Part shown: one piece after another, positions 1 through 64,000 of the stretch | How the letters are laid out: the number at the start of each line of letters is the position of its first letter | How positions within the stretch are numbered: position 1 is the stretch's first letter | Origin: Thermoguttaceae bacterium | GTDB taxonomy: Bacteria > Planctomycetota > Planctomycetia > Pirellulales > Thermoguttaceae | Length of the DNA stretch: 64,000 nucleotides | Assembly: GCA_963677085.2 (NCBI GenBank) | Contig: CAXXFH010000006.1 | Location: 43,862 to 107,861, forward strand | Reading direction: 5' to 3' | Made by a program: the position numbers and the translations under genes | Notes under the pieces: generated by a model | What the model was told of the DNA's origin: nothing | Database searches by the model: none | Seen by the model: only the letters and a program-made list of their open reading frames with translations

Positions 1-291
1 GCCAGGTCGCTGGCGACCTTCTTTCCCGGCACAGACGCCACTCGTGACGCCGTCGCACCCCATCCGTCCTGGCGGAAAGACCTTGTGGGTCGACTCGTAG
101 TTGGCCAGCGCCAAGCCGAGTTGCTTGAGATTATTTACACACTGCGATCGGCGCGCCGCCTCTCGGGCGGTCTGTACCGCCGGCAGAAGCAGTGCAATAA
201 GAATGCCGATAATGGCGATCACTACCAGCAATTCGACCAGGGTGAAACCGCGACGCGGTCCACGGAAGATATCCTGCCCCAGATAACCCAT
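1..291 (-). CDS. DUF1559-type protein with prepilin-type N-terminal cleavage/methylation domain (5' part only; runs off the window)
   Basis: Reverse translation from ATG (rc of 289-291) reads [68 protein letters not shown]. This is the classic [17 protein letters not shown] prepilin motif plus the DUF1559 continuation. It is absent from the ORF track because it is truncated by the window edge. Confidence 0.8.
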
Positions 292-730
292 GGTCAACGA
301 TCCTGCTTGCTTGGGTTACCAGCTATCGAAATTCGCGCGAGCATCACACACAGAGGCCTTCCTGCTGAGCGAAAAGCCGTGGGAAAGCTCCTATGGCGAC
401 TTCCTCGCAAAACGCCACACCTCTTCTCTCAGAACCGTTGCCATCCAGTATATTTTTGAAATGCGTGAAATGCCAGCCGAATGCACTTCACGCTCCAGGC
501 AGAAACACAAGATCTACTCGCCCGATCTTCAAGCTTGGCCCAAGACAAGAAATCTTCCAGGATTCTCAGCCAAAAACGCGTCTTCGAGACGATTTGGCTT
601 GCTCGACGGCCCTCAAGAGGGGGTACTTGCTGTTGACCCACAAACGACCGCCAGCTATTCTCCCTCGTTACTCCCGACGACCCCTCCAAGGATAGAACGA
701 AAAACAACCACCAATTTGCCGGGCCGTACT

Positions 731-795
731 CGGCCACGGCCCTCGGGCTCCGCCTTGAAAACGGTAAGTTGTTTCTTGGGCCGTCCTAAAACGGA
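731..795. repeat. Hairpin repeat family E (GACGGCCCTCGGG...GCCTTGAAAACGGTAAGT...GGGCCGTCC)
   Basis: Near-identical copy at 4172-4230 and a partial reverse copy at about 24955-24990. The arms gacggccc/gggccgtc are complementary. Confidence 0.6.
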
Positions 796-898
796 CATCG
801 GTTGGCGTCGTCGCGGAGTTCGTTCCCGCGGATCGGCTCCTCGTAGATAATGATCACATCGAGGCGCGGATCCCTACGAATTGGACCCCAAAAAAGCC

Positions 899-2209
899 AT
901 GGACTGGGCGTTACTTTTGTTCTTCCCCCTGGCCGGTCTGGCGATTCTCCAGAGCCTGCTGTTGGTGTTGCAGACCTGGGAACACCGCCGGTATGCGCGG
1001 AGCTGCATGAACCGCAAGCGCCAGGGGTATCCGAAAGGACGGGCCGCCGTCTTCGTGCCCTGCAAGGGACTCGATGTCGACCTGACGGAGAACCTCCGCG
1101 CCTTGATGATCCAAGACTATAACGACTACGAGGTGAACTTCATTGTCGAGCGTTCCGATGATCCGGCCTGCGAAGCCATTCAGCGGGTCATGGCCGACCA
1201 TCCTTTGGTGCCCTCGCGGATGCTAATTGCCGGCCGGGCGATCAATTGTGGGCAAAAGGTCCACAACCTGCGTGTGGCCACGGCCCACCTGGCTTCCGAC
1301 GTGAAGTATCTCGTGTTCGTCGATTCCGACGCCGGGCCCCGTTCTTCCTGGCTGCGAACGCTCGTGCTTCGTCTCTGGGGTCGCAACGGGGGCGCCGTGA
1401 CCGGCTACCGCTGGTTCATCCCTACCCGCCCGACCGTCGCCAACCTGCTGTTGTACAGCTTGAACTCGGTGATCATGTCGTTGTTCGGCCGTCGCAGCCA
1501 CCATCTGGTCTGGGGTGGCTCATGGGGTATCCGCCGCGAGTTGTTCGACCGGCTCAAACTCCGCGATGCCTGGGCAGGTACGCTTAGCGACGATCTGGTG
1601 GCCACGCAGGTGTTGCGCAAGGCCAAGGTAACCGTGGCATTCGAACCCGGCTGCGTTGTGGCCTCGCCGTGCGACTACTCGTTGGGCGACCTGTTCGACT
1701 TCATTCGCCGCCAGTACCTTGTGACACGTTTCTATACGCCGTGGTGGTGGGGATTTGGAATCGCCGTCTTGTCGGCTAGCAATCTCTTGTTTCTGGCCAA
1801 CGTGGGATTGCTCGGTGTCGGGTTGCGTTCCGACGCGGCCTGGTCGTGGGCGTCGTTGGCAATCTGCGTCATGCTCTATGGGCTGATGGCCGCGCGGGGC
1901 ATGTTGCGGCAGTCGCTCGTGAAGACCTACTTTCCAGAACATTACCAATCGCTGCGCGCGGCCCGATGGTTCGACATCGTGGCCAACCCGCTGGGTAGCT
2001 GGACACACTGGCTGGGTGTGGGCGGTTCGCTATTCGGGCAACACATCACGTGGCGATCGATCTGCTATCGCGTTTCTCGCGGTGGACAGGTGCAAATTGT
2101 CCGCCGCGACGAACATTTCGATCCGGAAGCCACCCAGGTGATCGCTGTCGATGAAACCGTCCTCTGCCTGCCGCAATCCAAGGGAGTGTCGCTGAAGAAG
2201 GCCGGATAG
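899..2209 (+). CDS. Membrane glycosyltransferase, GT2/GT21 (ceramide glucosyltransferase / HpnI-like)
   Basis: ORF 881-2209; the first ATG is at 899 (a TTG at 881 is also possible). Evidence is an N-terminal TM segment, a D-x-D-type core (KYLVFVDSDAGP) and QDYNDYEVNFIVERSDD, typical of the glucosylceramide-synthase-like GT fold, plus C-terminal TM helices. Confidence 0.7.
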   Translation: MDWALLLFFPLAGLAILQSLLLVLQTWEHRRYARSCMNRKRQGYPKGRAAVFVPCKGLDVDLTENLRALMIQDYNDYEVNFIVERSDDPACEAIQRVMADHPLVPSRMLIAGRAINCGQKVHNLRVATAHLASDVKYLVFVDSDAGPRSSWLRTLVLRLWGRNGGAVTGYRWFIPTRPTVANLLLYSLNSVIMSLFGRRSHHLVWGGSWGIRRELFDRLKLRDAWAGTLSDDLVATQVLRKAKVTVAFEPGCVVASPCDYSLGDLFDFIRRQYLVTRFYTPWWWGFGIAVLSASNLLFLANVGLLGVGLRSDAAWSWASLAICVMLYGLMAARGMLRQSLVKTYFPEHYQSLRAARWFDIVANPLGSWTHWLGVGGSLFGQHITWRSICYRVSRGGQVQIVRRDEHFDPEATQVIAVDETVLCLPQSKGVSLKKAG

Positions 2210-2230
2210 CTCAAGAAAATCGCTGGTATT

Positions 2231-2370
2231 ACTGGTTCCCACACTTTGCGTGGGAACTCGCGGTCGGACGCTTCGCGTCCCGGCCCCACCGGTGAACACC
2301 GTTTGACACTTCTCGACACAAAGCGTCGAACGCCCACATTCCCACGCAAAGCGTGGGAACGAGAAGAAAC
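2231..2370 (+). repeat. Composite ~135-bp four-hairpin repeat (copy 1)
   Basis: Architecture is GGTTCCCAC-loop-GTGGGAAC, GGACGCTTCGCGTCC, TCGAC-loop-GTCGA, TTCCCACGCAAAGCGTGGGAACGAGAA. A co-linear, same-orientation copy lies at 16739-16878. Confidence 0.75.
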
Positions 2371-2418
2371 GAACTGACCACTGACAACTGTCCATTGACC
2401 ACTACCCAATAAGCACTC

Positions 2419-3915
2419 ATGCACGTTGTTCTCTGGGATACGAACCAACTCGATGCTTCCAAAGACTTTGCCGGAGGATTCGGCGTCGGAAAATACCCCG
2501 GCCACGGCGGCGTACGGGGGAAGCTCATTCGCTGGTTCTACACCCGGGATCGACGTCCCGTGGCCCTGCTGTTTGCCCATCTCGCGGCCGCGTTCAACCG
2601 CCTGGGCCATCGGGTGGAGTATGCTGTCGACCGCGTGCCTCGCGAGGCCGACATGGTGATTTTCTCCCCGTCGCTGATCACCCTCGACCTGGAAAAGCGG
2701 CGGATGGCCGAGGTGCTCAAGCGGCTTCCCGGCGTGCGGGTGCTGGTCGTCGGGCTGGTGGCATCCGTCATGCCCGAGGCCTTCGAAGGTCTCGACGTCA
2801 CCGTAGTCAAGGGCGAGGCCGAGCAGCTCTTCTGGCGACTGGACGAGGTGCTGGCACGGCCCGGTACCGCCGTGCAGCTCGGCACGATCGAAGACCTCGA
2901 CCGCCTGCCGCTGCCCGACTGGTCGCCGTTTGCGCCGAAAAATTTCCGTATCGGTTACGATTTCTGGAAGTTTCCCACCGCGTTGATCCAAGCCAGCCGC
3001 GGTTGCACGTTTCACTGCAACTATTGTCCCTACATCGTTCTCGAAAACGCCACGCGGATGCGCAGCCCCGAGGCCGTGGTCGATGAAATCCACCATGGCA
3101 TTCGCCACTGGGGTTTTCGATCGTTCAAGTTCCGCGATCCGCTGTTCGGGCTGAAGCGTCCGTTGGTCTACGAACTGGCCGAACGCATCGGCCGGTTGCC
3201 GCGGAAGATTCAGTTTTCGATCGAAACACGCATTGAACTCGTTCCGCCCGAGATCTTGCGCCTGCTGAAACGCGTCGGGCTGACGAGCATTACCGTGGGT
3301 ATCGAATCGCCCAACGACGAGATGCTCAAGCGCTACCACCGGGCGCCGGTCCACGACGACAAACAACGCGAGTTCGTCGACACGTGCCGCCAATTGGGCA
3401 TTCGTACGGTGGCCGGGTTTCTCATCGGTTTTCCCGAAGACACGGGCCGTTCGATTCGCCGGGTGCTCGATTACGCCAAGCTGGTCAACCCGACGTTTGC
3501 CAACTTCAACGTCGTCACACCTTACCCGGGCACGGCCTTCTACGACGAAGTCCACGACCAGATCGCCGACCACGATTTGAGCCACTACACGGTTTACACG
3601 CCGGTGATGAAGTACGAAAACCTCAGCGGCGAGCAGATGCAAGAGTGGCACGCGAAGTGTTTTCGGCAGTTTTACTTCCGTTTCCCGTATCTGCGCGACA
3701 ATGCCCACCTCCTCTGGCCCGTATTGCGGCGGTTGGGCGTGGGGCGAGGCGGCCGCACCGCGTCGTCGCCGGAAGCCCTCGGCCAGTCGGCCCACGACGG
3801 AGTGCCCAAGCCACTCAGCGGCCAAGAGCTTCTGCGCAAAAAGGGTCTGCGGACCGACGGCCCCCATCTGCAACCCGGTTCCCGCGACCAGGCCGAAAAC
3901 CGCCGGACGGGGTGA
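2419..3915 (+). CDS. B12-binding-domain radical SAM enzyme (class B; HpnJ-like)
   Basis: CxxxCxxC motif (RGCTFHCNYCPY). The N-terminal Rossmann-like B12-binding region is followed by a radical SAM core (SITVGIESPNDEML, GFLIGFPEDT). Confidence 0.85.
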   Translation: MHVVLWDTNQLDASKDFAGGFGVGKYPGHGGVRGKLIRWFYTRDRRPVALLFAHLAAAFNRLGHRVEYAVDRVPREADMVIFSPSLITLDLEKRRMAEVLKRLPGVRVLVVGLVASVMPEAFEGLDVTVVKGEAEQLFWRLDEVLARPGTAVQLGTIEDLDRLPLPDWSPFAPKNFRIGYDFWKFPTALIQASRGCTFHCNYCPYIVLENATRMRSPEAVVDEIHHGIRHWGFRSFKFRDPLFGLKRPLVYELAERIGRLPRKIQFSIETRIELVPPEILRLLKRVGLTSITVGIESPNDEMLKRYHRAPVHDDKQREFVDTCRQLGIRTVAGFLIGFPEDTGRSIRRVLDYAKLVNPTFANFNVVTPYPGTAFYDEVHDQIADHDLSHYTVYTPVMKYENLSGEQMQEWHAKCFRQFYFRFPYLRDNAHLLWPVLRRLGVGRGGRTASSPEALGQSAHDGVPKPLSGQELLRKKGLRTDGPHLQPGSRDQAENRRTG

Positions 3916-4171
3916 GCCTGTCCGACAGCGGCAGACCGCAAAGCGGCCGTTGCCCGTCAAAGCCAACTCAACACGTCGCGCCGTCCGGCATAACCAGCAC
4001 AAGCTGGCCGTACTTCACGCCGAATAGGGTGGTACGCTAAGTGGGGGTTTCACGCCACTGGCCGCGTGTCGCTCCTCTCTTGTTCGGCTGCCATCCTCTC
4101 ACCGGCCTCTCGGTTTTCTCGCCCCTTCGGATCGATCGACAAATAACCTGCCGATTCGCCGGGCCGTGCGT

Positions 4172-4230
4172 CGCGACGGCCCTCGGGTTTTGCCTTGGAA
4201 AACGGTAAGTCGTTTTTCGGGCCGTCCTTA
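4172..4230. repeat. Hairpin repeat family E (copy 2)
   Basis: cgcgacggccctcgggttttgccttggaaaacggtaagtcgtttttcgggccgtcctta matches 731-795. Confidence 0.6.
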
Positions 4231-4412
4231 CCATCCGATGGCCGCTTCGTGTTTGCCTGGCCCCGATTCCTGAACTAGAGTTTCGATGGCAAGTTGCGAA
4301 GTTGTCGTCGGGGCACAGCTCATCAGAGGCTCCCCCCCCCGACCATGGTAGGATCCACGTCGTTTCCCACTGAAAACACACTCCTCGCACAAGCCGTGTT
4401 TCCTCTTCCTCC

Positions 4413-5558
4413 GTGTTGGTCGTTTACGGGATTGCCGTGTCAGCCGATCTGTCAACACAACTTGCTGGTTGGAACGATGTCCGGCACACGCTCGATGAAA
4501 TTCGGGCGTGCCAAGGCGAATACGATTCGTTCTTCTCCGGCGTGTTCGATCACCTGCAATCCCTTTCGGGCGATCTCTCGCAACACAAGTCGCACTGGGT
4601 GGCCCAACGCCATCAGCAGGCGGCCTCGATGGTTGAGCAGTCGCAGTCGGTCGCCCAGCAGAGCGACGATCGCTGGGAACGATTGCTCGAGGAAACCCGA
4701 TCGCAGCACGCCGAGATGTGCGACGCGCAAAAGGTCGTGCGCCAGCAGGTCGAACGTCTAGCCGCCATCGCCGCCGAGTTGGCCGAGGCCCACCGCCAGG
4801 ACGCCGAGCAGGGCAGGTCCGGCCACGACAGTGCCAACCACGACAGCGCCTCGGAGGAATCGTTGCGGCAATTGCTCGACGAGTTTCGCCAGCAGCAACA
4901 ACAATGGCGCAAGTTACACGAGCAGGCCGCCTCGAACACAACCGAGGCTTTCGGCCAGGAGCTGGCGGAAGTTCGCCGTGAACTCGCCGCCGCGCAACAG
5001 GCGCTACTCGAACGTTTCGAACAGCTTCAAGCGGCCCAGGCCAAAACAACCGGCAAACCGGCCGCCGCTTCGGCGATCGACACCGAACTACGCAAACGTC
5101 TCGACGAAATCCATCGCCTGCAACTCGAGTGGTCGCAGTCGGCTCCCGCAGCCGCGGCCGACGACGATCCCCTACGACAGCAACTTCAGGAGATGACCAC
5201 CCAGCAGGCGGCCTTAGATCAAGAACGGGCGTCGCTGGAAATCGAGTTGGAGTCGGTCCGTGGCCGAGCAGCCGAACTGGCCGAGTCGTTGGCCGATGAG
5301 AAACGCCAAACGCGTCGCCACCAAGAAGAATTCGCCGAAGAACTTAAACGCATGCGCGGGCTGTTGGAACTGATGTCGTATCGGATCAGCGAAACCGCGC
5401 CGGCCCCGGCTACACCCGTCCAAGCAACCCCGACCACGGCAGGCGCCGCTGCGGGTACTACGGCCGACAACGGTGCCGATCCAGTACTCGACTCCGTGAT
5501 GGCGCAGTTCGAGATGCTCCAACGCGATCTGGCCCGACGCCGCAATACCAAGGGATGA
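4413..5558 (+). CDS. Hypothetical Gln/Glu/Ala-rich coiled-coil protein
   Basis: Long ORF with heptad-like charged low-complexity sequence (QQLQEMTTQQAALDQERASLEIELESVRGRAAELAESLADEKRQ). The start is uncertain (GTG at 4413; the first in-frame ATG is about 70 codons in). No recognisable catalytic motif. Confidence 0.5.
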   Translation: MLVVYGIAVSADLSTQLAGWNDVRHTLDEIRACQGEYDSFFSGVFDHLQSLSGDLSQHKSHWVAQRHQQAASMVEQSQSVAQQSDDRWERLLEETRSQHAEMCDAQKVVRQQVERLAAIAAELAEAHRQDAEQGRSGHDSANHDSASEESLRQLLDEFRQQQQQWRKLHEQAASNTTEAFGQELAEVRRELAAAQQALLERFEQLQAAQAKTTGKPAAASAIDTELRKRLDEIHRLQLEWSQSAPAAAADDDPLRQQLQEMTTQQAALDQERASLEIELESVRGRAAELAESLADEKRQTRRHQEEFAEELKRMRGLLELMSYRISETAPAPATPVQATPTTAGAAAGTTADNGADPVLDSVMAQFEMLQRDLARRRNTKG

Positions 5559-5771
5559 CCGGAAACACAACGGGAGAATGCTATAAACAATAGGGTAGCC
5601 GTTCATGGCCGTTGTTTTTTTCGACAACTATTGGGGCCTGCATTGCTTGCGGAACGAGGGCGACCAACGGGAGCCCGGTTCGCGGGGACAAAACGCAACG
5701 AAATGTTCCACAATTAACCTCGGAATCAATAATAGCATAGCGCACCTTCAATTCACACATCGGAGAAGACC

Positions 5772-7139
5772 ATGGGCTCACGTTGCCGCATCGTGGTCCT
5801 GAGTACGATTCTGTTATTCAGCCTGATTAATCTCGGTATTGGCTGCTGGTACGTTCAACCGATTTTGGCGGCGTCCGGGGCAATGGGATGTTGCTACCTG
5901 GCCTTGCGCGTGGCGCGGCTCAGACGCACTTCGTTGGGCATCAACCAATCCCAAACGTCGGACGATTCGGCGACTTCGTCCCCGACGGTGGTTCGACCTG
6001 CCCAGCGCGAACCGGTCGATCCCAACGATACCGAGGCGTTGGTCAATCAGTTGCTCGAGCAGGGCCGCTACGCGCTGCTGCTGCGTCCACAAATCGCCAA
6101 CACGCTGGACGATGTTCGTTTCGGCCGGGTGCTGGACGCCCTGCAAGACGGTGCCGCCCTGGTGCCGGAGGGCGAAGTCGTGTTGGGCGGCGTCGACGCC
6201 GCATTGGACGACGGCCACCTCACACCCGACGAGATAATCGCTACCCAGGGACGCGTGGTGAAAGTCCGAGGGCTTTTTCTCGACCGCTACCCGGTGACGA
6301 ACGTCCAGTATTACGAATTCGTGGCCGCCGGAGGTTACCAGCAGATGTCGCTTTGGGACAAGGGGATTTGGCCGGCAGTTCTCGACATGGTCGACAGCAC
6401 CGGCGTACCAGGTCCGAAGTACTGGCAATATGGCTGCTTTGCCCCCGGCCGGGAGCAACACCCCGTGGTAGGAGTGAGTTGGTACGAGGCCTGTGCCTAC
6501 GCCCGATGGGTCGGCAAGCGGCTGCCCACCGACGCGGAATGGGTAAAAGCCGGCAGTTGGCCGGTCACCCTTTCCGAAACCAACCGGTCGCAACGGCGCT
6601 ATCCGTGGGGCGACACCATGGATCGTCGCAAAGCCAACCTCTGGGGCTCGGGCACCGATGATACCGTGCCGGTGCAGGAATATGCCGACGGCGGCAGTGT
6701 GGGTGGTGTTTCCCAACTAATCGGAAACGTCTGGGAATGGACCTCGAACAACTTCTCGCCCGTCGACCCGTATGGCAACCATTATCAAGTCGGTAATCCG
6801 ATGAAAAGTATCCGCGGAGGGGCCTTCGACACCTATTTCGATAACCAAGCCACCTGCCAATTTCAAAGTGGAGAAAACCCGTTGAGTCGCCGTCACAATA
6901 TTGGCTTCCGTTGCGCGGTGGGTGTGTGCGACTTGCTGTTGGCGCAAAGTGGACGGCCGGCAGACGTGTCGGCAAACGTTGACACTCCGCCCGACGCCAG
7001 CGTTCCCTCCGACTCGAAGGCCCCCTCGGACACGGCCGAGGTGCAAGCCGACGTGGCAATCGCGCCGGCCGACACCACGGCAGCCGACATCACGGCGGCC
7101 GATGCCCAGGTTTCCAAGTCTGAAGAGGTGCCCGCATGA
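5772..7139 (+). CDS. Membrane-anchored FGE-sulfatase (SUMF1/EgtB/PvdO-type) domain protein with low-complexity C-terminal tail
   Basis: GGAGAAG RBS lies 4 nt upstream of the ATG. There are two N-terminal hydrophobic helices. FGE-domain hallmarks are LDRYPVTNVQYYEFV, HPVVGVSWYEACAYARWVGKRLPTDAEW, YPWGD, GNVWEWT, RGGAF and NIGFRC. Confidence 0.85.
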   Translation: MGSRCRIVVLSTILLFSLINLGIGCWYVQPILAASGAMGCCYLALRVARLRRTSLGINQSQTSDDSATSSPTVVRPAQREPVDPNDTEALVNQLLEQGRYALLLRPQIANTLDDVRFGRVLDALQDGAALVPEGEVVLGGVDAALDDGHLTPDEIIATQGRVVKVRGLFLDRYPVTNVQYYEFVAAGGYQQMSLWDKGIWPAVLDMVDSTGVPGPKYWQYGCFAPGREQHPVVGVSWYEACAYARWVGKRLPTDAEWVKAGSWPVTLSETNRSQRRYPWGDTMDRRKANLWGSGTDDTVPVQEYADGGSVGGVSQLIGNVWEWTSNNFSPVDPYGNHYQVGNPMKSIRGGAFDTYFDNQATCQFQSGENPLSRRHNIGFRCAVGVCDLLLAQSGRPADVSANVDTPPDASVPSDSKAPSDTAEVQADVAIAPADTTAADITAADAQVSKSEEVPA

Positions 7140-8095
7140 CAAAAAGCATGATTCAACCGCTGGAGTCGTGTCGGCTGATCCAATATGCGGTGCCGGTACC
7201 GTGTCACATTTGCGGGACCGACAACACGCTGGATTCCGAGTTTTGCAACCACTGTTTTGCGCCCATGGCGCTGGCCCATCAATCGTGCGGTCGAAAGACG
7301 CAACCCCAGATGTTGGCCGCGTTGGGAGCCAGCGGCGCGGGGAAAACGGTTTACTTGGGCATGCTGATCGACATGCTTTCGCGGCAGCCCGAACGTATGC
7401 AACTGCTCGCCCGGGGAGCGTTTTCCATCACCCTGCAACAGACCACGCTGGCGGCCTTGTCGCGCTGCGAATTTCCGCAGAAGACCCCCAACGAACCCGA
7501 CCGTTGGAATTGGGTACACTGCCAGATTCGCCGTCGCCAGCAACGTCAACCGTTGGAATTGATTATGCCCGACATGGCCGGCGAGGCCCTGTTGGAAGAG
7601 GTCGACCATCCGCACACGTTCCGTGTCGTGCGATCGTTTCTGCAAAAGTGTACCGGCGCGCTGGTGCTGATCGATACCATGCGGTTGGAGGAATCCTCGC
7701 AGGATCAGGACTATTTCACTCTGAAACTGTTGACCTACCTGAACGAACTGGACAACGACGACTCGGACGACACCCGCTGGCAGAAGTCGCTTTCCTGGAA
7801 GAACCGGCCGGTGGCGTTGGTCTTCAGCAAGGCCGACCACTCCGATCTTTGTTCGGACGATCCGGAGGGCTACGCCAAAACTCAAGCCCCGGCGTTGTGG
7901 CAGTTTTGCCAGGAACGGTTCCACCGCCATCGCTTCTTTGCCGCCAGTGTAGCCGGGACGTGCGTTTACCGCGAGTCGTTGACCGAAGGGCGCATGCAGG
8001 TGCCGCTGCGGATCGAGCCGCAAGGTGTCGTGGAGCCCTTCCAGTGGTTGCTCGAGGAACTCGACTCCCTTGCGGGAAAACGGCCGAAGCGTTGA
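7136..8095 (+). CDS. Zinc-ribbon + P-loop small GTPase-like protein
   Basis: The ATG overlaps the upstream stop (ATGA at 7136-7139). N-terminal CxxC...CxxC (CHICGTDNTLDSEFCNHC). Walker A GASGAGKT (nt 7325-7348), DxxG (MPDMAGE) and an NKxD-like motif (FSKAD). Confidence 0.8.
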   Translation: MTKSMIQPLESCRLIQYAVPVPCHICGTDNTLDSEFCNHCFAPMALAHQSCGRKTQPQMLAALGASGAGKTVYLGMLIDMLSRQPERMQLLARGAFSITLQQTTLAALSRCEFPQKTPNEPDRWNWVHCQIRRRQQRQPLELIMPDMAGEALLEEVDHPHTFRVVRSFLQKCTGALVLIDTMRLEESSQDQDYFTLKLLTYLNELDNDDSDDTRWQKSLSWKNRPVALVFSKADHSDLCSDDPEGYAKTQAPALWQFCQERFHRHRFFAASVAGTCVYRESLTEGRMQVPLRIEPQGVVEPFQWLLEELDSLAGKRPKR

Positions 8096-8237
8096 ATTTG
8101 CGTGACACGTCAGCTATTGACGGCTGCCTAGCCAATGAGCGGAAGGCGACCAGCGGGAGCTTGGATTTCCGGGCTATCGGTTTCCAGAAATGATCATTCC
8201 CAATGCGGACATCAATAAATGAAGAACGTGTGTAATG

Positions 8238-8447
8238 ACTCAAACTGAAAACAGAAGGAAGCCGCAGATGAACACAGATACACGCAGATGACGAAAACGA
8301 CTTGGAAACGTGGATTGTCTGGTCGATCACGCCGTGAAGGCGATGCTTTCCAAAAGCCGCTCCACGCCAGATAGTCCGTGCGATGCTATCTGCGTTCATT
8401 TGCGTCCATCTGCGGCTCCAATGTTGGAATCATTTTCAGTTTGAGTA
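8238..8447. repeat. Long imperfect hairpin repeat (family G; GCCGCAGATGAAC..CAGAT arms)
   Basis: Left arm actcaaactgaaaac...gccgcagatgaacacagatacacgcagatg (8238-8291) is complementary to right arm ctatctgcgttcatttgcgtccatctgcggc...ttttcagtttgagt (8387-8447). Confidence 0.6.
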
Positions 8448-8600
8448 ATAAGGGAAGAGGGAAAAGAAGCTGCCACACGTGTTTTTCCCTCTTTCTCTTT
8501 CCCATTTTTCCTTCTTACACCAAGGAGTGGGGAAACGTTTGAATTGACGACTTCCTGCTCCAGATGGCTGAATAGTTGCGAATTGCGGAAAAACCGGAAA
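8445..8600 (+). repeat. Dispersed repeat family F (copy A)
   Basis: gtaataagggaagagggaaaagaagc...ttttccctctttctctttccc...ttccttcttacaccaag...cagatggctgaatagttgcg is co-linear with 25011-25160. A sub-module also occurs at 42064-42155. Confidence 0.6.
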
Positions 8601-8843
8601 AACCGGCCCTGTCGCGCTTGCGTTTCGCCGCAAGGTGGGTCGGGAAAATTCCCTCGCATGGGGTTCGAAAATGCTAGAGTTGGGGAACATCCCACCCGTT
8701 TTCCCGCCATGTTTGCCTGAACTGTCCGCCGCGTTTGCCAAGCAACCTCCGGCATTCGCGATACTCCCCTAGCCATCGTCGGTTCCCTCGTCCAGGCGTG
8801 GGAACGCATTGCCCCTGCCGATAGAACACGAACCAGTCGACGC

Positions 8844-10355
8844 ATGTCACACATCGAACAAGCAGTATTCACCTCGGCGGAAACGGATCGTTCCTTAGGT
8901 TACCAAGTGGTAGGTCGGAGTCCCGGACTCCGCGAGGAAGACGCCCAGGCGTTGGCCATTTGGGGGCCTTCACACGACTCGCTGCTCGATTTGAGCCCCG
9001 AAGCGGAGAGCTACAACTTCCATCCACTGCCCAGCGGCGCGTTTTGTGTGTCGCGCACGACACCGGCCGGCTGGGAGTATAGCGGTCGCGGTGGTCATCG
9101 AGTTTACACTCAATGCCTGATCGTGCAGCCGGAACTCTTGGCCCGCTTCGCCAACAATCCGTTTGCCTTGCTTCGTGCCGCGCTGGCATCCGGGATGTTG
9201 GAGGTTCACGAACACGTACCGAGCCGTCTCGATCCACTGCAATTAAGCGGTCGCGCCTCACCGGTCGACCAATCGCTACTGGCCCGACTGGCCGCCAATC
9301 CAGGAAGCCAACGGATGGCCAATCTGGTGCAGGCCGCTTTGGACCTCATGCAAACCGACGCGGGCACCGCTCGATTGGCCGTAGCCGGTTCTCCTTCGGC
9401 CGCCCAACTGCTGGCCGGCCTGTTCAACTGCCTGCCGGTGGAAAGCCGCACGGCGTTTTCGTTTTGCACGGGCTTGAAGTATTCGTCGCGACGGCCGTTT
9501 CGGATTCAGGCCCTCTCCGACGATCCGGCCGAACGCCGCTGGGTGGCACATCAGCCGAACGTTACCGTGGTGGAATTGTACCACGATTCGCCCACCGAGC
9601 CGTTGCCCTGGGAAGGTTGGGCGCAACTGATCAATCGGGTGTTGGCCTCCGGACGAACCACGTTTCTGGCGACTCAACTCTCGAAGCGTCGTTTCGATCT
9701 CACGCCCGACGACTTGGCGGCCCTGGGTCTGCAATTGCTCGAGGATTTCGAGGCCTCGGCATTGCGTCACGACCATGGCGATTCAGACCTGACAGAGACG
9801 ACCTCCGACGAGGTGACTTCGGCCGAAAGCGATCTGGATCGGCCGTTTGTCGACCCGGTCGACATGCTCGCGGACCCCACCGACCTCAACACCCAGCCGA
9901 AAACGCTGGATACGACCGACGATACGGCGCGGCCGGGCGGGGCCTCACCCGACTATCAACAGGCCCATGCGGCGCATCAGCAGTTCGCGAAAAGCACCTC
10001 TTCGGCCATCCCATCGTCGGGCACCGGATCGTCGGCTAAAGCTCCATCGCGCGTGGTTGCCCCGTCGAAAAATTTAGGGACCGCCTCGCCGCAAGTGTTG
10101 GAAAAACTGGAGTTGCTCGACGACCTGGTCTACGAGGCGCTTAGCGGCCAAACCACGGCCTTGAATCGGCTTGAAGTGCTTTGGCCCGAGATTCGCAGCA
10201 AATTGGACGACGAGTTGCTTGCCGAGTCGCGCGAACAGTATTTGCAATACGCGTTGTCGATCTGGGAAAACTGCGTCAACGACTCAGGCGTTCGCGCCCC
10301 AGCGCGTGCCGTGCAAGCCCTCGACGTACTGTGCGTGCTGTTCGACGAAGTATAG
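8844..10355 (+). CDS. Hypothetical 503-aa protein; N-terminus resembles GTPase-associated protein 1 (GAP1-N-type) domains
   Basis: Long ORF with good coding appearance. N-terminus is MSHIEQAVFTSAETDRSLGYQVVGRSPGL. The middle is acidic and Ser/Thr-rich low complexity, and the C-terminal module is helical. The family assignment is from memory of the M..Q..YTS....G[FY]Q..A.SPG pattern and was not searched. Confidence 0.6.
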   Translation: MSHIEQAVFTSAETDRSLGYQVVGRSPGLREEDAQALAIWGPSHDSLLDLSPEAESYNFHPLPSGAFCVSRTTPAGWEYSGRGGHRVYTQCLIVQPELLARFANNPFALLRAALASGMLEVHEHVPSRLDPLQLSGRASPVDQSLLARLAANPGSQRMANLVQAALDLMQTDAGTARLAVAGSPSAAQLLAGLFNCLPVESRTAFSFCTGLKYSSRRPFRIQALSDDPAERRWVAHQPNVTVVELYHDSPTEPLPWEGWAQLINRVLASGRTTFLATQLSKRRFDLTPDDLAALGLQLLEDFEASALRHDHGDSDLTETTSDEVTSAESDLDRPFVDPVDMLADPTDLNTQPKTLDTTDDTARPGGASPDYQQAHAAHQQFAKSTSSAIPSSGTGSSAKAPSRVVAPSKNLGTASPQVLEKLELLDDLVYEALSGQTTALNRLEVLWPEIRSKLDDELLAESREQYLQYALSIWENCVNDSGVRAPARAVQALDVLCVLFDEV

Positions 10356-10379
10356 CCACGCTTCTGTTGTAGGCCATTT

Positions 10380-10538
10380 CACTGTGTAGGCTATGCTTCA
10401 GCATAGCGCGGCTCACGCCGCAACCAATTGGTGCTACCGCACCCACTTCCACTCGGTCCCAAGCTCCAGCTTGGGACCGCACATCCGCGAAGCATTGCTA
10501 GGGCTGTCGCGCTATGCTGAAGCATAGCCTACACAGTG
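10380..10538. mobile_element. MITE-like element with 31-bp perfect terminal inverted repeats
   Basis: cactgtgtaggctatgcttcagcatagcgcg (10380-10410) is the exact reverse complement of cgcgctatgctgaagcatagcctacacagtg (10508-10538). The 97-bp interior carries a family-C half site and a GGTCCCAAGCTCCAGCTTGGGACC hairpin. Confidence 0.6.
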
Positions 10539-10748
10539 GTGCTGGCAATGCACTCACGTCTCTCGCCCCTCGTCTCAACCTCGCCCCTCGTCTCAACCTC
10601 GCCCGCCAAATCTAACGCCTTTCTTGCAGATCGCTAACCCGGCGTTCATGGCCTTTGGCGATAATTCAGTTAGAGGACTTCGGGAAGACACTCGCTTTGG
10701 TGAAACCTTCTCCCGAAGCAGTCGACCACTCCGAGGACGATTCCCTTG

Positions 10749-13247
10749 ATGTACACGACCCAGAAGACGTCGAAGGCCGATCTTCACGTCCACAGCAAAC
10801 ACTCCGACCGGCCGAGCGAGTGGTTTCTTCGCCGCATCGGATCGCCCGAGTGTTTCGTCGAGCCGCTGGAAATCTACCATCGCGCACGACAGCGGAGGAT
10901 GGACTTCGTGACCATCTCCGATCACAACTGCATCCGCGGGGCGTTGGAAATCGCCCATCTGCCGGGCACATTCATCTCGAACGAGGTGACCACCTACTTC
11001 CCCGAGGACGGCTGCAAGCTCCACGTGCTGGTCAGCGGAATCACGGAAACCGAGTTCCGCGACATCCAGGAAAATCGCTCCAACGTTTACGACTTGCAGA
11101 AGTATCTTGTCGAGCAAGACATCATCCACAGCGTGGCCCATCCGCTGTTTCGCATCAACAGCCGGCTGACGATCGACCACGTGGAAAAGCTGCTCGTGCT
11201 GTTCAAGCGGTTCGAGGCGATCAACGGCACCCGCGACGTCCGAGCGGCCGAACTGGTCGACGCCATCTTCGGCCACCTCACGCCCGAGATGATTGAAGCG
11301 ATGGCCAATCGCCACGGTCTCGCACCGGTCGGTCCTGAACCTTGGGTAAAACACTTCACCGGCGGCAGCGACGACCACAGCGGAGCCTACACGGCCGCCG
11401 CCCATACGATGACGCCGCCGTGCGACGACGTCGACGAGTTCCTCGGTCATCTGCGCCGCGGCGAGCACGGGCCGGCCGGCACCTCGGGTGGCAGCGTGAT
11501 GATGGGACACTGCCTGTACCACATTGCTTACAGCTACTACAAAGACCGTTTCGTCCGCGGCACCGGCGACGGCAAACCCACCATCATCGGCGAGCTGTTC
11601 AAAAAACTGCTTCAACAGGCCGAGCAACAACGTCCGCCGGCCAGTCTGGGCCAACGGTTAAAGGACGCCGCGGTGAGTTTCGTTTGGGCGCGTCAGAAGA
11701 ATCGTCTCAGCGAAGTTGATCGGGAGTTGGTCGACGAGTTTTCCCAACTATTCAACGTCGAAGAACAGCGCGACGTGGCCTCGCCGCCGATGGACGACCG
11801 GCGCACGTTCTACACGGCTTGCCGCATCAGCCACGTATTGGGTTACAGCTTCCTGCGTCGGTTCGAGAAGTACGCCCGCCAGGGCCGGCTGATGGAAAGT
11901 TTGCAGACGGTGGCCTCCTTGGGGCCGGTCGCTCTGAGCATGGCTCCGTACTTGGCTGCGTTCTCCACCCAACACAAGGATGAGCCGTTTCTCCAGGCCG
12001 TGGCAGAACACTTTCCCACGGCGCACCACCTACGGCAAAAGAGCGATCGCAAGGCCTGGGTGACCGACACGTTTGCCGACGTCAACGGCGTGACGCGAAC
12101 CATTCACTCGTTGGCAGCCATGGCCAAGAAGACGGGCCGGAAGATGACCGTGGTAACCTGTCTCGACGAACTGCCGACCACGAAGCTCGACGTCAAGAAT
12201 TTCCGCCCGGTGGGTACCTTCCAGTTGCCGGAATACGAGTCGCTGCGGTTGGCCTTTCCCCCGTTTCTTGAGGTGATCGAGTATCTCGAACGGCAACGGT
12301 TCAGCGAGGTGATCATTTCCACACCCGGCCCTATGGGACTAACGGCCCTGGCCGCGGCACGCCTTTTGGGTTTGCGCACCACGGGCATCTACCACACCGA
12401 CTTCCCGCAGTTCGTCCGCTATCTGACGGGCGACGACGACATGGAGGAACTTACCTGGAAGTACATGCTGTGGTTCTACGAGCAAACCGACCGCATCCTG
12501 GCCCCCAGCGAGTATTATCGCAAGACGCTCGCTTACCGTGGCTTCGATCCCACCAAGCTGCAACTGATGGTTCGCGGCGTGGATACCGCGTGGTTCACGC
12601 TGGAGAAACGCGACCCGGCATTCTACCGTCGCTGGGGTCTCGACGATCGGCTGACATTCGTCTACGCGGGCCGTATCTCCTGCGAAAAGAACCTCCACCT
12701 GCTGGTCGACGCGTTCCGCTCGCTGATCGAACGCGACGTGACAGCCCAGTTGGCAATTGTGGGCGACGGCCCTTATGTGGAAGAACTTCAGAAGCAGTCT
12801 CAAGGGTTACCCGTCTTTTTCACGGGCTTTCTCGACGGCGAAGATCTGGCCACTGCCTATGCCAGCGCCGATGTGATGGTGTTTCCCTCGACCACCGACA
12901 CGTTTGGCAACGCCGTGCTCGAAGCCCAAGCGAGCGGACTGCCCGCGATCGTCGCCGACCGGGGCGGTCCTCCCGACATCGTCGGCCCACACGAATCGGG
13001 CCTGATCGTGAATCTCAACGAACCGAACGCGCTGGCCGATGCCATGCAACAGTTGGCATGCGACGAAACCATGCGGAACGAAATGGGACGGCGCGCGTTG
13101 CGCAACGCGGCCGAACGTCGTTGGGAAGTGGTGCTCGAAGAATTCTGGAACGGCGCGGAGAACGATCCCGCCACATCCGAACGGCTCGTCTATCGTCAGC
13201 CGAACGAGCACGTCACGGCGGGCCTGGTTTCTCTCGATACCGCCTAG
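10749..13247 (+). CDS. PHP-domain phosphoesterase fused to GT4 (group 1) glycosyltransferase
   Basis: N-terminus ADLHVHSKHSDRPSEW ... TISDHN ... HPLF is the PHP metal-binding pattern. C-terminus VYAGRISCEKNLHLL ... VFPSTTDTFGNAVLEAQASGLPAIVADRGGPPDIV is the GT4 E-x7-E region. Confidence 0.85.
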   Translation: MYTTQKTSKADLHVHSKHSDRPSEWFLRRIGSPECFVEPLEIYHRARQRRMDFVTISDHNCIRGALEIAHLPGTFISNEVTTYFPEDGCKLHVLVSGITETEFRDIQENRSNVYDLQKYLVEQDIIHSVAHPLFRINSRLTIDHVEKLLVLFKRFEAINGTRDVRAAELVDAIFGHLTPEMIEAMANRHGLAPVGPEPWVKHFTGGSDDHSGAYTAAAHTMTPPCDDVDEFLGHLRRGEHGPAGTSGGSVMMGHCLYHIAYSYYKDRFVRGTGDGKPTIIGELFKKLLQQAEQQRPPASLGQRLKDAAVSFVWARQKNRLSEVDRELVDEFSQLFNVEEQRDVASPPMDDRRTFYTACRISHVLGYSFLRRFEKYARQGRLMESLQTVASLGPVALSMAPYLAAFSTQHKDEPFLQAVAEHFPTAHHLRQKSDRKAWVTDTFADVNGVTRTIHSLAAMAKKTGRKMTVVTCLDELPTTKLDVKNFRPVGTFQLPEYESLRLAFPPFLEVIEYLERQRFSEVIISTPGPMGLTALAAARLLGLRTTGIYHTDFPQFVRYLTGDDDMEELTWKYMLWFYEQTDRILAPSEYYRKTLAYRGFDPTKLQLMVRGVDTAWFTLEKRDPAFYRRWGLDDRLTFVYAGRISCEKNLHLLVDAFRSLIERDVTAQLAIVGDGPYVEELQKQSQGLPVFFTGFLDGEDLATAYASADVMVFPSTTDTFGNAVLEAQASGLPAIVADRGGPPDIVGPHESGLIVNLNEPNALADAMQQLACDETMRNEMGRRALRNAAERRWEVVLEEFWNGAENDPATSERLVYRQPNEHVTAGLVSLDTA

Positions 13248-13290
13248 GGCGGCAGGGCCGCCAACCAAACGGCACTACCGCACCCAATCG
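13247..13290. repeat. Repeat family C (GGGCGGCAGGGCCGCCAACCAAAC(C)GG..CTACCGCACCCA)
   Basis: Related copies at 32919-32966 (same orientation), 47291-47323 and 49101-49140 (reverse), 61018-61059, and a half site at 10418-10445. Confidence 0.6.
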
Positions 13291-13311
13291 ACAAAGCGCC
13301 AGCACGACCTG

Positions 13312-13719
13312 TTACGGCACGATCTTGAAAACTTGATCGCCCGCTGACACTGGTTCGATCGTTTTGATTCCCACCACTTGCCCCACGGTAGCTTCGTCGA
13401 CCGGTTGGGCGTCGATTTGCATCGATTCGACCGCCTGAGTCAGGTCGACCGAGGTGCCGCAAATACGAATCGTGTCGGTGGCGCGCAAGGTGCCATCGGC
13501 AATTTCAACGGCCGCGATTTCGATACGTGGGAAGTAGTGTGTTACCCTGCCAAGGCGTACTTCAGCCATTGGTCCGTCCTGCCCCGAAAAACACGGACCG
13601 GTCAACATGTGCCCACGGCGTAGGTCTACCCAACTGCCGCAGTCGCACAGGACCCGGTGTCCAAACTGAAAGAGCGTTACATCGAAACCCATCCCGCAAC
13701 GCGGGCAGGTGATCGCCAT
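13312..13719 (-). CDS. Hypothetical zinc-ribbon protein with C-terminal small beta-barrel-like region
   Basis: N-terminal CPRCG...CDCG zinc ribbon. It follows lutC co-directionally. Function unknown. Confidence 0.55.
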   Translation of the reverse strand: MAITCPRCGMGFDVTLFQFGHRVLCDCGSWVDLRRGHMLTGPCFSGQDGPMAEVRLGRVTHYFPRIEIAAVEIADGTLRATDTIRICGTSVDLTQAVESMQIDAQPVDEATVGQVVGIKTIEPVSAGDQVFKIVP

Positions 13720-13950
13720 GCCCCAACTCCTCCCTCAATTCCCTGATTCTAACTTCGTAGCCAGGGATGGGTAAAGCGAGAAATCGTGCTCTATCACGGC
13801 GACAACACCGACGGGCTTGCGTCTGTACCGCTTTAGGAAGTAGAACGGCTGGTGGAACCCTCACCAGCCGTTATCGGGAGTCGCCGTTCGTCTTTCAACC
13901 AGATAAACTAGTGCTAAAACACCACGCTACATTTACCCCAGTTCACCAGT

Positions 13951-14601
13951 TCAGTCGACCAGTAAGACGATCAACCGCTTGGGACCGTGAACGCCGAGGA
14001 TCAAGATCTTCTCGATGTCGGCCGTACGACTTGGGCCGGTAATGATCACCGTTTCGCCACGCTGTTGGGCGTCGGCCGCCTGTTTGGCAATCGTTTCCCA
14101 TGCAGCCGGCAGATGTTCGGCCAGGGTTTCGGCCTGGGCCAAAACCACCGAGACCGGCGGCAGATAGCACAACAAGCGTTCTTCGGCCGTGTTGCACGAG
14201 ACGACACAACTGCCCGTATCGGCGAGAAGTTGATCGGCGGAAACCAGGCCGGCGGAAAGCTCGGCCATTGCCTTGGGGTCCCACCCGTCGTGTGCCCAAA
14301 CCACCTGATCCTCGGCCAACCCGGCCACCGCCGTACGGCAAACCGCATTGTCGACCGCACCCAGGCAGCTCCACTCAGACTGCCGAAACAATTCGGCCAG
14401 CCGGTCGGGCACTTCTTCCATCGAGCCGCATCGAACGACCTCGCCCGTAACGGCCGCAAGCTCGGCCAAAAAGCGTTCGACCATCGCTTCCCGCGACGGA
14501 TTGGTCCGCGGCCACACCTCGGGCACGGGCGGCCGTTTCACTTCCGGAGCGTGAGAAACCTCGCTACGAATCCGCGCCAATATTGCTTCGCGACTGTTCA
14601 T
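13951..14601 (-). CDS. lutC: Lactate utilisation protein C (LUD domain)
   Basis: LUD-domain-like sequence (MNSREAILARIRSE..., ...ITGPSRTADIEKILILGVHGPKRL) downstream of lutA and lutB. Confidence 0.8.
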   Translation of the reverse strand: MNSREAILARIRSEVSHAPEVKRPPVPEVWPRTNPSREAMVERFLAELAAVTGEVVRCGSMEEVPDRLAELFRQSEWSCLGAVDNAVCRTAVAGLAEDQVVWAHDGWDPKAMAELSAGLVSADQLLADTGSCVVSCNTAEERLLCYLPPVSVVLAQAETLAEHLPAAWETIAKQAADAQQRGETVIITGPSRTADIEKILILGVHGPKRLIVLLVD

Positions 14602-14655
14602 GATGCGCTTTCTTTTACACCGAATTCAGCCTTTGTCGCTCAACCACTACGGTTC

Positions 14656-14685
14656 TTTTGACAGGATAACAGGATTGACGGGATG
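14656..14685. repeat. Repeat family I arm (TTTTGACAGGATAACAGGATTGACGGGATG)
   Basis: Same arm sequence as at 15161-15180 and 59387-59408. The complementary arm is at 15238-15268. Confidence 0.65.
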
Positions 14686-14710
14686 AAAGAAGAATGGAAT
14701 CCCGCGAATT

Positions 14711-15097
14711 CTACTCCCGCAGCGGTGGATCGAGTATGCGTACCTTGCGTTTCACTTCCACTTTTTCCGGCCCAAAGTTTAGCAGCAGCCCAATATCCAA
14801 ATGAGTCGCAACGAGATAATTGACCAATTGAATCTCGTGGGCGATGGCAAGCTTACGAACGGATTTGAGTTCAACGATGATTCGTTGGTCGACAACAATG
14901 TCTGCTACGAACTCTCCGACCAATTCGTTGTGGTAATATACCTGGATTGGTTTCTGTTCTTCCATCTGCAGCCCGGCGTCGGCCAATTCGATCATCAAGC
15001 ATTTTTCGTACACTGACTCCAGAAACCCAAAACCCATCGTGTTATACACTCGATAAGCACATCCAATAATCTTCTGGGTTGTCTGCTCATGCAACAT
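14711..15097 (-). CDS. GxxExxY protein (PD-(D/E)XK nuclease-fold family)
   Basis: Diagnostic GFGFLESVYEKCL (G-x-x-E-x-x-Y) motif and ...DIVVDQRIIVELKSV... (D...E-x-K) core. Lower GC than its neighbours. Confidence 0.85.
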   Translation of the reverse strand: MLHEQTTQKIIGCAYRVYNTMGFGFLESVYEKCLMIELADAGLQMEEQKPIQVYYHNELVGEFVADIVVDQRIIVELKSVRKLAIAHEIQLVNYLVATHLDIGLLLNFGPEKVEVKRKVRILDPPLRE

Positions 15098-15160
15098 TTC
15101 TTCAACCGTCGCAGCCAGCTTCCGTCAACATTCCAACATGAACCATGCCTACGACATGTT

Positions 15161-15268
15161 TTTTGACAGGACAACAGGATTTCAAGGGTAAACACACCAC
15201 ACATCTCCCGCCAACAAACGTGTGGATCTTACAACACTATCCTGTCCATCTTGTTATCCTGTCAAAAG
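15161..15268. repeat. Repeat family I, complete inverted-repeat unit
   Basis: ttttgacaggacaacaggat ... atcctgtccatcttgttatcctgtcaaaag with an inner ccacac/gtgtgg hairpin. Confidence 0.65.
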
Positions 15269-15279
15269 AAAAACGCGCT

Positions 15280-16707
15280 CTACTTCTCGATCGCCTTCGG
15301 CTTCGGTGCCCCGTTGCGGCGCCAGAGGGTGCGGTAGGCTGGGCCGGGGACCTTCGGGATTTCTCGGCCCCGCGTCCAGCCGCCTAAGTGCCAAACGTGC
15401 AAAAACTTGGGTAGGTACTTCGCCATTCGCGATCCCAGTCGAACGCTCCACATGGCCAAACGATAGCGCCGCGGGCCGGCCATGAAATACGACCACGCCG
15501 TCCACAGCAGCCGCTCGCTGAGCAGGTTCATCGGCGACGGCTCATTGACCGCCCGATGCCGCAAGTGGACCAGTTGGTGCGGGATGTCGATCTTCACCGG
15601 ACAAACCTCGCCACAGGCTCCGCAAAGCGACGATGCAAACGGCAGCTTGGCCGCTTTCATGCCCACCAGGTGCGGTGTGATGATCGAGCCGATTGGCCCC
15701 GGATACACCCAACCGTAGGCCGCTCCGCCCACGCGACGGTACACGGGACACGCGTTCAAACAGGCCCCGCAGCGAATACAGTGCAACGCTCGCCAAGCGG
15801 CGCGGTCTTTGAGGATCTGCGTGCGGCCGTTGTCGAGAATAATTACGTAAAGCTTCTTGCCCGGCGCGGGACCGTGGATGAAGTGGGTGTACGTGGTCAA
15901 CTTTTGGCCGGTGCCGCTGCGGGCCAAGAGATTGAGGAACACGGGCAGGTAGTCGATGCTGGGCAACAGCTTCTCGACGCCCATCAGCGCCACGTGAACC
16001 GGCGGCGTGGCGGTCGACAGCCCGGCGTTGCCTTCGTTCTCGATGATGGTCAGCGTGCCCGTATCGGCAATGGCGAAGTTGCAACCCGACATGCCCATTT
16101 CGGCGTCGAGATAGTCTTGCCGAAGGTGCTTTCGGGCAATCGACGTGAGATGTTGATGCTCGGCGCTGAACGGCTCGTTGAGCTTCTTCTGGAACAGGTG
16201 GCCCACGTCTTCGGCCGACATGTGCAGCGCGGGAGTCACGATGTGCTCGGGCCGCTGTTCGGCCAATTGCACGATGTACTCGCCCAAGTCGGTCTCCACG
16301 GGCCGGATACCTTCGGCCTCGAAGACGTGGTTCAGCTCCATCTCCTCGGAAATCATCGACTTCGACTTGACCACGCTCTTGACGTTGTGCTCCCGGGCGA
16401 TGTCGAGCACCATCTGGTTGGCCTCTTTGGCGTCAGCGGCATAGAGCACGGTGACACCCTTGGCCGAGATATTGCGCTCGAACTCGACCAACAGCTTGTC
16501 GAGGTTGGCGATCACGTAGCTTTTGATTTCGTGAGCCGCTTGGCGCCAGTCCTGGAAATAGGGAATGGCGTCGGTTACCTCGCGGTTGTGCTTGGAGGAA
16601 CGTTCGGTCGCAACCCCCAATGCCTTAGAACCGTGGGGCTCGGCCAGCCCTTTGTTGTTCTGCTTCAGGAATTCCGCGCCGTCGAGTGATACGTGATGCT
16701 CGGACAT
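15280..16707 (-). CDS. lutB: Lactate utilisation protein B (LUD domain + 4Fe-4S ferredoxin-type)
   Basis: CIRCGACLNACPVY and CGACGEVCPV 4Fe-4S motifs plus LUD-domain sequence. The start was moved to ATG 16707 (MSEHHV...) because the longer ORF runs into the composite repeat at 16739-16878. Confidence 0.9.
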   Translation of the reverse strand: MSEHHVSLDGAEFLKQNNKGLAEPHGSKALGVATERSSKHNREVTDAIPYFQDWRQAAHEIKSYVIANLDKLLVEFERNISAKGVTVLYAADAKEANQMVLDIAREHNVKSVVKSKSMISEEMELNHVFEAEGIRPVETDLGEYIVQLAEQRPEHIVTPALHMSAEDVGHLFQKKLNEPFSAEHQHLTSIARKHLRQDYLDAEMGMSGCNFAIADTGTLTIIENEGNAGLSTATPPVHVALMGVEKLLPSIDYLPVFLNLLARSGTGQKLTTYTHFIHGPAPGKKLYVIILDNGRTQILKDRAAWRALHCIRCGACLNACPVYRRVGGAAYGWVYPGPIGSIITPHLVGMKAAKLPFASSLCGACGEVCPVKIDIPHQLVHLRHRAVNEPSPMNLLSERLLWTAWSYFMAGPRRYRLAMWSVRLGSRMAKYLPKFLHVWHLGGWTRGREIPKVPGPAYRTLWRRNGAPKPKAIEK

Positions 16708-16738
16708 AATCGAACCGATGTCGTTTTGGTTACGTTTT

Positions 16739-16878
16739 ACTGGTTTCCATGCTTCGCGTGGGAACCCACTGCCGGACGCTTCGCGCCGTTGTATTACCGA
16801 TGAAACATCTTCCACAACCCTCGACGCGAAGCGTCGAACCCTTGCGTTCCCACGTAAAACGTGGGAACGAGAAAACCC
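16739..16878 (+). repeat. Composite ~135-bp four-hairpin repeat (copy 2), in the lutA-lutB spacer
   Basis: Co-linear with 2231-2370: actggtttccatgcttcgcgtgggaac ... ggacgcttcgcg ... ctcgacgcgaagcgtcgaac ... gttcccacgtaaaacgtgggaacgagaaaa. Confidence 0.75.
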
Positions 16879-16907
16879 ACTAGTCCCTAGCCCCCGATCC
16901 CCAGCCC

Positions 16908-17681
16908 CTACTCAGCTACCAGCAGTTCCGCAATATGCTTACACTGGATATGCTTCGTGGCCGGGTTACGTCGCATGATGCCATCGACGTGCATCAGGCA
17001 ACTGATGTCCACGGAGGTCACCACGTCGGCCCCGCTCTTGATGATATTCTCGACCTTGGTTTGTCCCATGGCAACCGACGTGCCCGACATCTTCACGCTG
17101 AATGTCCCGCCGAAGCCGCAACATTCTTCGATGTTGGGCAATTCGTGGTACTCTAGATCACGGATATTCTTCAGCAACGAAAGCGGCTGCTCGAACAGGC
17201 CCAACTCGCGACGGCCGTGGCAACCGCTGTGCATGGTCACCTTGTGCGGGAAGCGGGCGCCCGTGTCGGTCACGCCCAGCACGTCGACCAGGAATTCGGT
17301 CAGTTCGAACACCCGGCGGCCGATTTCCACGACCCGGTCGTCGGGATCGACATGGCCGAAGAACACCCGGCACATCGCCGTGCAGGAGCCCGACGGACAG
17401 ACGACCCAGCGATGCTTCTCGAAGGCCTTGCAAAACTGGTGGATCACCCGCTTGGCTTCTTCCCAGTAGCCCGAGTTGAAGGCCGGCTGGCCGCAGCAGG
17501 TTTGCTCCTCGGGATAGACTACCGGAATACCGCGATCGGTCAGCAGTTTGGCCGTGGCTTCGGCGATATGAGGGTAGAACTGATCGATGTAGCAGGGGAT
17601 AAACAGCGCCACGGGCTCGCCCAATTGGTAGGCCGAGCCGTCCGGTTTCGGGGCATGTCCGTTCGAGCTGGATGCGTTCAT
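16908..17681 (-). CDS. lutA: Lactate utilisation protein A ((Fe-S) oxidoreductase, CCG domains)
   Basis: VALFIPCYIDQFYP, CCGQPAFNSGY and ECCGFGGTF are CCG-domain motifs typical of LutA/YkgE. ATG 17681 was preferred as the start; 17720 is possible. Confidence 0.9.
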   Translation of the reverse strand: MNASSSNGHAPKPDGSAYQLGEPVALFIPCYIDQFYPHIAEATAKLLTDRGIPVVYPEEQTCCGQPAFNSGYWEEAKRVIHQFCKAFEKHRWVVCPSGSCTAMCRVFFGHVDPDDRVVEIGRRVFELTEFLVDVLGVTDTGARFPHKVTMHSGCHGRRELGLFEQPLSLLKNIRDLEYHELPNIEECCGFGGTFSVKMSGTSVAMGQTKVENIIKSGADVVTSVDISCLMHVDGIMRRNPATKHIQCKHIAELLVAE

Positions 17682-18068
17682 AGGGCGACAATTACCAGAG
17701 GAAAAAGCACTTAAGACCAATCCATCCGTTATAGCGTCCTCCGCGGAGAATCGCCAGTAGGCCGCCGGCCCCCCACTTGCCGGGCGTCGGTTTGTCGCCG
17801 ATACGTCCGAAAAGCCCGACGTTTTGCGACAACCTTAAGGATTGGACTCGGGAGAAAGTGTGTGCCGCTGGCTATGCCCGTGCCGCAGCACCTTGGTTCC
17901 CACGCTGCAGCGTGGGAACGAGGGGATTTTGCGACAGACGTATCATGCCACTACTTGACACCCGCGCTGCGGGGCATGGTATCATGGGGAGACTCAAGAT
18001 CCCATCATTCTGGGTTCTGGGATTTTCGCTCCCATCGTGCTTCCCGCTTCTTGCCGCCTTGACTCTCC

Positions 18069-19013
18069 GTGCGACATTCCTATCTATTGGCTGCCGTCGT
18101 CTTGCTGGTCTTTGCCGGATGTCTTCTGGCAATGGTCGTGATGTCGTCGTTCGACGATCCTGCCTCTCCGGACGAAACGGCATCGGCCGAGTCGCAGCGG
18201 ATTATCTCGGTGGCTCCCAGCCTGACCGAAGCACTGTTCGCCCTGGGCCTGGGCGATCGGGTGGTGGGCGTGTCGCGCTATTGCAACTACCCGCCCGAGG
18301 CTCAAGACCTGCCGCGAATCGGCGGCTTTCTGGATCCCAACCCCGAGGCCATTCTGGCGCTGAAGCCCGACACGATCGTCCTCTTCCCCGAGCACGATCC
18401 AACCCGGCTCGCAACGGCCGCGCTCGACATTCGCCACATCGTGGTTCCGCACCAAACGCTCGACGACATCCTTGGAGGTTTCACCCTACTAGGCAAGGAA
18501 CTCCACGCCGAGGTCGAGGCACAACGGATCGTCGACGACCTGCACGCCCGCATCCAGCGAGTCGAACAGCAAACGGCCGACAAACGGCGTCCCCGCGTCT
18601 TGCTCTGCGTGAATCGAACCCTCGGCTCCGGCAAGCTTCAGGATGTGATGGTCGCCGCGAGCGACGGCTATTACGACCGCTTGATCGAGTTGGCCGGCGG
18701 CGAAAACGCTTGTCGCCAGGCGGGCGTTGCGTTTCCGGCCGTTTCCAGCGAAGGCATTCTGTGGATGAAACCCGAGGTGATCGTCGACATCGTCCCGCCT
18801 GATACGTTGACGAAGCTCGACGTGGACAAGGTCCGCGCCGACTGGCGCCACGTGGCCGACACGCCGGCGGTCCGCGACGATCGCGTCGTGGTGATCGATG
18901 CCGACTACGCGTCGATTCCCGGCCCAAGGTTTATCCTTCTGCTGGAGAAGCTGGCTGAGGTTCTGCATCCTGAGACGTACACTGTGCCCAACTCCTCGCC
19001 GGGGACCGACTGA
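18069..19013 (+). CDS. ABC transporter periplasmic binding protein, BtuF/FhuD class (cobalamin or Fe3+-siderophore); probable lipoprotein
   Basis: Signal/lipobox-like LLVFAGC. RIISVAPSLTEALFALGLGDRVVGVSRYCNYP is the class III SBP signature. Confidence 0.8.
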   Translation: MRHSYLLAAVVLLVFAGCLLAMVVMSSFDDPASPDETASAESQRIISVAPSLTEALFALGLGDRVVGVSRYCNYPPEAQDLPRIGGFLDPNPEAILALKPDTIVLFPEHDPTRLATAALDIRHIVVPHQTLDDILGGFTLLGKELHAEVEAQRIVDDLHARIQRVEQQTADKRRPRVLLCVNRTLGSGKLQDVMVAASDGYYDRLIELAGGENACRQAGVAFPAVSSEGILWMKPEVIVDIVPPDTLTKLDVDKVRADWRHVADTPAVRDDRVVVIDADYASIPGPRFILLLEKLAEVLHPETYTVPNSSPGTD

Positions 19014-19864
19014 TGCCACAATCACGGGCGGCCCTGTTGAACACGGCGATCGAGATCCGCGACTTTTCCTATCGCCTGAGTAACGAAGAGGAGATTTTGC
19101 GGGAAGTATCGTTCTCGGTCACGGCCGGCGAGTATTTGTCGATCGTGGGACCCAACGGGGCCGGCAAAACCACGCTGCTAAGATGCCTCGACCGGATCCT
19201 CACCGGTGGCACGGGACGGATCGATATCTTCGGGCGGCGGCTCTCCGACTATCGTCAACGAGAGCTTGCCCGGCTGGTCGGCTATGTACCCCAGGCCGAC
19301 GGGCGGTTGTTTCCGTTTACTGTTGAAGAGTTCGTGCTGATGGGGCGTTATCCGCACCTCAGCCCGTTCTCTTCGATCAGCACGGAAGATCGCCGCATCG
19401 CGACCGAAGCCATGCAATGGACCGACACCCAGCAGTTCGCCGACCGCCAGTTGGGCACACTCAGCGGCGGCGAACGCCAACAGGTTTACATCGCGGCCGC
19501 TTTGGCCCAGGGGGCGAAAATTCTCCTGCTGGACGAGCCGACTACGTTCCTCGACTACCGCCACCAAGCCGAGGTTCAGCAGTTGCTCGCCCGGGCGAAC
19601 CGCGAGTCGGGCCTGACGATCGTGGCCGTCACGCACGACGTCAATCAGGCCGTGTTGCATAGCGACCGCGTGGTGGCTCTGTGCCACGGCAGCGTCGTGT
19701 TCCATGGTACGCCCACCGAAATCATGCGGGCGGAAGTGCTCGAACGAATCTATGGTACACCATTTACTTTGGTCAACCATCCGACAGTGAACCTGCCGGT
19801 AATCGTGCCGGTGGTTCAGACAAATCCTCTCCCCTCTCCCCTTGGGGAGAGGGGCCGGGGGTGA
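19013..19864 (+). CDS. ABC transporter ATP-binding protein (FecE/BtuD-type)
   Basis: Walker A GPNGAGKTT, signature LSGGERQ, Walker B ILLLDEP. The start overlaps the upstream stop (TGATG). The last ~15 codons run into a hairpin repeat (19826-19870). Confidence 0.9.
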   Translation: MPQSRAALLNTAIEIRDFSYRLSNEEEILREVSFSVTAGEYLSIVGPNGAGKTTLLRCLDRILTGGTGRIDIFGRRLSDYRQRELARLVGYVPQADGRLFPFTVEEFVLMGRYPHLSPFSSISTEDRRIATEAMQWTDTQQFADRQLGTLSGGERQQVYIAAALAQGAKILLLDEPTTFLDYRHQAEVQQLLARANRESGLTIVAVTHDVNQAVLHSDRVVALCHGSVVFHGTPTEIMRAEVLERIYGTPFTLVNHPTVNLPVIVPVVQTNPLPSPLGERGRG

Positions 19865-19992
19865 GGGGGTTTTTGTATCAACGGGTTCCCAAACTCCAGC
19901 TTGGGAACGAGTAACGCGAGTGAAGACGCTCCGCGACCATTGGTCGCGGCTTTGCAGGATTTGAAAACATCGCTTAACGAAATATTCGCCCT

Positions 19993-20979
19993 ATGAATCG
20001 CGTGTGGATCTTGTTGTCGCTGATGCTCTTCGCCCTGGTGGTAGTGCTGGCTGCGCCGTTGTGGGGGATGCAGTCGATCTCCATCAGCACGCTTTGGGCC
20101 AACGACAACGCTACGGCCTCGCACATCTTCTGGTCGCTGCGGATTCCGCGCGTGTTGGTGGCCTTCCTGGCCGGGGCATCGCTAGCCGTTAGCGGAATGG
20201 CCTTTCAGGCACTGTTTCGCAACGCCCTGGCTACGCCGTTTACGCTGGGTGTGGCCAGCGGGGCGTCGCTGGGGGCGGCCGTGGCGATCCGCCTGGGGCT
20301 GGCGTTCACCGTCTGGCACTTCGCCACCACGCCGCTGTTCGCGTTTGCCGGGGCACTGCTGTCGATCTTGCTGGTCTACGGGCTGACCCAAACCCGGCGG
20401 GGGTTCTCCACGGCCACCATGTTGCTGGCCGGTGTGGCGATCAGTTTCTTCTTCTCCAGCTTGATCCTCTTCATCCAGTATCTCAGCGACTTCACGCAAA
20501 CGTTTCTGATGATTCGCTGGGTGATGGGCGGGCTGCAAGGAGGCATCAACTACTACGACGTGCTCACCGTGTTGCCCTTCGCCACGGCCGGATGCCTGGT
20601 CGTCGTCTACCACACGCGCGAACTGAATCTGCTATGCACGGGCGAGGAACTCGCAACCAGCCGCGGTGTCGACGTGAATCGCACGAAGCAGGCGTTGTTC
20701 TTCGCGGCGTCGCTGATGGTCGGTGCCGTGGTGGCCGTTTGCGGACCGATCGGCTTCGTGGGCCTGATGGCCCCGCACATCTGCCGCCTGTTGATCGGGC
20801 CCGACCACCGTTGGCTGATGCCGGCCACGCTACTGTTCGGCGGCAGCTTCTTGGTTCTCTGCGACACATTCGCCCGAACGGTAATGCCCCCCACCGAATT
20901 GCCGGTCGGTATCATCACAGCTCTGCTAGGCGGTCCGTTCTTTCTCTGGCTGCTGCTGACACGGCTCGGCGAAGAGTAG
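19993..20979 (+). CDS. ABC transporter permease (FecCD/BtuC family)
   Basis: Multi-TM protein with FecCD hallmarks (RIPRVLVAFLAGASLAVSGMAFQALFRNALATPFTLGVASGASLG; LPVGIITALLGGPFFLWLL). Confidence 0.9.
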   Translation: MNRVWILLSLMLFALVVVLAAPLWGMQSISISTLWANDNATASHIFWSLRIPRVLVAFLAGASLAVSGMAFQALFRNALATPFTLGVASGASLGAAVAIRLGLAFTVWHFATTPLFAFAGALLSILLVYGLTQTRRGFSTATMLLAGVAISFFFSSLILFIQYLSDFTQTFLMIRWVMGGLQGGINYYDVLTVLPFATAGCLVVVYHTRELNLLCTGEELATSRGVDVNRTKQALFFAASLMVGAVVAVCGPIGFVGLMAPHICRLLIGPDHRWLMPATLLFGGSFLVLCDTFARTVMPPTELPVGIITALLGGPFFLWLLLTRLGEE

Positions 20980-21114
20980 TCGTGTAAAGCCGCGACCAGT
21001 GGTCCCGGTCCGTGGACTACCTCAAAACGTCGGCCCCGCCAGTTTGCCCCACCCAAAATCGTGAGCTAGGCTTGGGGGTAGTAATTCGTTTTTTGAAGGA
21101 AAGGGGCTGCGGCC

Positions 21115-21411
21115 ATGAAGAATCTTCTGTTGATTGCTGTTGTGATGGCGGTGGTATTGAGTTGCGGTACGGCGATGGCCGGCTGGGCTCACGTGGCACC
21201 GCTGAGCGTCTATTCCTACTGGCCGGTTGGCCCGGTCTACGCGTATCCGGCTCCGATCGTACCCGCCCCGGCGGTAGTCGATGTTTATCCGGTCGCCCCT
21301 CCCGTGATGGTGGCACCGTCTCGGGTGTTCGTCCCGTCGACGATGACCGTACGCACCCGGGTATCGCCGTACGGACGTCGCGTACGTCAGACGGTGCGTT
21401 ACTGGCCGTAA
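21115..21411 (+). CDS. Small secreted Pro/Val-rich hypothetical protein
   Basis: Signal peptide MKNLLLIAVVMAVVLSCGTAMA. A purine-rich stretch lies upstream, and an intrinsic terminator follows. Confidence 0.5.
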   Translation: MKNLLLIAVVMAVVLSCGTAMAGWAHVAPLSVYSYWPVGPVYAYPAPIVPAPAVVDVYPVAPPVMVAPSRVFVPSTMTVRTRVSPYGRRVRQTVRYWP

Positions 21412-21467
21412 GGCGAAATCAACGATTCTCGGCAGTCGCGTACTGCCGCATCCGAAAAACACACAAA

Positions 21468-21499
21468 GCCCTTCGACGTGGTCGAGGGGCCTTTTTTTT
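21468..21499 (+). terminator. Rho-independent terminator
   Basis: gcccttcgac / gtcgaggggc stem (one G-U pair) followed by cTTTTTTTT. Confidence 0.6.
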
Positions 21500-21621
21500 G
21501 GGCGATTCTCCGCGGCCGTGCCATCGATGATCACGGCCGTGTTTGGCCATCGACGAGCAAAAATCCCCTGATCCCAGCCCCTGTGACCTCTGGTTAATCT
21601 ACGAATCAATGACCTGTCCCT

Positions 21622-23286
21622 CTAGTTCCGCGACCCACCGGGGCGCGAGGGGCTGAGAAGCGAATTTCCAGCGGTCGGTGCCGGAAGCACAGATACCAAG
21701 ATCGCCGTGTCAGGAGCCTTGCCGGAGTAGAAAGAGAGGTAGTGTGTGCCCTTGATCGCGGTGGCGTTCACGTTGCCCGAATCGATCCCGATCTTACTAC
21801 CTATGGCAACCGCCTCGGAAACGGGCCAGTTGAGCGCATTGTCGAACACGCTGTCTGGATCAACGACACGACGCCGAAGGATACCCCTACCACGCTGATA
21901 GTAATAGTTGCTCAGCAGACCGGTTTCGGCGTCGAAGATCAGGCTCGGCGTGGAGGAAGAGACTTCGCCGATGTTTGTTTGCGAGCGTGTCCACGTCGTA
22001 CCGTAGTCAGTTGATACCATCTGGAATTGAGTTCGCGTCGAGGACGTACCGCCCCCCTCTGTCCGTCCGATTGCGAGAATCCTGCCATTGCCGAGATAGA
22101 CGGCGGAGGGCTCAGTCGGCCACTGATCTTTGATCAGTCCGGACTCGATGGTGGTCTGTGTCCAGGTTGCGCCATTGTCACTGCTGGTTATTTTTCCCCA
22201 CGCGTTACTCTTATCATCACGGTAGTTCCCTGCGAACCACAGTGCCATGAGCCCGACCGTGGGGACCTCGAAGACATCGGTGATCTGCATGGGTCTCACG
22301 GCGAGCTTCGGCGTCGCCACGAGCTCGAACTTTACACCATCCGTGGTGCGGTAGAGGTCGTGGTTCCAATCCTTTCCGATTCGACGCACCCAGACTAACA
22401 TGGCCCCCTTGGAATCCAGCCCCTTCCCTACTACGACCTCGCCATAGTGCGGCGTGTTGGCAAAAACCGCTTCCTCGGTCCACGTTTTTCCGTTGTCCGT
22501 GGATGTGCGGGCGTAACAAGCGCGGAAGTCTTCACCGATCGAGTGCGCCGTGCCTCGGCTATACACGCAGACCAGCTTATCTCCGATGGCCTGAATCATC
22601 GGCCACGAGTTGTAACCGCTCACATCCTGCACGACATGTGCCTTCGCAGGAGCTTTCAGGGGCGTCACTTTGACCATTGCCAGGCCAGTGGGGTGGTTGA
22701 ACGTGTCGGCAGGGTCGTCAGGCTCCCGCTGAACACGCACGCACAGCGGTGCGTTCGGATCCACTTCGTAGTAGGACTCCAGGACAATGGTCCGGGTGTA
22801 GAACGGTGCGGCGGGAAGCGATGTTCTCACTGGATTGCCCAAAATACTCCGGGACGTGAAGGCAGCATCCTCCACCATCTGCGATAGGTGGACCCTGTAT
22901 ACATCCTCATAGCTGGAGTTCGTCGCTGCATCCGTCGTAGTCACGACGATTTCAACCTTCACGGCGTCGCAGTCGCTGGGGAGGCCGGGCACGAGTCCGG
23001 CGACCGACTGCCCAACGGTGCCACCCGAGAGTGACCAAACCGGGATGTGCGTGGCGCCGCTCGACATGAGCACGAGCGAAGGTTGGCCCGTGGCGACCGA
23101 CATGTTGTTTGCGCTCAGGTAGATCGGGGACTCCGCCGAGCTGCTGGAAGTTCGCTCTTCAACCCCTTGCACACCATCCTCGGCAACCGCCTGGTTCTTT
23201 TCCCCGGGTGGATCGACAGGATTGCCCGCCCCGAAGCTGGTCGCGGTAGAGGCAAGCAGCGCAATGCATAGGAGGGTTATTCGCAT
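21622..23286 (-). CDS. Secreted BNR-repeat (sialidase/neuraminidase-fold) protein
   Basis: Signal peptide MRITLLCIALLASTATSFG. BNR motifs STDNGKTW, SSDNGATW and STDYGTTW. The start was moved to ATG 23286. Confidence 0.8.
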   Translation of the reverse strand: MRITLLCIALLASTATSFGAGNPVDPPGEKNQAVAEDGVQGVEERTSSSSAESPIYLSANNMSVATGQPSLVLMSSGATHIPVWSLSGGTVGQSVAGLVPGLPSDCDAVKVEIVVTTTDAATNSSYEDVYRVHLSQMVEDAAFTSRSILGNPVRTSLPAAPFYTRTIVLESYYEVDPNAPLCVRVQREPDDPADTFNHPTGLAMVKVTPLKAPAKAHVVQDVSGYNSWPMIQAIGDKLVCVYSRGTAHSIGEDFRACYARTSTDNGKTWTEEAVFANTPHYGEVVVGKGLDSKGAMLVWVRRIGKDWNHDLYRTTDGVKFELVATPKLAVRPMQITDVFEVPTVGLMALWFAGNYRDDKSNAWGKITSSDNGATWTQTTIESGLIKDQWPTEPSAVYLGNGRILAIGRTEGGGTSSTRTQFQMVSTDYGTTWTRSQTNIGEVSSSTPSLIFDAETGLLSNYYYQRGRGILRRRVVDPDSVFDNALNWPVSEAVAIGSKIGIDSGNVNATAIKGTHYLSFYSGKAPDTAILVSVLPAPTAGNSLLSPSRPGGSRN

Positions 23287-23606
23287 GACGATCCGACCGA
23301 AAACGAAAAAGGAACCGAGCAAAACGGCCTTGATGAGTTTCAGCTCTACCGGCTGGATGAAAGACATAGTTCGGCTCTCGATGCTGGGTTGGTTGGTTCT
23401 CGTGTTCGTTGCTGGCGCGGTGGCTCCGGTAGGGAGTCTCTACTCCCAGGCTGTCCTGCTGGACCCGATTTTACCCCAGCCAACGGCTGGAAAGCAACAG
23501 GCCACGGTGAGGCTTCCTGGTTCCCAAGCTCCGGCTTGGGAACCAGGAATTTGGAAACCAAGGGGCTGGAAACCGGCGGTCTGGAAACCGGGACCTAACC
23601 TGGATT

Positions 23607-23765
23607 TCTCACAACCAGATCAACCACGGAGACACGGAGAAGCGAAGATTTGCCGCGGAGTGATATCCGTCTGACTGCTGATGGACTGTCGGACAACCGT
23701 TGTCATAAGTTGTTCCGTGCAAACGACTCCGTGTCCTCCGTCGTCCTCCGTCCTCCGTGGTGAGA
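23607..23765. repeat. Long hairpin repeat (family H; CCACGGAG(G)ACACGGAG arms)
   Basis: tctcac...caaccacggagacacggag is complementary to ctccgtgtcctccgtcgtcctccgtcctccgtggtgaga. Confidence 0.5.
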
Positions 23766-23858
23766 AATGCGGGCTAACACCGAAACTTGACACGCCGAAT
23801 GCCAGTACAGTATAGTACAGCACAGCTACCAGCCCGCGACCACGATATCCCCCCCGCC

Positions 23859-24902
23859 ATGGCCAAAAAACGCAAAACGCCGCCCGACCCGTTGCACGCC
23901 GTGCTGAAGATCCGTCCCGGCGATCGGGCACCCAAGTACCGCCAGATCGTCGATCAGGTAATCCACGCCGTCCAGCAGGGCAAGCTCGGCAAGGGGAGTC
24001 ACCTGCCGTCGATCAACGAGGTCTGCGCCCAATACGCGTTGGCCCGCGAGACGGTGGTGAAGGCCTACAAAACGCTCAAAGAAAAAGGCCTCGTCGACTC
24101 CCAACCCGGCAAAGGCTTCTACGTCGCGACCGACCACTACACGCAAAAGACCAACGTCTTCGTGCTGTTCGACGTGCTGGCGACCCCTTACAAGGAACGG
24201 CTCTACCAGGGAATTCGCGATGAGCTGAAGGGCAAGGCCTCGCTCGACGTCTACTTCCATCACCACAACCCCAATGTCTTCCGCAAGCTGCTGGACGACG
24301 CCCGAGGGCGTTATGAATACTACGTTGTGATGCCGTTTCCCGACGACTCCGTTCGCGACGTCCTGGCCGCCTTCGATCAAGAGAAGCTGCTGTTGTTGGA
24401 TATCGACATCGACTTTCCCGGCAAACAGTGCGCCGTCATCCGCCAGAACCACGACGAGCAACTCGAACAGGCGCTCGACTCGGGCGTAAAACAAATCAAG
24501 CGTTACCAGTCGTTTTGCCTGGTTTTTCCCCGCGACAAGAACCACCCCACGGTCATCAAAACGGCCTTCCGTCGCTTCTGCCGGCGCCATCAGATCGAGC
24601 ATCGCGTCATGTCGTCGCTCAGCAACGACGATATCCACCCGAGCAACGCTTACCTGGTGATCGAAGACGACGACCTAGTCACGCTTGTGAAACACGCTAA
24701 GGCACATCATCTACGCGTGGGTCGCGATCTGGGGTTTATCTCGTACAACGACACGCCCTTGAAAGAGATCGTCGAAGGAGGCGTTTCGGTCATCTCGATC
24801 GACTTCTACGCCATAGGCCGCCGCACGGCCGAACAGATCGTACGGCGCGAAACAATCGACGTACTGCAACCGACGGAGTTGATCCTGCGCGAATCGCTGT
24901 GA
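23859..24902 (+). CDS. GntR-family transcriptional regulator with periplasmic-binding-protein-like sugar-sensing domain
   Basis: wHTH KYRQIVDQVIHAVQQGKLGKGSHLPSINEVCAQYALARETVVKAYKTLKEKGLVDSQPGKGFYV, then a LacI/PBP1-like C-terminal domain. The start was moved to ATG 23859. Confidence 0.85.
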   Translation: MAKKRKTPPDPLHAVLKIRPGDRAPKYRQIVDQVIHAVQQGKLGKGSHLPSINEVCAQYALARETVVKAYKTLKEKGLVDSQPGKGFYVATDHYTQKTNVFVLFDVLATPYKERLYQGIRDELKGKASLDVYFHHHNPNVFRKLLDDARGRYEYYVVMPFPDDSVRDVLAAFDQEKLLLLDIDIDFPGKQCAVIRQNHDEQLEQALDSGVKQIKRYQSFCLVFPRDKNHPTVIKTAFRRFCRRHQIEHRVMSSLSNDDIHPSNAYLVIEDDDLVTLVKHAKAHHLRVGRDLGFISYNDTPLKEIVEGGVSVISIDFYAIGRRTAEQIVRRETIDVLQPTELILRESL

Positions 24903-25010
24903 AGCGACGTCGACATCACCGGTTCTCAAGCCGAAGCTTGGGGATCCATCCAAAGTAAGGGACGGCCGAAAAACAATTTTCGTAACACTTCAGCCAGCTA
25001 AAGTAAGTGT

Positions 25011-25260
25011 GTAATAAGGGAAAAGGGGAATATGGAAAAAGGGAAAAGAAGCTACCCAAAGTTTTTTCCCCTTTTCTCGCTTTCCCCGTTTTCCTTCTTA
25101 CACCAAGAAGTTAGGGAATATTCAGATTCACGTTCTTCTACTTCAGATGGCTAAATCGTCGTCAACTTTCCGTTTTTTCAAGGCGAAACGCGAAGGCCAT
25201 CGCGAAGCACGGCCCGGTGAATCAGCAAGTTACCTTTCGGTCGATCCTTAAAGGAAACCA
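25011..25260 (+). repeat. Dispersed repeat family F (copy B)
   Basis: Co-linear with 8445-8600. The 3' part (cgcgaagcacggcccggtga...tcggtcgatcc) matches 42064-42155. Confidence 0.6.
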
Positions 25261-25280
25261 CCAAACTCGATAGGCGTCCG

Positions 25281-26537
25281 ATGACTCCCCGCGAACGACT
25301 TCTGACGACTCTCAATCATCAAACGCCCGATCGGGTGTGCGTCGATTTCGGGGCCACGGCCGTGACCGGCATCTCGGTGGTTACTGTGGCCAAACTCCGC
25401 AAGGCCTTGTTCCACGACGACTCGCCAGTGAAAGTCATCGAGCCGTACCAGATGCTCGGCGAGGTGGACGAACCGCTGCAGGACGCCCTGGGCGTAGACG
25501 TATTGGGAGTTGTCGGGCCGAAAACGTTGTTCGGTTTCGAGAATCGCGATTTCAAGCCGTTCACCCTCTTCGACGGCACCGAGGTTCTCGTCCCCGCCAA
25601 TTTCCAGGTCACGCGCGACGACCGGGGCGGATGGTTGATCTATCCCGAGGGCGACACGACGGTTGCCCCCAGCGGCCGGATGCCCAAAGACGGGTTTTAC
25701 TTCGACGCCATCCGCCGGCAAGGGCCGATCGACGACGACAAACTCGACCCGGCCGACAACCTCGAAGAGTTCGGCCCCTTAAGCGATGCCGACGTGGCTC
25801 ACTACGCCGCGCAGGCCCAGGCGGCGGCCGGCCGCGGTAAGGGCGCAATTCTCAGCGTGCCCGGCACGGCCTTCGGCGACATCGCCCTAGTGCCGGCTAT
25901 GTGGAAGAAAAACGCCAAGGGCATTCGCGACGTCGAGGAGTGGTACGTCTCGACCGTCGCCCGCCGCGACTACGTTTACCAAGTCTTCCAGCGACAATGC
26001 GAGATTGCCCTGGGGAACCTCGAAAAGCTGGCCAACGCTCTCGGCGACAACGTGCAAGCGGCCTTTATCACGGGCACCGACTTCGGCACCCAGAACGGGC
26101 TATTCATCTCGCGCAACACCTATCGCGACCTTTACCAGCCGTTCCATAAGGCCGTGAACGACTACATCCACCGCCACACCTCGTGGAAAACGTTCATTCA
26201 TTCCTGCGGGGCCGTGATGGAGATGATCCCCGACTTCATCGATTCCGGCTTCGACATCCTCAATCCGGTGCAGTGCTCGGCCGCTGGGATGGATCCCGAG
26301 AAGCTGAAACGAGAATTCGGCGACGACGTGGTCTTCTGGGGTGGCGGCGTCGACACGCAGAAGACGTTGCCCTTCGGCACGCCGGACGACGTCTACCAGG
26401 AAGTGCGTCGGCGGATTGAGATTTTCAATCAAAGCGGCGGCTTTGTATTCAACACGATCCACAATGTCCAAGCGAACACGCCCGTGGAGAACTTTCTAGC
26501 CTTGATCGACGCGGTGAAGGAAGGTTCTCTAGCGTGA
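25281..26537 (+). CDS. Uroporphyrinogen decarboxylase (URO-D)/MtaA-like family protein
   Basis: MTPRERLLTTLNHQTPDRVCVDF N-terminus and overall TIM-barrel URO-D-like pattern (..HSCGAV..., ILNPVQ). Its sugar-locus context argues against a haem role. Confidence 0.7.
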   Translation: MTPRERLLTTLNHQTPDRVCVDFGATAVTGISVVTVAKLRKALFHDDSPVKVIEPYQMLGEVDEPLQDALGVDVLGVVGPKTLFGFENRDFKPFTLFDGTEVLVPANFQVTRDDRGGWLIYPEGDTTVAPSGRMPKDGFYFDAIRRQGPIDDDKLDPADNLEEFGPLSDADVAHYAAQAQAAAGRGKGAILSVPGTAFGDIALVPAMWKKNAKGIRDVEEWYVSTVARRDYVYQVFQRQCEIALGNLEKLANALGDNVQAAFITGTDFGTQNGLFISRNTYRDLYQPFHKAVNDYIHRHTSWKTFIHSCGAVMEMIPDFIDSGFDILNPVQCSAAGMDPEKLKREFGDDVVFWGGGVDTQKTLPFGTPDDVYQEVRRRIEIFNQSGGFVFNTIHNVQANTPVENFLALIDAVKEGSLA

Positions 26538-26625
26538 GGCAACGGCAGGCAGATCTCGCCCGCCAAACGGTAAACCAAGAACTACCTGACTCTCACCCCA
26601 ACAACCCTCTATCCCCTCCGCCTCC

Positions 26626-28044
26626 ATGTCCGACCCAAAAGGAAGCCTGGCCTATCTCACCCGGGTGTGCCTAGTGGCCACCTTGGGTGGGTTGCTCTTT
26701 GGCTACGATACGGCGGTAATCGCCGGGGCTATCGGGTTTTTGCAGACGCATTTCGAGTTGACCGCCGCGATGAAAGGCTGGACGGCTTCCTGTGCGCTGG
26801 CCGGGTGTGTTGTTGGTGTGGTGATGGCCGGGCCGGTCAGCGACCGCTTTGGGCGACGCAACACACTACTGTTGGCGGCCGTACTGTTTCTGATCTCGGC
26901 CGTCGGCTCGGCGCTACCTCGCACACTGACCGAGTTCATTGTCTTCCGTTTCGTCGGTGGGTTAGGCGTGGGAGCGGCGTCGATGACCAGCCCGCTGTAC
27001 ATCGCCGAAATCAGCCCCGCACGGATCCGCGGACGGATGGTCTCGGTCAACCAATTGGCCATTGTCTCTGGCATGTTGGTGGTTTACTTCGTCAACTACT
27101 TCATCGCCTTGTACGGCCAGCGTGTGGATGGCATCTCGGCGGTTGCCGCCGTCGACTCGTGGAATGTCGTTTATGGTTGGCGTTGGATGTTCGGCTCGGA
27201 AACGATTCCGGCGCTGGGGTTGATGTTTCTTCTGTTCTTCGTGCCGGAGAGTCCTCGTTGGCTGACGAAGCAGGGCCACGCCGACCGGGCTCGGGCGATC
27301 CTTGCTCGCATCGACGGCCCCGACCACGCCCAACGCGAGATGGCCGAAATCACCGACGCCCTGGCCCACGAGAGCCCGTCGCTGGTCCAACTCTTCCATC
27401 CTGGCATGCGACTGGTGCTCACAATCGGCATCGTGTTGGCCGTGCTGCAGCAGGTGACCGGGATCAATGTGTTCTTGTACTACGCTCCCGAAATACTCAA
27501 GACGATGGCCGGGACCCAGGTTGATACCGCGATGCTGCAGACCGTGGTGGTCGGTGCGGTCAATCTGTTGTTCACGCTGCTGGCCATCGCGACCGTCGAC
27601 CGGCTGGGCCGCAAGCCGTTGATGATCGTCGGCGCCGCCGGGATGGGCATCTCGCTCACGGCGATCGGCGGGGCCGTATTCTTCAATCAACTGGCCGCTT
27701 GGGTGTTGATCTTCATTTTGGGCTACATCGCCTGCTTTGCGATGTCGGTGGGTCCGGTCACTTGGGTGATTCTCGCGGAGATTTTCCCCACCAAAATCCG
27801 CGGTCGGGCGATGGCGTTGGCCACCTTTTTTCTCTGGGTAGCCAACCTGCTTGTCTCTCAAACCTTTCCCATGATGGACGACAACCCGTGGCTCGTCGAG
27901 CGATTTCACCATGGGTTTCCCTTCTTCATCTACGCCGTGTTTTGCGTGTTACTGGTAGCGTTTGTCGCGGTTGCCGTACCCGAGACCAAGGGCAGAACGC
28001 TGGAGGAAATCGAGAAGTACTGGCGAAAGTCCACCCCAAAATAG
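26626..28044 (+). CDS. MFS sugar porter (sugar:H+ symporter, XylE/GalP-like)
   Basis: LLFGYDTAVIAGA, GRRNTLLLAAVLF, PESPRWL and PETKGRTLEEIE are classic sugar-porter signatures. 12 TM helices. Confidence 0.9.
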   Translation: MSDPKGSLAYLTRVCLVATLGGLLFGYDTAVIAGAIGFLQTHFELTAAMKGWTASCALAGCVVGVVMAGPVSDRFGRRNTLLLAAVLFLISAVGSALPRTLTEFIVFRFVGGLGVGAASMTSPLYIAEISPARIRGRMVSVNQLAIVSGMLVVYFVNYFIALYGQRVDGISAVAAVDSWNVVYGWRWMFGSETIPALGLMFLLFFVPESPRWLTKQGHADRARAILARIDGPDHAQREMAEITDALAHESPSLVQLFHPGMRLVLTIGIVLAVLQQVTGINVFLYYAPEILKTMAGTQVDTAMLQTVVVGAVNLLFTLLAIATVDRLGRKPLMIVGAAGMGISLTAIGGAVFFNQLAAWVLIFILGYIACFAMSVGPVTWVILAEIFPTKIRGRAMALATFFLWVANLLVSQTFPMMDDNPWLVERFHHGFPFFIYAVFCVLLVAFVAVAVPETKGRTLEEIEKYWRKSTPK

Positions 28045-28254
28045 GAGAACTCGACGATGCTCCGAATGCTGCATTGCCAACGTGCCACTGGCGCTCAAGC
28101 CATCGCGTCACCTCGGGTTTCCAAACTCCGGCTTGGGAACCCACTTCCAGCAAGCTCTACCCCCTCGGCGGTGAAGCAGCGCTTCGCGACAACAGATTCC
28201 CTGGCTCGTGCCCGGCAAACAAGAGCGAATCCGCGTCTGGAAACAAGGAAGTTC

Positions 28255-31242
28255 ATGTTCTTCGAAAACACGCGCCTGTTGCTGTTGATCGTGCTGAGTG
28301 GTTGTCTGGTCGCGGCATTGGGAACTAGCCGTGCTGACGCGGCCGAAACGACGATTGTTTGCGATGCCACCGCTTCTTCTGTTCAGAAGCTGGCCGCTCG
28401 TGAGCTACGGCGTTACGTCTACGTTTGCACCGGCGAAAAGCTTCCGATCATCGCCGAATTACCGGCCGCTAAGGATGTCCTGCTGATCGACGTCGATCCA
28501 CAACTCGGCGAAGAACAATACCGCTTGAAGACCACCACCGAAGACGGCGGCGACCATAAACGTAAGATTCTGCGTATCTCGGGCGGAAGCGATGTGGCCG
28601 CGCTTTACGGAGTCTATCATTTTGCGGAACATCTCGGCGTGCGATTCTACCTGCACGGCGACGTCGTGCCCGACACACAAACTAAATTCGCGGTGCCCCA
28701 GATCGACGAAACGCATAAGCCGCTTTTCGACCGCCGCGGTATCCAGCCGTTCCACGACTTTCCCGAAGGTCCCGACTGGTGGAGCGCCGACGCCTACAAA
28801 GCCATTCTGGCCCAACTGCCCAAGCTGCGGATGAACTTCCTCGGACTGCACTGCTATCCCGAGGGCGGCGTGGGCCCCGAACCGCTGGTCTGGATCGGCC
28901 AGCCGAGCGACTTCGATGCCAAAGGCGACGTGCAGTTCAGTTACCCCGCCCGGCACTTCACCACGGCCAACCCCACGGGTGCCTGGGGTTATAAACCCCA
29001 AAAAACATTCGACTACCACTACGGCGCGGCCGCCCTGTTTCCCTCAGACGACTACGGCGACGCTTATATGCAGGGCATGAACCCTTGGCCCGAGCAATCG
29101 GTCGAACAGAGCAACGAATTATTTGGCCGCATGGGCACCTTTCTCGACGACGTATTCACCTTCGCACGCGGATTGGGTGTGAAAACCTGTGTTGGCACGG
29201 AAACGCCGTTGACGATCCCCACGCGAGTGAAAGAGCGTTTGAAGGCTCAGGGCAAAGATCCTTCGGACCCGAAGGTCGTCCAGGAGGTCTACGAGGGGCT
29301 GTTCCGCCGGATCATGGCAACGCATCCGTTGGACTACTACTGGTTCTGGACGCCCGAGGGCTGGACTTGGCGCGGCGCCAAGCAAGAGCAGGTCGATGCC
29401 ACGCTGGCCGACTTCCGTGCGGCCCTGGCCGCCCACCAACGCACGGCAGCACCGTTTACGCTGGCTACGTGCGGTTGGGTGTTGGGACCGCCGCAAGATC
29501 GGGCTCTGTTCGATAATGTGCTGCCGAAGAATATGCCCATTAGTTGCATCAATCGCGAGGTGGGCCATGCGCCGGTCGAGCCGGGCTTCGCCAACGTGAA
29601 GGGCCGACCCAAGTGGGCCATTCCCTGGTTGGAAGACGACCCGGCCATGATCATCCCGCAATTGTGGGCGGGCCGCATGCGCCGCGATGCGGCCGATGCC
29701 CTGCGCTACGGTTGCACCGGCCTGCTGGGTATCCATTGGCGCACCCAGATATTGGGACCCAACGTCTCGGCACTGGCCCAAGCGGCCTGGGACCGGCAGG
29801 ATTGGAATCCGACGTTCGGATCGCTCGACGACAAGCAAACCGGCGCCGAGTCGGCCGAGCCGAAAACCGAAGGACCCTTGGGTGGTCGTTACGCACGATT
29901 TGTCGGCGTCGACTTCGCCGACACCGACGAAGACACTCTTTATCAAACCGTGCGCTACAATCTCGGCGGGTACCATTTCGAACTTCCCAATGGGACCTAC
30001 CGTGTGACGTTGAAATTCTGCGAGCCACACTACACGAGCACCCACCGTCGGGCGTTTGGCGTGTCGCTACAGGGCGCGAAGGTGGTCGACACGCTCGATA
30101 TCTTTCGCCGCGTCGGCCGCAACAAAGCACTCGATCTCTCTTTCGACAATATCCCAGTGACCGACGGCTGGCTCCGAGTCGACTTCGACTGCCAAACCGA
30201 ATACCCGTGTATCGCAGGCATTGTCGTCGCGGGCGAGAAAACCACGCGCAAAATCAACTGCGGCGGCCCGGCCTGGCAAGGTTACGCCGCCGATTGGCCG
30301 GCCTCGGATAAGGTTGGGCCACCCCGGGGTCTGCCGGTCGACGATTTCTACCGCGATTGGGCAGCCGTGCAGTTTGGCGACGAAGTGGCCCAACCAGTGG
30401 CCGAGATCTTCACCGCGATCGACGGCCAATTGCCGCGACCATCCACTTGGGTGAAAGGACCCGGCGGGATCAAACCTAACGAACGTTCTTGGGATAACGT
30501 CGAGCGTGAGTATGCGTTTGTCGATCGGCTCGAACAGCTTCGCCCGCGGGTTCGCGGAGCAGGAAATCTCGAACGGTTCGATTATTGGCTCGACCAGTTT
30601 CGTTACTTGAAAGCTGTCGGACGGGTGAACTGCATTTGGTCTCAGTCCAACGCGGCCATCGCCCGAGCGAAAGGGGCCCAAACGGCCGAAGCTCGCAAGA
30701 CAATCGCTCGCTCCGAAGCGCTGCCCTTGCGAATCGAACTCGTCGAGGCCGTCACCGAAGTGCATCGCCATTTGCTCAACGCCACCTACACGCCCGGGGG
30801 CTTGGGCAACGTGACCAACTGGCAGCAACACATCCTGCCCACGCTGCTGGATGCGCCGGGCCAGGAGTTGGCCGCGCTGCTCGACGGGCCGTTGCCCGCG
30901 GAAGCGATGCCGTCGAACGAGTATCCCGGCCGCCCGCGACTTTTCGTGCCGGTGGTGCGCAACGTGATCACGGCCGGTGAAACGTTGACGCTCGAAGTGG
31001 TCATTCTCGGTGCCACACCCACCGACGCCGCGTTGTACTGGCGACGGCTGGGCCCCGGGCAACTCGAGAAGGTTCCGCTTCGGCATGTTGCCCGGGGGGT
31101 GTATCGTGTTGCGTTTCCGGCTGGCGCAACCGACGACGACCTGGAATATTACGTCGCGGCCAAGACGGCCTCGGGCGATACGCTGAAATTTCCTGCCACG
31201 GCCGATCGGCAAAACCAGACGGTTGTGGTGATCGACAAGTAG
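28255..31242 (+). CDS. Large secreted putative glycoside hydrolase with malectin-like carbohydrate-binding domain
   Basis: Signal peptide MFFENTRLLLLIVLSGCLVAALGTSRADA (start moved to ATG 28255). Malectin-like segment NGTYRVTLKFCEPHYTSTHRRAFGVSLQGAKVVDTLDIF. The N-terminal region resembles the non-catalytic N-domain of GH20/GH67/GH115-type enzymes. The GH family is not determined. Confidence 0.7.
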   Translation: MFFENTRLLLLIVLSGCLVAALGTSRADAAETTIVCDATASSVQKLAARELRRYVYVCTGEKLPIIAELPAAKDVLLIDVDPQLGEEQYRLKTTTEDGGDHKRKILRISGGSDVAALYGVYHFAEHLGVRFYLHGDVVPDTQTKFAVPQIDETHKPLFDRRGIQPFHDFPEGPDWWSADAYKAILAQLPKLRMNFLGLHCYPEGGVGPEPLVWIGQPSDFDAKGDVQFSYPARHFTTANPTGAWGYKPQKTFDYHYGAAALFPSDDYGDAYMQGMNPWPEQSVEQSNELFGRMGTFLDDVFTFARGLGVKTCVGTETPLTIPTRVKERLKAQGKDPSDPKVVQEVYEGLFRRIMATHPLDYYWFWTPEGWTWRGAKQEQVDATLADFRAALAAHQRTAAPFTLATCGWVLGPPQDRALFDNVLPKNMPISCINREVGHAPVEPGFANVKGRPKWAIPWLEDDPAMIIPQLWAGRMRRDAADALRYGCTGLLGIHWRTQILGPNVSALAQAAWDRQDWNPTFGSLDDKQTGAESAEPKTEGPLGGRYARFVGVDFADTDEDTLYQTVRYNLGGYHFELPNGTYRVTLKFCEPHYTSTHRRAFGVSLQGAKVVDTLDIFRRVGRNKALDLSFDNIPVTDGWLRVDFDCQTEYPCIAGIVVAGEKTTRKINCGGPAWQGYAADWPASDKVGPPRGLPVDDFYRDWAAVQFGDEVAQPVAEIFTAIDGQLPRPSTWVKGPGGIKPNERSWDNVEREYAFVDRLEQLRPRVRGAGNLERFDYWLDQFRYLKAVGRVNCIWSQSNAAIARAKGAQTAEARKTIARSEALPLRIELVEAVTEVHRHLLNATYTPGGLGNVTNWQQHILPTLLDAPGQELAALLDGPLPAEAMPSNEYPGRPRLFVPVVRNVITAGETLTLEVVILGATPTDAALYWRRLGPGQLEKVPLRHVARGVYRVAFPAGATDDDLEYYVAAKTASGDTLKFPATADRQNQTVVVIDK

Positions 31243-31425
31243 CCTGGCGGCTGCGAGTTGATCGTTACGTTGTTGGCCGGCACGTTGTTGGCCGTCACAG
31301 TGATTGGTCGCGCTCGGCGCAGTCTATACCGTAAAAACCCTACCCCACCATTGACGCCCCCTTGCCCTTGGTTAGGCTGAACCGGGTTGGAACCCGTGGA
31401 TCTCCTGTCAATCGAGAGGGTGAAA

Positions 31426-32427
31426 ATGATGAAAATATTGGCCATTACCGCGGTGCTGTTGTTCGGTTGCCTTGGAGTTGTACAGGCGGGACCTGTCGTG
31501 CCAAAGCACATTGCCAAGGACGCCGTCTGGTTCGGGCACGTGAACGTCGACGCGATTCGGAAACTCGAGTTGGTTCAGCAATGCAAGGACAAATGGTGCG
31601 ACGACGAATCGTGTGCGGCCAAGGTGAAGAAGATCACGGCCAAACTCGGCATGAACCCAGTGGAGGATCTGCGGGGCGTCACAGTCTACGCGAACCAGTA
31701 CGAGGGAAGAAACTGCACCGCGCTGGTGTACGTGCAAAACCTTGATCGAAAGGTTCTGCTGGCATCGTTCGAAAAGGAACATCCCGAACATCAGACAACC
31801 GAATACGGCGAGCGCACCCTCTACGCCTGGACGGCCAAGCACTGCGGCAAAGAAGAAAAGCTCTGCAGCGCGTTTGGCAGCGACACGCTGCTTGTCATTA
31901 GCACGGATCTTGCCAACCTGAAAGCGGCGTTGGATGTGGTCGACGACAAGAGGGAAGGCCTCGCCAAAGACGCCGAGCTGTTGGCTGGTGTGAAAAAGCG
32001 GGCTTTGTGCGTGTCGCGGGCGATGAATGTGCCGGCTGAATACCGCGGGACAACCACGTGTCCCGTTCTGCGCAACTGCACGGCAGGGTTCGTCCAGTGG
32101 TCGGAAAAAAATGGCACCATCACCGGCCGGTACCAACTTACGACCGTCTCTGAAGACGCGGCCGACGACTTCAAAGCGGTGATTGCCGGCTTCAAAGCAA
32201 TGGCGACACTCCGCTTCGGAGGAATCGAACCGGTCGAAAAATTGATCGCTGGGCTGAAATGCCGTAGAAAAAACTCGTCGATGCTGCTTTGCTGGAAAGC
32301 AACAACCGACGATATCCACGCCGCCATCAAAGCCGTGATGGAACTGAAGAAGCCGAAGAAAGTCGAAGAAAAACCGGCCGAAGAGGCCGAACCGGCAGCC
32401 AAATCGCAGCCGAACGCTGAAATGTGA
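31426..32427 (+). CDS. Secreted hypothetical protein
   Basis: GAGAGGG RBS, signal peptide MMKILAITAVLLFGCLGVVQA, Lys/Glu-rich C-terminus. No recognised domain. Confidence 0.55.
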   Translation: MMKILAITAVLLFGCLGVVQAGPVVPKHIAKDAVWFGHVNVDAIRKLELVQQCKDKWCDDESCAAKVKKITAKLGMNPVEDLRGVTVYANQYEGRNCTALVYVQNLDRKVLLASFEKEHPEHQTTEYGERTLYAWTAKHCGKEEKLCSAFGSDTLLVISTDLANLKAALDVVDDKREGLAKDAELLAGVKKRALCVSRAMNVPAEYRGTTTCPVLRNCTAGFVQWSEKNGTITGRYQLTTVSEDAADDFKAVIAGFKAMATLRFGGIEPVEKLIAGLKCRRKNSSMLLCWKATTDDIHAAIKAVMELKKPKKVEEKPAEEAEPAAKSQPNAEM

Positions 32428-32727
32428 CGGCCGAGTCACAGAGTTACACGACCGTGCCGCTCAGACTGTGTCTCGTCGAACAAAGACGAATATCGGGATG
32501 CCATGCTCACGTGAAGCGCGGAAGCGTGGGCATGGCGGTGAGCGAAGCCGCAAGTGGCAATCTCTCTTCTGTCACAGTTTCTAACTCCCCACCCCCGACT
32601 CCTCGCTCCAGTTCGACTGCTCTATCCCAGAATAGGAAAATGGCCTATATTTTCGGTGTCGACAGTGCGATCCTGCGACCGCCACCACCCACCGTGAGGG
32701 TGGGCCGCTAAGAACCAAGGCAATAGG

Positions 32728-33339
32728 ATGGTTTGGGGTAACTTCCTACGCTTCGAGGCTGTGATGGGGAAGGCCGTGATGGGTCGCCTGATTCACCAAA
32801 TCGCACTGAGCGCCGTCGCGCTGCACATCGTGGGGGGATGCTGCTGGCATCACCACCACGAAGTGGCACGCGTCGATGGCCAGCAGGCGGTCGAGTGTGC
32901 GGGTGGCCATGACCACGCAGGGCGGCAGGGCCGCCAACCAAACCGGTGCTGCCGCACCCAGGCAGGAACCCGCTCCTGTTGGTCGCTAATCTTCGCGAAA
33001 AACTTAACGATCTTTGAGGTTAGTAGTACAGACCACGCTCAGGCAAACCGCGGCCACGTTCACGCCTCTTGCCAGCATGAATCCCACGGTTGCCTTCCGC
33101 CCGATGGTCAACCGCCTTGCCAGGAACCGACTTGCGACAACCCAACGTGCAACTTCGTGCCGACGGACTCGCAGCGTTCGGTGGCGCCGTTGCTCGAACG
33201 GCTGGCTTGGTCGGCGTCTCCCACCATTGACACGGTCGAGTTGTCGGACTGCAATACGGCCGTTCGACTCTCCACGCATCCACCGGACCGCAGCACCGCG
33301 GTGCCACTCTCGTTGCTGAATCAAGTATTGCTACTTTGA
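32728..33339 (+). CDS. Questionable His/Cys-rich ORF upstream of the RND pump (possibly a small metal-binding accessory protein; start unclear)
   Basis: GGCCWHHHHE, HDH and several Cys/His clusters. However, the ORF contains a family-C intergenic-type repeat (32919-32966) in frame, so it may be two segments or non-coding. Confidence 0.3.
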   Translation: MVWGNFLRFEAVMGKAVMGRLIHQIALSAVALHIVGGCCWHHHHEVARVDGQQAVECAGGHDHAGRQGRQPNRCCRTQAGTRSCWSLIFAKNLTIFEVSSTDHAQANRGHVHASCQHESHGCLPPDGQPPCQEPTCDNPTCNFVPTDSQRSVAPLLERLAWSASPTIDTVELSDCNTAVRLSTHPPDRSTAVPLSLLNQVLLL

Positions 33340-33464
33340 TTCTTGCGCTCTTTGCGATTCTCTTTTTTTCGCACGTATTGGCCTGCGCGCTGTCGAACGG
33401 TTGCGCGTCTCGAGCCAAATCGCTTTCTTGCTACGAAACCAGCTCTCACAAGCCGGACAAATCT

Positions 33465-35126
33465 ATGGATACCACGCAGAAAAAAAACTCACGCCTCGAT
33501 CGCCCCTCGTCTGGCACGACGGCTTCGCGCGAGACTGCCGGTCCGCGCAAACCGAGCCTTTGGCCGTTAATTCCCGTGCTCGCTATAGTCTTGTTGTGTC
33601 TGGCGCTCGCCTTAGTGGGACGCGGTTGGACGACCGTAAACTTCCAACTACCGTCGTTCGCGGCTGGAGCAGCCAGCGCGAACGCCCCGGCCCACGATCA
33701 CGGCACAGTCGACGACGATCACCACGACACAGACCACGACCATGCGGCCCACAACCATGCTGACGACGACCATGCAGGCCATGACCCTGCGGCCGAAGGC
33801 GCGGCCCATTCGCATCCCGCCGACAGTCACCCGGGCCACAGTCCGGAAACCTGTCTCGAACTGAACGAGCAGGCCAGCAAGAACGTGGGCTTGCAGTTGC
33901 TCACCGTGGAACCTCGCGCGTTCGATCGCACGATCAGCATTCCGGCCAGCGTCGTGCCGCAGCCGGGGCGTACGGAGATCGACGTCTCGGCCCCCATGAC
34001 AGGTATTGTGACGCGAATCTACGTGCTGCGGGGCGAAGCCGTACGGCCCGGCCAGCCGCTGTTCGATCTGCGACTCACGCACGAAGACCTCGTCGAAACG
34101 CAAAGCCGCTTCCTGCAAACGGCCGAACAGCTCGACGTGATCAAGAAAGAGGTTGCCCGACTCGATAAAGTCACCTCCAGCGGAGCCGTGGCCGGCAAAC
34201 GGCTGCTTGAACGCCAATATGAACAGCAAAAGACCGAGGCCGCACTTCGGGCACAACGCCAGGCGTTAATCCTCCACGGCCTTTCGCCCGCGCAGGTCGA
34301 TGCGATTCTTACCAAGCGCCAACTCGTACAGCAAGTGACCGTCGTCGCCCCGCGGAACAACGAGGTGGCCGACTCGAATGACGCTACCACACGACCAAAG
34401 GAAACGGCGTCCGAAAGTCCATCCATGGGTGTTTCGCACCAATCTCCCTCCAAGGATACGACGGCTTCCCCATCGGCTTGTTATCTTCAGGTCACACGAC
34501 TCGATGCAAGACAAGGACAGCACGTCGAGGCCGGCGCGCGGCTGGCCATGTTGGCCGATTACCGGCAGTTGTACATCGAGGGCAAGGCCTTTGCCCGCGA
34601 CGCCGAACAGCTCACCACGGCGGCCAATCGCGATTGGCCGCTGGGTGCCGTTGTCGAGAATAACGGCGACAAGGGCCACACGCTCGAAGGGCTGAAGATT
34701 CTCTACGTGGAAAATGAAGTGGAGCGCGACAGTCGTGCCCTGCGATTTTATGTACCGCTGCCCAACGAACCGGTCCGCGAGGAAGTGGCGCCCGACGGCA
34801 GGCACTTCGTCGGCTGGCGTTACCGGCCCGGGCAACGTGTCGAGTTGCTGGTGCCCATCCAGCGGTGGTCGGACCGCATTGTGTTGCCGGTCGACGCCGT
34901 GGTGAAAGACGGGGCCGAATGGTTCGTCTTCCGTCGTGTTGCCGGCCACTTCCAGCGTTGCAGTGTCCACGTCGCCTATCGCGACCAGCATTGGGTAGTG
35001 CTCGGGTCGATCGACTGCGTGAAGCCAGGCGACGTGGTGGCCGCCAAAGGAGCCTACCAGTTGCATCTGGCTCTGAAAAACAAGAGCGGTCAGGGCATCG
35101 ACCCCCACGCGGGACATAATCACTAG
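33465..35126 (+). CDS. Efflux RND periplasmic adaptor (membrane fusion protein, CusB/CzcB-like) with His/Asp-rich N-terminal extension
   Basis: MFP barrel-sandwich/coiled-coil pattern (VSAPMTGIVTRIYVLRGEAVRPGQPLFDLR...). His-rich segment HDHGTVDDDHHDTDHDHAAHNHADDDHAGHD...HSHPADSHPGH and C-terminal HAGHNH. The start was moved to ATG 33465. Confidence 0.85.
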   Translation: MDTTQKKNSRLDRPSSGTTASRETAGPRKPSLWPLIPVLAIVLLCLALALVGRGWTTVNFQLPSFAAGAASANAPAHDHGTVDDDHHDTDHDHAAHNHADDDHAGHDPAAEGAAHSHPADSHPGHSPETCLELNEQASKNVGLQLLTVEPRAFDRTISIPASVVPQPGRTEIDVSAPMTGIVTRIYVLRGEAVRPGQPLFDLRLTHEDLVETQSRFLQTAEQLDVIKKEVARLDKVTSSGAVAGKRLLERQYEQQKTEAALRAQRQALILHGLSPAQVDAILTKRQLVQQVTVVAPRNNEVADSNDATTRPKETASESPSMGVSHQSPSKDTTASPSACYLQVTRLDARQGQHVEAGARLAMLADYRQLYIEGKAFARDAEQLTTAANRDWPLGAVVENNGDKGHTLEGLKILYVENEVERDSRALRFYVPLPNEPVREEVAPDGRHFVGWRYRPGQRVELLVPIQRWSDRIVLPVDAVVKDGAEWFVFRRVAGHFQRCSVHVAYRDQHWVVLGSIDCVKPGDVVAAKGAYQLHLALKNKSGQGIDPHAGHNH

Positions 35127-35208
35127 GATTTTTGATTGATGATTTGGGATTTCTGATTTCCACGCCGCACTCCCCTAACTCCAAACACCTAACTCCCGAC
35201 TCCTCCCC

Positions 35209-38200
35209 ATGCTCAATACGATCATTCGCTTTTCGCTCGAAAACCGCATGTTGGTGGCGGCCGTTTCGTTGTTTCTGATCGTCTACGGCGGCTGGCAGGC
35301 CACGCGGTTGCCGATCGACGTGTTTCCCAATCTCGACCGTCCTCGGGTAACTGTCATCACCGAAGCGTCTGGCATGGCGCCCGAGGAAGTCGAAGCCCTG
35401 ATCACCTTTCCCTTGGAAACGGCCTTAAACGGCGCCACCGGCGTGCAGGCGGTGCGCAGTTCCTCGGGCGTGGGCATTTCGGTGATCTACGTCGAGTTCG
35501 ATTGGGACACCGACATCTACAACGATCGCCAAATCGTTAACGAACGGCTCGCCCTGGTTGCCGAGCGACTGCCGCCAGGCATCGCACCCCAGTTGGCACC
35601 CGTCTCGTCGATCATGGGTCAAATCATGATCGTGGGCCTCTTCAGCGAAGACGGCACGACCTCGCCCATGCAATTGCGCACTCTGGCCGACTGGCAGATC
35701 GCTCCCCGGCTGCTCACCATCGGCGGCGTGTCGCAGGTCTTCGTGATGGGTGGCGACCGCAAGCAGTTTCAGGTGCTCGTTTCGCCCGAGGCCTTGCTTC
35801 GCTACGGCGTAACGCTGCACGACGTGGAAACCGCGCTGGCCGAAAGCAATGCCAACGCCACGGGCGGGTATCTCGATCAACAGGGACCCAAGGAACTGCT
35901 GGTTCGCTGCCTGGGACGGATTCAAACCGTTGACCAGTTGGAAGACATCGTCGTCACGATGCGCGACGGCCGGCCCGTGCTGTTAAGTCAAGTGGCTGAA
36001 GTCCGAGAAGGGGCCCAAGTGAAACGGGGCGACAGTGCCGCCTTTGTGCGCGAAGACGAAGACCATTTCGCCGGCGGCCCGGCCGTAGTGATGACGATCA
36101 ACAAGCAGCCCAACGCCGACACGCGCGCCGTTAGCGCCGAGGTAACCGCCGCGCTGGAAGAGCTTCACGACGCCTTGCCCAGCAACCTCCGCATCGTTCC
36201 CAATCTGTATCAGCAACGGGCGTTCATCGACAGGGCGATTGAAAACGTGGCCGAGGCACTGCGCGACGGCAGTATCCTGGTTGTTGTGATCCTGTTTCTT
36301 TTTCTGCTGAATTTCCGCACTACATTCATCACGCTCACGGCCATCCCGTTGTCGCTGGCCATTACGGCCCTGGTGTTTGCCGGGTTCGGGCTGTCGATCA
36401 ACACGATGACCCTCGGCGGATTGGCCGTGGCCATTGGCGAATTGGTCGACGACGCCATCGTCGACGTCGAAAACATCTTCCGCCGGCTACGAGAGAATCA
36501 ACAAGCCGGCGAGCCTAAGCCGTCGTTGCAAGTCGTTTACGAAGCCAGCGCAGAAATACGCAACTCGATCGTCTTCGGCACGCTGATCGTGGTGTTGGTG
36601 TTCTTGCCGGTATTTGCCTTGGGAGGCATGGAAGGGCGGTTGTTCACGCCGCTGGGTATTGCTTACATCGTGTCGATTGTCTCCTCGCTGCTGGTTTCGC
36701 TGACGCTCACACCGGTGCTTTCCTCCTGGCTGTTGCCCAACGCACGGGCCATGCGCCACACGCGCGAAGGACTATTATTGCGAGGGCTCAAACAACTCGC
36801 CCGACTGTGTATCCGCTTCAGCCTCAAAACGTCGACCGGCGTGCTCGTGGCTGCCGGCTTGGCTGTAGCCCTGGCCGGCTGGAGCTTGTGGCAACTGGAA
36901 CGCGACTTCCTGCCACCGTTCAATGAAGGGGCCGTACAGCTCAACGTCATCCTCCCGCCCGGCACGTCGTTGACCACCTCGAGCGAGATCGCCAGAAAGG
37001 TCGAGCAGCGGCTGCAAGAGATTCCCGACTTGACTGCCTTCGTGCGCAAAACCGGCCGGGCCGAACTCGACGAACACGCGGTCACCGTGAACATGTCGGA
37101 AATCATCGCCACCTTCGATCCCGACAGCACGCGTTCGCGGGAAGAGATCCTCGACGACCTGCGCGAGACGATGGCCGACATCCCGGGCATTGTGGTCGGC
37201 GTAGAACAACCGCTGCAACACCTTATTTCCCACATGCTCTCCGGCGTGCAAGCCCAAGTGGCCATTAAACTCTACGGCGACGATCTGCCCACCTTGCGCC
37301 GCACGGCCGCGCAAATGCAGAATGCGATTTCCGACGTGCCCGGCGTGGTCGACTTGCAGATCGAAACGCAGACCGACATTCCCCAACTGCGAATCGAAAT
37401 CGACGGCCATCGACTGATGCAATACGGGTTGCGGCGCGATGATATCAACGAATTCGTCGAAACGGCCATGCACGGCCGCGTGATCTCCCAGGTGTTGCTG
37501 GGCCAACAGACATTCGACCTGATGATACGGCTCGACGAACCGTTTCGCGAAGACCTCGAAGCGGTCAAACGGCTGTCGATCGATCTGCCCGATGGCGGCA
37601 CCACGCCGCTGAGTTCCGTGGCCAAGATCTACGTGGCCGACGGCCCCAACACCATTAAGCGGGAAGATGTCCGCCGGCGAATCGTCTTGCAGTGCAACAC
37701 GGCCGGCCGAGGGCTGGTCGATGTAGTCCGCGATATCCAGAATCAACTTCGGCCGATCGAAAAGAACCTGCCCACGGGCTACTTCGTGCAATACGGCGGT
37801 CAGTTTACCAGCCAGGAATCGGCATCGCGGGTGATCGTGCTGCTGTTCGCCGTCTCGCTGGTGGGCATGTTTCTGGTGCTCTACTCGATGTTTCGCTCGG
37901 TCAACCTGGCCGTGCAAGTGATGATCGCGCTGCCGATGGCCTTTCTCGGTGCGGTAGCGGCACTGTACCTCACCGGACAAACGCTTACGGTGGCCGCCAT
38001 GGTGGGCTTCATCTCGCTTTGCGGTATTGCTGCTCGAAACGGTATTCTGCTGATTAACCACTACCTGCAACTGGTTCGAAATGAGGACGAGACGTGGTCG
38101 GCCGAGATGATCGTTCGCGCGGGCCAAGAGCGTATGGCCCCGGTACTGATGACCGCGTTGACCTCGGGCATCGGGCTGGTCCCGCTGGCGATGGCAGCCG

Positions 38201-38379
38201 GGCAGCCGGGCAAAGAGATCCTCTACCCCGTGGCCACCGTAATCATCGGCGGCCTGATCACCAGCACGGCGTTGGAGTTCTTCGTCCGCCCGGCCTTGTT
38301 CTGGAAATTCGGACTCCGCGCCGCCCAACGGGTGGTGGAAGCGGACGCCGACAAGGAACATCAAATTCAGGCATCTTGA
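35209..38379 (+). CDS. Heavy-metal efflux RND transporter, CusA/CzcA family
   Basis: 1056 aa. MLNTIIRFSLENRMLV N-terminus and 12-TM RND architecture, with strong resemblance to the HME-RND family throughout. Confidence 0.95.
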   Translation: MLNTIIRFSLENRMLVAAVSLFLIVYGGWQATRLPIDVFPNLDRPRVTVITEASGMAPEEVEALITFPLETALNGATGVQAVRSSSGVGISVIYVEFDWDTDIYNDRQIVNERLALVAERLPPGIAPQLAPVSSIMGQIMIVGLFSEDGTTSPMQLRTLADWQIAPRLLTIGGVSQVFVMGGDRKQFQVLVSPEALLRYGVTLHDVETALAESNANATGGYLDQQGPKELLVRCLGRIQTVDQLEDIVVTMRDGRPVLLSQVAEVREGAQVKRGDSAAFVREDEDHFAGGPAVVMTINKQPNADTRAVSAEVTAALEELHDALPSNLRIVPNLYQQRAFIDRAIENVAEALRDGSILVVVILFLFLLNFRTTFITLTAIPLSLAITALVFAGFGLSINTMTLGGLAVAIGELVDDAIVDVENIFRRLRENQQAGEPKPSLQVVYEASAEIRNSIVFGTLIVVLVFLPVFALGGMEGRLFTPLGIAYIVSIVSSLLVSLTLTPVLSSWLLPNARAMRHTREGLLLRGLKQLARLCIRFSLKTSTGVLVAAGLAVALAGWSLWQLERDFLPPFNEGAVQLNVILPPGTSLTTSSEIARKVEQRLQEIPDLTAFVRKTGRAELDEHAVTVNMSEIIATFDPDSTRSREEILDDLRETMADIPGIVVGVEQPLQHLISHMLSGVQAQVAIKLYGDDLPTLRRTAAQMQNAISDVPGVVDLQIETQTDIPQLRIEIDGHRLMQYGLRRDDINEFVETAMHGRVISQVLLGQQTFDLMIRLDEPFREDLEAVKRLSIDLPDGGTTPLSSVAKIYVADGPNTIKREDVRRRIVLQCNTAGRGLVDVVRDIQNQLRPIEKNLPTGYFVQYGGQFTSQESASRVIVLLFAVSLVGMFLVLYSMFRSVNLAVQVMIALPMAFLGAVAALYLTGQTLTVAAMVGFISLCGIAARNGILLINHYLQLVRNEDETWSAEMIVRAGQERMAPVLMTALTSGIGLVPLAMAAGQPGKEILYPVATVIIGGLITSTALEFFVRPALFWKFGLRAAQRVVEADADKEHQIQAS

Positions 38380-38623
38380 GCAACCATCCCAAAGCCGCGC
38401 CCGTCGGCCACACCGTTAGTGGATAGTGGGTAGCCGCGATAGCTCTGCTATCGGGGCGGCGTAGCCGCAAGAGGAGCGGGACACGAGCTGACGCTTCTTG
38501 TGCCTTCGGCACCCCTACCCGTTTCTCCCGCCACGCTTGTCCACACGCTGCCTTTCTGCAAGAATCAACAATCTCGACGACACCCGCCGAACTCGCTTAG
38601 AATCCGAGAAAGACCCTTGCCAG

Positions 38624-39283
38624 ATGAACACCTCCGACCGAGACCAAGCCGACCGCGTGAACCACTTCGATCAAGCGGCGGCCACCTGGGACGATAAGCC
38701 CGAGCGGGTGGCCGTAATGAAAACATTGAGCGAGGCTATCCTCCGCAATGCCCAACCGTCGCCCGAGACCGACGTGTTCGACTACGGTTGCGGCACGGGC
38801 CTGGTCAGTCTGTTCCTGCTGCCGCATGTGCGTAGCGTGACCGGGGCCGACAATTCGCCTGGCATGCTCGAAGTGCTGCGGCGCAAGATTGCCGAAAGTT
38901 CGCTCGAAAACATGAAGGTCGTTCAGCTCGACCTGCAACACGACGACGTACCGGCCGACAGGTATCACCTGATCGTCACCAGCATGGCGATGCACCACAT
39001 CGCCGACACCGACCGCGTGCTTCGCGCTTTCCACACGCTTTTGCATCCTGGCGGCACGCTTTGCATTACCGATCTCGACACGGAGCCGGGCATTTTCCAC
39101 GACCCGAAGTCGGCCGAAAGCGTTTACCACCACGGATTCGATCGCGACGAACTGGCCCGCCAACTCAAGGCAATCGGCTTCGCCCAAGTCGATGCGACGA
39201 CCGCCCATGTGCTCCGCCGTCCTGTGGCCGACGGCAGCGAACACGATTTTTCCCTGTTTTTGATCACGGCACGCTGCAGTTGA
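38624..39283 (+). CDS. Class I SAM-dependent methyltransferase
   Basis: Motif I VFDYGCGTGLV plus post-I/II motifs. The start was moved to ATG 38624. Confidence 0.8.
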   Translation: MNTSDRDQADRVNHFDQAAATWDDKPERVAVMKTLSEAILRNAQPSPETDVFDYGCGTGLVSLFLLPHVRSVTGADNSPGMLEVLRRKIAESSLENMKVVQLDLQHDDVPADRYHLIVTSMAMHHIADTDRVLRAFHTLLHPGGTLCITDLDTEPGIFHDPKSAESVYHHGFDRDELARQLKAIGFAQVDATTAHVLRRPVADGSEHDFSLFLITARCS

Positions 39284-39314
39284 CATCGGTCGCAAAACAG
39301 TTAAGCTGAAGGCG

Positions 39315-39482
39315 TACTTATTCTCAGGGCGGGGTGCAATTCCCCACCGGCGGTGTCCCAGGTTGCGTTGGGAAGCCCGCGAGCGCTCTTTCCACGATGG
39401 TTGATTCCCACCGCGGAAAGAGGTCAGCAGATCTGGTGTGATTCCAGAGCCGACGGTTACAGTCCGGATGGAAGAGGATAAG
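39315..39482 (+). promoter_or_regulatory. FMN riboswitch (RFN element)
   Basis: cttattctcagggcggggtgcaattccccaccggcggt ... agcccgcgagcg ... ggtcagcagatctggtgtgattccagagccgacggttacagtccggatggaagaggataag matches the conserved RFN core and P1 closing helix. It sits directly upstream of ribB. Confidence 0.9.
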
Positions 39483-39601
39483 ACAGTGAGCCTCTCGTCA
39501 ACGGCTTCTTGCCTGGCGCGATGCTGCCCGAACGCGTTTCGGCGGCTGTCTTCTCCGGTGCCCTGATTCTGGTAGCTCGTTTTTGCGATAGGGGTATTAC
39601 C

Positions 39602-40273
39602 ATGAATCAGACGTTATTGAGACGATTTGGCGAACCACGGCAGCGCGTGGAAAATGCCCTGGCCGCGTTGCGCGACGGCCGCGGCGTTCTGGTGACTGAC
39701 GACGAACACCGCGAAAACGAAGGCGACCTGATCTTCGCCACCGAATCGCTCACCGAAGCCCAAATGGCCCTGCTGATTCGCGAGTGCAGCGGGATTGTCT
39801 GCTTGTGTCTTCCGGACGACAAAGTCCGCCAGTTGGCTTTGCCGTTGATGGCACCGTCGAACACAAGCCGTTTTCAGACGGCGTTCACCGTATCGATCGA
39901 AGCTGCCCGGGGTGTGACCACGGGCGTGTCGGCTGCCGATCGGTTAACGACCGTACGCGCCGCGACGGCCGACGGTGCTCGGCCCGACGACCTTTATCAT
40001 CCCGGCCACGTCTTTCCCCTTCGGGCATGCCCAGGCGGAGTGCTCCAGCGTCGGGGGCATACGGAAGCCACGGTCGATCTGATGCGATTGGCCGGCTTGA
40101 AGCCCTACGGCGTATTGTGCGAGTTGACCAATCCCGACGGCACCATGGCCCGGCTGCCGGAAATCATGGCCTTTGCAGAGAAACACCGCCTACCGGTGTT
40201 GACCGTGGCCGATTTAGTGAGTTATCGCACCTGCGACGGGACGGCCGTCGGGTGCGATGCGATGTGTGGCTGA
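39602..40273 (+). CDS. ribB: 3,4-dihydroxy-2-butanone-4-phosphate synthase (monofunctional)
   Basis: [34 protein letters not shown] and [15 protein letters not shown] are RibB signatures. The start was moved to ATG 39602. No GTP cyclohydrolase II domain is attached. Confidence 0.9.
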
Positions 40274-40282
40274 GGCGCATCC

Positions 40283-41926
40283 TCATTGGTAACAGTCTGC
40301 ATACCATTGCTGCCACAGGTCGGCCAACTTGGTGACGATCTCCGGGTGCGCGGCGGCCAGGTTGTCGGTCTCCGTGCGGTCGGTGCTCAGGTCGTAGAGT
40401 TCCCAGGGGCCGTTGTAGCTGACCAGTTTCCACTTGCCCTGGCGCACTGCTCGGCCTTTGTCCCATTGCCAGAAGATGGGCTTGCGCTGCGGGAGTTTTT
40501 CGCCGCGGAAAATCGGCACCAGGCTTTCGCCTTGTAGAGGCGTGATCTTCGTGTCGCCCAACTCGCTCGGGTAATCGGCCCCGGCGATGTCGACCAACGT
40601 GGCCATGAAGTCGATGAAGTGGCCCGGCCGACGGCAAATGCGGCCACCGTCCTTAACGACCTTCGGCCAACAAACGACCAACGGCGTACAGATGCCGCCC
40701 TCGTGACTGTAGTTCTTGAACTTGCGAAACGGCGTGTTGCTTACATTGGCCCAAGGCCCCCTGACCGAACTCCAGCGGGTCATCGTTCCGATTTCGCCCG
40801 AGCCGATGTCGACTACTTCGGAAGACCCGCCGTTGTCAGAGCAAAACATTACCAAGGTGTTGTCTTCTTCGCCCAACTCGCGGATCTTCGCCAACAGGCG
40901 GCCGATGTTCTGATCCATGCGGTCGACCATGGCCGCGTAGACGGCCATCCGTAAGTCCTCCTGGTCGCGAACATCCTCCGATAGAGTCTCCCAGTCGGGC
41001 GATTCGCGTTTGCTCAGCGGGGTGGTTTTCGGGTTGATAAGCCCCATTTTCACTTGGCGGTTATACCGGGCATTGCGGATCGCTTCGTAGCCAACACGAT
41101 ATTTGCCACGATATTTGGCGATGTCTTGGGGCCAAGCCATCAGCGGGTCGTGCGGTGCGTTGTAAGCCATGTAGAGCAGAAAGGGTTTGTCTTCGCCCTT
41201 GTACTCATCGAGCCATGCGAGTGCGCGGTTGGTGAAGTAGTCGGTCGTGTAGAAGTCCTTTTGCTCTGGCGTGTAAGGCTGCAACGTCTCGCCGTCGATA
41301 CACCAATTTCGTTTGCCATAGCGTTTCTGGGCCGGTTTGGGCTCGCCGGGCCGCTGCAGACCGGGATTGAAGTAGTTGCAGGCCCCGTCGCGGAGTCCGT
41401 CGTAGCGATCGAAACCACGGTCGAAGGGATTTTCGGTACCGTGGTGTTTGCCAGCCCACAGCGTGCGGTAGCCGGCCGTACGGAGAACCTCGCCTAGGGT
41501 AACGGCGTTTTGGATCGGCCCATGGCGTCGTGCCATACGGCACTGTTGCGAGTAGACGCCCGTGAGCAAGCAGGCGCGAGAAGGAAAACACTTCGACGTG
41601 TTGTAGAACTGGGTGAAACGGATGCCACCGGCCGCCAGCCGGTCGATATGGGGCGTGTCGATCTCGCCGCCATAACAGCCGATGTCGCTGAAGCCCATGT
41701 CGTCGCAGAGGATTAACAGAATGTTCGGACGGTCGTCGGCCGCGGCCGTTGAACCAACCAAGAGCAGCACGGCAAGCGTCAGGAAGTGACGACTCCAAAA
41801 CGGGCCGTTTCGACCGTGGCCAAACCTATCGAGGCCGACCTCCGACTCGTTGGTCCGTCGCCTACCAGAAACGCGGTCGTCGGCCGCGCGACGATCGCTT
41901 GTTGAACTCGGCCGAGTTATTCGCAT
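40283..41926 (-). CDS. Arylsulfatase (formylglycine-dependent sulfatase family)
   Basis: NILLILCDDMGFSDIGCYGGEIDTPHIDRLA and the C-x-P-x-R maturation motif (SKCFPSRACLLTG). Confidence 0.9.
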   Translation of the reverse strand: MRITRPSSTSDRRAADDRVSGRRRTNESEVGLDRFGHGRNGPFWSRHFLTLAVLLLVGSTAAADDRPNILLILCDDMGFSDIGCYGGEIDTPHIDRLAAGGIRFTQFYNTSKCFPSRACLLTGVYSQQCRMARRHGPIQNAVTLGEVLRTAGYRTLWAGKHHGTENPFDRGFDRYDGLRDGACNYFNPGLQRPGEPKPAQKRYGKRNWCIDGETLQPYTPEQKDFYTTDYFTNRALAWLDEYKGEDKPFLLYMAYNAPHDPLMAWPQDIAKYRGKYRVGYEAIRNARYNRQVKMGLINPKTTPLSKRESPDWETLSEDVRDQEDLRMAVYAAMVDRMDQNIGRLLAKIRELGEEDNTLVMFCSDNGGSSEVVDIGSGEIGTMTRWSSVRGPWANVSNTPFRKFKNYSHEGGICTPLVVCWPKVVKDGGRICRRPGHFIDFMATLVDIAGADYPSELGDTKITPLQGESLVPIFRGEKLPQRKPIFWQWDKGRAVRQGKWKLVSYNGPWELYDLSTDRTETDNLAAAHPEIVTKLADLWQQWYADCYQ

Positions 41927-42320
41927 CTTTGCTCATCTTCCGCAACTGTGCCCGTACTGGCCGTGACAGGTTCAACGAGCGATTCGTTCCCATGGAGTAA
42001 TCGCCCGTTTTCAGTCTAACGCCTCAACCGCGGGCGTGCAAAAAACGGCAAAACGGCTTCCGTTTGGCTGAATAGTTACGCAAATCCAGGCTGTCGCGAA
42101 GCACGGCCCGGCGACGCGGCAACTAATTTATCGGTCGATCCCAAGAAGGAAAAAAGGGTGCGTTTGCACGCACCCGGTGTGAACCCTATCACGAGAAGCC
42201 GTTTCAGAACCCGTGTCGACGTTGTTCGTCCAGCGAATGTACGAGCCCGGAGCTGAGTTTTGAAATGCCTCGACAGACTATCAGCGCAGCACGGCACTGG
42301 GCCCAGACGCAGAGATAAGA

Positions 42321-43508
42321 CTACTTCTCTTTCTCTTCTTCCTCTTCATCCTCGTCCTCTTCCTCCCAGTCCTCATCCTCCTCGTCGTCGTCTTCCTCCC
42401 AGTCCTCGTCCTCGTCCTCGTCGCCTACTTCCTCCCACTCATCATCCTCGAACTCGTCGTCGTCCTCTTCCTCCCCCTCTTCATCGTCATCGAAGTCGTC
42501 GTCATAGTCATCGTCGTAGTCGTCGTCGAAGTCCTCGTCATAGTCGTCGTCCTCATCCTCTTCGTCGTCATCGCCATCGTCATCGTCGTCGTCCAAATCA
42601 TCCTGAGCCTTCAAGGGCGTCGTGGTGCCCGTCTCGTCAACGACGACAACCGAAGTGGCCATTTCGTCGGCCAATGTTGTTTCTACAGTGGCAAGGGAAA
42701 TCATTTTCTTCACGTTCATCTCCTCTTCCGCGGCATGGCTGGAATCGGTCCCCGCAGAGATTGCTTGATTCGTTTCCGAAGAATCAGTATTACTGTCGCT
42801 GTTGGGATCTATTTCGGCAACCCCGACTCGTTGCAGTATCTCTTTTCGGGGCAATTCATCCAGATGCCGCAGTCCAAATACCTGCAAAAAACGTTTTGTT
42901 GTACCATAAAGTAACGGTCGCCCCAGTTCCTCTGAGCGGCCGGCAATCCGCACTAAATCACGTTCGATCAACTGCCGAAGCATTTCGCCGCATTGCACAC
43001 CCCGAATCGCTTCGATCTCGGCTCGTAAGACCGGCTGGCGATAAGCCACCACAGCGAGGGTCTCCATGGCCGGGGCCGACAGCCGCACCTCGACCTGTGC
43101 TGCATGTAGCCGGCGAAGCCAGGGAGCGAATTGCGGCCGCGTCAAGAGTGTAAAACCACCGGCAATTTCTTCGACACGAAACGCGCTTCCCTCGGCGTCA
43201 TACCGCCGATTCAGTTCGCGCACCAGTGTACGCGCTTTAGTGCCATCCGCCAAGCCGGCCAACTGGGCAAGTTTTCGGGTATTTAACGGATTCTGCGCAA
43301 TCAGCAACACCGCTTCCAGACGCTGCATTCGCGGGCTGCGGGCATGAGGGCTCGAACCTCGCGGTTCATCGTCCCCTCGCTGCTCCCCCCTGCCGGGCCA
43401 CCAGCGTGCCGACCCGGCTGCTGCCGTACCGCGATGATTCAACTCCAGGCGGTAGCGCAAGGCCACGCTGCCCAATTGTTCTGCCGTCGTGCCGGGGCGT
43501 TGGTACAT
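42321..43508 (-). CDS. scpB: Segregation and condensation protein B with ~130-aa poly-acidic C-terminal extension
   Basis: Tandem wHTH ScpB core (LEAVLLIAQNPL...; ETLAVVAYRQPVLRAEIEAIRGV...GRPLLYGTTKRFLQVFGL), followed by a D/E/Y/W-only tail. Confidence 0.85.
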   Translation of the reverse strand: MYQRPGTTAEQLGSVALRYRLELNHRGTAAAGSARWWPGRGEQRGDDEPRGSSPHARSPRMQRLEAVLLIAQNPLNTRKLAQLAGLADGTKARTLVRELNRRYDAEGSAFRVEEIAGGFTLLTRPQFAPWLRRLHAAQVEVRLSAPAMETLAVVAYRQPVLRAEIEAIRGVQCGEMLRQLIERDLVRIAGRSEELGRPLLYGTTKRFLQVFGLRHLDELPRKEILQRVGVAEIDPNSDSNTDSSETNQAISAGTDSSHAAEEEMNVKKMISLATVETTLADEMATSVVVVDETGTTTPLKAQDDLDDDDDDGDDDEEDEDDDYDEDFDDDYDDDYDDDFDDDEEGEEEDDDEFEDDEWEEVGDEDEDEDWEEDDDEEDEDWEEEDEDEEEEEKEK

Positions 43509-43583
43509 CAGTTCAACCTACGTGCCAAGACGCTCTAAGGCAAGCAACAAAAAAACCATCGGAGTTTCGCTCTTCGCGCAGAC

Positions 43584-44381
43584 TCACCGAGTGGCCACCC
43601 ACGTCTCGACTTGGCGAAGCACCGTAGCCATGGCCCGAAGCGGGTCGGCGTTGGTCTCTTCGAAATGATGCGTGTAGTTCGGGTTGCCGCCCACTGCCAC
43701 CCGACAGTGAAATCGATAGGTGGCTCCCCAGCTCTCCAGCAGGTAGTAAGTAGCTCCCAACGACCGAAGTCGCTGCTGGATGTAGGTGAACTGGTCGACC
43801 CCGTCCGCCGCATTCCGGGCAGGTGGCCGAACCGCACCATTGGGCAACGCACCATTAGACAGGGCCGCTGCCGTGCCCGGAAAACCGCCAACCGCGGCTG
43901 GCGAAAATGACCGATCGGCTGAGTCGGCCGGCCTTACCGCGTCGTGCTCGCCGGGCAGGGCGCTGTCGGTCGGCCAAACGGCGGCCATCGTCGGGGGGTA
44001 GCTGTCCGGCTGCTCGTTCGCCACGACCGCAGGCACAGCCGTTTCGTAGCTCACCGGCGATACGCCCGTTGGCATCGGGCAAGTCGATGGCATGGCACCC
44101 GCCGGCGGAATCGGCGCCAGTCCGGCAGGCTGTCCTTGGGGAAAGAGCGGTTGCGGTGGCGTGGTCATGACCGCCTGAGTCATCGGCAACGGCTCGAACC
44201 GCGGCGCCTCGCTCGCACAACATGCTTCCGATTCCGCCGTCGGTGGCCATTTTCCGGCCAGCAACGATCGGAGGACGTCGGGAAACGAATTGCCAAATAT
44301 CGCGGCCGCGGGAATGGCAATCAGACAGACTAGCATCACCAGCGCGCGAAAAAATACCGTCGCTGGGGAAGATTGAGACAT
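43584..44381 (-). CDS. Hypothetical membrane-anchored Pro-rich protein
   Basis: N-terminal TM segment (FFRALVMLVCLIAIPAAAIF), Pro-rich linker and a compact C-terminal domain. Co-directional with scpB, 75 bp upstream of it. Confidence 0.5.
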   Translation of the reverse strand: MSQSSPATVFFRALVMLVCLIAIPAAAIFGNSFPDVLRSLLAGKWPPTAESEACCASEAPRFEPLPMTQAVMTTPPQPLFPQGQPAGLAPIPPAGAMPSTCPMPTGVSPVSYETAVPAVVANEQPDSYPPTMAAVWPTDSALPGEHDAVRPADSADRSFSPAAVGGFPGTAAALSNGALPNGAVRPPARNAADGVDQFTYIQQRLRSLGATYYLLESWGATYRFHCRVAVGGNPNYTHHFEETNADPLRAMATVLRQVETWVATR

Positions 44382-44715
44382 GGGCGTTCCTTTCGCCTGT
44401 CGAAGTCACGAACATCCTTGTTCGCCAACCGCTGTGGTCGACTCGCCGACGCAGCGGTGCCGTCGCACCAGGAATACCTCAGCCCTGAGTACCTCGGTAC
44501 TTTCCTAGAACGCGAATTCTAACTAGCCGGGGCAACCGACAGCAATGCCAAATCGTGACGGCCGCGTTCAATCCCCCCAAATTGGCCCGCTTTCTGGTTT
44601 TCCTGGTTTCCACGCGAAGCATGGGAACGAGAAGAAGTGGAAAATGGGCCGTAGCGGCCCCCGATCCAACGTGACCATGCTTGCCAAACGTGGTCGCGTC
44701 GTCAAGAATTTGGGT

Positions 44716-45870
44716 ATGTCCATCTATCTCGACCACAATGCCACGACGCCAATCCACGCCGAAGTGGTGGAAGCCATGACCCGCTGCCACGCCGATGGCT
44801 ACGCCAATCCGGCCAGCCCGCATCGGCCGGGACAACGGGCTCGTCGAGTGCTTGAAGACGCTCGGGAGCGGATTGCCGAGTTGCTGGGAGCTAACCTCAC
44901 CTGCCCAAAGCCCGACCGGCTCGTTCTCACCGCCAGTGCCACGGAGGCCAACAACCTAGCCTTGCTGGGTATTGCCCAAGCGGCGGACGTGCGACCGGGG
45001 CAACTTGTCATCTCGGCCGTGGAACACGCCAGCGTCATCGAACCGGCCGAACACCTGCTGGACGAACATTGGCAGCTCGACACTTTGGCCGTCGATTCGC
45101 GGGGTGTCGTCCGCGGCGACCTCCTGCCTGGGCTGCTCGGCAAAAACACGGCCCTGGTAAGCGTCATCCTGGGCAACCACGACACGGGCGTGTTGCAACC
45201 GGTCGACCGCCTGGCGGAAGTATGCGACCAATTCGGCGTTCCTCTGCACACCGATGCCGTGCAAGTTGTCGGGAAATTGCCCGTCAATTTCCGCCAACTT
45301 CGGGTAGCGGCTATGACGGTGACAGCCCATAAATTCGGTGGACCGGTGGGCGTGGGGGCCTTGCTGCTACGCCATGACACGACCCTAAAACCGCTTTTGT
45401 TCGGCGGTCATCAGCAGTCGGGCCTTTGGCCGGGGACTGAATCGGTACCGCTGGCCGTGGGAATGTTGACCGCCCTGGAGATCTGCTCCCGCGACGCGGA
45501 ACGCCACCGCCGACACTTGGAAAACCTGCGTCAGCAGTTTGAAGACGGCCTTCGGTCTGGTTGGTCGGAGATCGTCGTCCACGGTGAATCGGCATCGCGT
45601 CTCCCCCAAACGAGTAACATCGCCTTTCCTGGACTCGATGGCCAAGTGCTGCTGATGGCACTCGACTTAGCGGGCGTCGCTTGCTCGGCCGGCTCGGCCT
45701 GTTCGAGCGGATCGACCGAATTGTCGCCAACGCTCCGCGCGATGGGTCTGCCGAGCGATCTGCTCCGCGGTTCGCTGCGTTTCAGCGTCGGTGCCACCAA
45801 TACCGAGGCCGAAATTCGCGAGGCCGTTGGCCGGATCCTTGACGTCTGCCGGCAACTTCGAAGTTCGTGA
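44716..45870 (+). CDS. Cysteine desulfurase (NifS/IscS family, PLP-dependent)
   Basis: IYLDHNATTP N-terminus, ...HKFGGPVGVGAL (PLP Lys region) and SAGSACSSG catalytic Cys loop. The start was moved to ATG 44716, past a hairpin repeat. Confidence 0.9.
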   Translation: MSIYLDHNATTPIHAEVVEAMTRCHADGYANPASPHRPGQRARRVLEDARERIAELLGANLTCPKPDRLVLTASATEANNLALLGIAQAADVRPGQLVISAVEHASVIEPAEHLLDEHWQLDTLAVDSRGVVRGDLLPGLLGKNTALVSVILGNHDTGVLQPVDRLAEVCDQFGVPLHTDAVQVVGKLPVNFRQLRVAAMTVTAHKFGGPVGVGALLLRHDTTLKPLLFGGHQQSGLWPGTESVPLAVGMLTALEICSRDAERHRRHLENLRQQFEDGLRSGWSEIVVHGESASRLPQTSNIAFPGLDGQVLLMALDLAGVACSAGSACSSGSTELSPTLRAMGLPSDLLRGSLRFSVGATNTEAEIREAVGRILDVCRQLRSS

Positions 45871-46033
45871 TTCTCAGACTGTTCATGGCCGCCGAAGCGA
45901 CCACGCCTCTCGGGGGGGCCGCAGAAGAAACCTTGAAGAGATACTGCCGGTAACCTGAAGGCGTGAGAACCAACGGTTTTTCTTTCCGAACCGGGTCCGT
46001 TTCGCCTCGTAAAACTGGGCCGAAAGCGGTACA

Positions 46034-47212
46034 ATGCCAGTTTGCGGAAATCCCAGGTTTATCGCCTTTTGCACGCGGTTTTCTGAGGACGGATCCGAGC
46101 TGGTGAACGACATAATCGATATTCCGTTGTCGGGCCAGCCGCTGCAATCCAGCCAGGCGGTCGATGGCTCGCCTCCTCCTCGCAACACGGCACCCACGCG
46201 GTTCCTGGCCGGTCCAGAAAACCATTTGGCCGTGGTGGCGGTCGAGGCAATCCTCGGCACCCCCCCCAACGGTTACAACCCGATTGTAATCTACGGGCCA
46301 AGTGGCAGCGGGAAATCGCATCTCGCTCGGGGTCTGGCCGCCGAATGGAAAAGTCGTCACCGTCGGCGCCGCGTAGTCTACACGACAGCCGTCGACTTCG
46401 CCCGTGAAGTCCGCGAGGCAGTAGAAGCGAACGCGATGGACGATTTCCGCGACCAATACCGGCAAACGGCGTTGCTGGTCGTGGAAGACGTCGGCCAATT
46501 GGCCGGCAAACCCCACTCACAGGAGGAGTTGGCATCGACCATCGAATGGCTGACGAAGAACGACGCATGGGTCATGGTCACGGCGGCCGCGGGGCCGTCG
46601 CAGCTAGCCGGTCTGTCGGATCGACTGCAGGGTCGGCTGATGGCGGGCCTCACCGTGCCCCTGAGTTTTCCCGGCCAGCCAGCCCGTCGGGCGATACTCC
46701 AACAGCTGGCTACGCAATGGGAAATCGATCTGGACGACACCGTGGCCGGTCTGCTGGCCGACGGTCTTCCGGTGAGCGTACCGGAATTAGGCGGCGCGTT
46801 GATGCAGCTTATGATGCCCACCCAGCTCGACCGGCAGGTGATCGGCGAACAGGCGATCGACCGGCAAGTAATCGATGCGGGCGCGGTGCACCAGTTTTTG
46901 GCCCTTCGAAAAACGCTGAACCGGCCGAGCCTTCGCGATATCGCTTTGGGCGCCGCACGATTTTTCTCCCTAAACCTGTCCGATTTGCGGGGACAGTCAC
47001 GTCGTCGGAATGTGGTGACTGCCCGCAGCGTGGCGATGTACCTCGCCCGCACATTTACCGAACAAAGCCTACAGCAAATTGGGGAGTATTTTGGGGGCCG
47101 GGACCATACCACGGTAATGCACAGTTGCCGCAAGGTAGAGGGACTCCGCAACTGCGATCCGGCCGTTCGCGCGGCGGTCAACCATTTGGAGCAAGCGTGG
47201 AGTGTGGGTTAG
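46034..47212 (+). CDS. dnaA: Chromosomal replication initiator DnaA (short N-terminal region)
   Basis: AAA+ Walker A IYGPSGSGKSHL, Walker B LLVVEDV, and domain IV RRRNVVTARSVAMYLARTFTEQSLQQIGEYFGGRDHTTVMHSCRKV. The start is uncertain (ATG 46034 or GTG 46103). Confidence 0.9.
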   Translation: MPVCGNPRFIAFCTRFSEDGSELVNDIIDIPLSGQPLQSSQAVDGSPPPRNTAPTRFLAGPENHLAVVAVEAILGTPPNGYNPIVIYGPSGSGKSHLARGLAAEWKSRHRRRRVVYTTAVDFAREVREAVEANAMDDFRDQYRQTALLVVEDVGQLAGKPHSQEELASTIEWLTKNDAWVMVTAAAGPSQLAGLSDRLQGRLMAGLTVPLSFPGQPARRAILQQLATQWEIDLDDTVAGLLADGLPVSVPELGGALMQLMMPTQLDRQVIGEQAIDRQVIDAGAVHQFLALRKTLNRPSLRDIALGAARFFSLNLSDLRGQSRRRNVVTARSVAMYLARTFTEQSLQQIGEYFGGRDHTTVMHSCRKVEGLRNCDPAVRAAVNHLEQAWSVG

Positions 47213-47321
47213 TGGAATACGGGCTGATCGACCACCATGTTCATGTCCGGCGCTTACCTGACAAGCAGCCAGTGGCACCCAACTTACGGAAGCACCGGTT
47301 TGGTTGGCAGCCCTACCGCCC

Positions 47322-47330
47322 TGTGGAAAA
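47322..47330 (-). promoter_or_regulatory. Candidate DnaA box (TTTTCCACA on the minus strand)
   Basis: Matches TTWTNCACA exactly. It lies in the dnaA-dnaN spacer next to a family-C repeat. Only one perfect box was seen by eye. Confidence 0.3.
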
Positions 47331-47583
47331 CCTGTTGAAACCGTGTTGGTTTGCTGTTGATGCCGAGGTGGTTACCGACAGCTATCGCCAACCGTCGAGG
47401 ATCTTCACTAACAGCTAACACAATACCGCCAGAGGATCGACAGCACGTCGACAGGTTGTCCACCGTCGGCTACCGCCAAGTAACTTCAGTGTCTGCAACT
47501 ACTTAGCGACATACCACATGCCTAAACCGACAGATTGCTGTCGCTTATTACTACTGCTACTAGTTTAAAGATTGGTTAGAACA

Positions 47584-48702
47584 ATGAAGCTGACCTGCGA
47601 ACGTGAGAAGCTCTTGCACGCGTTTCAAATGGCCGCCAGCGTGGCTCCCACACGGAGCCCCAAGCCCATCTTGCAGAACGTGAAGCTGGAGGTGACGCCT
47701 GAACTCGTCACGTTGACAGGAACGGATTTGGAGATTGGAATTCGTATCGAGGTCGCAGGCTTCGAGATAGAAGCTCCCGGCAGCGTCGTCTTGCCGATCG
47801 CCCGCGTTGGCTCGATCTTACGGGAAAGCACCGACGAGAAAATCCACTTCCATAGCGACGGGACCAAAATCTTCGTGCGAGGCGAGCGAAGCGAGTTCCA
47901 GCTTCCCTCGGAGAATCCCGACGAGTTTCCCAATGTGGAAACCTTTACGGCCGAAACGTATCACGAGATGCCGGCCCGCTTCTTCCGCGAGGTGGTGCGC
48001 CGCACGACTTTCGCCACCGACAACGAAAGCAGCCGTTACGCCTTGGGGGGGGTGCTGTTGGAGCTTGGCGAGTCGACCCTTACGGCCGTGGGAACCGACG
48101 GCCGTCGCTTGGCTCGTCAGGAAGGCCCGGCCACTTCAGTCGGAGGACACGATACTAGCGACAAGACCACGATCATTCCCACGCGGGCTATGCAGTTGAT
48201 TGCTCGGGCACTGGCCGACAACGACGAAAACATTCAGTTGGTCGCTCGAGATAACGACGTGCTGGTGCGCAGCGGTTCGGCAACGATCTACACCCGGCTT
48301 GTCGAAGGGCGGTTTCCCAAGTGGCGTGATGTCTTCCCGCGTGGCGACGGGGTGCAAAAGATCGAGTTGAATGTGGGCGTCTTCCGTTCGGCGGTCAAGC
48401 AGGCCGCGATCGTTACCAGTGAGGATCGCCGTGGGGTGGACTTCACCTTTGGCGACGGGAAGGCAACCCTTGCCGGCCACGGGGCGGAGTTGGGGGAGTC
48501 GCATATCGAATTGCCGATCAGCTACGACGGTCCCGAGGTGGGCATTACGCTCGACCCTCGCTACCTCAGCGATTTTCTCAATGTGCTGGATCCCGAGGGG
48601 ACCTTTGAGTTTCATCTGCGCGATGCCGAGAGCGCCGGTGTGTGTTACACCGACGACGGCTATGGCTACGTGATCATGCCCCTGGCCCGGGATCAGAAGT
48701 AA
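47584..48702 (+). CDS. dnaN: DNA polymerase III beta sliding clamp
   Basis: MKLTCEREKLLHAFQMAASVAPTRSPKPILQNVKL and a three-domain clamp pattern, directly downstream of dnaA. Confidence 0.9.
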   Translation: MKLTCEREKLLHAFQMAASVAPTRSPKPILQNVKLEVTPELVTLTGTDLEIGIRIEVAGFEIEAPGSVVLPIARVGSILRESTDEKIHFHSDGTKIFVRGERSEFQLPSENPDEFPNVETFTAETYHEMPARFFREVVRRTTFATDNESSRYALGGVLLELGESTLTAVGTDGRRLARQEGPATSVGGHDTSDKTTIIPTRAMQLIARALADNDENIQLVARDNDVLVRSGSATIYTRLVEGRFPKWRDVFPRGDGVQKIELNVGVFRSAVKQAAIVTSEDRRGVDFTFGDGKATLAGHGAELGESHIELPISYDGPEVGITLDPRYLSDFLNVLDPEGTFEFHLRDAESAGVCYTDDGYGYVIMPLARDQK

Positions 48703-48725
48703 CTCGAAGAAGTGAGCCAAACTGT

Positions 48726-49028
48726 ATGGCCAAGAGACCTCAAGCGATCGGTGACGTACTTGCCGAACTGATGGCCCGGCGCGGTTTCAACCGGGTCGAG
48801 GCCGCCGAGGTTTTGGAGACGGCCTGGGTGAAAGCAGCCGGGACGTTGGCCGCGAAGTATACCCGGGTGGCCGGGATTCGTCGCGGCAAACTCGAAGTGG
48901 TGGTGGCCAACTCTACTTTGATGCAAGAACTCGTCTTCCAAAAGGCGGCCCTTCGGAAGACGCTGAGCGAAGAACTTCCCGACGAGCAAATTCAAGACCT
49001 GCGATTTCGCGTGGGGAAGATCGATTGA
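48726..49028 (+). CDS. DUF721 (DciA-like) small protein
   Basis: 100 aa. IGDVLAELMARRGF...RGKLEVVVANSTLMQELVFQK is the DUF721 pattern. It sits in the classic position between dnaN and gyrB. Confidence 0.75.
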   Translation: MAKRPQAIGDVLAELMARRGFNRVEAAEVLETAWVKAAGTLAAKYTRVAGIRRGKLEVVVANSTLMQELVFQKAALRKTLSEELPDEQIQDLRFRVGKID

Positions 49029-49131
49029 AGAACGAAACACACGACGAACCTGTCAGAGTTTTTTAAAGCGGAATTTTAGCGACCAACGGAAGCGGGGTCT
49101 TGCCTGGGTGCGGTAGCACCGGTTTGGTTGA

Positions 49132-51714
<2,583 letters not shown>

Positions 51715-51754
51715 CGGCTCTCTGCTGCGCCCACCCACCAGAGGGTAAATCCCG

Positions 51755-51802
51755 CCAAGAAACACATCAATCTGTCGGGTGGTGTGTTTCTTGGTCGTTT
51801 TT
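51755..51802 (+). terminator. Rho-independent terminator after gyrB
   Basis: Perfect 12-bp stem ccaagaaacaca / tgtgtttcttgg (51755-51766 / 51783-51794) followed by tcgttttt. Confidence 0.7.
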
Positions 51803-51915
51803 GGAGGCGACCGCCGGCGGTTTGTTTTTTAACGTCGGCAACGATTGGTTGCACTACTCTCCGCGACCTGGGCTGCTCCATAATTGGTGCTCGGAGTGTT
51901 GGTGATGCCAGAGTC

Positions 51916-52584
51916 CTATCCGCCACCGATACTCGAAATCGCGTTCTTCGCCGCCAGACGCGTGTACCCGTGATCCGAATCGGCGGCGGCACGCAGTGCA
52001 TTGCATGCGTCAACAGCGGGCTTGCCAATGCGGCCAAGGCGGAGCGCCGCCCAATTCTGTTCGTGGTCGGTACCGTGGACAAGGATTTCCACAAAAACGT
52101 GAACGGTCTCGGGCAGATAGCGCCCAAACTCTTCCAAGGCTGACGCGGAAGCAAATCGAACGCGAATGTCAGGGTCCGATAATCGCTGGTGAAATAGTCC
52201 GATGACCGTTTCGGGATCTCTTCCCCAATCAGGCAGTACGGGATCGCGTTCGCCCAAGACCTGTTCTACCAACATCGTTGTTGTACAGAGGCGCCAACCA
52301 CATTCCATAAGCAACTCAATAGCCCGTTGGCGATGCGCGGGAGTCTCCGAATTGAGCCGCTCAAGAAGAAATGGCACAGCGGCTGAGTCAAGCCCTTTGA
52401 TCAAGGCGCATGACACGTCTTGAATGGGAGCCTGGGGATCAAAAGTCAACTCAAAGACACGACTCAGCCACGGCAGGGCCGCCTTCCCGTGCGCCTTCAA
52501 ATTACGCACGGCGATCGCTCGATTGAGCCAATCGGTATCGTCCGAAAGCTGCGCGCTAATGTCTTCGGGAGGCTGTAGGTTCAT
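51916..52584 (-). CDS. HEAT/Armadillo-like repeat protein
   Basis: Repeated helical units containing ...RxxAxxAL..G..A.P.L pattern (AVRNLKAHGKAALPWL; RQRAIELLMECG; VRFASASALEEFG; AALRLGRIGKPAV). The start was moved to ATG 52584. Lower GC than the flanks. Confidence 0.55.
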   Translation of the reverse strand: MNLQPPEDISAQLSDDTDWLNRAIAVRNLKAHGKAALPWLSRVFELTFDPQAPIQDVSCALIKGLDSAAVPFLLERLNSETPAHRQRAIELLMECGWRLCTTTMLVEQVLGERDPVLPDWGRDPETVIGLFHQRLSDPDIRVRFASASALEEFGRYLPETVHVFVEILVHGTDHEQNWAALRLGRIGKPAVDACNALRAAADSDHGYTRLAAKNAISSIGGG

Positions 52585-52619
52585 CGTGATGTGTCCAATT
52601 GCAGACCAGCGACGGGGCC

Positions 52620-53129
52620 TTACGTAACCCAGAATCCCAGGTCCTCCAGAGGTTCTCCGCAGACAGGGCATTTTGGAGTGCCCGACTGAAGCTTCTCCGC
52701 AGTGATGACGTTACCCTTGTCCGAACAGATGGGACAAACGAAGTTGTCGAAACCAGTAAACTGGTCGCTGCTCTCCTTTGGCTTGCCCGGCGGCATCGAC
52801 GCTTGATTCTTCTCCCACAAACAAGAGCGCTTCTCATGGTAGAGATATCTGTCTAGCGTGCCCTCAGTCACAGCGTGCTCAACATAGTGCGTAACTCCGC
52901 ATTTTCCACAGGCGAACGCTGTGCGGGAACCATATCCACTGGAAAAATCATGGTAGTGATACCAACCCACGGACATCGTGAAGTTGCACTTCCGACAGAT
53001 TAGATCTTGTGGCATTTTGCTGCTGGTCTCGGACGATCCAGGTTTCGAAAGGGTAGAGATGTCGGAAGGGTTAGGGGTCTCGCGAGTCGTCTTGGCCGAA
53101 GGAAGGCGGTCTTTGGAAACGACTTTCAA
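52620..53129 (-). CDS. Hypothetical double zinc-ribbon protein
   Basis: Four CxxC pairs (CRKC...CGKC; CPIC...CPVC). An alternative start is ATG 53015. It lies 35 bp upstream of the HEAT gene. Confidence 0.5.
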   Translation of the reverse strand: MKVVSKDRLPSAKTTRETPNPSDISTLSKPGSSETSSKMPQDLICRKCNFTMSVGWYHYHDFSSGYGSRTAFACGKCGVTHYVEHAVTEGTLDRYLYHEKRSCLWEKNQASMPPGKPKESSDQFTGFDNFVCPICSDKGNVITAEKLQSGTPKCPVCGEPLEDLGFWVT

Positions 53130-53166
53130 CCCTTGTTTTCCTTGTGTTCAACGCTTGGGTTGCCGA

Positions 53167-53844
53167 CTACGTTCGCGGATCGGTGACGCCCGTATCAAAC
53201 GGGTTCTCTTCGCGCCAACCGAAAGATTCGAACCGTTCATCCCCGGCCATTATGTCATCAATTACATCAGCGACGTAATCAACAGCGTTCCGTACCACCG
53301 TGTCTGATTGCAGCCGCAATAGCTTTCGCCGTGGTTTAATCGCGACGAGCCAACAATAGTCGAGGTAAGTCCATGGATAGATCAACAAGGCAATGGATGT
53401 CGCAGAGTCAATCGTACGAATACTCGCGTACCATCCCCAATCTTCCATCGTCGGATCAGTCTCGTGCGTGATATTCGGAAATGGCAACAACCTTGCGTAG
53501 AGCCAGCCCGTGCAGTCGCCACCGACAAACCATTGACCAATCTGGTCGTCCTCTTGGTGGTAGAGGAACAGTTCGGAACGGAACAACAGAAAGTTACGTG
53601 TTGTGTTGGCCAATGCGCTCGATTCCGAAACGGGTTTCCGGACTTTGTGGGCGAACTCGTTTGTGGGAAGTCTCTGTCTATCACAGGAAGATTGCATTCC
53701 TACGGCCCAACGCGCAGACAGCCAAGTATCGCAATCCGAAGGTTGAGCAACATCTGTTCTGTAAATTCTGTTGACCTTCTTTTCTGTGGTTAAGGAAAGT
53801 GGAGCGGCTTTGCCGCGGTTTTTATTGGCGTTCACGCAGACCAA
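53167..53844 (-). CDS. Hypothetical protein (N-terminus probably overlaps or is created by the IS end; alternative start ATG 53697)
   Basis: Long ORF in the low-GC segment with no recognised motif. The ORF start is only 6 nt from the transposase stop codon. Confidence 0.45.
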   Translation of the reverse strand: MVCVNANKNRGKAAPLSLTTEKKVNRIYRTDVAQPSDCDTWLSARWAVGMQSSCDRQRLPTNEFAHKVRKPVSESSALANTTRNFLLFRSELFLYHQEDDQIGQWFVGGDCTGWLYARLLPFPNITHETDPTMEDWGWYASIRTIDSATSIALLIYPWTYLDYCWLVAIKPRRKLLRLQSDTVVRNAVDYVADVIDDIMAGDERFESFGWREENPFDTGVTDPRT

Positions 53845-55210
53845 GGGGGCTCATTGCCGCCCCCTTGGAACCCGGCTAGCCTTTCTCTGTGTTCCGCTGG
53901 CTGACGCGTTTACCGGCATCGTCAGATAGACTTTGCCCGTCTCCCAGTCGTCGCTGGTTTCGCTGAGGATGGCGCTGACCAGACGCAGCAACGACGCTTC
54001 GTTGGGAAACAGCGTCGCCACGCGAGTCCGACGTTTGATCTCTTGATTGAGCCGTTCCAACGCGTTGGTGGTGCGCAGGCGGCGCTGATGGGTCGCGGGC
54101 AACTCGAAAACCGTGAGGCCTTCGGGGACGTTGGTTTCCATCCAGGCCGACAGATCGGGCGCACGGTCCGCGTATTTTTTCACCAGTTGCGCGAGCAGCC
54201 GATCGGCCTCGTAACGGTCCGGCGCATTGAACACGTTTCGCAGGTCTTGACTGACTTCCAGACGCATCGACACCTTCGGCACGTAGTGCAGCGCGTTCTG
54301 CATGAGGTGGAACTGGCAGCGTTGCCAGGCGATCCCCGGAAAGCCGGCCTTGCGGGCTTGTTTCAGGCCCGCGTGATCGTCGGAGGCGATCAACTGCACG
54401 CCGTGAAGGCCTCGATCGATCAGGCTTTTCAAAAAGTCGCGCCAGTGGACTTCCGCTTCGGATAATGAAACACTGACGCCCAGGACGCTTCGCCGGCCGT
54501 TGTCGAGCACTCCGATCGCAATCAAGACCGCGCAGTCGCGTACGCTGCCGCCGTGGCGCACTTTCTCGTAGCGGGCATCCAAGATAAGGTAGGGCGTTCT
54601 TGCTAATGGTCGATTGCGCCACGCCTCCAGTTCTTCGTCGAGCAGCCCGGCGGCGCGGCTCACTTGGCTGCTGCTCACGTCCAGGCCGCACAGTTCCTTC
54701 GTGATTTCCGCCACCTTTCGCGTGGACACGCCTTGGACGTACATCTCGGCCACGGCCAGCTTCAACGCCCGTTCGCTACGCTCTCCTCGATCGAGCGCGG
54801 AGGGGTAGAACTCGACGTCCCGCGTTTGGGGCACCTTCAGATTCAGGCGTCCGAGGCGACTGTTGACCGTCTTGGGCTTGAAGCCGTTGGCATAGCCCCG
54901 CCGCGACTCGCTGCGCTGGTAGGGCATCGCCCCCAAGGCGTCGGCCCGCTGGAGCTTCATCGCCTCGTTCATCAGGATCTCGATCGCTTCGGCCATTCCG
55001 TCGAACCCGTGCTCGCTGAGCAGTTGGAACAATTCCTCGAAACAGGTAGAATGATCGTCGTGGGCCATGAAGGTCTCCTTTCGCATGAGTGATGTCTTGC
55101 GAAAAGAAGATCAACATTGGCCCACACTTTTTCAAGCCGGCTTCCGAAATCAGGCCATCACGGTAGACTCGATAGTCACTGTCAATTTACAGACGAAAGT
55201 TTACACGACC
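53750..55210 (-). mobile_element. IS256-family insertion sequence (ends approximate)
   Basis: Transposase CDS plus about 100-140 bp of flanks. Only a weak candidate terminal match was found (tctgtaaatt at 53758-53767 versus the rc of 55186-55195), so the ends are not firmly defined. Confidence 0.4.
53851..55068 (-). CDS. IS256-family (Mutator-type) transposase
   Basis: AAGGAG RBS lies 6-7 nt upstream of ATG 55068. Sequence LLSEHGFDGMAEAIEILMNEAMKLQRADALGA...RRGYANGFKPKTVNSRLGRLNLKVPQTRD...MYVQGVSTRKV...DARYEKVR...WQRCQFHLMQN...LERLNQEIKRRT is the canonical IS256 transposase pattern. Confidence 0.9.
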   Translation of the reverse strand: MAHDDHSTCFEELFQLLSEHGFDGMAEAIEILMNEAMKLQRADALGAMPYQRSESRRGYANGFKPKTVNSRLGRLNLKVPQTRDVEFYPSALDRGERSERALKLAVAEMYVQGVSTRKVAEITKELCGLDVSSSQVSRAAGLLDEELEAWRNRPLARTPYLILDARYEKVRHGGSVRDCAVLIAIGVLDNGRRSVLGVSVSLSEAEVHWRDFLKSLIDRGLHGVQLIASDDHAGLKQARKAGFPGIAWQRCQFHLMQNALHYVPKVSMRLEVSQDLRNVFNAPDRYEADRLLAQLVKKYADRAPDLSAWMETNVPEGLTVFELPATHQRRLRTTNALERLNQEIKRRTRVATLFPNEASLLRLVSAILSETSDDWETGKVYLTMPVNASASGTQRKASRVPRGRQ

Positions 55211-55530
55211 AATCCGAATCGCGGCAGTCGGTGACTCGGTTGTATCACCTTGTTCCGCGTGATAGGGATTTTTTACCTGGCGATCATAGGACCGACCGGT
55301 CGGCAGGATTGCCCACGTCGCGGCCGTCGCGGTTCCAAGCGTGTGTGTCGATCCATCGTGATACGAACGTTCGGGAATTTCCCCCAAGTGTACACTCCCG
55401 AGGAGCACACTAAGAGCTCCTCAATTGAAATGCCCACTGAAGTGTCCGTCAAGGCCCCTTGGAAGCGTGGGTGCGCGATTGCAGGTACAACCGCTCCTTT
55501 CGCGCATTCCCACGACGGATAAACCCGCGT

Positions 55531-55598
55531 GTGTGCCACTGGCTCTGCCAGTGCTGGTGACCGTAGCGTTCTCCGCACTGGCAGGGCCAGTGGCACAC
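55531..55598. repeat. Strong 24-bp-stem hairpin
   Basis: gtgtgccactggctctgccagtgc (55531-55554) versus gcactggcagggccagtggcacac (55575-55598): 23/24 complementary with a 20-nt loop. Confidence 0.7.
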
Positions 55599-55835
55599 AA
55601 AGCCGGCCGAAGATACGCTCCCGCAACGTTGACGCGCTACGCCAGAAGACAGCAACTCTCTGTCCCTGACGCCTTCGCCGCTTTGCGAGAACATCCCGTG
55701 AAAACCGAATACCGCGAAATTGGCGGGCGGCTCGTCGCGAACGACGTATCAACCGCCGGCATTCTGCAGCAACAGCGCGATGGGCTGTTCCGGACGGCGC
55801 CGAAAAAACCGAGACCTAACCGTCCCGCCCCGCGC

Positions 55836-57206
55836 TTATTTCGCGCCGGCGGTCAGCAACTGGTGCAGTTCGCCGGTCTTCAGCGTGCGCGTTACGCGGA
55901 AGATGCCCGCGGGGCCAGTGGGCATGCCGGCGTAGATGAAGATGTGTTGCACGCCCCGCTTGGCGTCGATCACCGCTCCGCCGGGATGCATGCCATCGGC
56001 CGTGGCCTTGGCGCAGATGCCGTGGCGGCGCAGCAGGGTGCCTTTGAATCGCCATGTGGCGCTGCCTTCGTCCAACTCGGCTGGGGCGATACTCCAGAGG
56101 TTCAATGTTTGGCTGTCGCGGTCCAGTTCGTGGCCCGGGCCGCCGCCGTTGCGGTTGGTCACCACGGCTTCGATCCGGCCCGACATCGGGTTTATGCAAA
56201 GCGAGGTGGTATCTTGCGTCCAAGGGCCGTGGTATGCACCGCCGCCGATGTCTCGGGTGTCGGAACAACGGATGTTCGTCAACTGCGGGGTTAACGGCCG
56301 TCGGCCGTTGCGCGAGAACAACTGCACGTAGCGCCACGTTTTTCGCTCAGGTTCGAAGCTCGCGGCACCGTGACATCGGGCCAACACGAGTAACCGACCG
56401 TCGAACGTCAGTAGCGTGGGTTCGATCGGCGTGGCGAAATCGGGCAACTGCTGCATTTGCTCCTGCCACGTACGGCCCCCGTCGCGCGAGTAACGAAGCC
56501 AGAGTTCCGGCGGGATGTAGGGCGTGTGGTCCGGGTTGCGCCGCTTCTGGCTCGCGTCGTGGCCGGCGCACAGCAAGCCGTACTCGGGATGTTCGATCAG
56601 GCGCGGCCCGTGGTTCGTCCTTGGCCCCTTGAGTTGACCTTCGCCAAAGGCGCCGGGCAAGTGTTGCCACGTGACGCCTTCGTCGGACGAGCGGAACACA
56701 CCGTAGCTGGTGCCCACGACCACGGTGCCATCGGTTGTCGTGCCGATCGAGTTACCGAAGCCTCGGCGGCAACCCGGGGTCTGCGTTTCGACCAGATCGC
56801 CGAGGCTTAGGGGCTTCGACCAGGTGTGGCCCCCGTCGGTCGATCGCACGACGACGGCGTTGCTGGTGAATTTATCGCGTGGTGCCTTGTCTCCCCAGTG
56901 CTGTGGGATGCGGTAGAAGACAACAATGATCGCCCGCCTGGCCATCGTGGCCACCGGCCAACCGAAATGGTCGTTGTTGCCCAGCAGCGTGTCGCCCTCG
57001 GGCAAGACGACCGGGGCGATCTCCAGCAGATCGTTGGCCTTGGCAAGCAGGGCTTGGGTGGGGGCGTCTAGCGCCAGGATCTTTTTGGCTGTCGTCGACG
57101 TTGTTGGGGAAGTTGACGGCATGGCATCATCAGCCCCACGACTTACGGCTGAGACGGCAATGGTGGAAATCAAGAGCACTGCGACCGAAAGCATGCGGCA
57201 GTACAT
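55836..57206 (-). CDS. Secreted BNR-repeat (sialidase-fold) protein
   Basis: Signal peptide MYCRMLSVAVLLISTIAVSAVS. BNR motifs STDGGHTW, SSDEGVTW and SRDGGRTW. The start was moved to ATG 57206. Confidence 0.8.
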   Translation of the reverse strand: MYCRMLSVAVLLISTIAVSAVSRGADDAMPSTSPTTSTTAKKILALDAPTQALLAKANDLLEIAPVVLPEGDTLLGNNDHFGWPVATMARRAIIVVFYRIPQHWGDKAPRDKFTSNAVVVRSTDGGHTWSKPLSLGDLVETQTPGCRRGFGNSIGTTTDGTVVVGTSYGVFRSSDEGVTWQHLPGAFGEGQLKGPRTNHGPRLIEHPEYGLLCAGHDASQKRRNPDHTPYIPPELWLRYSRDGGRTWQEQMQQLPDFATPIEPTLLTFDGRLLVLARCHGAASFEPERKTWRYVQLFSRNGRRPLTPQLTNIRCSDTRDIGGGAYHGPWTQDTTSLCINPMSGRIEAVVTNRNGGGPGHELDRDSQTLNLWSIAPAELDEGSATWRFKGTLLRRHGICAKATADGMHPGGAVIDAKRGVQHIFIYAGMPTGPAGIFRVTRTLKTGELHQLLTAGAK

Positions 57207-57650
57207 GGCAAGGTCTCCTGGTAAGCAAGCGTAGCTAGTTGTTGTGAAAATATTCCCACACAAAATGGAATGATGATAGGCTAGGGGTTTCGAGACCACT
57301 TGTCAATTTTTGGGGCCGATGTCGAAAGGACTTTCGGAGAGCACTTTCGCGGGGTATTGGAGTGGGCAGGGCGTTGAAGGCCGAAGTCGGCGGCTTACTG
57401 GAGTTTGGCACACCGTTTGCTTCCTCTAAAAACGCCGGGACCAGACGAGAGGCAAACTTGACCCGAGAAGAGGCAAACTTTTTCGGGGTCGGAACAGAGG
57501 AGAGGCCCTGTCAGGGGGCCGGCAAAGAAGAAGAGGAAGAGTGCGACGTTTGAGAGGCGTCCCCGTTGGGTAATATCCGCTTTGAGTATCCCCTCAGGAC
57601 GGAGAAGAAGGCACCCCGACGGGTCGGAGGCAAACGCTTCCGAGTATCAA

Positions 57651-57704
57651 GGCGAGTTGGGGGTTGGTTGCCCGAGCGACCCTCAACTCGCCTGTTTTGT
57701 TTTG
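57651..57704 (+). terminator. Candidate rho-independent terminator with no upstream + strand CDS
   Basis: 13-bp stem ggcgagttggggg / ccctcaactcgcc (one G-U pair), 16-nt loop, then tgttttgttttg. Confidence 0.5.
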
Positions 57705-57887
57705 CTACAGCATAATTGAACATGTGTTGCGAAATAAAGCACTCGTGACCCACCCAGCGAAACGACTTCGCCACCCGTTTTTCATCTTTTCTGACAAAAT
57801 CTTGTCCTAACTTGGCTGGGACTGCATACTGGTGCAACGTCAGGTTTCAAGTGACAGGGAAAATTAGCGCCACTGGTTGTTTGCCGG

Positions 57888-59357
57888 TTGGTGCTGATCA
57901 CAGGCAGACAATTGCCCGTGCCGCCCGTCGCCCCCGTAACGCGCTTTAAGCACGGACTCGCTTTGTCTGTACCGCTCACCGAGACGCCCGGCATCTTTCG
58001 GCCTATGTTGCGATTGGCGCTGCCGGTCTTGGCCGAGCAGGCTTTGGGGATTCTGGTTTGGTTTTCCGATCGGGTGCTGACCGGCCATTATCTGGAAACC
58101 GCGCATCAGGCCGCCGTTACTTTGATGGCCTACCTGATGTGGCTGGTCGTAGGGATGTTTGCCGTAGTGGGGATCGGTGCCACGGCCATGGTTGCTCGAT
58201 TCGTCGGTGCACACGACCGGCGGCTTGCCCGGCGCGTAACCAATCAGGCCGTCACCGTGGGGGCCGGTTTGGCGATCGCCGTGACGCTGATGGCTTGGGC
58301 CGAAGGCGATCAGTTGATCCGCTGGCTTCAGCTCCGTGGCGAATCGGCTCGACTGGCCGGGATCTACCTGAACTACATGTTGCCGATCATTCCCATGATT
58401 ATGCTCAGCAGCGTGGGCATTGCCTGTTTGCGCGGGGCCGGCGACATGGTGGCCGGCTTGTGGGTGATGTCGATCGTCAATGTGGTCAACGTCCTGGTTA
58501 GTTGGGTCCTGGTGCTCGGGGTCGGACCGTTTCCGTGCATGGGGTGGAGCGGAATTGCGGCGGGAACCATGGTGGGGCATGGCGTGGGCGGACTGCTCGT
58601 GTTGGGGCTGTTGGTCCGCGGACGCTCCGGGTTGCGGTTGCGTTGGCGGTGGATGCGGCCCGACGGGGTGCTGATTCGGCGACTGTTGCGGATTGGGATA
58701 CCGGGCGGGGCCGATATGTTGTCGATGATCGGTTGCCACCTGTGGTTTGTTTCGGTGATCGCGCGCTTGGGGGATGTGGCCACCGCGGCCCACGGCGTGG
58801 CGCTGTGTGTCGAGTCGTTGGGATTCCTTCCGGGCGCTGCATTTCAGGCGGCAGCTACCACGATGACCGGCCAGTACCTGGGTGCTCGGGATTATCATCG
58901 CGCCAATCGCAGTGTTGTGCTGGCCTGTTTGGTCGGCATCGGGTTGATGGGATCGGTGGGCGTGTTGATGTTTACGCTGGCCGAGCCGTTGGCGCGGCTA
59001 TTTGTGCGGGCGGAGCAGATCGACGTTGCCCGGCAAGCGGTCCCGTTGCTGCGCACGGTTTCGATTGCCCAACCGGCGCTGGCCATGGTGTTGATTATCA
59101 CGGGCGCGTTGCGCGGTGCGGGCGATACGCGTTGGCCGCTGATCTTTTCGCTGGTAGGGCTACTGGGAGTACGGATTCCCGGGGCCTACTGGTTGGCTCT
59201 GCCTGAGATCTATATTCCCGTGTTAGGAATCACGATCACCGGCTGGGGCCTGGGCGTGGTGGGCGCCTGGTACGCGATGGCCGTCGACCTTCATGTGCGC
59301 GCGGCCCTGGTGGTTTATCGGTTTTCGCACGGCGGCTGGCGGCGAATCGAAGTTTAG
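57888..59357 (+). CDS. MATE-family efflux transporter
   Basis: LRLALPVLAEQALGILVWFSDRVLTGH, 12 TM helices and the duplicated MATE pattern (RGAGDMV / RGAGDTRWP). The start is uncertain (TTG 57888 to ATG 58005). Confidence 0.85.
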   Translation: MVLITGRQLPVPPVAPVTRFKHGLALSVPLTETPGIFRPMLRLALPVLAEQALGILVWFSDRVLTGHYLETAHQAAVTLMAYLMWLVVGMFAVVGIGATAMVARFVGAHDRRLARRVTNQAVTVGAGLAIAVTLMAWAEGDQLIRWLQLRGESARLAGIYLNYMLPIIPMIMLSSVGIACLRGAGDMVAGLWVMSIVNVVNVLVSWVLVLGVGPFPCMGWSGIAAGTMVGHGVGGLLVLGLLVRGRSGLRLRWRWMRPDGVLIRRLLRIGIPGGADMLSMIGCHLWFVSVIARLGDVATAAHGVALCVESLGFLPGAAFQAAATTMTGQYLGARDYHRANRSVVLACLVGIGLMGSVGVLMFTLAEPLARLFVRAEQIDVARQAVPLLRTVSIAQPALAMVLIITGALRGAGDTRWPLIFSLVGLLGVRIPGAYWLALPEIYIPVLGITITGWGLGVVGAWYAMAVDLHVRAALVVYRFSHGGWRRIEV

Positions 59358-59386
59358 TTTGGCTTTGGGATGACGGGAGCCCATTC

Positions 59387-59492
59387 TTTTCGACAGGATA
59401 ACGGGATGTTCAGGATAGAGGGTACTGACTCAAGACATCAAACAGAGACATCCCGTCGATCCTGTTTATCCTGTCAAAAAAGGAAGCCGGGG
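59387..59492. repeat. Repeat family I, complete inverted-repeat unit
   Basis: ttttcgacaggataacgggatg ... catcccgtcgatcctgtttatcctgtcaaaaaagg. Confidence 0.65.
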
Positions 59493-59519
59493 TTGATGGG
59501 GCTCGCTTTCGCTCAACCC
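59483..59519 (+). repeat. 37-bp direct repeat (family J), left copy
   Basis: gaagccggggttgatggggctcgctttcgctcaaccc. It is identical except for 1 nt to 60134-60170. Confidence 0.8.
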
Positions 59520-59531
59520 GCGTTCATATAC

Positions 59532-59942
59532 TCACGAGTTGTCGATACACACGGCCGTCACGGCATCATCATGATACGTTATATGTACATAAACGTGGTC
59601 GCACTCATCTACGGGCAGTGTGCTAGTAAAGCGTAACAGGAATCCTTCGCTGTATTCATGCGGCGAGCGACGACGGTTTCCAATCTCGCGAGCGCCAACG
59701 CCCTCTAGATACGCCCGCACCTCGGTTCGGCTCATGCCCGGTGGCAGCTTGGCTAGAAAATGGTCGCGGTAGTAGTAGGGCGGCCGTGCGAAGAAAGGCG
59801 GCGTTTCCGACAGGCCGATTCGCTGGTTGAAGGCCCTCATCTCTGCATTCAACGTCAGCCGTCGCCATACAACATCGGCGCAGACAAGCACGACGATCAC
59901 CAGTAGGAAAAGCAATACGCCTCGACGGATTCGATCAAACAT
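59532..59942 (-). CDS. Hypothetical membrane-anchored small protein
   Basis: N-terminal TM segment (GVLLFLLVIVVLVCADVVW). Lower GC. Bracketed by the family-J direct repeats. Confidence 0.45.
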   Translation of the reverse strand: MFDRIRRGVLLFLLVIVVLVCADVVWRRLTLNAEMRAFNQRIGLSETPPFFARPPYYYRDHFLAKLPPGMSRTEVRAYLEGVGAREIGNRRRSPHEYSEGFLLRFTSTLPVDECDHVYVHITYHDDAVTAVCIDNS

Positions 59943-60133
59943 GCAATCACTCCCACGTGTCGTGGTTGCGGCAAGGCCGAGTAATCATTCTTTCCACCTT
60001 CACACGTTTGTGCGGCACGCGGCGCGAAGGGGCGAAGAAATCGTGAACGCCCTATCCTTTGCGCCTTCGCGCCTTGGCGAGAACATCCCCCGAAGATCGG
60101 AAACCGCGGAAACGACGACCATGTGCGAACCGA

Positions 60134-60170
60134 GAAGCCGGGGTTGATGGGGCTCGCTTTCGCTCGACCC
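60134..60170 (+). repeat. 37-bp direct repeat (family J), right copy
   Basis: gaagccggggttgatggggctcgctttcgctcgaccc. Confidence 0.8.
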
Positions 60171-60205
60171 ATCCTACTTACTACTTGCTTGCTCGCGACG
60201 GTCTC

Positions 60206-60889
60206 TCACCATCGCTTCTGCACGAGATTGTAATCCTCGGCGCGATGGCGGATGATTTTGCCGTCGGCCATGTAGACGACGTCTTCGGCGATGCTGGTGG
60301 CCAGATCGGCGATGCGCTCGATGTGGCGCGAAATTCCCAGCAGGTGCAGCAGGGCTTCGAGGCTCTCAGGCCGGCGGCGGATCTCTTCCTTCACTTGGTC
60401 GTAGATCTGGCTGTTGATCGCGTCGACCTCGTCGTCGTCGTTGCAAACCTCTCGGGCGAGCGTGGTGTCGACGTTGACCAAAGCGTCGATCGATCGGGTA
60501 AGCATCGATTGGGCCTTGACCGCCATGCCGGGGAAATCGAAGAGAATCTCGGGCTGGTCTTGGCGGGCGAGGAAGGCTGCCCGTTCGGCGATGTTCACCG
60601 CCAAATCGCCGATGCGTTCCAGTGCGGCATCGATCTTCAACACGGCCACAATCATCCGCAGATCGACGGCCACCGGTTGATGTAAGGCGAGCGCCTTGAG
60701 GCATTCTTCTTCGACGTCGACTTCCATCTGATCGACGGCTAAATCGCCCCCGATCACCTGCTCGGCAAGTCGGGCATCGCGCGTTTCCACGGCTTTGACT
60801 GCCAAGCGAACGCGGTCTTCAACCAGGGCGCTCAGGGAGAGCGTCTTCTTTTTGATGTTTTCGATCGACTGTGTCAGATGGGCAGACAT
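60206..60889 (-). CDS. phoU: Phosphate signalling complex protein PhoU
   Basis: Two PhoU repeats with the D...E..D / IERIGDxA pattern (LERIGDLAVNIAERA; IERIADLATSIAEDV). Confidence 0.9.
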   Translation of the reverse strand: MSAHLTQSIENIKKKTLSLSALVEDRVRLAVKAVETRDARLAEQVIGGDLAVDQMEVDVEEECLKALALHQPVAVDLRMIVAVLKIDAALERIGDLAVNIAERAAFLARQDQPEILFDFPGMAVKAQSMLTRSIDALVNVDTTLAREVCNDDDEVDAINSQIYDQVKEEIRRRPESLEALLHLLGISRHIERIADLATSIAEDVVYMADGKIIRHRAEDYNLVQKRW

Positions 60890-61214
60890 GGCCCAGGTCT
60901 CCGTGCCCGAGCAACGGGAGCGACTTCTTGGTAAGGGTGCGGCGCAGGCCGCGATATGCCATTAATCTCCAGGATTGAGGAAATCTCCTCAAAGCAAGCG
61001 ACCAACGGGAGCGGTTTCTGGCCTGGGTGCGGTGGCACCAATTGGTTGCGGTCCTACCGTGCTATGCTGAAGCATAGCCTACGTGATGCGTTACTGGTTT
61101 GTGTGAGCGATTGGTTAGCACACGGCACGCCACGTTCGACAAAACGCCATCCCTATTATCCTTCAGTTGATGGCCGTGTCCAGGGCAGTGGCGATCTGGC
61201 AAAAATGTCGGTAA

Positions 61215-63002
61215 TCAGTCGTCGGATGCCGGCAGATGGATGCAGAAGGTACTTCCCTTACCCAGGGTGCTTTCGACGGAGACTCGGCCGTTGTGGGCGT
61301 GGGCGATGTGTTTGACGATCGCCAGTCCCAGCCCGGTCCCGCCCAAGGTGCGGCTGCGGGCCTTGTCGACGCGGTAAAAACGCTCGAACAACCGGGGCAG
61401 GTGGATGGGGGCAATGCCACAGCCGCGGTCGTGGACGCGGATCAATACCTCGTTTTCGCTTCGCGCGCCCTCGACATACACGGTTTGCCCTTCCTCGCTG
61501 TACTTGATAGCATTGTCGATCAGGTTGACCACGGCCTGTTCCAGCAGCGTGGGATTAACGAGGGCCATCAGATCGTTCGGGCAGTCTAGTTCCAAGCGGA
61601 TATTGCGTTCGCCGGCTTTCATCTGACAAAGATCAACCGCCGCGTCGAGCACTTCTCGGATACCGCTGTCGTGTAAGGCAATGTCGTTCCGTTCGGCTTC
61701 CTGTTCAATGCGAGAAAGGTCGAGCAGGTCGTCGATAATCGCGTTAAGACGATCGGTTTGGCCTTCGACGATCTTCAAGAAACGCTCTGTATCGGTTGGG
61801 TTGTTCATGGCTCCGTCGAGCAGGGTTTCGACAAAACCCTTGATCGACGTGACGGGGGTTTTCAACTCGTGCGACACGTTGGCCACGAAGTCGCGGCGAA
61901 CGTTCTCCAGACGGCGCAGTCGCGTGACATCGTGCAACACGACGAGAACGCCCACGGTGTCGGTGTCGTCCGAGGCCGGCTTCAGGATGGTGCCGTGGGC
62001 CTGAAGACGACGTTCGTCTTCCTGGTTCAGCACGATCAGTTCTTGTTCTCGGGGGTGCCGGCTGGAAAGCACCTCGGCCACCAACGCCTGTAGTTGGGGA
62101 AGGCGAATCGCCTCGGGTAGCGTGCGCCCCAGGGCCGAATGGGCGTCGACCGGCAACAGCTGGGCGGCGGCCGCGTTGAGGCTGATAACGCGTTGCTGTC
62201 CGTCGACTGCCAACACACCTTCGACCATGCTGGAGAGGATGGCTTCGCGCTCGTTGCGTTGGGTTTCCATAGTGCGGATTCGTTCGGCCAATTGCTGAGC
62301 CATCTGGTTGAGGACTTCGGCCAGAGTGTCGACTTCCTCGGTTTCTGCGCTGGGCAGATGGTGGTCGAGTTCACCTTGAGCAAGGCGAGCGGCGCCCTGT
62401 TTGAGTTGTTCCAACGGCCGGCTGATTCGCCGGGTAATCCAAAGGCTCAACAACGAAAGGACCACGGCCACGGCGACCACGGCCAAGAAGTTTCGCCAAA
62501 GAGCGTCCTGCAACGACTGTTCGATCGACGAAACCGTCACCGAAGTACGCACCACTCCCAGCGGTTCGTCGTCTTGCGAAATGCGACGGGTCACGTACAG
62601 CAAGTTCTGCTTCAGCGTATGGCTGTAACGCATCTGCATGCCTCGGCCGTTGGCCAACGCGGTACGGATTTCCGGGCGGTCGGCGTGGTTGTCCATGCGG
62701 GCGGGCGTCTCGTGGCTGTCGCCGACCACCTTGCCGCCGGGAAGAATCACAGTGATCCGCGCCGCCGTCTTGTCACCCAAATGGCGGCAAAGACGTTGCA
62801 GTTCCTCGAAGTCGCGTGCCTTTAGCGACGTATCGACAATGTCTTCGACCAAAGCCGTTTGCACGGAGAGATCGTCGATCAACTGCTCCAGATACGATTG
62901 CCGAAGCATATGGGCGACGTACCAGGTGAAGACCGCCAGCGAAAGCAGGGTGACGATCAACAACGGAGGATAAATCTGCCAGAAAAGTCGTTTGCGCCGC
63001 AT
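61215..63002 (-). CDS. phoR: Sensor histidine kinase (TM-sensor-HAMP-PAS-HisKA-HATPase), PhoR-like
   Basis: H-box FVANVSHELKTPVTSIKGF, N-box LIDNAIKYS, G-boxes DRGCGI and GGTGLGLAIVKH. It is adjacent to phoB and phoU. The start was moved to ATG 63002. Confidence 0.7.
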   Translation of the reverse strand: MRRKRLFWQIYPPLLIVTLLSLAVFTWYVAHMLRQSYLEQLIDDLSVQTALVEDIVDTSLKARDFEELQRLCRHLGDKTAARITVILPGGKVVGDSHETPARMDNHADRPEIRTALANGRGMQMRYSHTLKQNLLYVTRRISQDDEPLGVVRTSVTVSSIEQSLQDALWRNFLAVVAVAVVLSLLSLWITRRISRPLEQLKQGAARLAQGELDHHLPSAETEEVDTLAEVLNQMAQQLAERIRTMETQRNEREAILSSMVEGVLAVDGQQRVISLNAAAAQLLPVDAHSALGRTLPEAIRLPQLQALVAEVLSSRHPREQELIVLNQEDERRLQAHGTILKPASDDTDTVGVLVVLHDVTRLRRLENVRRDFVANVSHELKTPVTSIKGFVETLLDGAMNNPTDTERFLKIVEGQTDRLNAIIDDLLDLSRIEQEAERNDIALHDSGIREVLDAAVDLCQMKAGERNIRLELDCPNDLMALVNPTLLEQAVVNLIDNAIKYSEEGQTVYVEGARSENEVLIRVHDRGCGIAPIHLPRLFERFYRVDKARSRTLGGTGLGLAIVKHIAHAHNGRVSVESTLGKGSTFCIHLPASDD

Positions 63003-63138
63003 GGAAGTTAATCTAGTGAGTAGTGAATAATGGGTAGTGGGTGATGAATAACGGCCCACCCGCGTCAAAGCCCACCGGTTGCAGCCGGTGGGATAATTAT
63101 ACGTTTTCTTTAGCCAGGACCACTCTGGTCATACACGC

Positions 63139-63825
63139 TCATTCCTTGAAGCGATAGCCGACACCGCGAATGGTTTCGATATATTGCCCGGCCGTTCCCA
63201 GTTTGCGGCGCAGGCCGACGATTTGTACGTCGATCGCACGATCGGTCACGATGTATTCGTCGCCGTGGACTGCATTGGCGATTTGGTACCGGGTGAAGAC
63301 CCAGCCCGGCCTGCGCATCAGGGTTTGCAGCACGCGAAATTCGGTCGCCGTAAGACGGATCGGTTCGTCGTCGACCAGCACTTCATAACGGCCCGGGTGG
63401 AGGATCAAATTGTGCATACGCAGCACAGATTCCTCATCGTCCGACTCGTTGCTATCTCGTCGCAGGACTGCCCGAACCCGCGCCACAAGCACCCGGGGAC
63501 TGAACGGTTTGGTGATGTAGTCGTCGGCTCCCATTTCCAAGCCGGTGACGATATCGGCCTCTTCGCCTTTGGCCGTGAGCATCACAACACGAATCCGTCG
63601 GGTGGCCGGGTCGCGCTTCAGTTGGCGACACACCTCCAGCCCATTGATGCCGGGCAACATCAGGTCGAGCAGAGTCAGGTCGGGCAACGTCGAGGCGGCC
63701 TGTCTTAGCGCGTCTTCGCCGGTGATGGCACACTGGGTGCGAAATCCTTCCTTTTGAAGGTTGTAGGCGACGAGTTCGCGGATTTCGCTTTCGTCTTCGA
63801 CAATCAGGATGAGTTCACGTGCCAT
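63139..63825 (-). CDS. phoB: OmpR/PhoB-family response regulator
   Basis: MARELILIVEDE...VVMLTAKGEEADIVTGLEMGADDYITKPFSPRVLVARVRAVLRR closely parallels E. coli PhoB as recalled. There is a winged-helix C-terminus (IETIRGVGYRF). The start was moved to ATG 63825. Confidence 0.8.
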   Translation of the reverse strand: MARELILIVEDESEIRELVAYNLQKEGFRTQCAITGEDALRQAASTLPDLTLLDLMLPGINGLEVCRQLKRDPATRRIRVVMLTAKGEEADIVTGLEMGADDYITKPFSPRVLVARVRAVLRRDSNESDDEESVLRMHNLILHPGRYEVLVDDEPIRLTATEFRVLQTLMRRPGWVFTRYQIANAVHGDEYIVTDRAIDVQIVGLRRKLGTAGQYIETIRGVGYRFKE

Positions 63826-64000
63826 AAAATCGACCAAGAGGGGGGATACACACGGGCGACGACCGACTGTAGTGTAGCACGCTACCCCCCCGACACCAAG
63901 CCGGTTTTTCCGTTTCGGCACCGCAGTTGCGGAACTCAGAGGCCGGGAAATGCGTCTATAAGAAGCCGCCGTGGTGACAAGTTGTTCAACAGAGTGCTCG

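Follow-up and report, generated by a model that had tools for sequence, protein, structure and literature searches.

DO-GTPase/GAP1 systems were defined, on the basis of computational prediction, by Kaur, Burroughs, Iyer, and Aravind (2020; eLife 9:e52696, PMC7159879), and our literature search turned up no biochemical or genetic work on any of them. In that study the hallmark of the DO-GTPase family is the acidic residue that follows the Walker B glycine, and FGE-sulfatase-like (FGS) domains occur in some planctomycete GAP1-N2 systems, where they are interpreted as effectors, as they also are in MoxR-vWA ternary systems. The locus analyzed here lies in a Thermoguttaceae DNA stretch of 64,000 nucleotides (the window), and an earlier note had considered it undescribed. 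It is not: because Pfam matches exceed the gathering scores and the published description fits, FGS in planctomycetes included, the locus belongs to the already predicted DO-GTPase/GAP1-N2 type. The domain assignments made in that note held up in profile searches, with scores of 143.9 for FGE-sulfatase (aa 130-382), 59.4 bits for DO-GTPase1 (E=4e-16), and 43.1 bits for DO-GTPase2 (cutoff 27 for both), and 53.4 bits for GAP1-N2 in the last gene (aa 4-123, E=4e-14, cutoff 24), where GAP1-M was found too. As in the described systems, a TRAFAC DO-GTPase with an N-terminal zinc ribbon and the hallmark acidic residue is followed directly by a GAP1 protein with N2 and M domains and accompanied by a TM-containing partner, here an FGS-domain protein as in the planctomycete variant. 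The locus differs in having one GTPase gene rather than two, one zinc ribbon rather than the "usual two," no counterpart of the typical FNIII-repeat protein, and a GAP1 C-terminal domain outside every Pfam model; the FGS "effector" is constant across this clade, not variable, and an extra coiled-coil protein is present that the main text of that paper does not mention.

The three ORFs first proposed were confirmed in position, length, and strand by the ORF list (Table 1), and a neighborhood survey bore out their linkage as a unit, although the module has four components rather than three, the additional gene lying outside the span first considered. The gene order coiled-coil, FGS, GTPase, GAP1 is kept at essentially each of the 80 Pirellulales/Thermoguttaceae loci in which it would fit; these represent ~80 species-level genomes (82 locus records in the tblastn tally) and were retrieved with strict search patterns that returned close relatives only. 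Unbiased ORF clustering recovered these four genes as the only co-conserved families, with the GAP1 gene in 81 loci, the FGS gene in 78 (median identity 50%), and the coiled-coil gene in 66. The last of these was placed directly upstream of the FGS gene by tblastn in 67 of 82 locus records (65 of 80 scan loci), and most loci without it were cut by contig ends. The genes flanking the cassette vary, and the cassette is mostly single-copy, with two copies in one MAG (L064 and L078). Pairwise identities of the components correlate across loci (rho 0.56-0.79), conservation of the GTPase equals that of an adjacent radical-SAM enzyme (0.67 versus 0.67), and its distances track those of this neighbor (rho 0.59, only 6 loci); no component is hypervariable. 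The genes for the coiled-coil protein, the TM-anchored FGS protein, the zinc-ribbon GTPase, and the GAP1-N2 protein are co-inherited in fixed order across the Pirellulales and Thermoguttaceae. The ATGA overlap, also noticed earlier, follows from the ORF coordinates and is retained in ~51 of 78 loci, which implies that the FGS protein and GTPase would be translationally coupled, usually so across the loci. As a general observation, conserved, vertically inherited immune modules exist, and conservation alone is compatible with a conflict role.

Table 1. Features of the four-gene cassette, in window positions.
Feature	Positions	Strand	Basis
Coiled-coil protein, 381 aa, fourth co-conserved component	4413..5558	+	tblastn, ORF clustering
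Membrane-anchored FGS protein, 455 aa	5772..7139	+	Pfam PF03781, E=9e-42; 78 loci
Uncharged hydrophobic stretch, 39 residues (aa 7-45), predicted helical hairpin with both ends cytoplasmic	5790..5906	+	Mean Kyte-Doolittle 1.75
FGS (C-type-lectin-like) domain without both FGE catalytic cysteines	6159..6917	+	Alignment to S. coelicolor FGE 2q17
FGS low-complexity P/D/A/T tail (aa 386-455)	6927..7136	+	Mean column conservation 0.14
ATGA stop/start overlap, FGS protein/GTPase	7136..7139	+	ORF coordinates; -4 gap in ~51/78 loci
Zinc-ribbon DO-GTPase, 319 aa, predicted switch	7136..8095	+	Pfam DO-GTPase1/DO-GTPase2
Single four-cysteine zinc ribbon (C23, C26, C37, C40)	7202..7255	+	All four invariant in 26 sequences; weak DZR matches
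G1/P-loop GASGAGKT	7325..7348	+	G64, G69, K70, T71 invariant
Walker B/G3 DMAGE	7571..7585	+	D146, M147, A148, G149 invariant; position 150 E or D
G4 SKAD, variant of guanine-specificity motif NKxD	7826..7837	+	K232, D234 invariant
Lineage-specific expanded spacer, 748 bp	8096..8843		Exceeds all 70 other spacers
Nested inverted repeat, ~215-nt hairpin	8235..8449		Arms 8235-8251/8433-8449, 8260-8289/8388-8417
GAP1-N2-type GTPase-associated protein, 503 aa	8844..10355	+	Pfam GAP1-N2; 81 loci
GAP1-N2 domain, predicted longin-like beta-beta-alpha-beta-beta-beta-alpha-alpha topology	8853..9212	+	Pfam, AF2 secondary structure
GAP1-M plus extension, alpha/beta second lobe	9279..9791	+	GAP1-M 25.9 bits vs cutoff 24; AF2 pLDDT mostly >85
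Disordered linker, length-variable (aa 317-410)	9792..10073	+	pLDDT <50
Conserved C-terminal four-helix domain at GAP1-C position	10074..10352	+	pLDDT 82-95

The hydrophobic stretch of the FGS protein has a Gln-Pro break midway, consistent with the two TM helices reported earlier and with their arrangement as a hairpin; its second segment is weak and Gly/Ala-rich, and a few orthologues lack the TM segment altogether. The hairpin is preceded by two K/R residues and followed by four more in the next 15 aa, acidic residues being absent. On the basis of these charges and the positive-inside rule, the FGS domain is probably cytoplasmic and tethered by a membrane hairpin, not the extracytoplasmic sensor that had been suggested. 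The sensor assignment itself also fared poorly, as the literature names FGS an effector and the domain in this clade is neither variable nor catalytically FGE-like. It shares the FGE-sulfatase fold with FGE, EgtB, and the FGS targets of diversity-generating (DGR) systems, and its best sequence matches are EgtB, OvsA, and FGE (among PDB entries, the FGE-like domains of EgtB and OvsA). In the S. coelicolor FGE alignment, however, the first catalytic cysteine falls in a deletion and the second lies opposite a Phe. NCBIfam scores were far under the cutoffs (112.6 versus 360 for EgtB) and covered the C-terminal FGE-like half only; unlike EgtB, the protein showed no DinB/iron-binding domain in NCBIfam and PDB sequence comparisons. 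The domain has a mean column conservation of 0.71, and its C-terminal segment KSIRGGAFDTYFDNQATCQFQSGE is nearly invariant, in contrast to the hypervariable C-terminal region of DGR targets; ORF clustering revealed no co-conserved reverse transcriptase at the cassette loci. The low-complexity tail, correctly recognized before, is variable or absent in orthologues, whose median length is 414 aa. The coiled-coil protein combines a conserved N-terminal motif (conservation profile) with an Ala/Pro/Thr-rich linker and a near-invariant C-terminal helix, DPVLDSVMAQFEMLQRDLARRR. Pfam and NCBIfam returned no family for it, only coiled-coil noise, and all 110 of its homologues come from planctomycete metagenomes.

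The GTPase has more than 1440 homologues, and the 119 best-scoring ones listed after the window's own sequence share 62-72% identity; no relatives were found in the PDB by sequence. The previously proposed zinc ribbon and G motifs were upheld by an alignment of 26 sequences, with the correction that the four cysteines form a single ribbon, and the motifs GxxxxGKT (G64-T71), DxxG (D146-G149), and [ST]KxD (K232, D234) are invariant in 26/26. With G1, G3, and G4 intact, the enzyme is predicted to be active. For the GAP1 protein, at least 799 homologues were found, and its start, MSHIEQAVFTSA, is common to orthologues. The N2 domain holds an invariant loop, YSGRGGHRVYT (R82, R86); the second lobe contains invariant R202, R216, and R217, and its GAP1-M match exceeded the gathering score when the region was scanned alone. 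A conserved AHAAHxxF motif lies in the linker, which is the sole difference in homologues of 617-666 aa, these having no extra domains. The C-terminal helices (416-433, 437-453, 456-476, and 486-499 in the AF2 model) matched no Pfam model at E<=10.

The AF2 model of GAP1 residues 1-316 (pLDDT 88, pTM 0.88) was compared with ~350,000 PDB chains using Foldseek, and the top six matches were to FNIP2, FLCN, TagF, and DENND10 (E 7.5e-5 to 7e-3, probability up to 0.98). The full-length model gave the same theme, adding Lst4 longin, C9ORF72-SMCR8, a Lokiarchaeal longin, and GATOR1. In these models GAP1 appears to be folded like eukaryotic GTPase regulators, with a longin-like N-domain and an alpha/beta domain, although TM-scores to longin/DENN structures were modest (0.17-0.39) with high rmsd and no sequence-level signal. 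The predicted two-lobed architecture is that of FLCN-FNIP, DENND proteins, C9ORF72-SMCR8, and Lst4/Lst7, and like them GAP1 is genetically paired with a cognate GTPase, but it has no clear d-DENN lobe, its partner GTPase falls outside the Rab, Arf, and Rag types, and its activity is a prediction. Zhang et al. (2012; PMC3521125) described small-GTPase GAPs and GEFs as "mostly unique to eukaryotes," with DENN and d-DENN found only inside the DENN module and only the longin domain traced to prokaryotic MglB. MglA/MglB likewise pairs a small GTPase with a regulator of PAS-like, Roadblock/longin-related fold, and its housekeeping polarity role shows that a bacterial GTPase switch can serve outside immunity; MglA, however, belongs to another GTPase family, GAP1 is much larger with longin rather than Roadblock strand order, and MglB was not among the top Foldseek matches. 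The best single-chain match spanning both lobes was TagF, a T6SS accessory protein (PDB 9t0n, 2qnu, 6iz8; probability 0.98, TM 0.38-0.39, 358 aligned columns). TagF is also a bacterial cytoplasmic regulator working at a membrane machine, but its targets are Fha, Hcp, and spike loading, regulation of a GTPase by TagF is not known, and it has no sequence similarity to GAP1; ORF clustering found no T6SS genes at the cassette loci.

We think it probable, with some reserve, that the locus encodes a membrane-associated GTPase switch of four genes, the planctomycete FGS-linked form of the DO-GTPase/GAP1-N2 type. That the genes are merely adjacent, with no functional link, could be suggested by the long spacer before GAP1, which might mean separate transcription. 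This spacer is, as noted before, filled with repeats, comprising a dispersed 16-nt motif and the nested inverted repeat, which looks like an insertion (hairpin free energy -85.9 kcal/mol, z=-4.97); it had no Rfam matches and contained no ORF with conserved relatives. It is, however, an expansion specific to this lineage: none of the other 70 spacers exceeds 453 bp, and roughly half are <110 bp; the 4-nt overlap is conserved, the gene order persists despite differing flanks, and the synteny survey therefore effectively refutes mere adjacency. A metabolic or maturation operon, in which the FGS protein would be an enzyme (an FGE or an EgtB/OvoA-like sulfoxide synthase) served by the GTPase as metallochaperone or maturation factor, would agree with the best FGS sequence matches and with the near-invariant segment at the FGE active-site position, but we judge it highly improbable: both catalytic cysteines and the DinB/iron-binding domain are missing, the EgtB score is far too low, the GTPase is a DO-GTPase rather than a G3E metallochaperone, and neither sulfatase nor thiol-histidine pathway genes are co-conserved (ORF clustering).

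More serious, yet still rather unlikely in our estimation, is an anti-invader system with GAP1 or FGS as sensor of an invader component, the GTPase as the step that sets a threshold, and FGS as membrane-proximal effector. Immunity is the published interpretation of all DO-GTPase/GAP1 systems (Kaur et al. 2020, PMC7159879), FGS domains bind ligands in diversity-generating systems, the genomic context of the cassette varies, and one MAG carries two copies. Against it, the cassette itself does not vary, the FGS C-terminal region is near-invariant where DGR targets diversify, alternative effectors are neither fused nor adjacent (ORF clustering, long GAP1 variants), and no recognizable toxin is present; with no variable component, an arms-race effector model fits poorly. 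Component distances follow those of the neighboring housekeeping-type gene, PADLOC gave no matches, and single-component searches found no relatives among plasmids (GAP1 protein query) or among phages and viral contigs (GTPase queries).

For the membrane-tethered switch, the FGS protein would sit in the cytoplasmic membrane via its N-terminal hairpin with the lectin-like domain toward the cytoplasm and, synthesized in step with the GTPase, would recruit this partner to the membrane, where the coiled-coil protein might act as a scaffold. GAP1 most likely regulates the GTPase: its longin-like N-domain and alpha/beta lobe would bind the GTPase in FLCN/FNIP and DENN style and set its nucleotide state as GAP or GEF, with the invariant R82/R86 or R216/R217 as candidate arginine fingers. 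The flexible linker and C-terminal helical bundle may couple the GTPase state to another partner, and the output, rather than a toxin, would be a membrane complex that is put together or taken apart. The weakest step is the choice of biological role: joint inheritance of the cassette, its mostly single copy number, its invariant composition, and the lack of matches in the mobile elements searched lead us to favor slightly a conserved cell-envelope or cell-biological function over a diversifying immune one. Among the new findings is that the unit comprises four genes, the upstream coiled-coil partner included.

The three open reading frames reported in the earlier note, encoding a membrane-anchored FGE-sulfatase-like (FGS) protein, a zinc-ribbon GTPase, and a GTPase-associated protein (GAP1), were recovered on the forward strand at the positions proposed for them, and the ATGA overlap between the first two follows from their coordinates. 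Profile searches supported all of the domains that had been proposed (FGE-sulfatase, GTPase with a zinc ribbon, and GAP1-N), including GAP1-type similarity in the 503-aa protein, and the cassette is almost certainly a member of the DO-GTPase/GAP1-N2 family. The suggestion that the system looked undescribed had to be abandoned: its type was predicted and named by Kaur et al. 2020 and is also represented in Pfam, by models that stem from that study (eLife; PMC7159879). Kaur, Burroughs, Iyer, and Aravind defined GTPase-centric systems built on DO-GTPases, so named for their frequent paralogous pairs; ∼60% of these enzymes carry one or two N-terminal zinc ribbons, usually two in the N2 type, and their Walker B motif has a conserved Glu (PMC7159879). 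The downstream partner, GTPase-associated protein 1, was described with N, M, and C domains and with subtypes N1 and N2, a nearby FNIII-repeat protein was typical of GAP1-N2 systems, FGS-linked planctomycete variants were also noted, and the defining signature was a "constant core plus highly variable effector" (PMC7159879). A full-text literature search by family names retrieved only Kaur et al. 2020 and no experimental study of DO-GTPase/GAP1 systems, so the system type is known, but only as a prediction. PADLOC-DB v2 contains no model of this system type; when it was searched, the FGS protein, GTPase, and GAP1 had no significant match and a coiled-coil protein encoded upstream gave coiled-coil noise only.

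A species-level scan (one genome per species) yielded 217 confirmed relatives, and the best 80 of these 217 loci were examined. With the window's proteins as tblastn queries, the order coiled-coil, FGS, GTPase, GAP1 was found in all loci whose flanks were long enough; FGS was present in 77 of the 80 loci and GAP1 in 79, the exceptions lying at the end of a contig or close to it. When all ORFs of 100 aa or more were clustered without bias, exactly four co-conserved real families emerged, the GTPase (82 loci), GAP1 (81), FGS (78), and coiled-coil (66) proteins, with the next real family reaching no more than 15 loci and the flanking genes varying among loci. A "fifth gene" at 19 loci was rejected as an alternate-frame shadow ORF within the FGS gene. 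The three-gene module of the earlier note is thus correct in that the three genes are inherited together, in the same order across the surveyed Pirellulales/Thermoguttaceae loci, but the fixed four-family order indicates a functional unit of four genes that starts at 4413, outside the span first reported. The 4-nt FGS/GTPase overlap was retained in ∼51 of 78 loci. As in other DO-GTPase/GAP1-N2 systems, the GTPase matches the DO-GTPase family and has an acidic Walker B residue and an N-terminal zinc ribbon, and the GAP1 gene lies directly 3′ of it, both in the window and in 79 of the 80 surveyed loci. An FNIII-repeat protein was found neither among co-conserved ORFs within ±10 kb nor in Pfam scans of the window neighbors.

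Features of the four-gene cassette and its surroundings (window coordinates)
Feature	Position	Strand	Details
GT2 glycosyltransferase, HpnI-like	881-2209	+	92 bits, cutoff 310
B12-binding radical SAM protein, HpnJ-like	2419-3915	+	135 bits, cutoff 577
Coiled-coil protein	4413-5558	+	
C-terminal helix DPVLDSVMAQFEMLQRDLARRR	5478-5543		coiled-coil protein aa 356-377; near-invariant; behind flexible Ala/Pro/Thr-rich linker
16-nt motif GGCGACCA[AG]CGGGAGC	5659-5674, 8145-8160, 32972-32987 (-), 49078-49093, 60997-61012		
FGS protein	5772-7139	+	455 aa
FGE-sulfatase domain	FGS aa 130-382	+	Pfam PF03781, E=9e-42
ATGA overlap	7136-7139	+	FGS stop/GTPase start
GTPase	7136-8095	+	319 aa
Double zinc ribbon	GTPase aa 16-57	+	weak profile matches
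DO-GTPase1	GTPase	+	PF19975, 59.4 bits, cutoff 27
DO-GTPase2	GTPase	+	PF19993, 43.1 bits, cutoff 27
Spacer, GTPase to GAP1	8096-8843		748 bp
Nested inverted repeat	8235-8449		arms 8235-8251/8433-8449 and 8260-8289/8388-8417
GAP1	8844-10355	+	503 aa
GAP1-N2	GAP1 aa 4-123	+	PF20013, 53.4 bits, cutoff 24
GAP1-M	GAP1	+	marginal: 23.5 bits full protein (cutoff 24), 25.9 bits with aa 120-320 scanned alone
AHAAHxxF	9966-9989		GAP1 aa 375-382
833-aa protein	10746-13247	+	GT4 glycosyltransferase C-terminal half; weakly GlcNAc-phosphatidylglycerol synthase-like, 136 bits, cutoff 480
135-aa ORF	13312-13719	-	N-terminal CxxC...CxC zinc-ribbon-like motif; no NCBIfam match
216-aa ORF	13951-14601	-	downstream of LutB-like gene, another ORF between; no NCBIfam match
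LutB-like iron-sulfur protein	15280-16815	-	422 bits, just short of cutoff 444.8

The product of the fourth gene, the coiled-coil protein, has ∼110 homologues, exclusively from planctomycete metagenomes, and belongs to no family in Pfam or NCBIfam. Its near-invariant C-terminal helix is moderately amphipathic with a basic end and might serve in membrane targeting or as a docking peptide, the hydrophobic moment of 0.41 being suggestive rather than decisive.

For the GTPase, an alignment of 26 orthologues showed that the four zinc-ribbon cysteines and the GxxxxGKT, DxxG, and [ST]KxD motifs are all invariant, and on the basis of these residues the enzyme looks catalytically competent and guanine-specific. 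Within the Walker B sequence DMAGE, the residues D146 to G149 do not vary, and position 150 is occupied by Glu in most orthologues and by Asp in a few. The protein has a single CxxC...CxxC ribbon, made up of the four invariant cysteines, which lies inside the published range of one or two. More than 1440 GTPase homologues and at least 799 GAP1-like homologues were found; the best-scoring matches listed for the two proteins were 50 to 72% identical, and their named sources were all Pirellulales or Thermoguttaceae MAGs. Comparison of the GTPase-family profile to the PDB gave no sequence relative even at E ≤ 1.

Among PDB sequences, the FGS domain came closest to the FGE-like domains of EgtB and OvsA, and true FGEs ranked next. 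When the domain was aligned to Streptomyces coelicolor FGE (2q17) and to 6muj, the first catalytic cysteine fell in a deletion and the second was opposite Phe, and no conserved cysteine occurred among the orthologues at the FGE catalytic columns (the CxxxxC pair of the C-terminal segment). The NCBIfam scores, which cover only the FGE-like half, were 112.6 against a cutoff of 360 for EgtB and 90.7 against 420 for SenA, and the same search detected no DinB-like iron-binding domain. With the catalytic pair missing, assignment as an FGE was rejected, as was assignment as an EgtB/OvoA/SenA sulfoxide or selenoxide synthase given the missing DinB domain and the low family scores; we conclude that the FGS protein is neither. 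Mean column conservation of the domain was 0.71, including the C-terminal stretch KSIRGGAFDTYFDNQATCQFQSGE, and the RGGAFDTYFDNQATCQFQSGE surface is invariant. FGS proteins diversified by DGRs differ in having a hypervariable C-terminal region, whereas the same region is nearly invariant here, and DGR systems include a reverse transcriptase and a template repeat, whereas this cassette has no further co-conserved gene.

The location of the FGS domain also departs from the earlier proposal of an extracytoplasmic sensor. The N terminus contains an uncharged hydrophobic stretch of 39 residues, interrupted in the middle by Gln-Pro; it is preceded by two Lys/Arg residues and followed by four in the next 15 residues, with no acidic residues, and orthologues with a stretch of hairpin length have the same charge pattern. 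Basic residues on both sides would place both ends in the cytoplasm according to the positive-inside rule, and the FGS domain is most likely a cytoplasmic, membrane-tethered module. The second hydrophobic half of the stretch is rich in Gly and Ala, and a few orthologues are missing a TM segment. The MAG DASXPQ01 (Pirellulales SMAG_U5412) contains two copies of the cassette on separate contigs (scan loci L064 and L078). In neither copy does the FGS protein have the N-terminal hydrophobic anchor, and membrane tethering is therefore not universal.

The structure of GAP1 was modeled with AlphaFold2 using 39 sequences, and the resulting models were confident. The full-length model had a pLDDT of 78.7 with residues 317-410 disordered, and the model of residues 1-316 had a pLDDT of 88 and a pTM of 0.88. 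The GAP1-N2 elements (E4-10, E22-25, H31-40, E56-61, E67-77, E85-94, H96-101, and H106-115) have the predicted topology beta-beta-alpha-beta-beta-beta-alpha-alpha, which is the order of elements in longin domains; the N2 domain of the model thus matches the longin part of a longin-DENN module. An alpha/beta lobe that includes GAP1-M comes next, and beyond the linker is a conserved four-helix C-terminal domain with no Pfam match at E ≤ 10, GAP1-C included. The six best Foldseek matches of the two-lobe model among ∼350,000 PDB chains were FNIP2/FLCN chains (6ulg_N, 7.5e-5; 6nzd_H, 1.4e-4; 6ulg_L, 2.2e-3; 8dhb_J, 6.4e-3), TagF (6.2e-4, probability 0.98, TM 0.38-0.39), and DENND10, and they span both lobes. 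Across the matches the TM-scores were low (0.17 to 0.39), presumably in part because the lobes differ in angle, the rmsd values were above 10 Å, and no d-DENN lobe was identified. The full-length model also matched the Lst4 longin domain, C9ORF72-SMCR8, a Lokiarchaeal Roadblock-Longin protein, and GATOR1. No sequence homology of GAP1 to longin, DENN, FLCN, or FNIP was found, Pfam returning only GAP1-N2 and GAP1-M. The matches of the two models agree in theme, and we regard these models as moderate evidence for a longin-DENN-like fold.

Kaur et al. 2020 never named longin, DENN, or Roadblock (PMC7159879), and the TagF literature searched, including the structure paper, contained no DENN or GTPase link for that protein. 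According to Zhang et al. 2012, DENN and d-DENN occur only within the DENN module, and the GAPs and GEFs of small GTPases are "mostly unique to eukaryotes," with only the longin domain traced to prokaryotic MglB (PMC3521125). Five invariant arginines of GAP1, R82 and R86 in the loop YSGRGGHRVYT of the longin-like domain and R202, R216, and R217 in the second lobe, are candidate catalytic or contact residues. Midway along the disordered, length-variable linker is the sequence AHAAHxxF, in which H375 is nearly invariant and H378 invariant; this could represent a short linear motif for docking or metal binding.

The spacer between the GTPase and GAP1 genes proved to be filled with repeats, as had been claimed, containing the nested inverted repeat and a copy of the 16-nt motif. 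The inverted repeat, a single copy in the window, would form a ∼215-nt hairpin of −85.9 kcal/mol (z = −4.97 versus shuffled controls) and looks like a small MITE-like insertion that expanded the spacer. Of the 71 spacers compared, this one is the longest; none of the other 70 exceeds 453 bp, so the expansion is lineage-specific. Rfam searches of 4000-11000 at E ≤ 1 gave no match, the hairpin included, scans for promoters and terminators did not exceed chance, and no ORF inside the spacer had conserved relatives. On the 3′ side of the hairpin we noted by eye an apparent purine/pyrimidine-tract hairpin (∼8452-8515) and a tandem GGAAAAACCGG repeat (∼8586-8607). The 16-nt motif occurs five times with up to two mismatches, compared to 0.36 expected, and three copies lie in a ∼70-nt dispersed repeat; of the two exact-core copies, one precedes the FGS gene and the other closely follows the GTPase stop codon. 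The motif is a possible REP-like or regulatory element.

The HpnI/HpnJ-like pair is reminiscent of genes that modify hopanoids or lipid head groups, at scores far under the equivalog thresholds. With those scores, and with the pair upstream in only 12 to 15 of the 80 loci, it was rejected as part of the cassette. Likewise, the 833-aa protein downstream was not co-conserved with the cassette in the surveyed loci; its N-terminal ∼440 residues have no Pfam call, and an HVHSxxSD-type start is suggestive of a PHP-like domain. The reverse-strand genes at 13951-16815 may serve lactate utilization and are unrelated to the cassette.

The evolutionary behavior of the components bears on what the cassette does. 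Median pairwise identities were 0.63, 0.50, and 0.46 for the GTPase, FGS, and GAP1 proteins (41 loci with complete genes) and 0.31 for the coiled-coil protein (23 loci), and the values for the different components correlate with one another (Spearman 0.56-0.79). The upstream radical-SAM gene is shared by six loci; in this small sample, the GTPase was as conserved as that enzyme (0.67 versus 0.67) and its distances followed those of the gene (0.59). A tblastn search of 72,556 plasmid records with GAP1 gave no match, nor did one of 50,697 phage records with the GTPase, and a viral contig collection searched with the GTPase alignment gave no confirmed relative. The surveyed loci contained no alternative effector, fused or adjacent, and FGS was constant (78 loci, median 50% identity). 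Effector domains in the longer GAP1 homologues were rejected, since the only difference in the 617-666-aa forms is a disordered linker of greater length, with no extra domains.

The family is labeled a "diversifying conflict system." The effector of DO-GTPase/GAP1-N2 systems is highly variable between related organisms, whereas every component is constant here; this fixed composition, the component distances that follow one another and a neighboring gene, and the lack of matches in the mobile-element searches do not fit the label. Because nothing varies and these mobile-element searches were without match, we lean toward a conserved role at the membrane or envelope, a tentative assignment that is slightly favored over a conflict function, which we consider somewhat less likely. 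It is possible that part of the DO-GTPase/GAP1 family does cell biology. A bolder proposal is that GAP1 represents a genuine counterpart, in bacteria, of eukaryotic longin-DENN regulators (GAP or GEF) and that the cassette is a vertically inherited, non-immune housekeeping switch of the Pirellulales at the cytoplasmic membrane; we think this improbable as matters stand. Planctomycetes are a phylum known for complex endomembranes, and envelope or lipid remodeling, polarity, and budding are examples of the process that such a switch might organize.

The cassette is a co-inherited unit of four genes, with a membrane-anchored FGS protein that is not an FGE, a competent-looking GTPase, and translational coupling of these two. 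As a mechanism, we propose that the FGS protein would tether the complex at the inner face of the cytoplasmic membrane and supply a conserved binding surface, that the GTPase would be the switch, and that the longin-like and alpha/beta lobes of GAP1 would bind the GTPase and control hydrolysis or exchange. The AHAAHxxF-containing linker and C-terminal bundle of GAP1, together with the coiled-coil protein, might then connect the switch to further partners or a higher-order assembly. Taken as a whole, this picture is on balance probable.

The locus itself is not new, since its system type has been published and has models in Pfam. Relative to the literature consulted, four points are added: a fourth gene, a composition that is fixed across the clade, an FGS domain that is likely cytoplasmic and non-catalytic, and the prediction of a longin-DENN-like fold for GAP1. 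They make the system a good target for experiments but not a categorically new one. Of the forms encountered in this analysis, that of the Pirellulales is the simplest and best conserved; it comprises four genes with a single GTPase and no interchangeable effectors and so offers biochemistry a clean starting point. [quoted passage not shown] 2012). If the housekeeping-switch proposal were true, the cassette would provide a prokaryotic precedent for longin-DENN-type GTPase control.

Follow-up and report, generated by a model that had tools for sequence, protein, structure and literature searches.

The closest described relatives of the locus analyzed here are the planctomycete GAP1-N2 systems of Kaur, Burroughs, Iyer, and Aravind (2020; PMC7159879), some of which have FGS domain proteins as effectors. 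In that paper, a rapidly evolving FNIII-repeat protein is given as typical of GAP1-N2 systems, the GTPase-centric neighborhoods are called mobile and their effectors variable, and the FGS domains of vWA-MoxR systems are linked to DGRs. The literature that we found on DO-GTPase/GAP1 systems is entirely computational, and no ligand, interaction, or phenotype is reported in it.

The window, a stretch of 64,000 nucleotides from a Thermoguttaceae bacterium (contig CAXXFH010000006.1), contains a module of the GTPase-centric kind already described by computation, in the FGS form known from planctomycetes. In the published systems as in the module, one operon encodes a zinc-ribbon DO-GTPase, a GAP1-N2 protein downstream of it, and a protein of the FGE-sulfatase fold, and both have a planctomycete host, membrane-proximal components, and an FGS domain without the catalytic FGE residues. 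The two differ in that the module encodes one GTPase rather than two, and in that the FNIII-repeat protein was not found: there was no Pfam FNIII match in the ORFs scanned from 290 to 18802 of the window, nor in the neighborhoods of relatives. The module also has a conserved upstream coiled-coil gene, of which the part of PMC7159879 available to us makes no mention.

The module genes are all encoded on the forward strand. The first (4413..5558) encodes a coiled-coil protein of 381 amino acids with a conserved C-terminal helix, DPVLDSVMAQFEMLQRDLARRR; it contains no Pfam domain, and profile searches returned only weak SMC-like coiled-coil matches. Homologs with 37 to 44% identity, in which the C-terminal motif is invariant in the alignment, lie immediately ahead of the FGE-like gene in contigs L010, L012, L013, and L014 of relatives. 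The FGE-fold (FGS) protein gene (5772..7139) encodes 455 amino acids and is translationally coupled through an ATGA overlap of its stop codon to the start of the DO-GTPase gene (7136..8095), and this gene order with the 4-nt overlap is kept in four independent relatives' contigs. The 319-amino-acid GTPase matches DO-GTPase1 (PF19975, 59.4 bits) and DO-GTPase2 (PF19993, 43.1 bits) above the 27-bit cut-off, with DZR double zinc ribbon matches at residues 16 to 57 (Pfam). The genome contains no second copy of it, and it is 62 to 69% identical to the GTPases adjoining the FGE-fold orthologs, with GxSGxGKT, PDMAGE, and KAD invariant. The spacer that follows (8096..8843), 750 bp in length compared with 80 to 160 bp in relatives, contains dispersed, MITE-like repeat elements that gave 236 HSPs by blastn against the organism's own genome. 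Beyond it, a single-copy gene (8844..10355) encodes a 503-amino-acid GAP1 protein of the N2 type (GAP1-N2, PF20013, 53.4 bits, cut-off 24; GAP1-M, 23.5 bits, just below the 24-bit cut-off); a GAP1 gene is likewise found downstream of the GTPase gene in L010 and L012. The coiled-coil protein, FGE-fold protein, DO-GTPase, and GAP1-N2 form a four-gene module in all four relatives' contigs examined. With the five operon proteins as queries, PADLOC returned no defense-system match beyond coiled-coil noise, and no Rfam family was found at the operon or close to it, the single match being an FMN riboswitch at 39316-39483.

The FGE-fold protein consists of a transmembrane hairpin, a conserved helical linker, an FGE-sulfatase domain, and an acidic, Pro-rich tail ending in EEVPA. 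An AF2 model of the full-length protein with 27 orthologs was poor (pLDDT 57.7, and below 50 in the C-terminal half of the domain), although within it the hairpin helices, residues 2 to 27 and 30 to 62, were modeled at a pLDDT of 79 to 94. A second run restricted to the domain, with a 105-sequence alignment including diverse relatives, replaced it and gave a mean pLDDT of 93.9 and a pTM of 0.92. The domain, of the FGE-sulfatase/C-type-lectin-like fold, spans residues 130 to 382 (6159..6917, forward strand) and is the sole Pfam domain found on the protein (PF03781, 143.9 bits, E 9e-42, cut-off 23.3 bits); the best Foldseek matches to the domain model were EgtB, FGE, CalU17, and OvsA, with E values from 1e-15 to 1e-20. 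The two-helix membrane hairpin is located at the N-terminus (5790..5912, about residues 7 to 47), and the N-terminus is hydrophobic in 116 of the 120 orthologs listed; a signal peptide was not found. Because Arg or Lys residues occur at both ends of the hairpin and the connecting loop is uncharged in the ortholog alignment, both termini and the FGE-fold domain are predicted by the positive-inside rule to be cytoplasmic. A family-specific helical extension, PVDPxDTxALVEQMLAQGRYALLLRPQIA... (6012..6152, residues 81 to 127), was modeled confidently as helices together with the domain and is rich in family-specific invariant residues, D83, P84, D86, R99, L102-104, and R105 being invariant in the alignment. 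At the extreme C-terminus, the EEVPA motif (7122..7136) follows a low-complexity linker of variable length, and positions -5 to -3 are EEV in 82/120 listed orthologs and EEA or EEI in a further 16. Identity is 52 to 67% among the 120 listed database orthologs and 44 to 63% across the genomes of the order. The source annotations of these orthologs include "formylglycine-generating enzyme family protein," "iron(II)-dependent oxidoreductase," and "SUMF1/EgtB/PvdO family nonheme iron enzyme." A type IX secretion ring lipoprotein of the PorK/GldK/GldJ kind was considered and rejected, GldK (38.2/350 bits) and GldJ (19.9/383 bits) both scoring under their cut-offs.

The Cu-dependent FGEs, exemplified by human SUMF1 and the S. 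coelicolor and T. curvata enzymes (1y1e, 2q17/6muj, 6s07), share the fold of this protein (Foldseek E about 1e-16 to 1e-17, 23 to 29% identity) and the framework motifs SWYEA, LPT[DE]AEW, GNVWEW, RGG, and GFRC. It differs from them in having a membrane hairpin, an extra helical extension, and an acidic tail, and in the segment IRGGAFDTYFDNQATCQFQSGENPLSRRHNIGFRCAV (6810..6920, residues 347 to 383), which takes the place of the Cu-binding Cys-pair loop. An earlier sequence-only reading of the DNA had flagged this segment, within 6780-6930, as lacking the catalytic Cys pair and as having a single Cys in a different context, and both statements hold. The HMMER alignment with the solved S. coelicolor FGE (2q17/6muj) sets the segment opposite RGGAF---DTYFDNQATCQFQSGENPLSRRHNIGFRCA. 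MAFFT alignment with nine canonical FGEs, taken from Nonomuraea, Streptomyces, Cupriavidus, Rhizobiales, and other named genomes, whose sequences match the motif C-H-x-S-Y-C-x-R-Y-R that the reading had given, agrees that neither catalytic cysteine is conserved. Cys1 is opposite Thr354, Cys2 falls in a two-residue gap after Asp357 and before Asn358, there is no RYR motif, and Cys362, the sole Cys of the segment, is opposite a noncatalytic V/P/S/L position just after R-Y-R. None of the 120 listed orthologs contains C-x4-C in the segment, so that the loss is due neither to chance nor to sequencing error; exactly one Cys is present there in 106/120. The reading had implied more rarity than there is, since the pair is missing from most members of the fold family: among 80 diverse PF03781 relatives across bacteria it is present in 15 and absent from 65, which makes its loss ordinary for the FGE fold.

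A new observation is that, by alignment, no family-specific part of the protein is as well conserved as the loop replacing the FGE catalytic loop. In a map of conservation along the sequence, residues 351 to 367 held 13 of the 53 family-specific invariants, the densest cluster in the protein, and the strictly invariant polar residues of the loop are D353, T354, Y355, Q359, T361, C362, Q363, and S366. These residues would also fit a novel enzymatic site.

The concentration of conservation in the C-terminal region bears on one further reading, suggested by the linkage of vWA-MoxR FGS domains to DGRs in PMC7159879, by which the protein would be a DGR target with a hypermutated C-terminal C-type-lectin surface for changing ligands. 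Here the C-terminal region is the best conserved part of the family rather than the most variable, and no reverse-transcriptase match was present among the neighboring genes scanned. The reading is rejected because blastn against the genome found nt 6600-7139 only once, with no template copy, and we assign it a vanishingly small probability.

The closest solved relative of the domain is the C-terminal FGE-like domain of EgtB, OvsA, and SenA (4x8b, 8u41, 8k5i; 28% identity). The best PDB matches, to EgtB 4x8b (E 6e-25 by sequence, 1.6e-20 by fold) and to OvsA, together with source annotations that name an iron(II)-dependent oxidoreductase or a SUMF1/EgtB/PvdO nonheme iron enzyme, would be expected of an iron-dependent sulfoxide or selenoxide synthase of the EgtB/OvoA/SenA type. 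However, those enzymes possess a DinB iron-binding domain, and no DinB_2 or other DinB match was found on the FGE-fold protein with Pfam, nor any invariant His in its N-terminal helices or in residues 81 to 127 of the ortholog alignment. Its NCBIfam scores are far under the curated cut-offs (EgtB TIGR03440, 112.6/360 bits; SenA NF041186, 90.7/420; OvoA TIGR04344, 52.1/400), the stretch opposite the longer, Tyr-rich insert of the EgtB type is shorter and variable here, and a separate full-length EgtB-like gene is present in the genome at C4:5059050-5060420. The EgtB-like variant that the sequence-only reading had offered as an alternative is therefore not borne out, and a synthase of this type is very improbable. 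The alignments and models indicate that the protein has the FGE fold, neither of the Cu(I)-binding cysteines, and no iron-binding DinB module.

A precedent for a noncatalytic, binding-type FGE fold is provided by SUMF2/pFGE (1y4j), the inactive human paralog of FGE, in which both catalytic cysteines are likewise missing. SUMF2 is a soluble, ER-resident eukaryotic protein. Its loop, RGASWIDTADGSANHRARVTTRMGNTPDSASDNLGFRCA, is unrelated in sequence to that of the FGE-fold protein, and overall it is no closer to that protein than are the active FGEs (E 5.9e-14).

The sulfatase at 40283-41926, for which the sequence-only reading had judged the protein unlikely to be the maturase, is of the Cys type (C-F-P-S-R) and is encoded 33 kb from the FGE-fold gene on the opposite strand. 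The genome contains 56 Pfam Sulfatase (PF00884) matches, corresponding to about 50 genes, and seven PF03781 proteins, none of which has the Cys pair. The genome search that the reading had proposed found no canonical FGE, whether with Pfam, a six-frame Cys-pair regular expression, or tblastn with six FGEs as queries; one could be located in the missing 4%, since the assembly is 96% complete. An FGE fold recognized by both Pfam and Foldseek, in a genome that has some 50 Cys-type-like sulfatases but in which no canonical FGE was found, might point to a working aerobic FGE that matures the nearby sulfatase through noncanonical residues. Set against this are the absence of both Cu(I) ligands, one of them by deletion, the lack of a signal peptide on a domain predicted to be cytoplasmic, and a genomic partner that is a GTPase system and not a sulfatase. 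Furthermore, one genome in three of the order lacks an ortholog, as does the rest of the phylum sample, and the genome analyzed here encodes three radical-SAM anSME maturases (455, 443, and 444 bits; TIGR03942 cut-off 349). We regard a noncanonical FGE as scarcely credible. The roughly 50 sulfatases are most likely matured by the three anSME enzymes, and the FGE-fold protein, to judge from its residues and its coupling to the DO-GTPase and GAP1-N2 genes, is very probably not a sulfatase maturase, as the reading had proposed in favor of a binding or sensor FGE fold.

Among 151 genomes of the order, Pirellulales, 97 had the FGE-like gene and 98 the GTPase gene, in the same genomes and at adjacent coordinates, and each carrying genome has one copy of the FGE-like gene. 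A single-copy, adjacent, co-occurring FGE-like/GTPase pair in about 65% of the genomes of the order is new here. In a 201-genome sample of the phylum, an FGE-like match was found in one genome only, which belongs to the same order. Similarity among the FGE-fold proteins tracks taxonomic family (eta-squared 0.74, compared with at most 0.585 in 5000 shuffles). Whereas the neighborhoods of Kaur et al. are called mobile, similarity here follows taxonomic family and the module is confined to one order in the samples. The FGE-fold protein is moreover a conserved, single-copy, obligate neighbor of the GTPase, and because of this conservation it fits poorly the role of variable effector assigned to FGS proteins in that paper.

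We propose that the protein is probably a non-FGE, FGS-fold partner of the DO-GTPase/GAP1 system, tethered to the membrane and binding a ligand rather than acting as a maturase. Its most likely role, suggested by the missing catalytic residues, is to bind a constant ligand as a subunit that faces the cytoplasm. The two-helix hairpin would anchor the domain on the cytoplasmic side of the membrane, and the groove that in FGE accommodates the substrate peptide and copper would have been rebuilt into the invariant loop (AFDTYFDNQATCQFQSGE). The constant ligand would be bound by this rebuilt loop and would most plausibly be a stretch of peptide in a partner protein or else a conserved molecule of the cell. 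With a membrane tether and a ligand-binding loop, the protein may then place the GTPase/GAP1 switch on the membrane, or pass a binding signal into or out of the switch.

An enzyme with chemistry new to the FGE fold, using the loop with Cys362 as its active site, is a less favored explanation that we consider unlikely. The GTPase/GAP1 switch would then control, or receive a signal from, the product of the enzyme or the target that it modifies. Such an enzyme would account for a nearly invariant stretch at residues 351 to 367 that is rich in polar residues and includes an invariant Cys, and EgtB, OvsA, CalU17, and ToxD, biosynthetic proteins that have the FGE fold without the Cys pair, are among the closest structural matches. 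Against it, no metal-binding motif was recognized (the Cys pair, a His triad, and DinB are all absent), and the genes around the module differ among L010, L012, and L014, with no biosynthetic genes conserved there. Returning to the ligand-binding partner, a broader proposal, which we hold to be doubtful at present, is that the module is not an anti-invader conflict system but a vertically inherited, order-specific, membrane-associated GTPase machine whose groove recognizes a constant endogenous ligand. If that were true, this recognition might serve, for example, membrane or envelope organization in a lineage without FtsZ.

The main importance of the finding lies in annotation. In sulfatase-rich PVC bacteria, PF03781 matches are routinely counted as "FGEs"; six encoded FGEs have been cited for R. 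baltica, and the paradoxical occurrence of FGE domains in strict anaerobes has been remarked upon (PMC6388578). The source annotations of the family, as FGE or iron(II)-dependent oxidoreductase, are probably misleading, because none of the seven PF03781 proteins of the genome has the Cu-binding cysteines. The published computational system is also refined, in that the FGS protein behaves within the order as a fixed core subunit whose apparently rebuilt groove is invariant. That groove provides a concrete site to mutate, and the module defines a set of four proteins for interaction tests.

The FGE-like gene (window 5772-7139, + strand) encodes a protein of 455 amino acids, of which residues 130-382 form a PF03781 FGE-sulfatase domain (Pfam, 143.9 bits, E 9e-42). 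The segment that should carry the catalytic cysteines (6810-6920, + strand; residues 347-383, 37 residues) was paired by HMMER with 'RGGAF---DTYFDNQATCQFQSGENPLSRRHNIGFRCA' of the solved Streptomyces coelicolor FGE (2q17/6muj). For comparison, 80 diverse PF03781 relatives were drawn from named genomes. The canonical RGGS-x-x-C-H-x-S-Y-C-x-R-Y-R signature, whose C-H-x-S-Y-C-x-R-Y-R part the sequence-only reading had given, was present in 15 of them, including proteins of Nonomuraea, Streptomyces, Cupriavidus, a Rhizobiales isolate, Fibrella and a member of the Phycisphaeraceae. When nine of the 15 canonical FGEs were aligned with the protein by MAFFT, Thr354 stood opposite catalytic Cys1, and catalytic Cys2 fell opposite a two-residue gap at the Asp357/Asn358 boundary. 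The sole cysteine of the segment, Cys362, aligns with the residue just after R-Y-R, a position that in human SUMF1 is presumably occupied by a structural disulfide cysteine. C-x4-C is absent from the segment in all 120 orthologues, 106 of which have a single cysteine there. The sequence-only reading had claimed that the Cys pair is missing and that a single cysteine is present in a different context, and both alignments and the orthologues agree with it; across the orthologue sequences, absence of the pair is a stable trait of the family. The observation is correct but ordinary: loss of the pair is nothing unusual in this fold, being shared by 65/80 of the diverse relatives, and SUMF2, the solved inactive human FGE paralogue, is a precedent.

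The Cys-type sulfatase at 40283-41926 (- strand; …SKCFPSRACLLTG…) is positionally unrelated to the FGE-like operon. An FMN riboswitch is found at 39316-39483 (+ strand; RF00050, 113.9 bits). In the source genome (8.5 Mb, 96% complete), Pfam Sulfatase gives 56 matches, corresponding to about 50 sulfatases, and seven proteins belong to PF03781. A search of this genome for a canonical FGE found none: direct inspection showed the Cys pair in 0/7 PF03781 proteins, a six-frame motif search detected no Cys-pair FGE, and tblastn with six canonical FGEs returned only the same seven loci. Three anSME-type radical-SAM genes outside the window, at C4:1869837-1871009, C4:69361-70509 and C4:4614267-4615514 of the source genome, score 455, 443 and 444 bits against the 349-bit TIGR03942 cut-off, and their products are the likely maturases of its sulfatases. 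The best PF03781 match of the genome (C6:176849-177970, also outside the window; 249.9 bits) is a protein with an N-terminal TM segment, 43% identical to a canonical Nonomuraea FGE, that lacks both catalytic cysteines (…RGGSFLSPENFRPGHHVSTRWQRTPDFTSQHLGFRCVR); the copper site is lost from this otherwise near-canonical FGE. PF03781 matches underlie published 'FGE' counts for PVC bacteria (PMC6388578), and true FGEs in these bacteria are probably fewer than those counts.

AlphaFold2, run on residues 81-396 with a 105-sequence alignment, gave a confident model (mean pLDDT 93.9, pTM 0.92) with the FGE fold. The protein has neither the copper nor the iron ligand set. The structural matches of the model (E 1e-15 to 1e-20, identity 23-29%) are, best first, the EgtB FGE-like domain, then FGEs, CalU17, OvsA and ToxD. 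The protein was rejected as an EgtB-type enzyme: a Pfam scan shows no DinB domain in it, and against the EgtB, SenA and OvoA models it reaches 113, 91 and 52 bits vs cut-offs of 360, 420 and 400. The orthologue alignment has no invariant histidine in the N-terminal helices, and the stretch corresponding to the longer Tyr-rich insert of EgtB-type sequences is shorter and variable in the family. The sequence-only reading had favored a binding or sensor fold, or an EgtB/PvdO-like variant, over a maturase; the binding-type fold and the exclusion of a maturase stand, and the EgtB-like option falls with the missing DinB domain and the sub-cut-off scores. A DGR target was likewise rejected: the C-terminal region is the best-conserved part of the protein, and blastn found no template copy of it anywhere in its own genome.

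The N-terminus is a two-helix hydrophobic hairpin, kept in 116/120 orthologues, with both ends flanked by Arg/Lys and an uncharged loop; under the positive-inside rule, this pattern predicts a cytoplasmic location for the FGE-fold domain. N-terminal to that domain is a helical extension, also conserved, of sequence PVDPxDTxALVEQMLAQGRYALLLRPQIA. The C-terminal tail is of low complexity and variable length, and after a variable acidic/Pro-rich linker it ends in the motif EE[VIA]xx-COOH (7122-7136, + strand), kept in 98/120 orthologues. EEVD-type C-terminal peptides are ligands of TPR domains. More speculatively, the orthologue motif resembles them, and a TPR protein adjoins the module in L012, one of the orthologue contigs.

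Upstream of the FGE-like gene is a gene for a coiled-coil protein without a Pfam domain (4413-5558, + strand). Downstream, and translationally coupled, is the gene of a 319-amino acid GTPase (+ strand), for which Pfam finds DO-GTPase1/2 domains and a zinc ribbon at the N-terminus; its start overlaps the FGE-like stop codon (ATGA). Next comes the GAP1 gene (8844-10355, + strand), whose product is above the Pfam cut-off for GAP1-N2 and just below it for GAP1-M. The order coiled-coil, FGE-like, DO-GTPase (4-nt overlap) and downstream gene recurs in four independent orthologue contigs where length allows; the last gene is GAP1-N2 in L010 and L012, whereas in L013 and L014 it is truncated and no family is recorded for it. 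The upstream coiled-coil proteins are homologous, with an invariant C-terminal helix in the alignment, and the GTPases are 62-69% identical, with the GxSGxGKT, PDMAGE and KAD motifs all kept. Among 151 genomes of the same order as the source, the FGE-like gene occurs in 97, one copy each, and the GTPase in 98. Co-occurrence is strict, the two genes lying at adjacent coordinates in the same genomes; the extra GTPase, in genome G117, is close to a contig start, which may have cut off an FGE-like gene upstream of it. In a phylum sample of 201 genomes, the sole other match belongs to the same order. The source genome has a single DO-GTPase and a single GAP1-N2. Similarity of the GTPases to the query, a crude proxy, is strongly structured by taxonomic family (eta-squared 0.74 vs a maximum of 0.585 in 5000 label shuffles), which is consistent with mainly vertical inheritance of the module with repeated loss.

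The GTPase and GAP1 genes are separated by a spacer (8096-8843) of 750 bp in the window vs 80-160 bp in relatives. It is full of dispersed repeats: a ~210-bp element at ~8238-8449, which has terminal inverted repeats, and a second of ~105 bp at ~8115-8218. MITE-like elements appear to have inserted here within the operon, because the spacer gives 236 blastn HSPs in its own genome. Genes for a GT2 glycosyltransferase and a B12-binding radical-SAM protein are found upstream of the module both in the window (881-3915) and in L012 (3994-6851); the pair is missing in L014, and the L010 contig begins too near the module to show it. These genes are local synteny, not module members. Downstream of GAP1, the C-terminal half of an 833-amino acid protein (10746-13247) is a GT4 glycosyltransferase, just above the Pfam 'GT4-conflict' cut-off (28.7 vs 26 bits), and its gene is not kept beside the module in relatives.

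Fifty-three positions are invariant in the FGE-like family and rare in the superfamily, and 13 of them are held by residues 351-367, exactly the loop in place of the FGE catalytic loop. The protein is probably a non-catalytic binding subunit, in which the former substrate and copper groove would have been rebuilt to recognize one constant ligand. The same invariant loop could instead serve an as yet unrecognized enzymatic activity, which we consider unlikely; the FGE, EgtB and DGR readings are very improbable even when taken together. As a binding subunit, the FGE-fold domain would be kept by the hairpin on the inner membrane face, where it may localize the GTPase/GAP1 switch or relay a signal to or from it.

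DO-GTPase/GAP1 'GTPase-centric' systems were defined by Kaur, Burroughs, Iyer and Aravind (eLife 2020, PMC7159879), who noted that some GAP1-N2 systems of planctomycetes have effectors with an FGS (FGE-like) domain; the window locus is a member of this described kind. It has one GTPase, whereas the systems described there have two, and the FNIII-repeat protein of that general description was not found among the scanned window ORFs or the neighborhoods of relatives. The window locus also differs from the general description in its conserved upstream coiled-coil gene, in its FGE-fold protein, which is a conserved subunit of the core and not a variable effector, and in that this protein is not a DGR target. 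A literature search found no experimental work on DO-GTPase/GAP1 systems, nor are they among the models of PADLOC. The system is computationally described and experimentally untouched, and what is new in this further member is modest: the FGE-fold protein and the GTPase are obligate partners, their occurrence is confined to one order, the rebuilt groove is invariant, the topology is likely to be cytoplasmic, and the C-terminus carries an EEVxA motif.

Follow-up and report, generated by a model that had tools for sequence, protein, structure and literature searches.

A DO-GTPase in a four-gene, membrane-linked cassette of planctomycetes as a probable vertically inherited cellular switch

Genetic organization of the cassette

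The window analyzed here is a stretch of 64,000 nucleotides from the genome of a Thermoguttaceae bacterium. It contains a cassette coding for a coiled-coil protein, a membrane-anchored and apparently non-catalytic FGE-like protein, a small GTPase and a GAP1-N2 protein (Table 1). Since the GTPase matches the DO-GTPase1 and DO-GTPase2 models and the gene downstream of it encodes a GAP1-N2/GAP1-M protein, the cassette belongs to the GAP1-N2 GTPase-centric systems as their planctomycete "FGS" variant; these were described as DO-GTPase/GAP1-N2 systems (Kaur, Burroughs, Iyer and Aravind, 2020, eLife 9:e52696; PMC7159879; Pfam PF19975, PF19993, PF20013 and PF20014). The link of the planctomycete systems to FGE-like (FGS) domains was already published in that study (PMC7159879).

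Table 1. Features of the cassette, with positions in the window and residue numbers of the encoded proteins.
Feature	Position	Strand	Remarks
Coiled-coil protein, first cassette gene	4413..5558	+	381 aa, start codon uncertain
Membrane-anchored FGE-like (FGS, C-type-lectin-fold) protein	5772..7139	+	455 aa
FGE-sulfatase domain of the FGE-like protein	aa 130-382, nt 6159-6917	+	PF03781, E 9e-42
ATGA stop/start overlap, FGE-like gene/GTPase gene	7136..7139	+	
GTPase gene (DO-GTPase)	7136..8095	+	319 aa; zinc ribbon and TRAFAC GTPase domain
Zinc ribbon C23-x2-C26-x10-C37-x2-C40 (CxxC-x10-CxxC), N-terminal in the GTPase	7202..7255	+	
G1/P-loop GASGAGKT	aa 64-71, 7325..7348	+	
T117, candidate switch-I (G2) Thr	7484..7486	+	inside the conserved FPxKTPNEPDRWNWVHCQ
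G3/Walker B LIMPDMAGE	aa 142-150, 7559..7585	+	DxxG, then family Glu
Acidic insert NELDNDDSDDTRW	aa 203-215, 7742..7780	+	variable loop of the GTPase
G4 VFSKAD	aa 229-234, 7820..7837	+	family consensus TKAD
GTPase motif PLRIEPQGVVEPFQWL	aa 290-305, 8003..8050	+	family-specific C-terminal beta-hairpin region
Spacer between GTPase and GAP1	8096..8843	.	748 bp, dispersed genomic repeats
GAP1	8844..10355	+	503 aa
GAP1 domains	GAP1-N2 aa 4-123; GAP1-M alpha/beta aa ~143-312; disordered linker aa 326-404; C-terminal four-helix GAP1-C		AlphaFold2/Pfam

The gene order FGE-like, GTPase, GAP1 is kept in 31/31 related loci; GAP1 was found downstream of the GTPase in 20/21 loci and the coiled-coil gene upstream on the same strand in 18/21. 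The GTPase gene starts with an ATG at position 7136 that shares the ATGA with the TGA of the FGE-like reading frame, it is preceded at a distance of 6 nt by a Shine-Dalgarno-like GAAGAGG, and the low-complexity acidic/Ala/Thr tail of the FGE-like protein reaches up to this start. A preliminary description of this DNA had reported the ATGA overlap, the motifs GASGAGKT, LIMPDMAGE and VFSKAD, the acidic insert and the N-terminal CxxC pairs, and all of these were confirmed in place. The coupling of the GTPase to the FGE-like gene, which the same description had proposed, turned out to be a trait of the family: of 20 related loci, about 10 show the 4-nt overlap and most of the others gaps of at most 13 nt, and at locus L029 both proteins are fused in a single 687-aa open reading frame containing both Pfam domains. 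This natural fusion predicts a direct contact between the FGE-like protein and the GTPase. GTPase-GAP1 fusions are found in the database proteins P0164 and P0162. The fusions were verified in the L029 genome and in the database proteins P0227, P0164 and P0162; long open frames at L009, considered as further fusions, were unconfirmed on checking.

The coiled-coil protein is characterized by a conserved C-terminal coiled-coil segment followed by the terminal helix DPVLDSVMAQFEMLQRDLARRR, as seen in the alignment of the C-terminal motif. It matches no Pfam family, and its matches to coiled coils of the SMC/LmuB-type are weak. The spacer between the GTPase and GAP1 genes contains an element of ~210 bp (about 8238-8449) that is present in at least 25 copies in the genome and an element of ~105 bp (about 8114-8219) present in about 10 copies; in relatives, the GTPase and GAP1 genes are separated by about 30-150 bp. 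Because of this intervening repeat-filled spacer, co-transcription of GAP1 is uncertain in this genome. A scan for promoters and terminators gave nothing beyond the shuffled expectation and no terminator 3' of the GTPase gene, and an Rfam search of positions 3900-10800 resulted in no match. FNIII domains were not matched in the four cassette genes or in the two flanking genes, and the only conserved neighbors found beyond the cassette are housekeeping genes.

The GTPase is a member of the DO-GTPase family

The open reading frame at 7136-8095 encodes a single-domain DO-GTPase of the TRAFAC class that has a single Cys4 zinc ribbon at its N-terminus and a DxxGE Walker B motif. It matches the Pfam models PF19975 and PF19993 with 59.4 bits and 43.1 bits, respectively, at a gathering cut-off of 27 for each of the two, and both DO-GTPase domains are precomputed in all 120 homologues among the matches listed. 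The protein thus belongs to an already named family, which the earlier reading had overlooked, and is in itself an ordinary member of this catalogued family. DO-GTPases ("double-GTPases") are TRAFAC GTPases with the Walker B glutamate as family hallmark; a paralogous GTPase pair occurs in 38% of the systems and is hence not obligatory, and one or two zinc ribbons are present in 60% of the DO-GTPases (PMC7159879). The zinc ribbon had been called unusual for such a GTPase, a view that these frequencies do not bear out.

The placement within the TRAFAC class, which had been suggested for verification by structure comparison, is supported by the predicted fold. The AlphaFold2 model (pLDDT 90.2, pTM 0.88) retrieved YcjX (E 1.3e-6), Rab38, Rab4, Rab11, Arl, MglA and EF-Tu as top Foldseek matches in the PDB, and also Ras; ABC or kinase folds are absent among the top 50 matches. 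When the GTPase profile was compared with PDB sequences, all matches, to ABC ATPases and FtsY (best E 0.007), were confined to the P-loop; they are uninformative on the class and were overridden by the fold search. The Ras, Arf and Roc Pfam models did not match the GTPase at E <=0.1, and an NCBIfam search gave nothing specific to either the GTPase or GAP1. As judged from the model, the likeness to the Ras superfamily, at a sequence identity of 11-16%, is one of fold only and not of sequence membership.

Residue conservation was counted over 155 full-length homologues. Each of the four zinc-ribbon cysteines is retained in 153-154 of them, i.e., both CxxC pairs, the conservation of which had been named as a check, are essentially invariant. 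In the AlphaFold2 model the ribbon forms short beta-strands (pLDDT 91-93), and weak Pfam matches to DZR/DZR_2 were obtained for it. The GKT residues of G1 are retained in 150-155 homologues, and in G3 this holds for D146 in 154 and for G149 in 152, followed at position 150 by glutamate in 112 and aspartate in 26. T117, a threonine in 149/155 homologues, sits in the modeled loop preceding the antiparallel strand 125-133 and is the putative G2 threonine. The loop with the acidic insert varies in length, carries a lineage-specific insertion of ~8 residues in the window's GTPase according to the alignment and is modeled at pLDDT 65-81.

The G4 motif had been described as degenerate, with serine in place of Asn/Thr, and this was not upheld by the alignment. 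K232 is present in 149/155 and D234 in 147/155 homologues, and the first residue of T-K-A-D is threonine in 112 and serine in 33. By its sequence, the G4 of the family is of the canonical [N/T]KxD type with the window's SKAD as a minor variant, and because G4 is canonical for the DO-GTPase family a change in nucleotide preference is not to be expected. The serine preceding KxD in the window would be the starting point for the idea that guanine specificity was relaxed or abolished, making the protein an ATPase or a dead NTPase. Given the TKAD consensus, the conservative nature and recurrence of the serine, the nearly invariant lysine and aspartate and the fully intact G1, switch-I threonine and DxxG, this idea is highly improbable.

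The FGE-like protein as putative membrane anchor

A hydrophobic hairpin of two helices (about aa 7-47) forms the N-terminus of the FGE-like protein; RLRR and then a conserved GRYALLLRPQ come next. The positive-inside rule and the fusion to the cytoplasmic GTPase would place the FGE-like domain in the cytoplasm. Among solved structures, its closest relatives are found in the EgtB C-terminal domain, OvsA, CalU17 and FGE, with EgtB in first place (E 6e-25), and the protein has an identity of 43-60% across the loci. The alignment of the domain shows RGGAFDTYF..QA.C with a single conserved cysteine at the site of the FGE cysteine pair. In canonical FGE, the catalytic cysteine pair follows RGG[SA][FW], compared here at the level of the motif. 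The FGE-like protein is read as probably non-catalytic.

Translational coupling and occasional fusion to a protein of the FGE superfamily, together with the Cys4 site, might also suggest a role of the GTPase in the maturation of this partner or in metal delivery to it, similar to the G3E metallochaperones, with the Cys4 site handling the metal of the partner. This is very unlikely, as the predicted fold is that of the TRAFAC switch GTPases and not of the SIMIBI G3E proteins, the FGE-like domain has neither the two-Cys catalytic motif of FGE nor a DinB-type iron domain as in EgtB, and there would be no explanation for the coiled-coil protein and for GAP1 as a dedicated partner.

GAP1 as a predicted longin/DENN-like regulator

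In GAP1, Pfam identifies GAP1-N2 (PF20013, E 3.6e-14) and GAP1-M (PF20014, E 6.5e-5). In the AlphaFold2 model (pLDDT 81.2), GAP1-N2 has the order of secondary structure elements b-b-a-b-b-b-a-a, which is the longin order, and Foldseek retrieved FLCN, FNIP2, TagF, the Lst4 longin and a Lokiarchaeal longin, with weak statistics (FLCN E 7e-4, TagF 1.3e-3, Lst4 longin probability 0.94; TM 0.15-0.43). GAP1 is predicted, from its modeled fold, to be longin/DENN-like. The GAP1 profile did not match PDB sequences, and a Pfam search at E <=10 over 34 GAP1 homologues revealed no longin/DENN family except for one NPR3 match (E 0.053); a link between TagF and DENN was not found in the literature search. 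A candidate for a catalytic arginine is R82, which is invariant and lies in the beta4-beta5 loop. One lineage retains only a 118-aa GAP1-C protein and has lost the N and M domains.

Distribution and evolution

The GTPase gene is single-copy in the window's genome. Of 119 high-quality genomes from the order, 79 encode the cassette GTPase, nearly always in one copy and with 55-67% identity; nearly all of 99 genomes have one GTPase match per genome. Outside of this order, apparently the Pirellulales, the GTPase is essentially absent from the rest of the phylum. Complex endomembranes and a division without FtsZ are known traits of the host bacteria. About one third of the order's good genomes lack the cassette, which is therefore dispensable. 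The gene tree follows the taxonomic families (14 changes compared to a shuffled mean of 21.9, matched by 0/200 shuffles), and carA adjoins the cassette in 13/20 loci. Of five pairs compared, only the closest is quoted, as dS had reached or approached saturation in the remaining ones. Its dN/dS values of 0.035 (GTPase), 0.05 (GAP1), 0.12 (coiled-coil gene) and 0.13 (FGE-like gene) are rough because of near-saturated dS. On these sequence comparisons, the GTPase appears to be the most constrained gene of the cassette.

So far, DO-GTPase/GAP1 systems are the subject of one comparative-genomics paper, experiments on them were not found in the literature searched, and the sole published reading of the family is that of a biological-conflict system (PMC7159879). 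Translated to the cassette, the FGE-like domain would bind an invader molecule, GAP1 would relay this signal and the GTPase would determine at which threshold an abortive or membrane-directed response sets in. The GAP1-N2 systems including the planctomycete FGS ones were classed as conflict systems, FGE/C-lectin folds act as binding domains in diversity-generating systems (PMC7159879), and the patchy presence within the order would be compatible with such a role. Against it, the same four genes are constant across the families of the order and effectors varying between close relatives were not seen, purifying selection acts on the well-conserved FGE-like domain, and an FNIII-repeat component is lacking. 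With PADLOC, neither the GTPase nor the FGE-like protein was matched, and the matches to the coiled-coil protein and GAP1 were weak, non-cognate and not convincing. The vertical inheritance, the single copy, the purifying selection and the neighborhood, which often consists of housekeeping genes, argue against "defence" as default label, and an anti-invader function is considered possible though rather unlikely.

A lineage-specific cellular switch fits better than a diversifying defence system, because the cassette is single-copy, confined to one order and frequently adjacent to carA, tracks taxonomy and evolves under purifying selection. The DO-GTPase in its four-gene, membrane-linked cassette is thus probably (with a probability of roughly 60%) a vertically inherited, single-copy and purifying-selected cellular switch of the order and not a fast-diversifying immune module.

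Proposed mechanism

We infer GTP binding and hydrolysis, zinc binding and all protein contacts of the cassette. As a cellular switch, the GTPase would be made together with the FGE-like protein, as suggested by the gene overlap and the fusions, and might bind to the cytoplasmic part of this partner, the N-terminal helical hairpin of which would tether it to the membrane. There, it would cycle between the GTP- and the GDP-bound state, an activity suggested by its motifs and fold. GAP1 may set the nucleotide state, using a predicted longin-like GTPase platform followed by a predicted DENN-like alpha/beta domain. The output could be the assembly or release of a membrane-proximal complex including the coiled-coil protein.

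A more far-reaching version of the cellular switch is offered tentatively and is itself rather doubtful. It views the cassette as a non-immune, lineage-specific and membrane-tethered small-GTPase module, in which GAP1 would be a bacterial longin plus DENN-like regulator. The module would then have its eukaryotic counterparts, and perhaps relatives, in Rag/FLCN-FNIP or Rab/DENN. It would control a membrane- or envelope-proximal process; the FGE-like protein of lectin fold would anchor it in the membrane or sense a ligand, and the coiled-coil protein would provide the output scaffold. If GAP1 is truly longin/DENN-like, the module bears on the origin of eukaryotic-type GTPase-regulator pairs. For framing hypotheses, the planctomycete branch is unusually tractable, as it offers four constant genes, a natural FGE-GTPase fusion and a lineage in which the N and M domains of GAP1 were lost.

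Comparison with known systems

The cassette resembles the systems of Kaur et al. (2020) in its Pfam matches, the TRAFAC GTPase with DxxGE, the N-terminal zinc ribbon, the downstream GAP1, the membrane-linked component, the FGS domains in planctomycetes and the GTPase-GAP1 fusions. In contrast to the double arrangement described there, the cassette has one GTPase gene and no paralogous pair, and its GTPase has one zinc ribbon compared to "usually two" in N2 systems (PMC7159879). Moreover, the cassette lacks the rapidly evolving FNIII-repeat component and the variable effector of the GAP1-N2 systems, it is headed by a conserved coiled-coil gene, and in one lineage it is down to the 118-aa GAP1-C. 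Components that are constant, single-copy, vertical within one order and under purifying selection are unlike the hallmark of conflict systems.

YcjX (PDB 6nz4, 6nz5 and 6nz6) is the nearest solved structure to the GTPase (TMq 0.47 for this best Foldseek match) and, judged from the model, shares with it the bacterial TRAFAC affiliation and insertions in the Ras-like core. YcjX differs by a sequence identity of 11-13%, a length of 450-470 aa, the lack of a zinc ribbon and the absence of a Pfam cross-match, the comparison being one of fold. The combination of a small TRAFAC GTPase with a dedicated adjacent partner is also known from MglA-MglB, Rag with FLCN-FNIP and Rab with DENN, although the cassette GTPase lies outside of the Ras superfamily by Pfam. 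Similar to the longin/roadblock-type regulators of these pairs, GAP1 has a predicted longin domain at its N-terminus, and its two-domain body is in the model co-linear with FLCN, FNIP2 and TagF, a likeness that derives from the modeled fold at weak statistics, while profile searches revealed no link in sequence. Finally, the PF03781 domain of the FGE-like partner is full-length, like that of FGE/SUMF1, the C-terminal domains of EgtB and OvsA, and CalU17, and the partner differs from the FGE superfamily by the missing DinB, the one conserved cysteine, the membrane anchor formed by the N-terminal hairpin, the predicted cytoplasmic location and the overlap or fusion with a GTPase.

Family Assignment and Conserved Motifs

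The 319-residue reading frame of the GTPase exists in the sequence, its start codon ATG shares an ATGA with the TGA stop of the FGE-like gene, as had been proposed from the sequence, and a GAAGAGG word lies 6 nt 5' of this ATG. In Pfam, the protein matches DO-GTPase1 (PF19975, 59.4 bits) and DO-GTPase2 (PF19993, 43.1 bits), exceeding the cut-off of 27 that applies to each, and its residues 16–57 give weak double-zinc-ribbon matches. Pfam also finds a complete FGE-sulfatase domain in the upstream protein (PF03781, E 9e-42) and GAP1-N2 plus GAP1-M domains in the product of the downstream frame. The DO-GTPase and GAP1 families were defined by Kaur, Burroughs, Iyer and Aravind (2020; PMC7159879), who described the DO-GTPases as a new TRAFAC family with Glu in Walker B and GAP1 as normally encoded 3' (downstream). 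The zinc ribbon, called unusual in the preliminary description, is a common trait of the family, as 60% of DO-GTPases carry one or two at the N-terminus (PMC7159879). The GTPase is a member of this named, published family, for which zinc ribbon and FGE-like partner were already noted; experimental studies of the family were not found in the literature searched, where its name occurs in just three further papers, one of which refers to it in passing. New here are the constant four-gene architecture, the fusions and the vertical, order-restricted inheritance under purifying selection, together with a lineage keeping GAP1-C alone and a predicted longin-like fold of GAP1.

The quoted motifs, the acidic insert and the four cysteines all lie at the expected coordinates, and residue conservation was counted in 155 full-length homologues (Table). 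The conservation of both CxxC pairs is borne out, and one CxxC…CxxC unit alone is conserved, so the GTPase has a single zinc ribbon. T followed by KAD prevails in the homologue counts, therefore the G4 of the family is of the canonical [N/T]KxD type rather than degenerate, as had been stated; the Ser in the window is a conservative minority variant and does not point to altered specificity. The loop with the acidic insert varies in length and sequence in the alignment, being about 8 residues longer in the window, and model confidence falls to 65–81 there. Moreover, the alignment contains a C-terminal motif specific to the family of the GTPase, PLR.EP.G..PF.WL.

Table. Features of the cassette and its surroundings (nucleotide positions of the window; aa, residues of the GTPase; counts among 155 homologues)
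Feature	Position	Strand	Observation
B12-binding radical-SAM gene	2419–3915		PF04055, weak PF02310 match
Coiled-coil gene	4413–5558	+	conserved C-terminal end at 5400–5558
FGE-like gene	5772–7139	+
GTPase gene	7136–8095	+	319 aa
Zinc-ribbon cysteines	aa C23/C26 and C37/C40	+	each kept in 153–154
G1, GASGAGKT	aa 64–71	+	G64 155; G69 154; K70 153; T71 150
Candidate switch I, T117	aa 117		149
G3, LIMPDMAGE	aa 142–150	+	D146 154; G149 152; position 150 E 112, D 26
Acidic insert, NELDNDDSDDTRW	aa 203–215	+
G4, VFSKAD	aa 229–234	+	first residue T 112, S 33; K 149; A 116; D 147
GTPase–GAP1 spacer	8096–8843		748 bp
Repeat element, ~105 bp	about 8114–8219		~10 copies, 83–86% identity
Repeat element, ~210 bp	about 8238–8449		at least 25 copies, 72–92% identity, long inverted arms
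GAP1 gene	8844–10355	+
GT4 glycosyltransferase gene	10746–13247		833 aa

Predicted Fold of the GTPase

The AlphaFold2 model, for which a 33-sequence alignment was used as input, has a pLDDT of 90.2 and a pTM of 0.88, with values of 91–93 for the zinc-ribbon blocks. Its best match in the PDB is YcjX (Foldseek, E 1.3e-6), followed by Rab38, Rab4, Rab11, Rab8, Arl6, Arl1, MglA, eEFSec, EF-Tu, Ras and Gtr1. All of these listed matches are TRAFAC GTPases, which agrees with the original classification as a GTPase and not as a member of another P-loop family. In the model, a β2–β3 hairpin (residues 125–133 and 140–146) surrounds the Walker B strand; α1 is followed by an additional strand-helix insertion, and a β-hairpin extension precedes the last helix. 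A sequence-profile search of the PDB with the GTPase returned P-loop-local matches only.

A Constant Four-Gene Cassette

In 20 neighbourhoods of 13–17 kb each from different genera, the order on one strand is coiled-coil gene, FGE-like gene, GTPase and GAP1. The FGE-like gene and the GTPase are present in 20/20 loci, GAP1 in 19/20 and the coiled-coil gene in most, and the same gene order is found in 11 further, shorter loci. The FGE-like gene and the GTPase share a 4-nt stop/start overlap in about ten loci; in most of the others the gap is at most 13 nt, and in one divergent lineage 64–113 nt. Furthermore, both are fused into a single 687-aa frame in one related locus (L029, 6851–8914; PF03781 plus PF19975/PF19993). 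Of the database proteins, P0227 is another FGE–GTPase fusion, and P0164 and P0162 are GTPase–GAP1-N2 fusions. The recurrent overlaps and fusions support the physical and stoichiometric coupling of the GTPase to the FGE-like protein that had been suggested. The original observation is confirmed and its interpretation supported.

The coiled-coil proteins range from 190 to 876 aa in length; conserved among them are the final segment of the coiled coil and the helix at the terminus, DPVLDSVMAQFEMLQ+D..RRR, preceded by a low-complexity linker.

The FGE-like proteins start with two hydrophobic helices followed by an Arg/Lys run. This arrangement and the fusion to a cytoplasmic GTPase place the FGE-like domain most likely in the cytoplasm. 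Its nearest relative is the C-terminal domain of EgtB (E 6e-25). FGE has a catalytic cysteine pair, and in the corresponding stretch of the alignment the FGE-like domain keeps only one Cys, suggesting that it probably serves in binding and not in catalysis.

GAP1 and Its Reduced Form

The GAP1 model (pLDDT 81.2) has four parts, namely an N-terminal domain of the order β-β-α-β-β-β-α-α, which is the longin topology, an α/β middle domain, a disordered stretch (residues 326–404) and a four-helix C-terminal domain. In Foldseek it matches folliculin (6nzd_H, E 7e-4), TagF (9t0n, E 1.3e-3), FNIP2/FLCN complexes and the longin domains of Lst4 (probability 0.94) and of a Lokiarchaeal protein (probability 0.89), all with low TM scores of 0.15–0.43. 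Sequence-profile searches gave no support for longin or DENN beyond one NPR3 match (E 0.053), and neither is mentioned by Kaur et al. (PMC7159879). A longin-like fold of GAP1 is plausible from the model, and the protein might be a DENN module. The invariant R82 of the loop GWEYSGRGG is a candidate for a catalytic arginine.

One family of the order has, directly behind the GTPase, a gene for a GAP1-C protein of only 118–119 aa (L021, 9083–9442; L022, 9084–9440; L023, 7595–7951). A GAP1-N2 domain was absent throughout 4/5 divergent-branch genomes searched, including 3/4 of the GAP1-C-only family. The reduction of this lineage to GAP1-C leaves the FGE-like/GTPase pair as the invariant core of the cassette. 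In the divergent-branch genome G011, GAP1-N2 is encoded at another site, by a frame of 908 aa at C1:2171207.

Distribution, Inheritance and Selection

A single-sequence HMMER search of 1.8 billion cluster representatives with the GTPase matched only 282 clusters. Names given to homologues point to Pirellulales and Thermoguttaceae. The gene is single-copy in the genome of the window and occurs in 99/151 genomes of the order (79/119 of high quality), almost always in one copy and with 55–67% identity across families; among 300 genomes sampled phylum-wide, just one other family gave matches (~28% identity). A maximum-likelihood tree of 29 GTPase sequences groups by taxonomic family with 14 label changes (minimum 11, shuffled mean 21.9), a number as low being reached in 0/200 shuffles. 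The dN/dS values of the closest pair (GTPase, 0.035; GAP1, 0.05; FGE-like gene, 0.13; coiled-coil gene, 0.12) are rough, as dS is high. PADLOC gave no match for the GTPase and the FGE-like protein and weak, non-cognate matches only for the coiled-coil protein and GAP1, and neither an FNIII component nor a variable effector was found in or beside the cassette by Pfam and neighbourhood comparison. Such a pattern is not that of a defence system which diversifies and moves horizontally. About a third of the high-quality genomes of the order lack the cassette, showing that it is dispensable; among the cassette-less genomes listed, 17/20 are 5.9 Mb or smaller.

Chromosomal Surroundings

carA, encoding the carbamoyl-phosphate synthase small subunit, adjoins the cassette in 13/20 loci from several families, and other neighbours are an aminotransferase gene, asnS, rpsP-trmD-rplS and similar housekeeping genes. 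Among the carA-flanked loci are L015, L016, L017, L019, L021, L023, L027, L029–L031 and L033; this conserved chromosomal position is lost in the genome of the window.

The spacer between GTPase and GAP1 is long in the window compared to ~30–150 bp in relatives and is filled by dispersed repeats of the genome, which belong to two families (Table); no Rfam family was matched and no terminator was predicted within it.

By comparison of the 20 neighbourhoods, the radical-SAM and GT4 genes flanking the cassette of the window lie outside the conserved unit. The radical-SAM gene, on the upstream side, is kept nearby in just 2/20 loci. The GT4 protein matches only glycosyltransferase domains in Pfam, located in its C-terminal half, and its N-terminal ~230 aa, starting HVHSKHSDRPSEW, appear PHP-like by eye.

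Follow-up and report, generated by a model that had tools for sequence, protein, structure and literature searches.

The window (the whole stretch of 64,000 nucleotides that was analysed) carries on its reverse strand the lutABC operon, within which a low-GC insert holding a GxxExxY gene separates lutB from lutC. The features relevant to this insert, together with a related foldback found elsewhere in the window, are the following.

13951–14601, reverse strand: lutC, encoding LUD-domain lactate utilisation protein C; host gene on the downstream side of the insert (open reading frame; PF02589, 3e-26).
14653–14684, reverse strand: right (3′) end of the cassette, forming an inverted repeat with 15239–15270 (arm matches; local hairpin).
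14711–15097, reverse strand: GxxExxY gene, 128 aa, PD-(D/E)XK nuclease (PF13366, 3e-41; TIGR04256, 3e-42).
15098–15160, reverse strand: leader, from the upstream foldback to the ATG.
15161–15270, reverse strand: complete gene-less foldback forming the left (5′) end of the cassette (inverted repeats; DNA fold z-score −2.2).
15280–16815, reverse strand: lutB, encoding a LutB/LldF iron-sulfur protein; host gene on the upstream side of the insert (open reading frame and profile matches).
16908–17720, reverse strand: lutA (open reading frame call and profile search).
59387–59481, no strand assigned: gene-less ACAGGAT-family foldback with arms 59387–59417 and 59450–59481, located 30 nt past the stop of the open reading frame 57888–59357.

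The original prediction placed the lutB stop at 15280 and the lutC start at 14601, with 678 bp and a GxxExxY (PD-(D/E)XK) gene between them, which is confirmed by the open reading frames and by the profile matches listed above. Its GC estimates of about 45–50% for the insert and about 60–70% for the flanks agree with the computed values (0.44–0.485 over 14600–15300 versus 0.59–0.65 in lutB and lutC). The inverted arms, predicted at 14656–14685 and 15238–15268, were found at 14653–14684 and 15239–15270 (32 nt, 91% complementary), with the left one starting 10 nt past the lutB stop codon. The extra inner arm reported at 15161–15180 is also present and is the local partner of the outer left arm, pairing with 15248–15267 (20 nt, 90%), and the cargo-free inverted repeat described at 59387–59492 was found at 59387–59481. 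As for the spacing of lutB and lutC in relatives, which the prediction proposed to compare, the two genes overlap by 4 nt and have no insert in locus L202, whose LutC is 64% identical to that of the window. At the level of the family, this locus is an empty site. LutC homologues number 1137; the named ones come from Pirellulales/Thermoguttaceae, and the nearest are at most 69% identical.

Each arm comprises three tandem ACAGGAT-type heptamers. On the coding strand the outer left arm (15239–15270) reads TTCTTTTGACAGGATaACAAGATggACAGGAT, and the right end reads ATCCCGT-ca-ATCCTGT-t-ATCCTGTCAAAAGAA, that is, three inverted heptamer units and CAAAAGAA, of which the innermost unit (14679–14684) can pair with 14699–14704. 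In the window copy the upstream "arm" is half of a complete gene-less foldback, and the downstream arm (14653–14684) alone is a simple end. The outer left arm contains a sigma70-like TTGACA-18-GATAGT that points into the GxxExxY gene. According to a coding-strand comparison with 41 family leaders, judged by eye, the leader is a diverged member of the family (..ATCACAGCCTGAAGGAGGnnnnATG) with a degenerate ribosome-binding site (GAAGAAATG); the window copy combines an atypical left end with a weak ribosome-binding site.

With up to 3 mismatches allowed, GACAGGATAACAGGAT occurs 4 times in the window versus 0.19 expected, and none of 100 shuffles reached 4; a fifth arm was picked up by blastn-short. 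The foldback at 59387–59481 has a DNA fold z-score of −3.5, and 0 of 200 shuffles were equally stable. Several other foldback families are present in the window as well. The arms and foldbacks match no Rfam family, whether searched at E ≤ 5 (window) or at the gathering score (12 loci). An intrinsic terminator was rejected, since on both strands the hairpin has the T-run before it and the A-run after it; the single terminator-like site detected is unrelated.

The 128-aa protein belongs to the GxxExxY family according to both profiles, scoring 143.7 bits for TIGR04256 (cut-off 35) and 140.8 bits for PF13366 (PDDEXK_3, cut-off 22). Its family motif is G24-F-L-E27-S-V-Y30, and the putative catalytic residues D66, E76, and K78 are invariant across 21 aligned sequences, in which only two cysteines, C13 and C33, are conserved. 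For the AlphaFold2 model (pLDDT 90), Foldseek ranks Cas4 SSO0001 (4ic1, E = 7e-5) first, ahead of lambda exonuclease and MGME1; the predicted structure is an alpha-beta nuclease core similar to Cas4 and lambda exonuclease, with the GxxExxY motif and a D...ExK arrangement. Sequence search against solved structures returned a single match, HAUS1, which is spurious. Pfam and NCBIfam find only PDDEXK_3/GxxExxY in the cassette reading frame and no recognised transposase class. A defence-system identity was also rejected, since the PADLOC defence library gave only weak matches, to Cas4 and to the candidate model PDC-M36A (E = 0.003–0.009), and the PHROGs phage library gave none for the window protein. 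PF13366/TIGR04256 comprises 24,309 clusters at 50% identity (E ≤ 1e-3). Its function is given as unknown (PMC3424549), and no account of GxxExxY/PDDEXK_3 function or of flanking repeats was found in the full-text literature.

The layout of the window copy was compared with that of its close relatives, represented by 80 metagenomic loci with proteins 63–73% identical to the window's. ACAGGAT arrays of three tandem units are located upstream in 70 of 75 loci (93%), an inverted array lies directly 3′ of the stop codon in 64 of 77 (83%), matching the right end of the window copy in position and orientation, and arrays are found on both sides in 56 of 72. The background rate is 18 arrays in 194 kb, or about 1 per 10.8 kb. 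In 43–44 of 47 cassettes from many hosts, the two outer heptamers match ACAGGAT perfectly, which argues for sequence-specific recognition and not mere self-complementarity. In the reverse test, at least 119 genome loci were found by arm pattern alone, and GxxExxY is the sole recurrent small neighbour among them. Where an HMM match exists, the gene lies within 300 bp of an arm in 7 of 8 loci; at L086, tblastn additionally detects a fragment of the gene, 121 bp away from an arm. Across the 119 genome loci, the arms have no recurrent transposase family as neighbour.

The layout is shared by distant GxxExxY clades, whose sub-repeats differ (CACAGAGG, CGCGAAGG, and others). The Bacteroides and Bernardetia loci and another five loci from a distant clade carry arrays of the CAC[AG][GA]A[GT][GA] type, none with ACAGGAT; the Sphingomonas locus has the related array CGCGAAGG, also without ACAGGAT, and the Gemmatirosa locus an 11-mer array. 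The type of sub-repeat thus follows the protein clade, and an inverted-repeat-bounded single-gene cassette is the rule for the GxxExxY family. The ACAGGAT arms are found across many bacterial phyla and also in archaea. Gene-bearing cassettes were seen in bacteria only, and foldbacks in both Bacteria and Archaea, ranging from Planctomycetota to Methanoperedens. The original prediction suggested that a repeat element carries a nuclease-fold gene, and that this fits the patchy occurrence of GxxExxY genes in multiple copies. It is supported and extended by the array counts in close relatives, the clade-specific arms, the gene-less and partly deleted forms, and the overlap of lutB and lutC in L202. 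As far as the loci compared allow, the outcomes that the prediction named as refuting it did not materialise. Of its wording that the element can carry, or has captured, the gene, the first part stands; capture is less likely, since the arms have the look of ends belonging to the gene family itself, not of a separate repeat by which the gene was acquired.

Regarding mobility, cassettes 96–98% identical over ~520 nt occur in different flanks. Target-site duplications of 8 bp were found at L136, L164, L170, and L173, as well as at the gene-less L063, and are confined to this one sub-family, which has extra outer termini (GTAATAGTTCACC.../...GCTGAACTATTAC). No duplication was detected at plain ACAGGAT ends, where the best direct repeats equal the shuffled-pair control, and none is present at the window copy. 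The outer terminus of the duplication sub-family is also found on a remnant of a different GxxExxY clade, a hint that a module of its own may confer mobility. Internal deletions form a series (L004, L020, L029, and L034) grading to gene-less hairpins, and compact foldbacks make up 44 of 96 arm loci.

Most genome arm loci are gene-less, intergenic, and located beside ordinary genes, with arms falling inside long open frames in 12 of 85 cases versus 79% for random positions. Cassettes sit in short gaps between co-oriented operon genes, and the upstream neighbour is co-oriented with the cassette in 43 loci versus 6; operon-internal insertion sites include lutB|lutC, fabD|fabG, and V-ATPase B|D. 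The GC content of the gene is below that of the flanks in 46 of 46 loci. In five orthologous loci the cassette has been kept at one site through ~20% flank divergence, with the arms being the best-conserved part, which would be expected of a resident that functions in situ no less than of a parasite. A phage or plasmid vehicle was rejected: the phage and viral collections yielded no match, no relative lies on a viral contig, and cassettes are present in only 8 plasmid or chromid records.

The explanation that we prefer, and to which we assign slightly better than even chances, is that 14653–15270 is a member of a widespread group of inverted-repeat mobile cassettes of ~0.5–0.6 kb, the nuclease of which acts on the arrays. 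The cassette unit consists of one gene for a ~125-aa GxxExxY PD-(D/E)XK protein and about three tandem heptamers per end (ACAGGAT in this clade), with the ends inverted, and its internal deletion yields gene-less foldbacks of the MITE/REPIN type, such as 15161–15270 and 59387–59481. The heptamer arrays are most likely recognised by the nuclease, which would bind those of its own clade and cut DNA, mobilising the cassette along with the gene-less derivatives, and insertion would be completed by host repair or replication. Alternatively, cleaved gene-less foldbacks may be repaired from a gene-bearing copy in a homing-like manner. As for the mobilising chemistry, we infer it; to our knowledge, a stand-alone PD-(D/E)XK nuclease of ~125 aa is no known transposase, and strand transfer is unexplained by it alone. 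Expression would rely on host-operon read-through, on the TTGACA-containing left end, or on both, and the inverted arms probably pair into a stem within the operon transcript and thereby reduce polar damage. No description of the cassette family was found in the literature, and we read it as undescribed, with MITE/REPIN-like gene-less derivatives.

Part of the evidence on the termini points to a different arrangement. Clear 8-bp duplications exist only where extra outer termini do, and the same outer terminus is found on a cassette of a different GxxExxY clade; moreover, GTAA-starting termini with 8-bp duplications recall what we take to be IS66-type ends, and we know of no transposition by PD-(D/E)XK nucleases alone. 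Under this explanation, the element would be a mobile insertion cassette or a MITE whose arms or outer termini are recognised in trans by an unlinked conventional transposase, and GxxExxY would be its cargo, with a role other than mobility, for example in addiction, defence, or repair. We consider it unlikely, since no transposase family recurs beside the arms at the 119 genome loci, arrays are kept even at a long-resident orthologous site, and heptamer type co-varies with protein clade across phyla, which unrelated cargo would not require. The weakness of the Cas4/PDC-M36A matches (E = 0.003–0.009) and the empty phage-library search also speak against it.

The insert may also be viewed as an RNA-level element like the 23S rRNA intervening sequences, in which the arms would act mainly in the operon transcript, as a ~30-bp stem whose cleavage by RNase III releases or insulates the reading frame, and the DNA would be a selfish or neutral insert thereby tolerated. 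Its size, ~28–32-bp stem, single small reading frame, low GC, and sporadic distribution mirror the Coxiella intervening sequence (PMC4990558), and the strong co-orientation of cassettes with their neighbours and their packing between operon genes point in the same direction. We nevertheless find this explanation improbable. No locus lies in rRNA, gene-less foldbacks are located between convergent genes as well, conservation across hosts extends to the heptamer sequence and not just to its complementarity, and mismatches between left and right units have no sense-strand G:U bias (12 of the G:U type versus 10 of the A:C type, a comparison of low power). Besides, it explains tolerance and not spread, and is compatible with the mobile-cassette explanation. 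Ordinary host extragenic palindromes (terminators, mRNA stabilisers, or protein-binding sites) that flank an unrelated acquired gene by chance would suit the gene-less, intergenic position of most genome arm loci beside ordinary genes, and the presence of several other foldback families in the window. Such a coincidence, however, is hardly credible and is already contradicted by the gene–arm association, which reaches 78–93% in relatives versus about 1 array per 10.8 kb, and by arms whose type follows the protein clade. The same arms are found in many bacterial phyla and archaea, unlike host-specific palindromes, and the T-run located before, not after, the hairpin gives no terminator geometry.

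Returning to cassettes acted on by their own nuclease, we tentatively consider a stronger form of this explanation, in which GxxExxY cassettes would be autonomous ~0.5-kb transposons whose sole protein recognises the clade-specific arrays and spreads both the cassettes and REPIN-like foldbacks; the balance is against it at present. If true, it would mean that prokaryotes have a mobile element of a new enzymatic class, and it would explain a family of >24,000 clusters at 50% identity. Were the nuclease the mobilising enzyme, it would provide a compact sequence-specific nuclease/site pair, and the cassettes would be the smallest autonomous prokaryotic DNA elements known to us. The analysis turns a "hypothetical small nuclease" into a bench-testable hypothesis that names the protein, the DNA/RNA site, and the expected mobility. 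In addition, it offers an explanation for one class of foldback repeats in intergenic DNA, and it points to a cause of insertions inside operons and of artefacts in assembly and annotation, among them host stop codons or C-terminal tails that the arms encode.

In comparison with known systems, integron attC cassettes are similar in having a promoter-less small gene with an imperfect palindrome, co-oriented and expressed from upstream. The arm TTTTGACAGGAT..., however, has no GTTRRRY/RYYYAAC core sites, the palindrome halves are located on both sides of the single gene, and the cassette is solitary within the lutABC operon, not part of an array beside an integrase (intI). Cas4/RecB-like nucleases and lambda exonuclease have the core fold and the D...ExK arrangement in common with the GxxExxY model. 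In contrast to Cas4, the GxxExxY protein (128 aa) is half the size and lacks the four-cysteine Fe-S module; its neighbours are lutB and lutC with no cas genes nearby, and the PADLOC Cas4 match has E = 0.004.

Insertion sequences, MITEs, and mobile insertion cassettes resemble the GxxExxY cassettes in their terminal inverted repeats (32 nt and 91% in the window; on both sides in 56 of 72 relatives), near-identical copies elsewhere, a deletion series down to miniatures, and duplications in one sub-family. The only reading frame of the cassette, however, is a 125-aa nuclease without a DDE, HUH, serine, or tyrosine recombinase domain, and no cognate transposase-bearing element was found beside the arms. 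At ~0.5 kb, the cassette is below the smallest insertion sequences known to us.

The intervening sequence of Coxiella burnetii with S23p is a selfish 23S rRNA insert excised by RNase III (PMC4990558). It is likewise an insert of ~430–500 nt with a ~28-bp terminal stem around one small reading frame, a GC content below that of the host, and a sporadic distribution suggesting horizontal transfer. The cassette differs from it in sitting among the protein-coding genes of an operon and not in helix 25 or 45 of the 23S rRNA, in encoding a different protein family, and in having arms of sequence-conserved tandem heptamers. A 23S context was rejected, as no rRNA similarity was found in ~218 loci or in the window.

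As for the REPIN–RAYT systems, they comprise REP doublets and REP-associated tyrosine transposases (PMC3116915, PMC3337134). The cassette enzyme is of the PD-(D/E)XK and not the HUH/Y1 (IS200/IS605-like) type, with Pfam and NCBIfam showing only PDDEXK_3/GxxExxY. The GxxExxY gene is multi-locus and transferred across phyla, whereas RAYT is single-copy and vertical, and the cassette arms are three tandem heptamers, with 8-bp duplications in one cassette sub-family. The two systems nevertheless have several traits in common. A gene for a nuclease or recombinase stands between short palindromic repeats that belong to it, intergenic DNA contains numerous scattered hairpin doublets lacking the gene (59387–59481 and 15161–15270 in the window), each protein clade has its own type of repeat, and loci can persist for a long time.

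The gap between lutB and lutC in the window measures 678 bp and contains a single ORF, which scores 3e-41 against PF13366 (PDDEXK_3) and 3e-42 against TIGR04256 (GxxExxY). GC content across 14600-15300 is 0.44-0.485 versus 0.59-0.65 in the flanking genes. The relevant features are as follows.

13951-14601 (-), lutC
14653-14684 and 15239-15270, outer inverted arms bracketing the insert (32 nt, 91% complementary)
14711-15097 (-), GxxExxY gene, 128 aa
15161-15180, inner arm, pairing with 15248-15267
15280-16815 (-), lutB
16908-17720 (-), lutA
59387-59481, gene-less foldback with arms as in the insert

Everything described here by the original prediction is present, namely the ORF, the widened spacing, the GC drop, the arms, the inner arm, and the foldback. 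Each arm consists of TTTTG followed by three tandem heptamers (ACAGGAT, ACAGGAT, and ACrGGAT). The window has 4 matches to the 16-mer GACAGGATAACAGGAT with at most 3 mismatches, versus 0.19 expected (0 of 100 shuffles gave as many), and a fifth arm is detected by blastn-short. The upstream arm of the window copy belongs, as one half, to a complete gene-less foldback at 15161-15270, and the left arm holds a sigma70-like TTGACA-18-GATAGT, as judged by consensus match, directed into the gene. As for the gene start, a public protein collection contains the product as 108 aa from M21 (P0001); the family alignment favours the ATG at 15097 (128 aa, MLHEQTTQKIIGCAY...), and the ribosome-binding site is degenerate relative to the family consensus GAAGGAGG.

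A scan of a metagenome collection based on aligned close homologues (alignment A1) yields 80 loci with proteins 63-73% identical to the window protein. Almost all carry, on the coding strand ~45-60 nt upstream of the ATG, TTTGACAGGATaACAGGATnnACAGGAT, then ATCCAGT as a short partner, and then the conserved leader ..ATCACAGCCTGAAGGAGGnnnnATG, as well as [ACAGGAT]-loop-ATCaTGTnnATCCTGTtATCCTGTC(A/T)AAAA immediately 3' of the stop codon. When an array is defined as two or more units with a spacing of 7-10 nt and no more than 1 mismatch, 70 of 75 loci have one upstream of the gene, 64 of 77 downstream, and 56 of 72 on both sides, with a background of 18 arrays in 194 kb in the rest of the same loci. 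The median array-to-array length is 495 bp. Judging from these sequences, the inverted arms appear to be the gene family's own ends.

A search of species-representative genomes with the arm pattern alone gives at least 119 loci, the chance estimate being ~35 if uniform base composition is assumed. Among the matches listed, many phyla are represented, including the archaeon Methanoperedens, and GxxExxY is the sole recurrent small protein adjoining an arm, lying within 300 bp of it in 7 of the 8 loci with an HMM match; compact gene-less foldbacks make up 44 of 96 evaluable arm loci in the same set. A further GxxExxY gene fragment is found by tblastn 121 bp from an arm (L086). Arms fall inside long open frames in 12 of 85 cases versus 79% of random positions, i.e., coding sequence is avoided.

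The same design, with other sub-repeats, recurs in more remote GxxExxY genes, whose products share 33-43% identity with the window protein:

Arms of distant GxxExxY genes
Bacteroides (L204), arm TTCACCACAGAGGACGCAGAGGACACGGAG, 30 nt, 90% complementary
Bernardetia (L207), CACAGAGA units, 28 nt, 86% complementary
Sphingomonas (L210, between fabD and fabG), CGCGAAGG units, 25 nt, 92% complementary
Gemmatirosa (L206), GTCCTTCTTCA 11-mers, 42 nt, 98% complementary
Treponema (L205), single inverted repeat, 16 nt, 88% complementary

Two other loci (L208 and L209) have no flanking arms at the thresholds used. Five more loci of the Bacteroides-type clade have arrays of CACAGAGG, CACGAAGG, or CACAGATT, and none has ACAGGAT. 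Among proteins with CAC..AGG-type arms, identity is 37-55%, but it is only 32-39% to the ACAGGAT clade. In the latter, 43-44 of 47 non-redundant cassettes (gene plus flanking arrays), from hosts of 35-67% GC, match ACAGGAT exactly at the outer two heptamers. Array sequence, beyond self-complementarity, is thus kept within a clade and replaced between clades, as would be expected of arrays read by the encoded protein.

A second type of foldback, likewise gene-less, lies at 23614-23765 in the window; its right arm (23735-23765) is CTCCGTGTCCTCCGTCGTCCTCCGTCCTCCGTGGTGA, in reverse complement TCACCACGGAGGACGGAGGAC... It matches the TTCACCACAGAGG... arms of Bacteroides-type genes (L204, L213, L216, and L218), so the host probably carries a second GxxExxY/foldback family. 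Another foldback (8260-8417) has 30-nt arms, 83% complementary, with three tandem units of ~10 nt (CGCAGATGAA, CACAGATACA, and CGCAGAT); CACAGAT-type units also flank a GxxExxY gene in L212. All sub-repeat types are purine-rich with GGA (ACAGGAT, CACGGAGG, CGCGAAGG, and GAAGAAGGAC), their complements being CCT/TCC-rich (window 14653-14684 and 23735-23765; L204, L206, and L210), and resemble Shine-Dalgarno sequences. They also resemble the CAGGAUG repeats of CsrB, which bind CsrA; Rfam gave no CsrB match.

Neighbouring genes are typically co-oriented with the cassette, both upstream (43 loci versus 6) and downstream (41 versus 13), and cassettes are wedged between closely packed operon genes. 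Such sites include lutB/lutC in the window, fabD/fabG (L210), V-ATPase B/D, UDP-glucose dehydrogenase/epimerase, and Rieske-type protein/multihaem cytochrome (L122). The last insertion is common to five related genomes, with identities of 65-90% for flanking genes, 98% for the left arm, 83-94% for the gene, and 91% for the right arm. Cassettes can thus be long-term residents with constrained arms. In L122 the host TGA stop overlaps the first bases of GACAGGAT, the stop of the Rieske-type gene (2928-2930) being supplied by TTTGACAGG; likewise, several database GxxExxY proteins, including P0034, P0052, and P0058, have heptamer arrays translated into NPVNPVHPV or QDKQDK tails at their C-termini. 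Such stops and tails are annotation artefacts due to the repeats.

The original prediction looked to related genomes for an empty site. In L202, which shares synteny and has a LutC 64% identical, the lutB and lutC reading frames share 4 nt, an empty site at family level. A different repeat family occurs at the same junction: a TATGCTTCAGCATA palindrome lies just 5' of lutC in two relatives (L200 1-299 and L201 1-110), whose contigs start or break nearby, and is related to a perfect 31-nt inverted repeat of the window (CACTGTGTAGGCTATGCTTCAGCATAGCGCG, 10380-10538, 97-nt loop). Two more strong hairpins or foldbacks (2232-2363 and 55530-55599) have 25-nt arms, 92-96% complementary.

As for mobility, cassettes of L136, L145, L157, and L170 are 96-98% identical over ~520 nt in unrelated flanks. 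They are members of a sub-family distinguished by additional outer termini (GTAATAGTTCACC...GCTGAACTATTAC), and 8-bp direct repeats border its insertions: GAAAAAAC/GAAAAAAC in L136, GGTGAAAC/GGTGAAAC in L164, CTTTAGCA/CTTTGGCA in L170, CTCAAACG/CTCAAGCG in L173, and TATTTAAG/TATTTGAG in the gene-less, 96-nt L063. By our own calculation, a 7/8 match at fixed offset has a chance of ~4e-4 per locus. Target-site duplications cannot be detected at plain ACAGGAT ends, and the window copy is among these. A deletion series in one MAG (left arm, leader, 3' gene remnant, and right arm, 170-280 bp in total) connects full cassettes to gene-less foldbacks. Gene GC is below flank GC in 46 of 46 loci (mean difference -10 points) and correlates with host GC (r = 0.83). 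In L020 (1-260), what is left of a decayed GxxExxY gene of the CACAGAGG-type clade terminates in ...CTCTGTGCCTCCGTGGTAAGCTGAACTGTTAC, the outer terminus of the 8-bp-duplicating ACAGGAT sub-family, and in L106 (1950-2090) a distance of 35 nt separates an ACAGGAT-type arm from a CCTCTGTGGTGA arm. For mobility, the outer termini may constitute a module of their own.

In the encoded protein, D66, E76, K78, and the GxxExxY motif are invariant across A1. Its AlphaFold2 model is confident (pLDDT 90), with Cas4 SSO0001 as the top structural match (E 7e-5, TM 0.57), followed by lambda exonuclease, MGME1, and tRNA-splicing endonucleases; a sequence search found no solved homologue. PADLOC reports weak matches to Cas4 and the candidate model PDC-M36A (E 0.003-0.009), and PHROG none. 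The family comprises 24,309 clusters at 50% identity (E<=1e-3). Some members (P0361-P0366 and others, 250-270 aa) have two GxxExxY domains in tandem, as two matched stretches, and represent either genuine fusions or read-through from one cassette into the next.

The idea of a repeat element carrying a nuclease-fold gene is therefore supported and generalised, given the arrays flanking relatives, the clade-specific arms, and the signs of mobility. We lean slightly towards a mobile inverted-repeat cassette with MITE/REPIN-like derivatives, whose nuclease would recognise the heptamer arrays and supply the mobilising cleavage. Insertion might then be completed by the host, or by homing-like copying into cleaved gene-less foldbacks; the gene could be expressed from the left arm or by operon read-through, and in RNA the stem of the arms may shield expression of the operon. 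The analysis demonstrates the cassette architecture, the co-variation of repeat and protein clade, how the cassettes insert, and the target-site duplications of the one sub-family; binding, cleavage, and autonomy are inferred. It is possible, though less likely than not, that the cassettes are autonomous elements of a new enzymatic class.

It is unlikely that the cassette is a passenger moved by an unlinked transposase: target-site duplications do occur only where outer termini are present, and a remnant of another clade carries the same terminus, but repeats co-vary with protein clade and no recurrent transposase adjoins the arms among the matches listed. A primarily RNA-level element has a close structural analogue in the Coxiella intervening sequence (PMC4990558); it appears quite improbable, however, as the sense strand shows no G:U bias (12 versus 10, a comparison of low power) and the spread would be left unexplained. 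Ordinary host palindromes flanking the gene by coincidence are hardly credible, being contradicted by the clade-specific arms and by relatives with arrays on both sides (56/72).

Full-text literature searches with the family names and the arm sequence returned nothing on function or flanking repeats, and no description of the gene-arm association appears in the literature that could be searched. An integron cassette was rejected, the insert having no attC cores and not standing in an array. Among known systems, REPIN-RAYT (PMC3116915, PMC3337134) is closest in working, although the cassette enzyme is not the HUH/Y1 transposase that defines that system. IS/MITE pairs are similar but have a recognised transposase, and 23S rRNA intervening sequences are similar, but the insert does not lie in rRNA. 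In kind, the cassettes would belong with those mobile elements that have inverted-repeat ends and non-autonomous derivatives.
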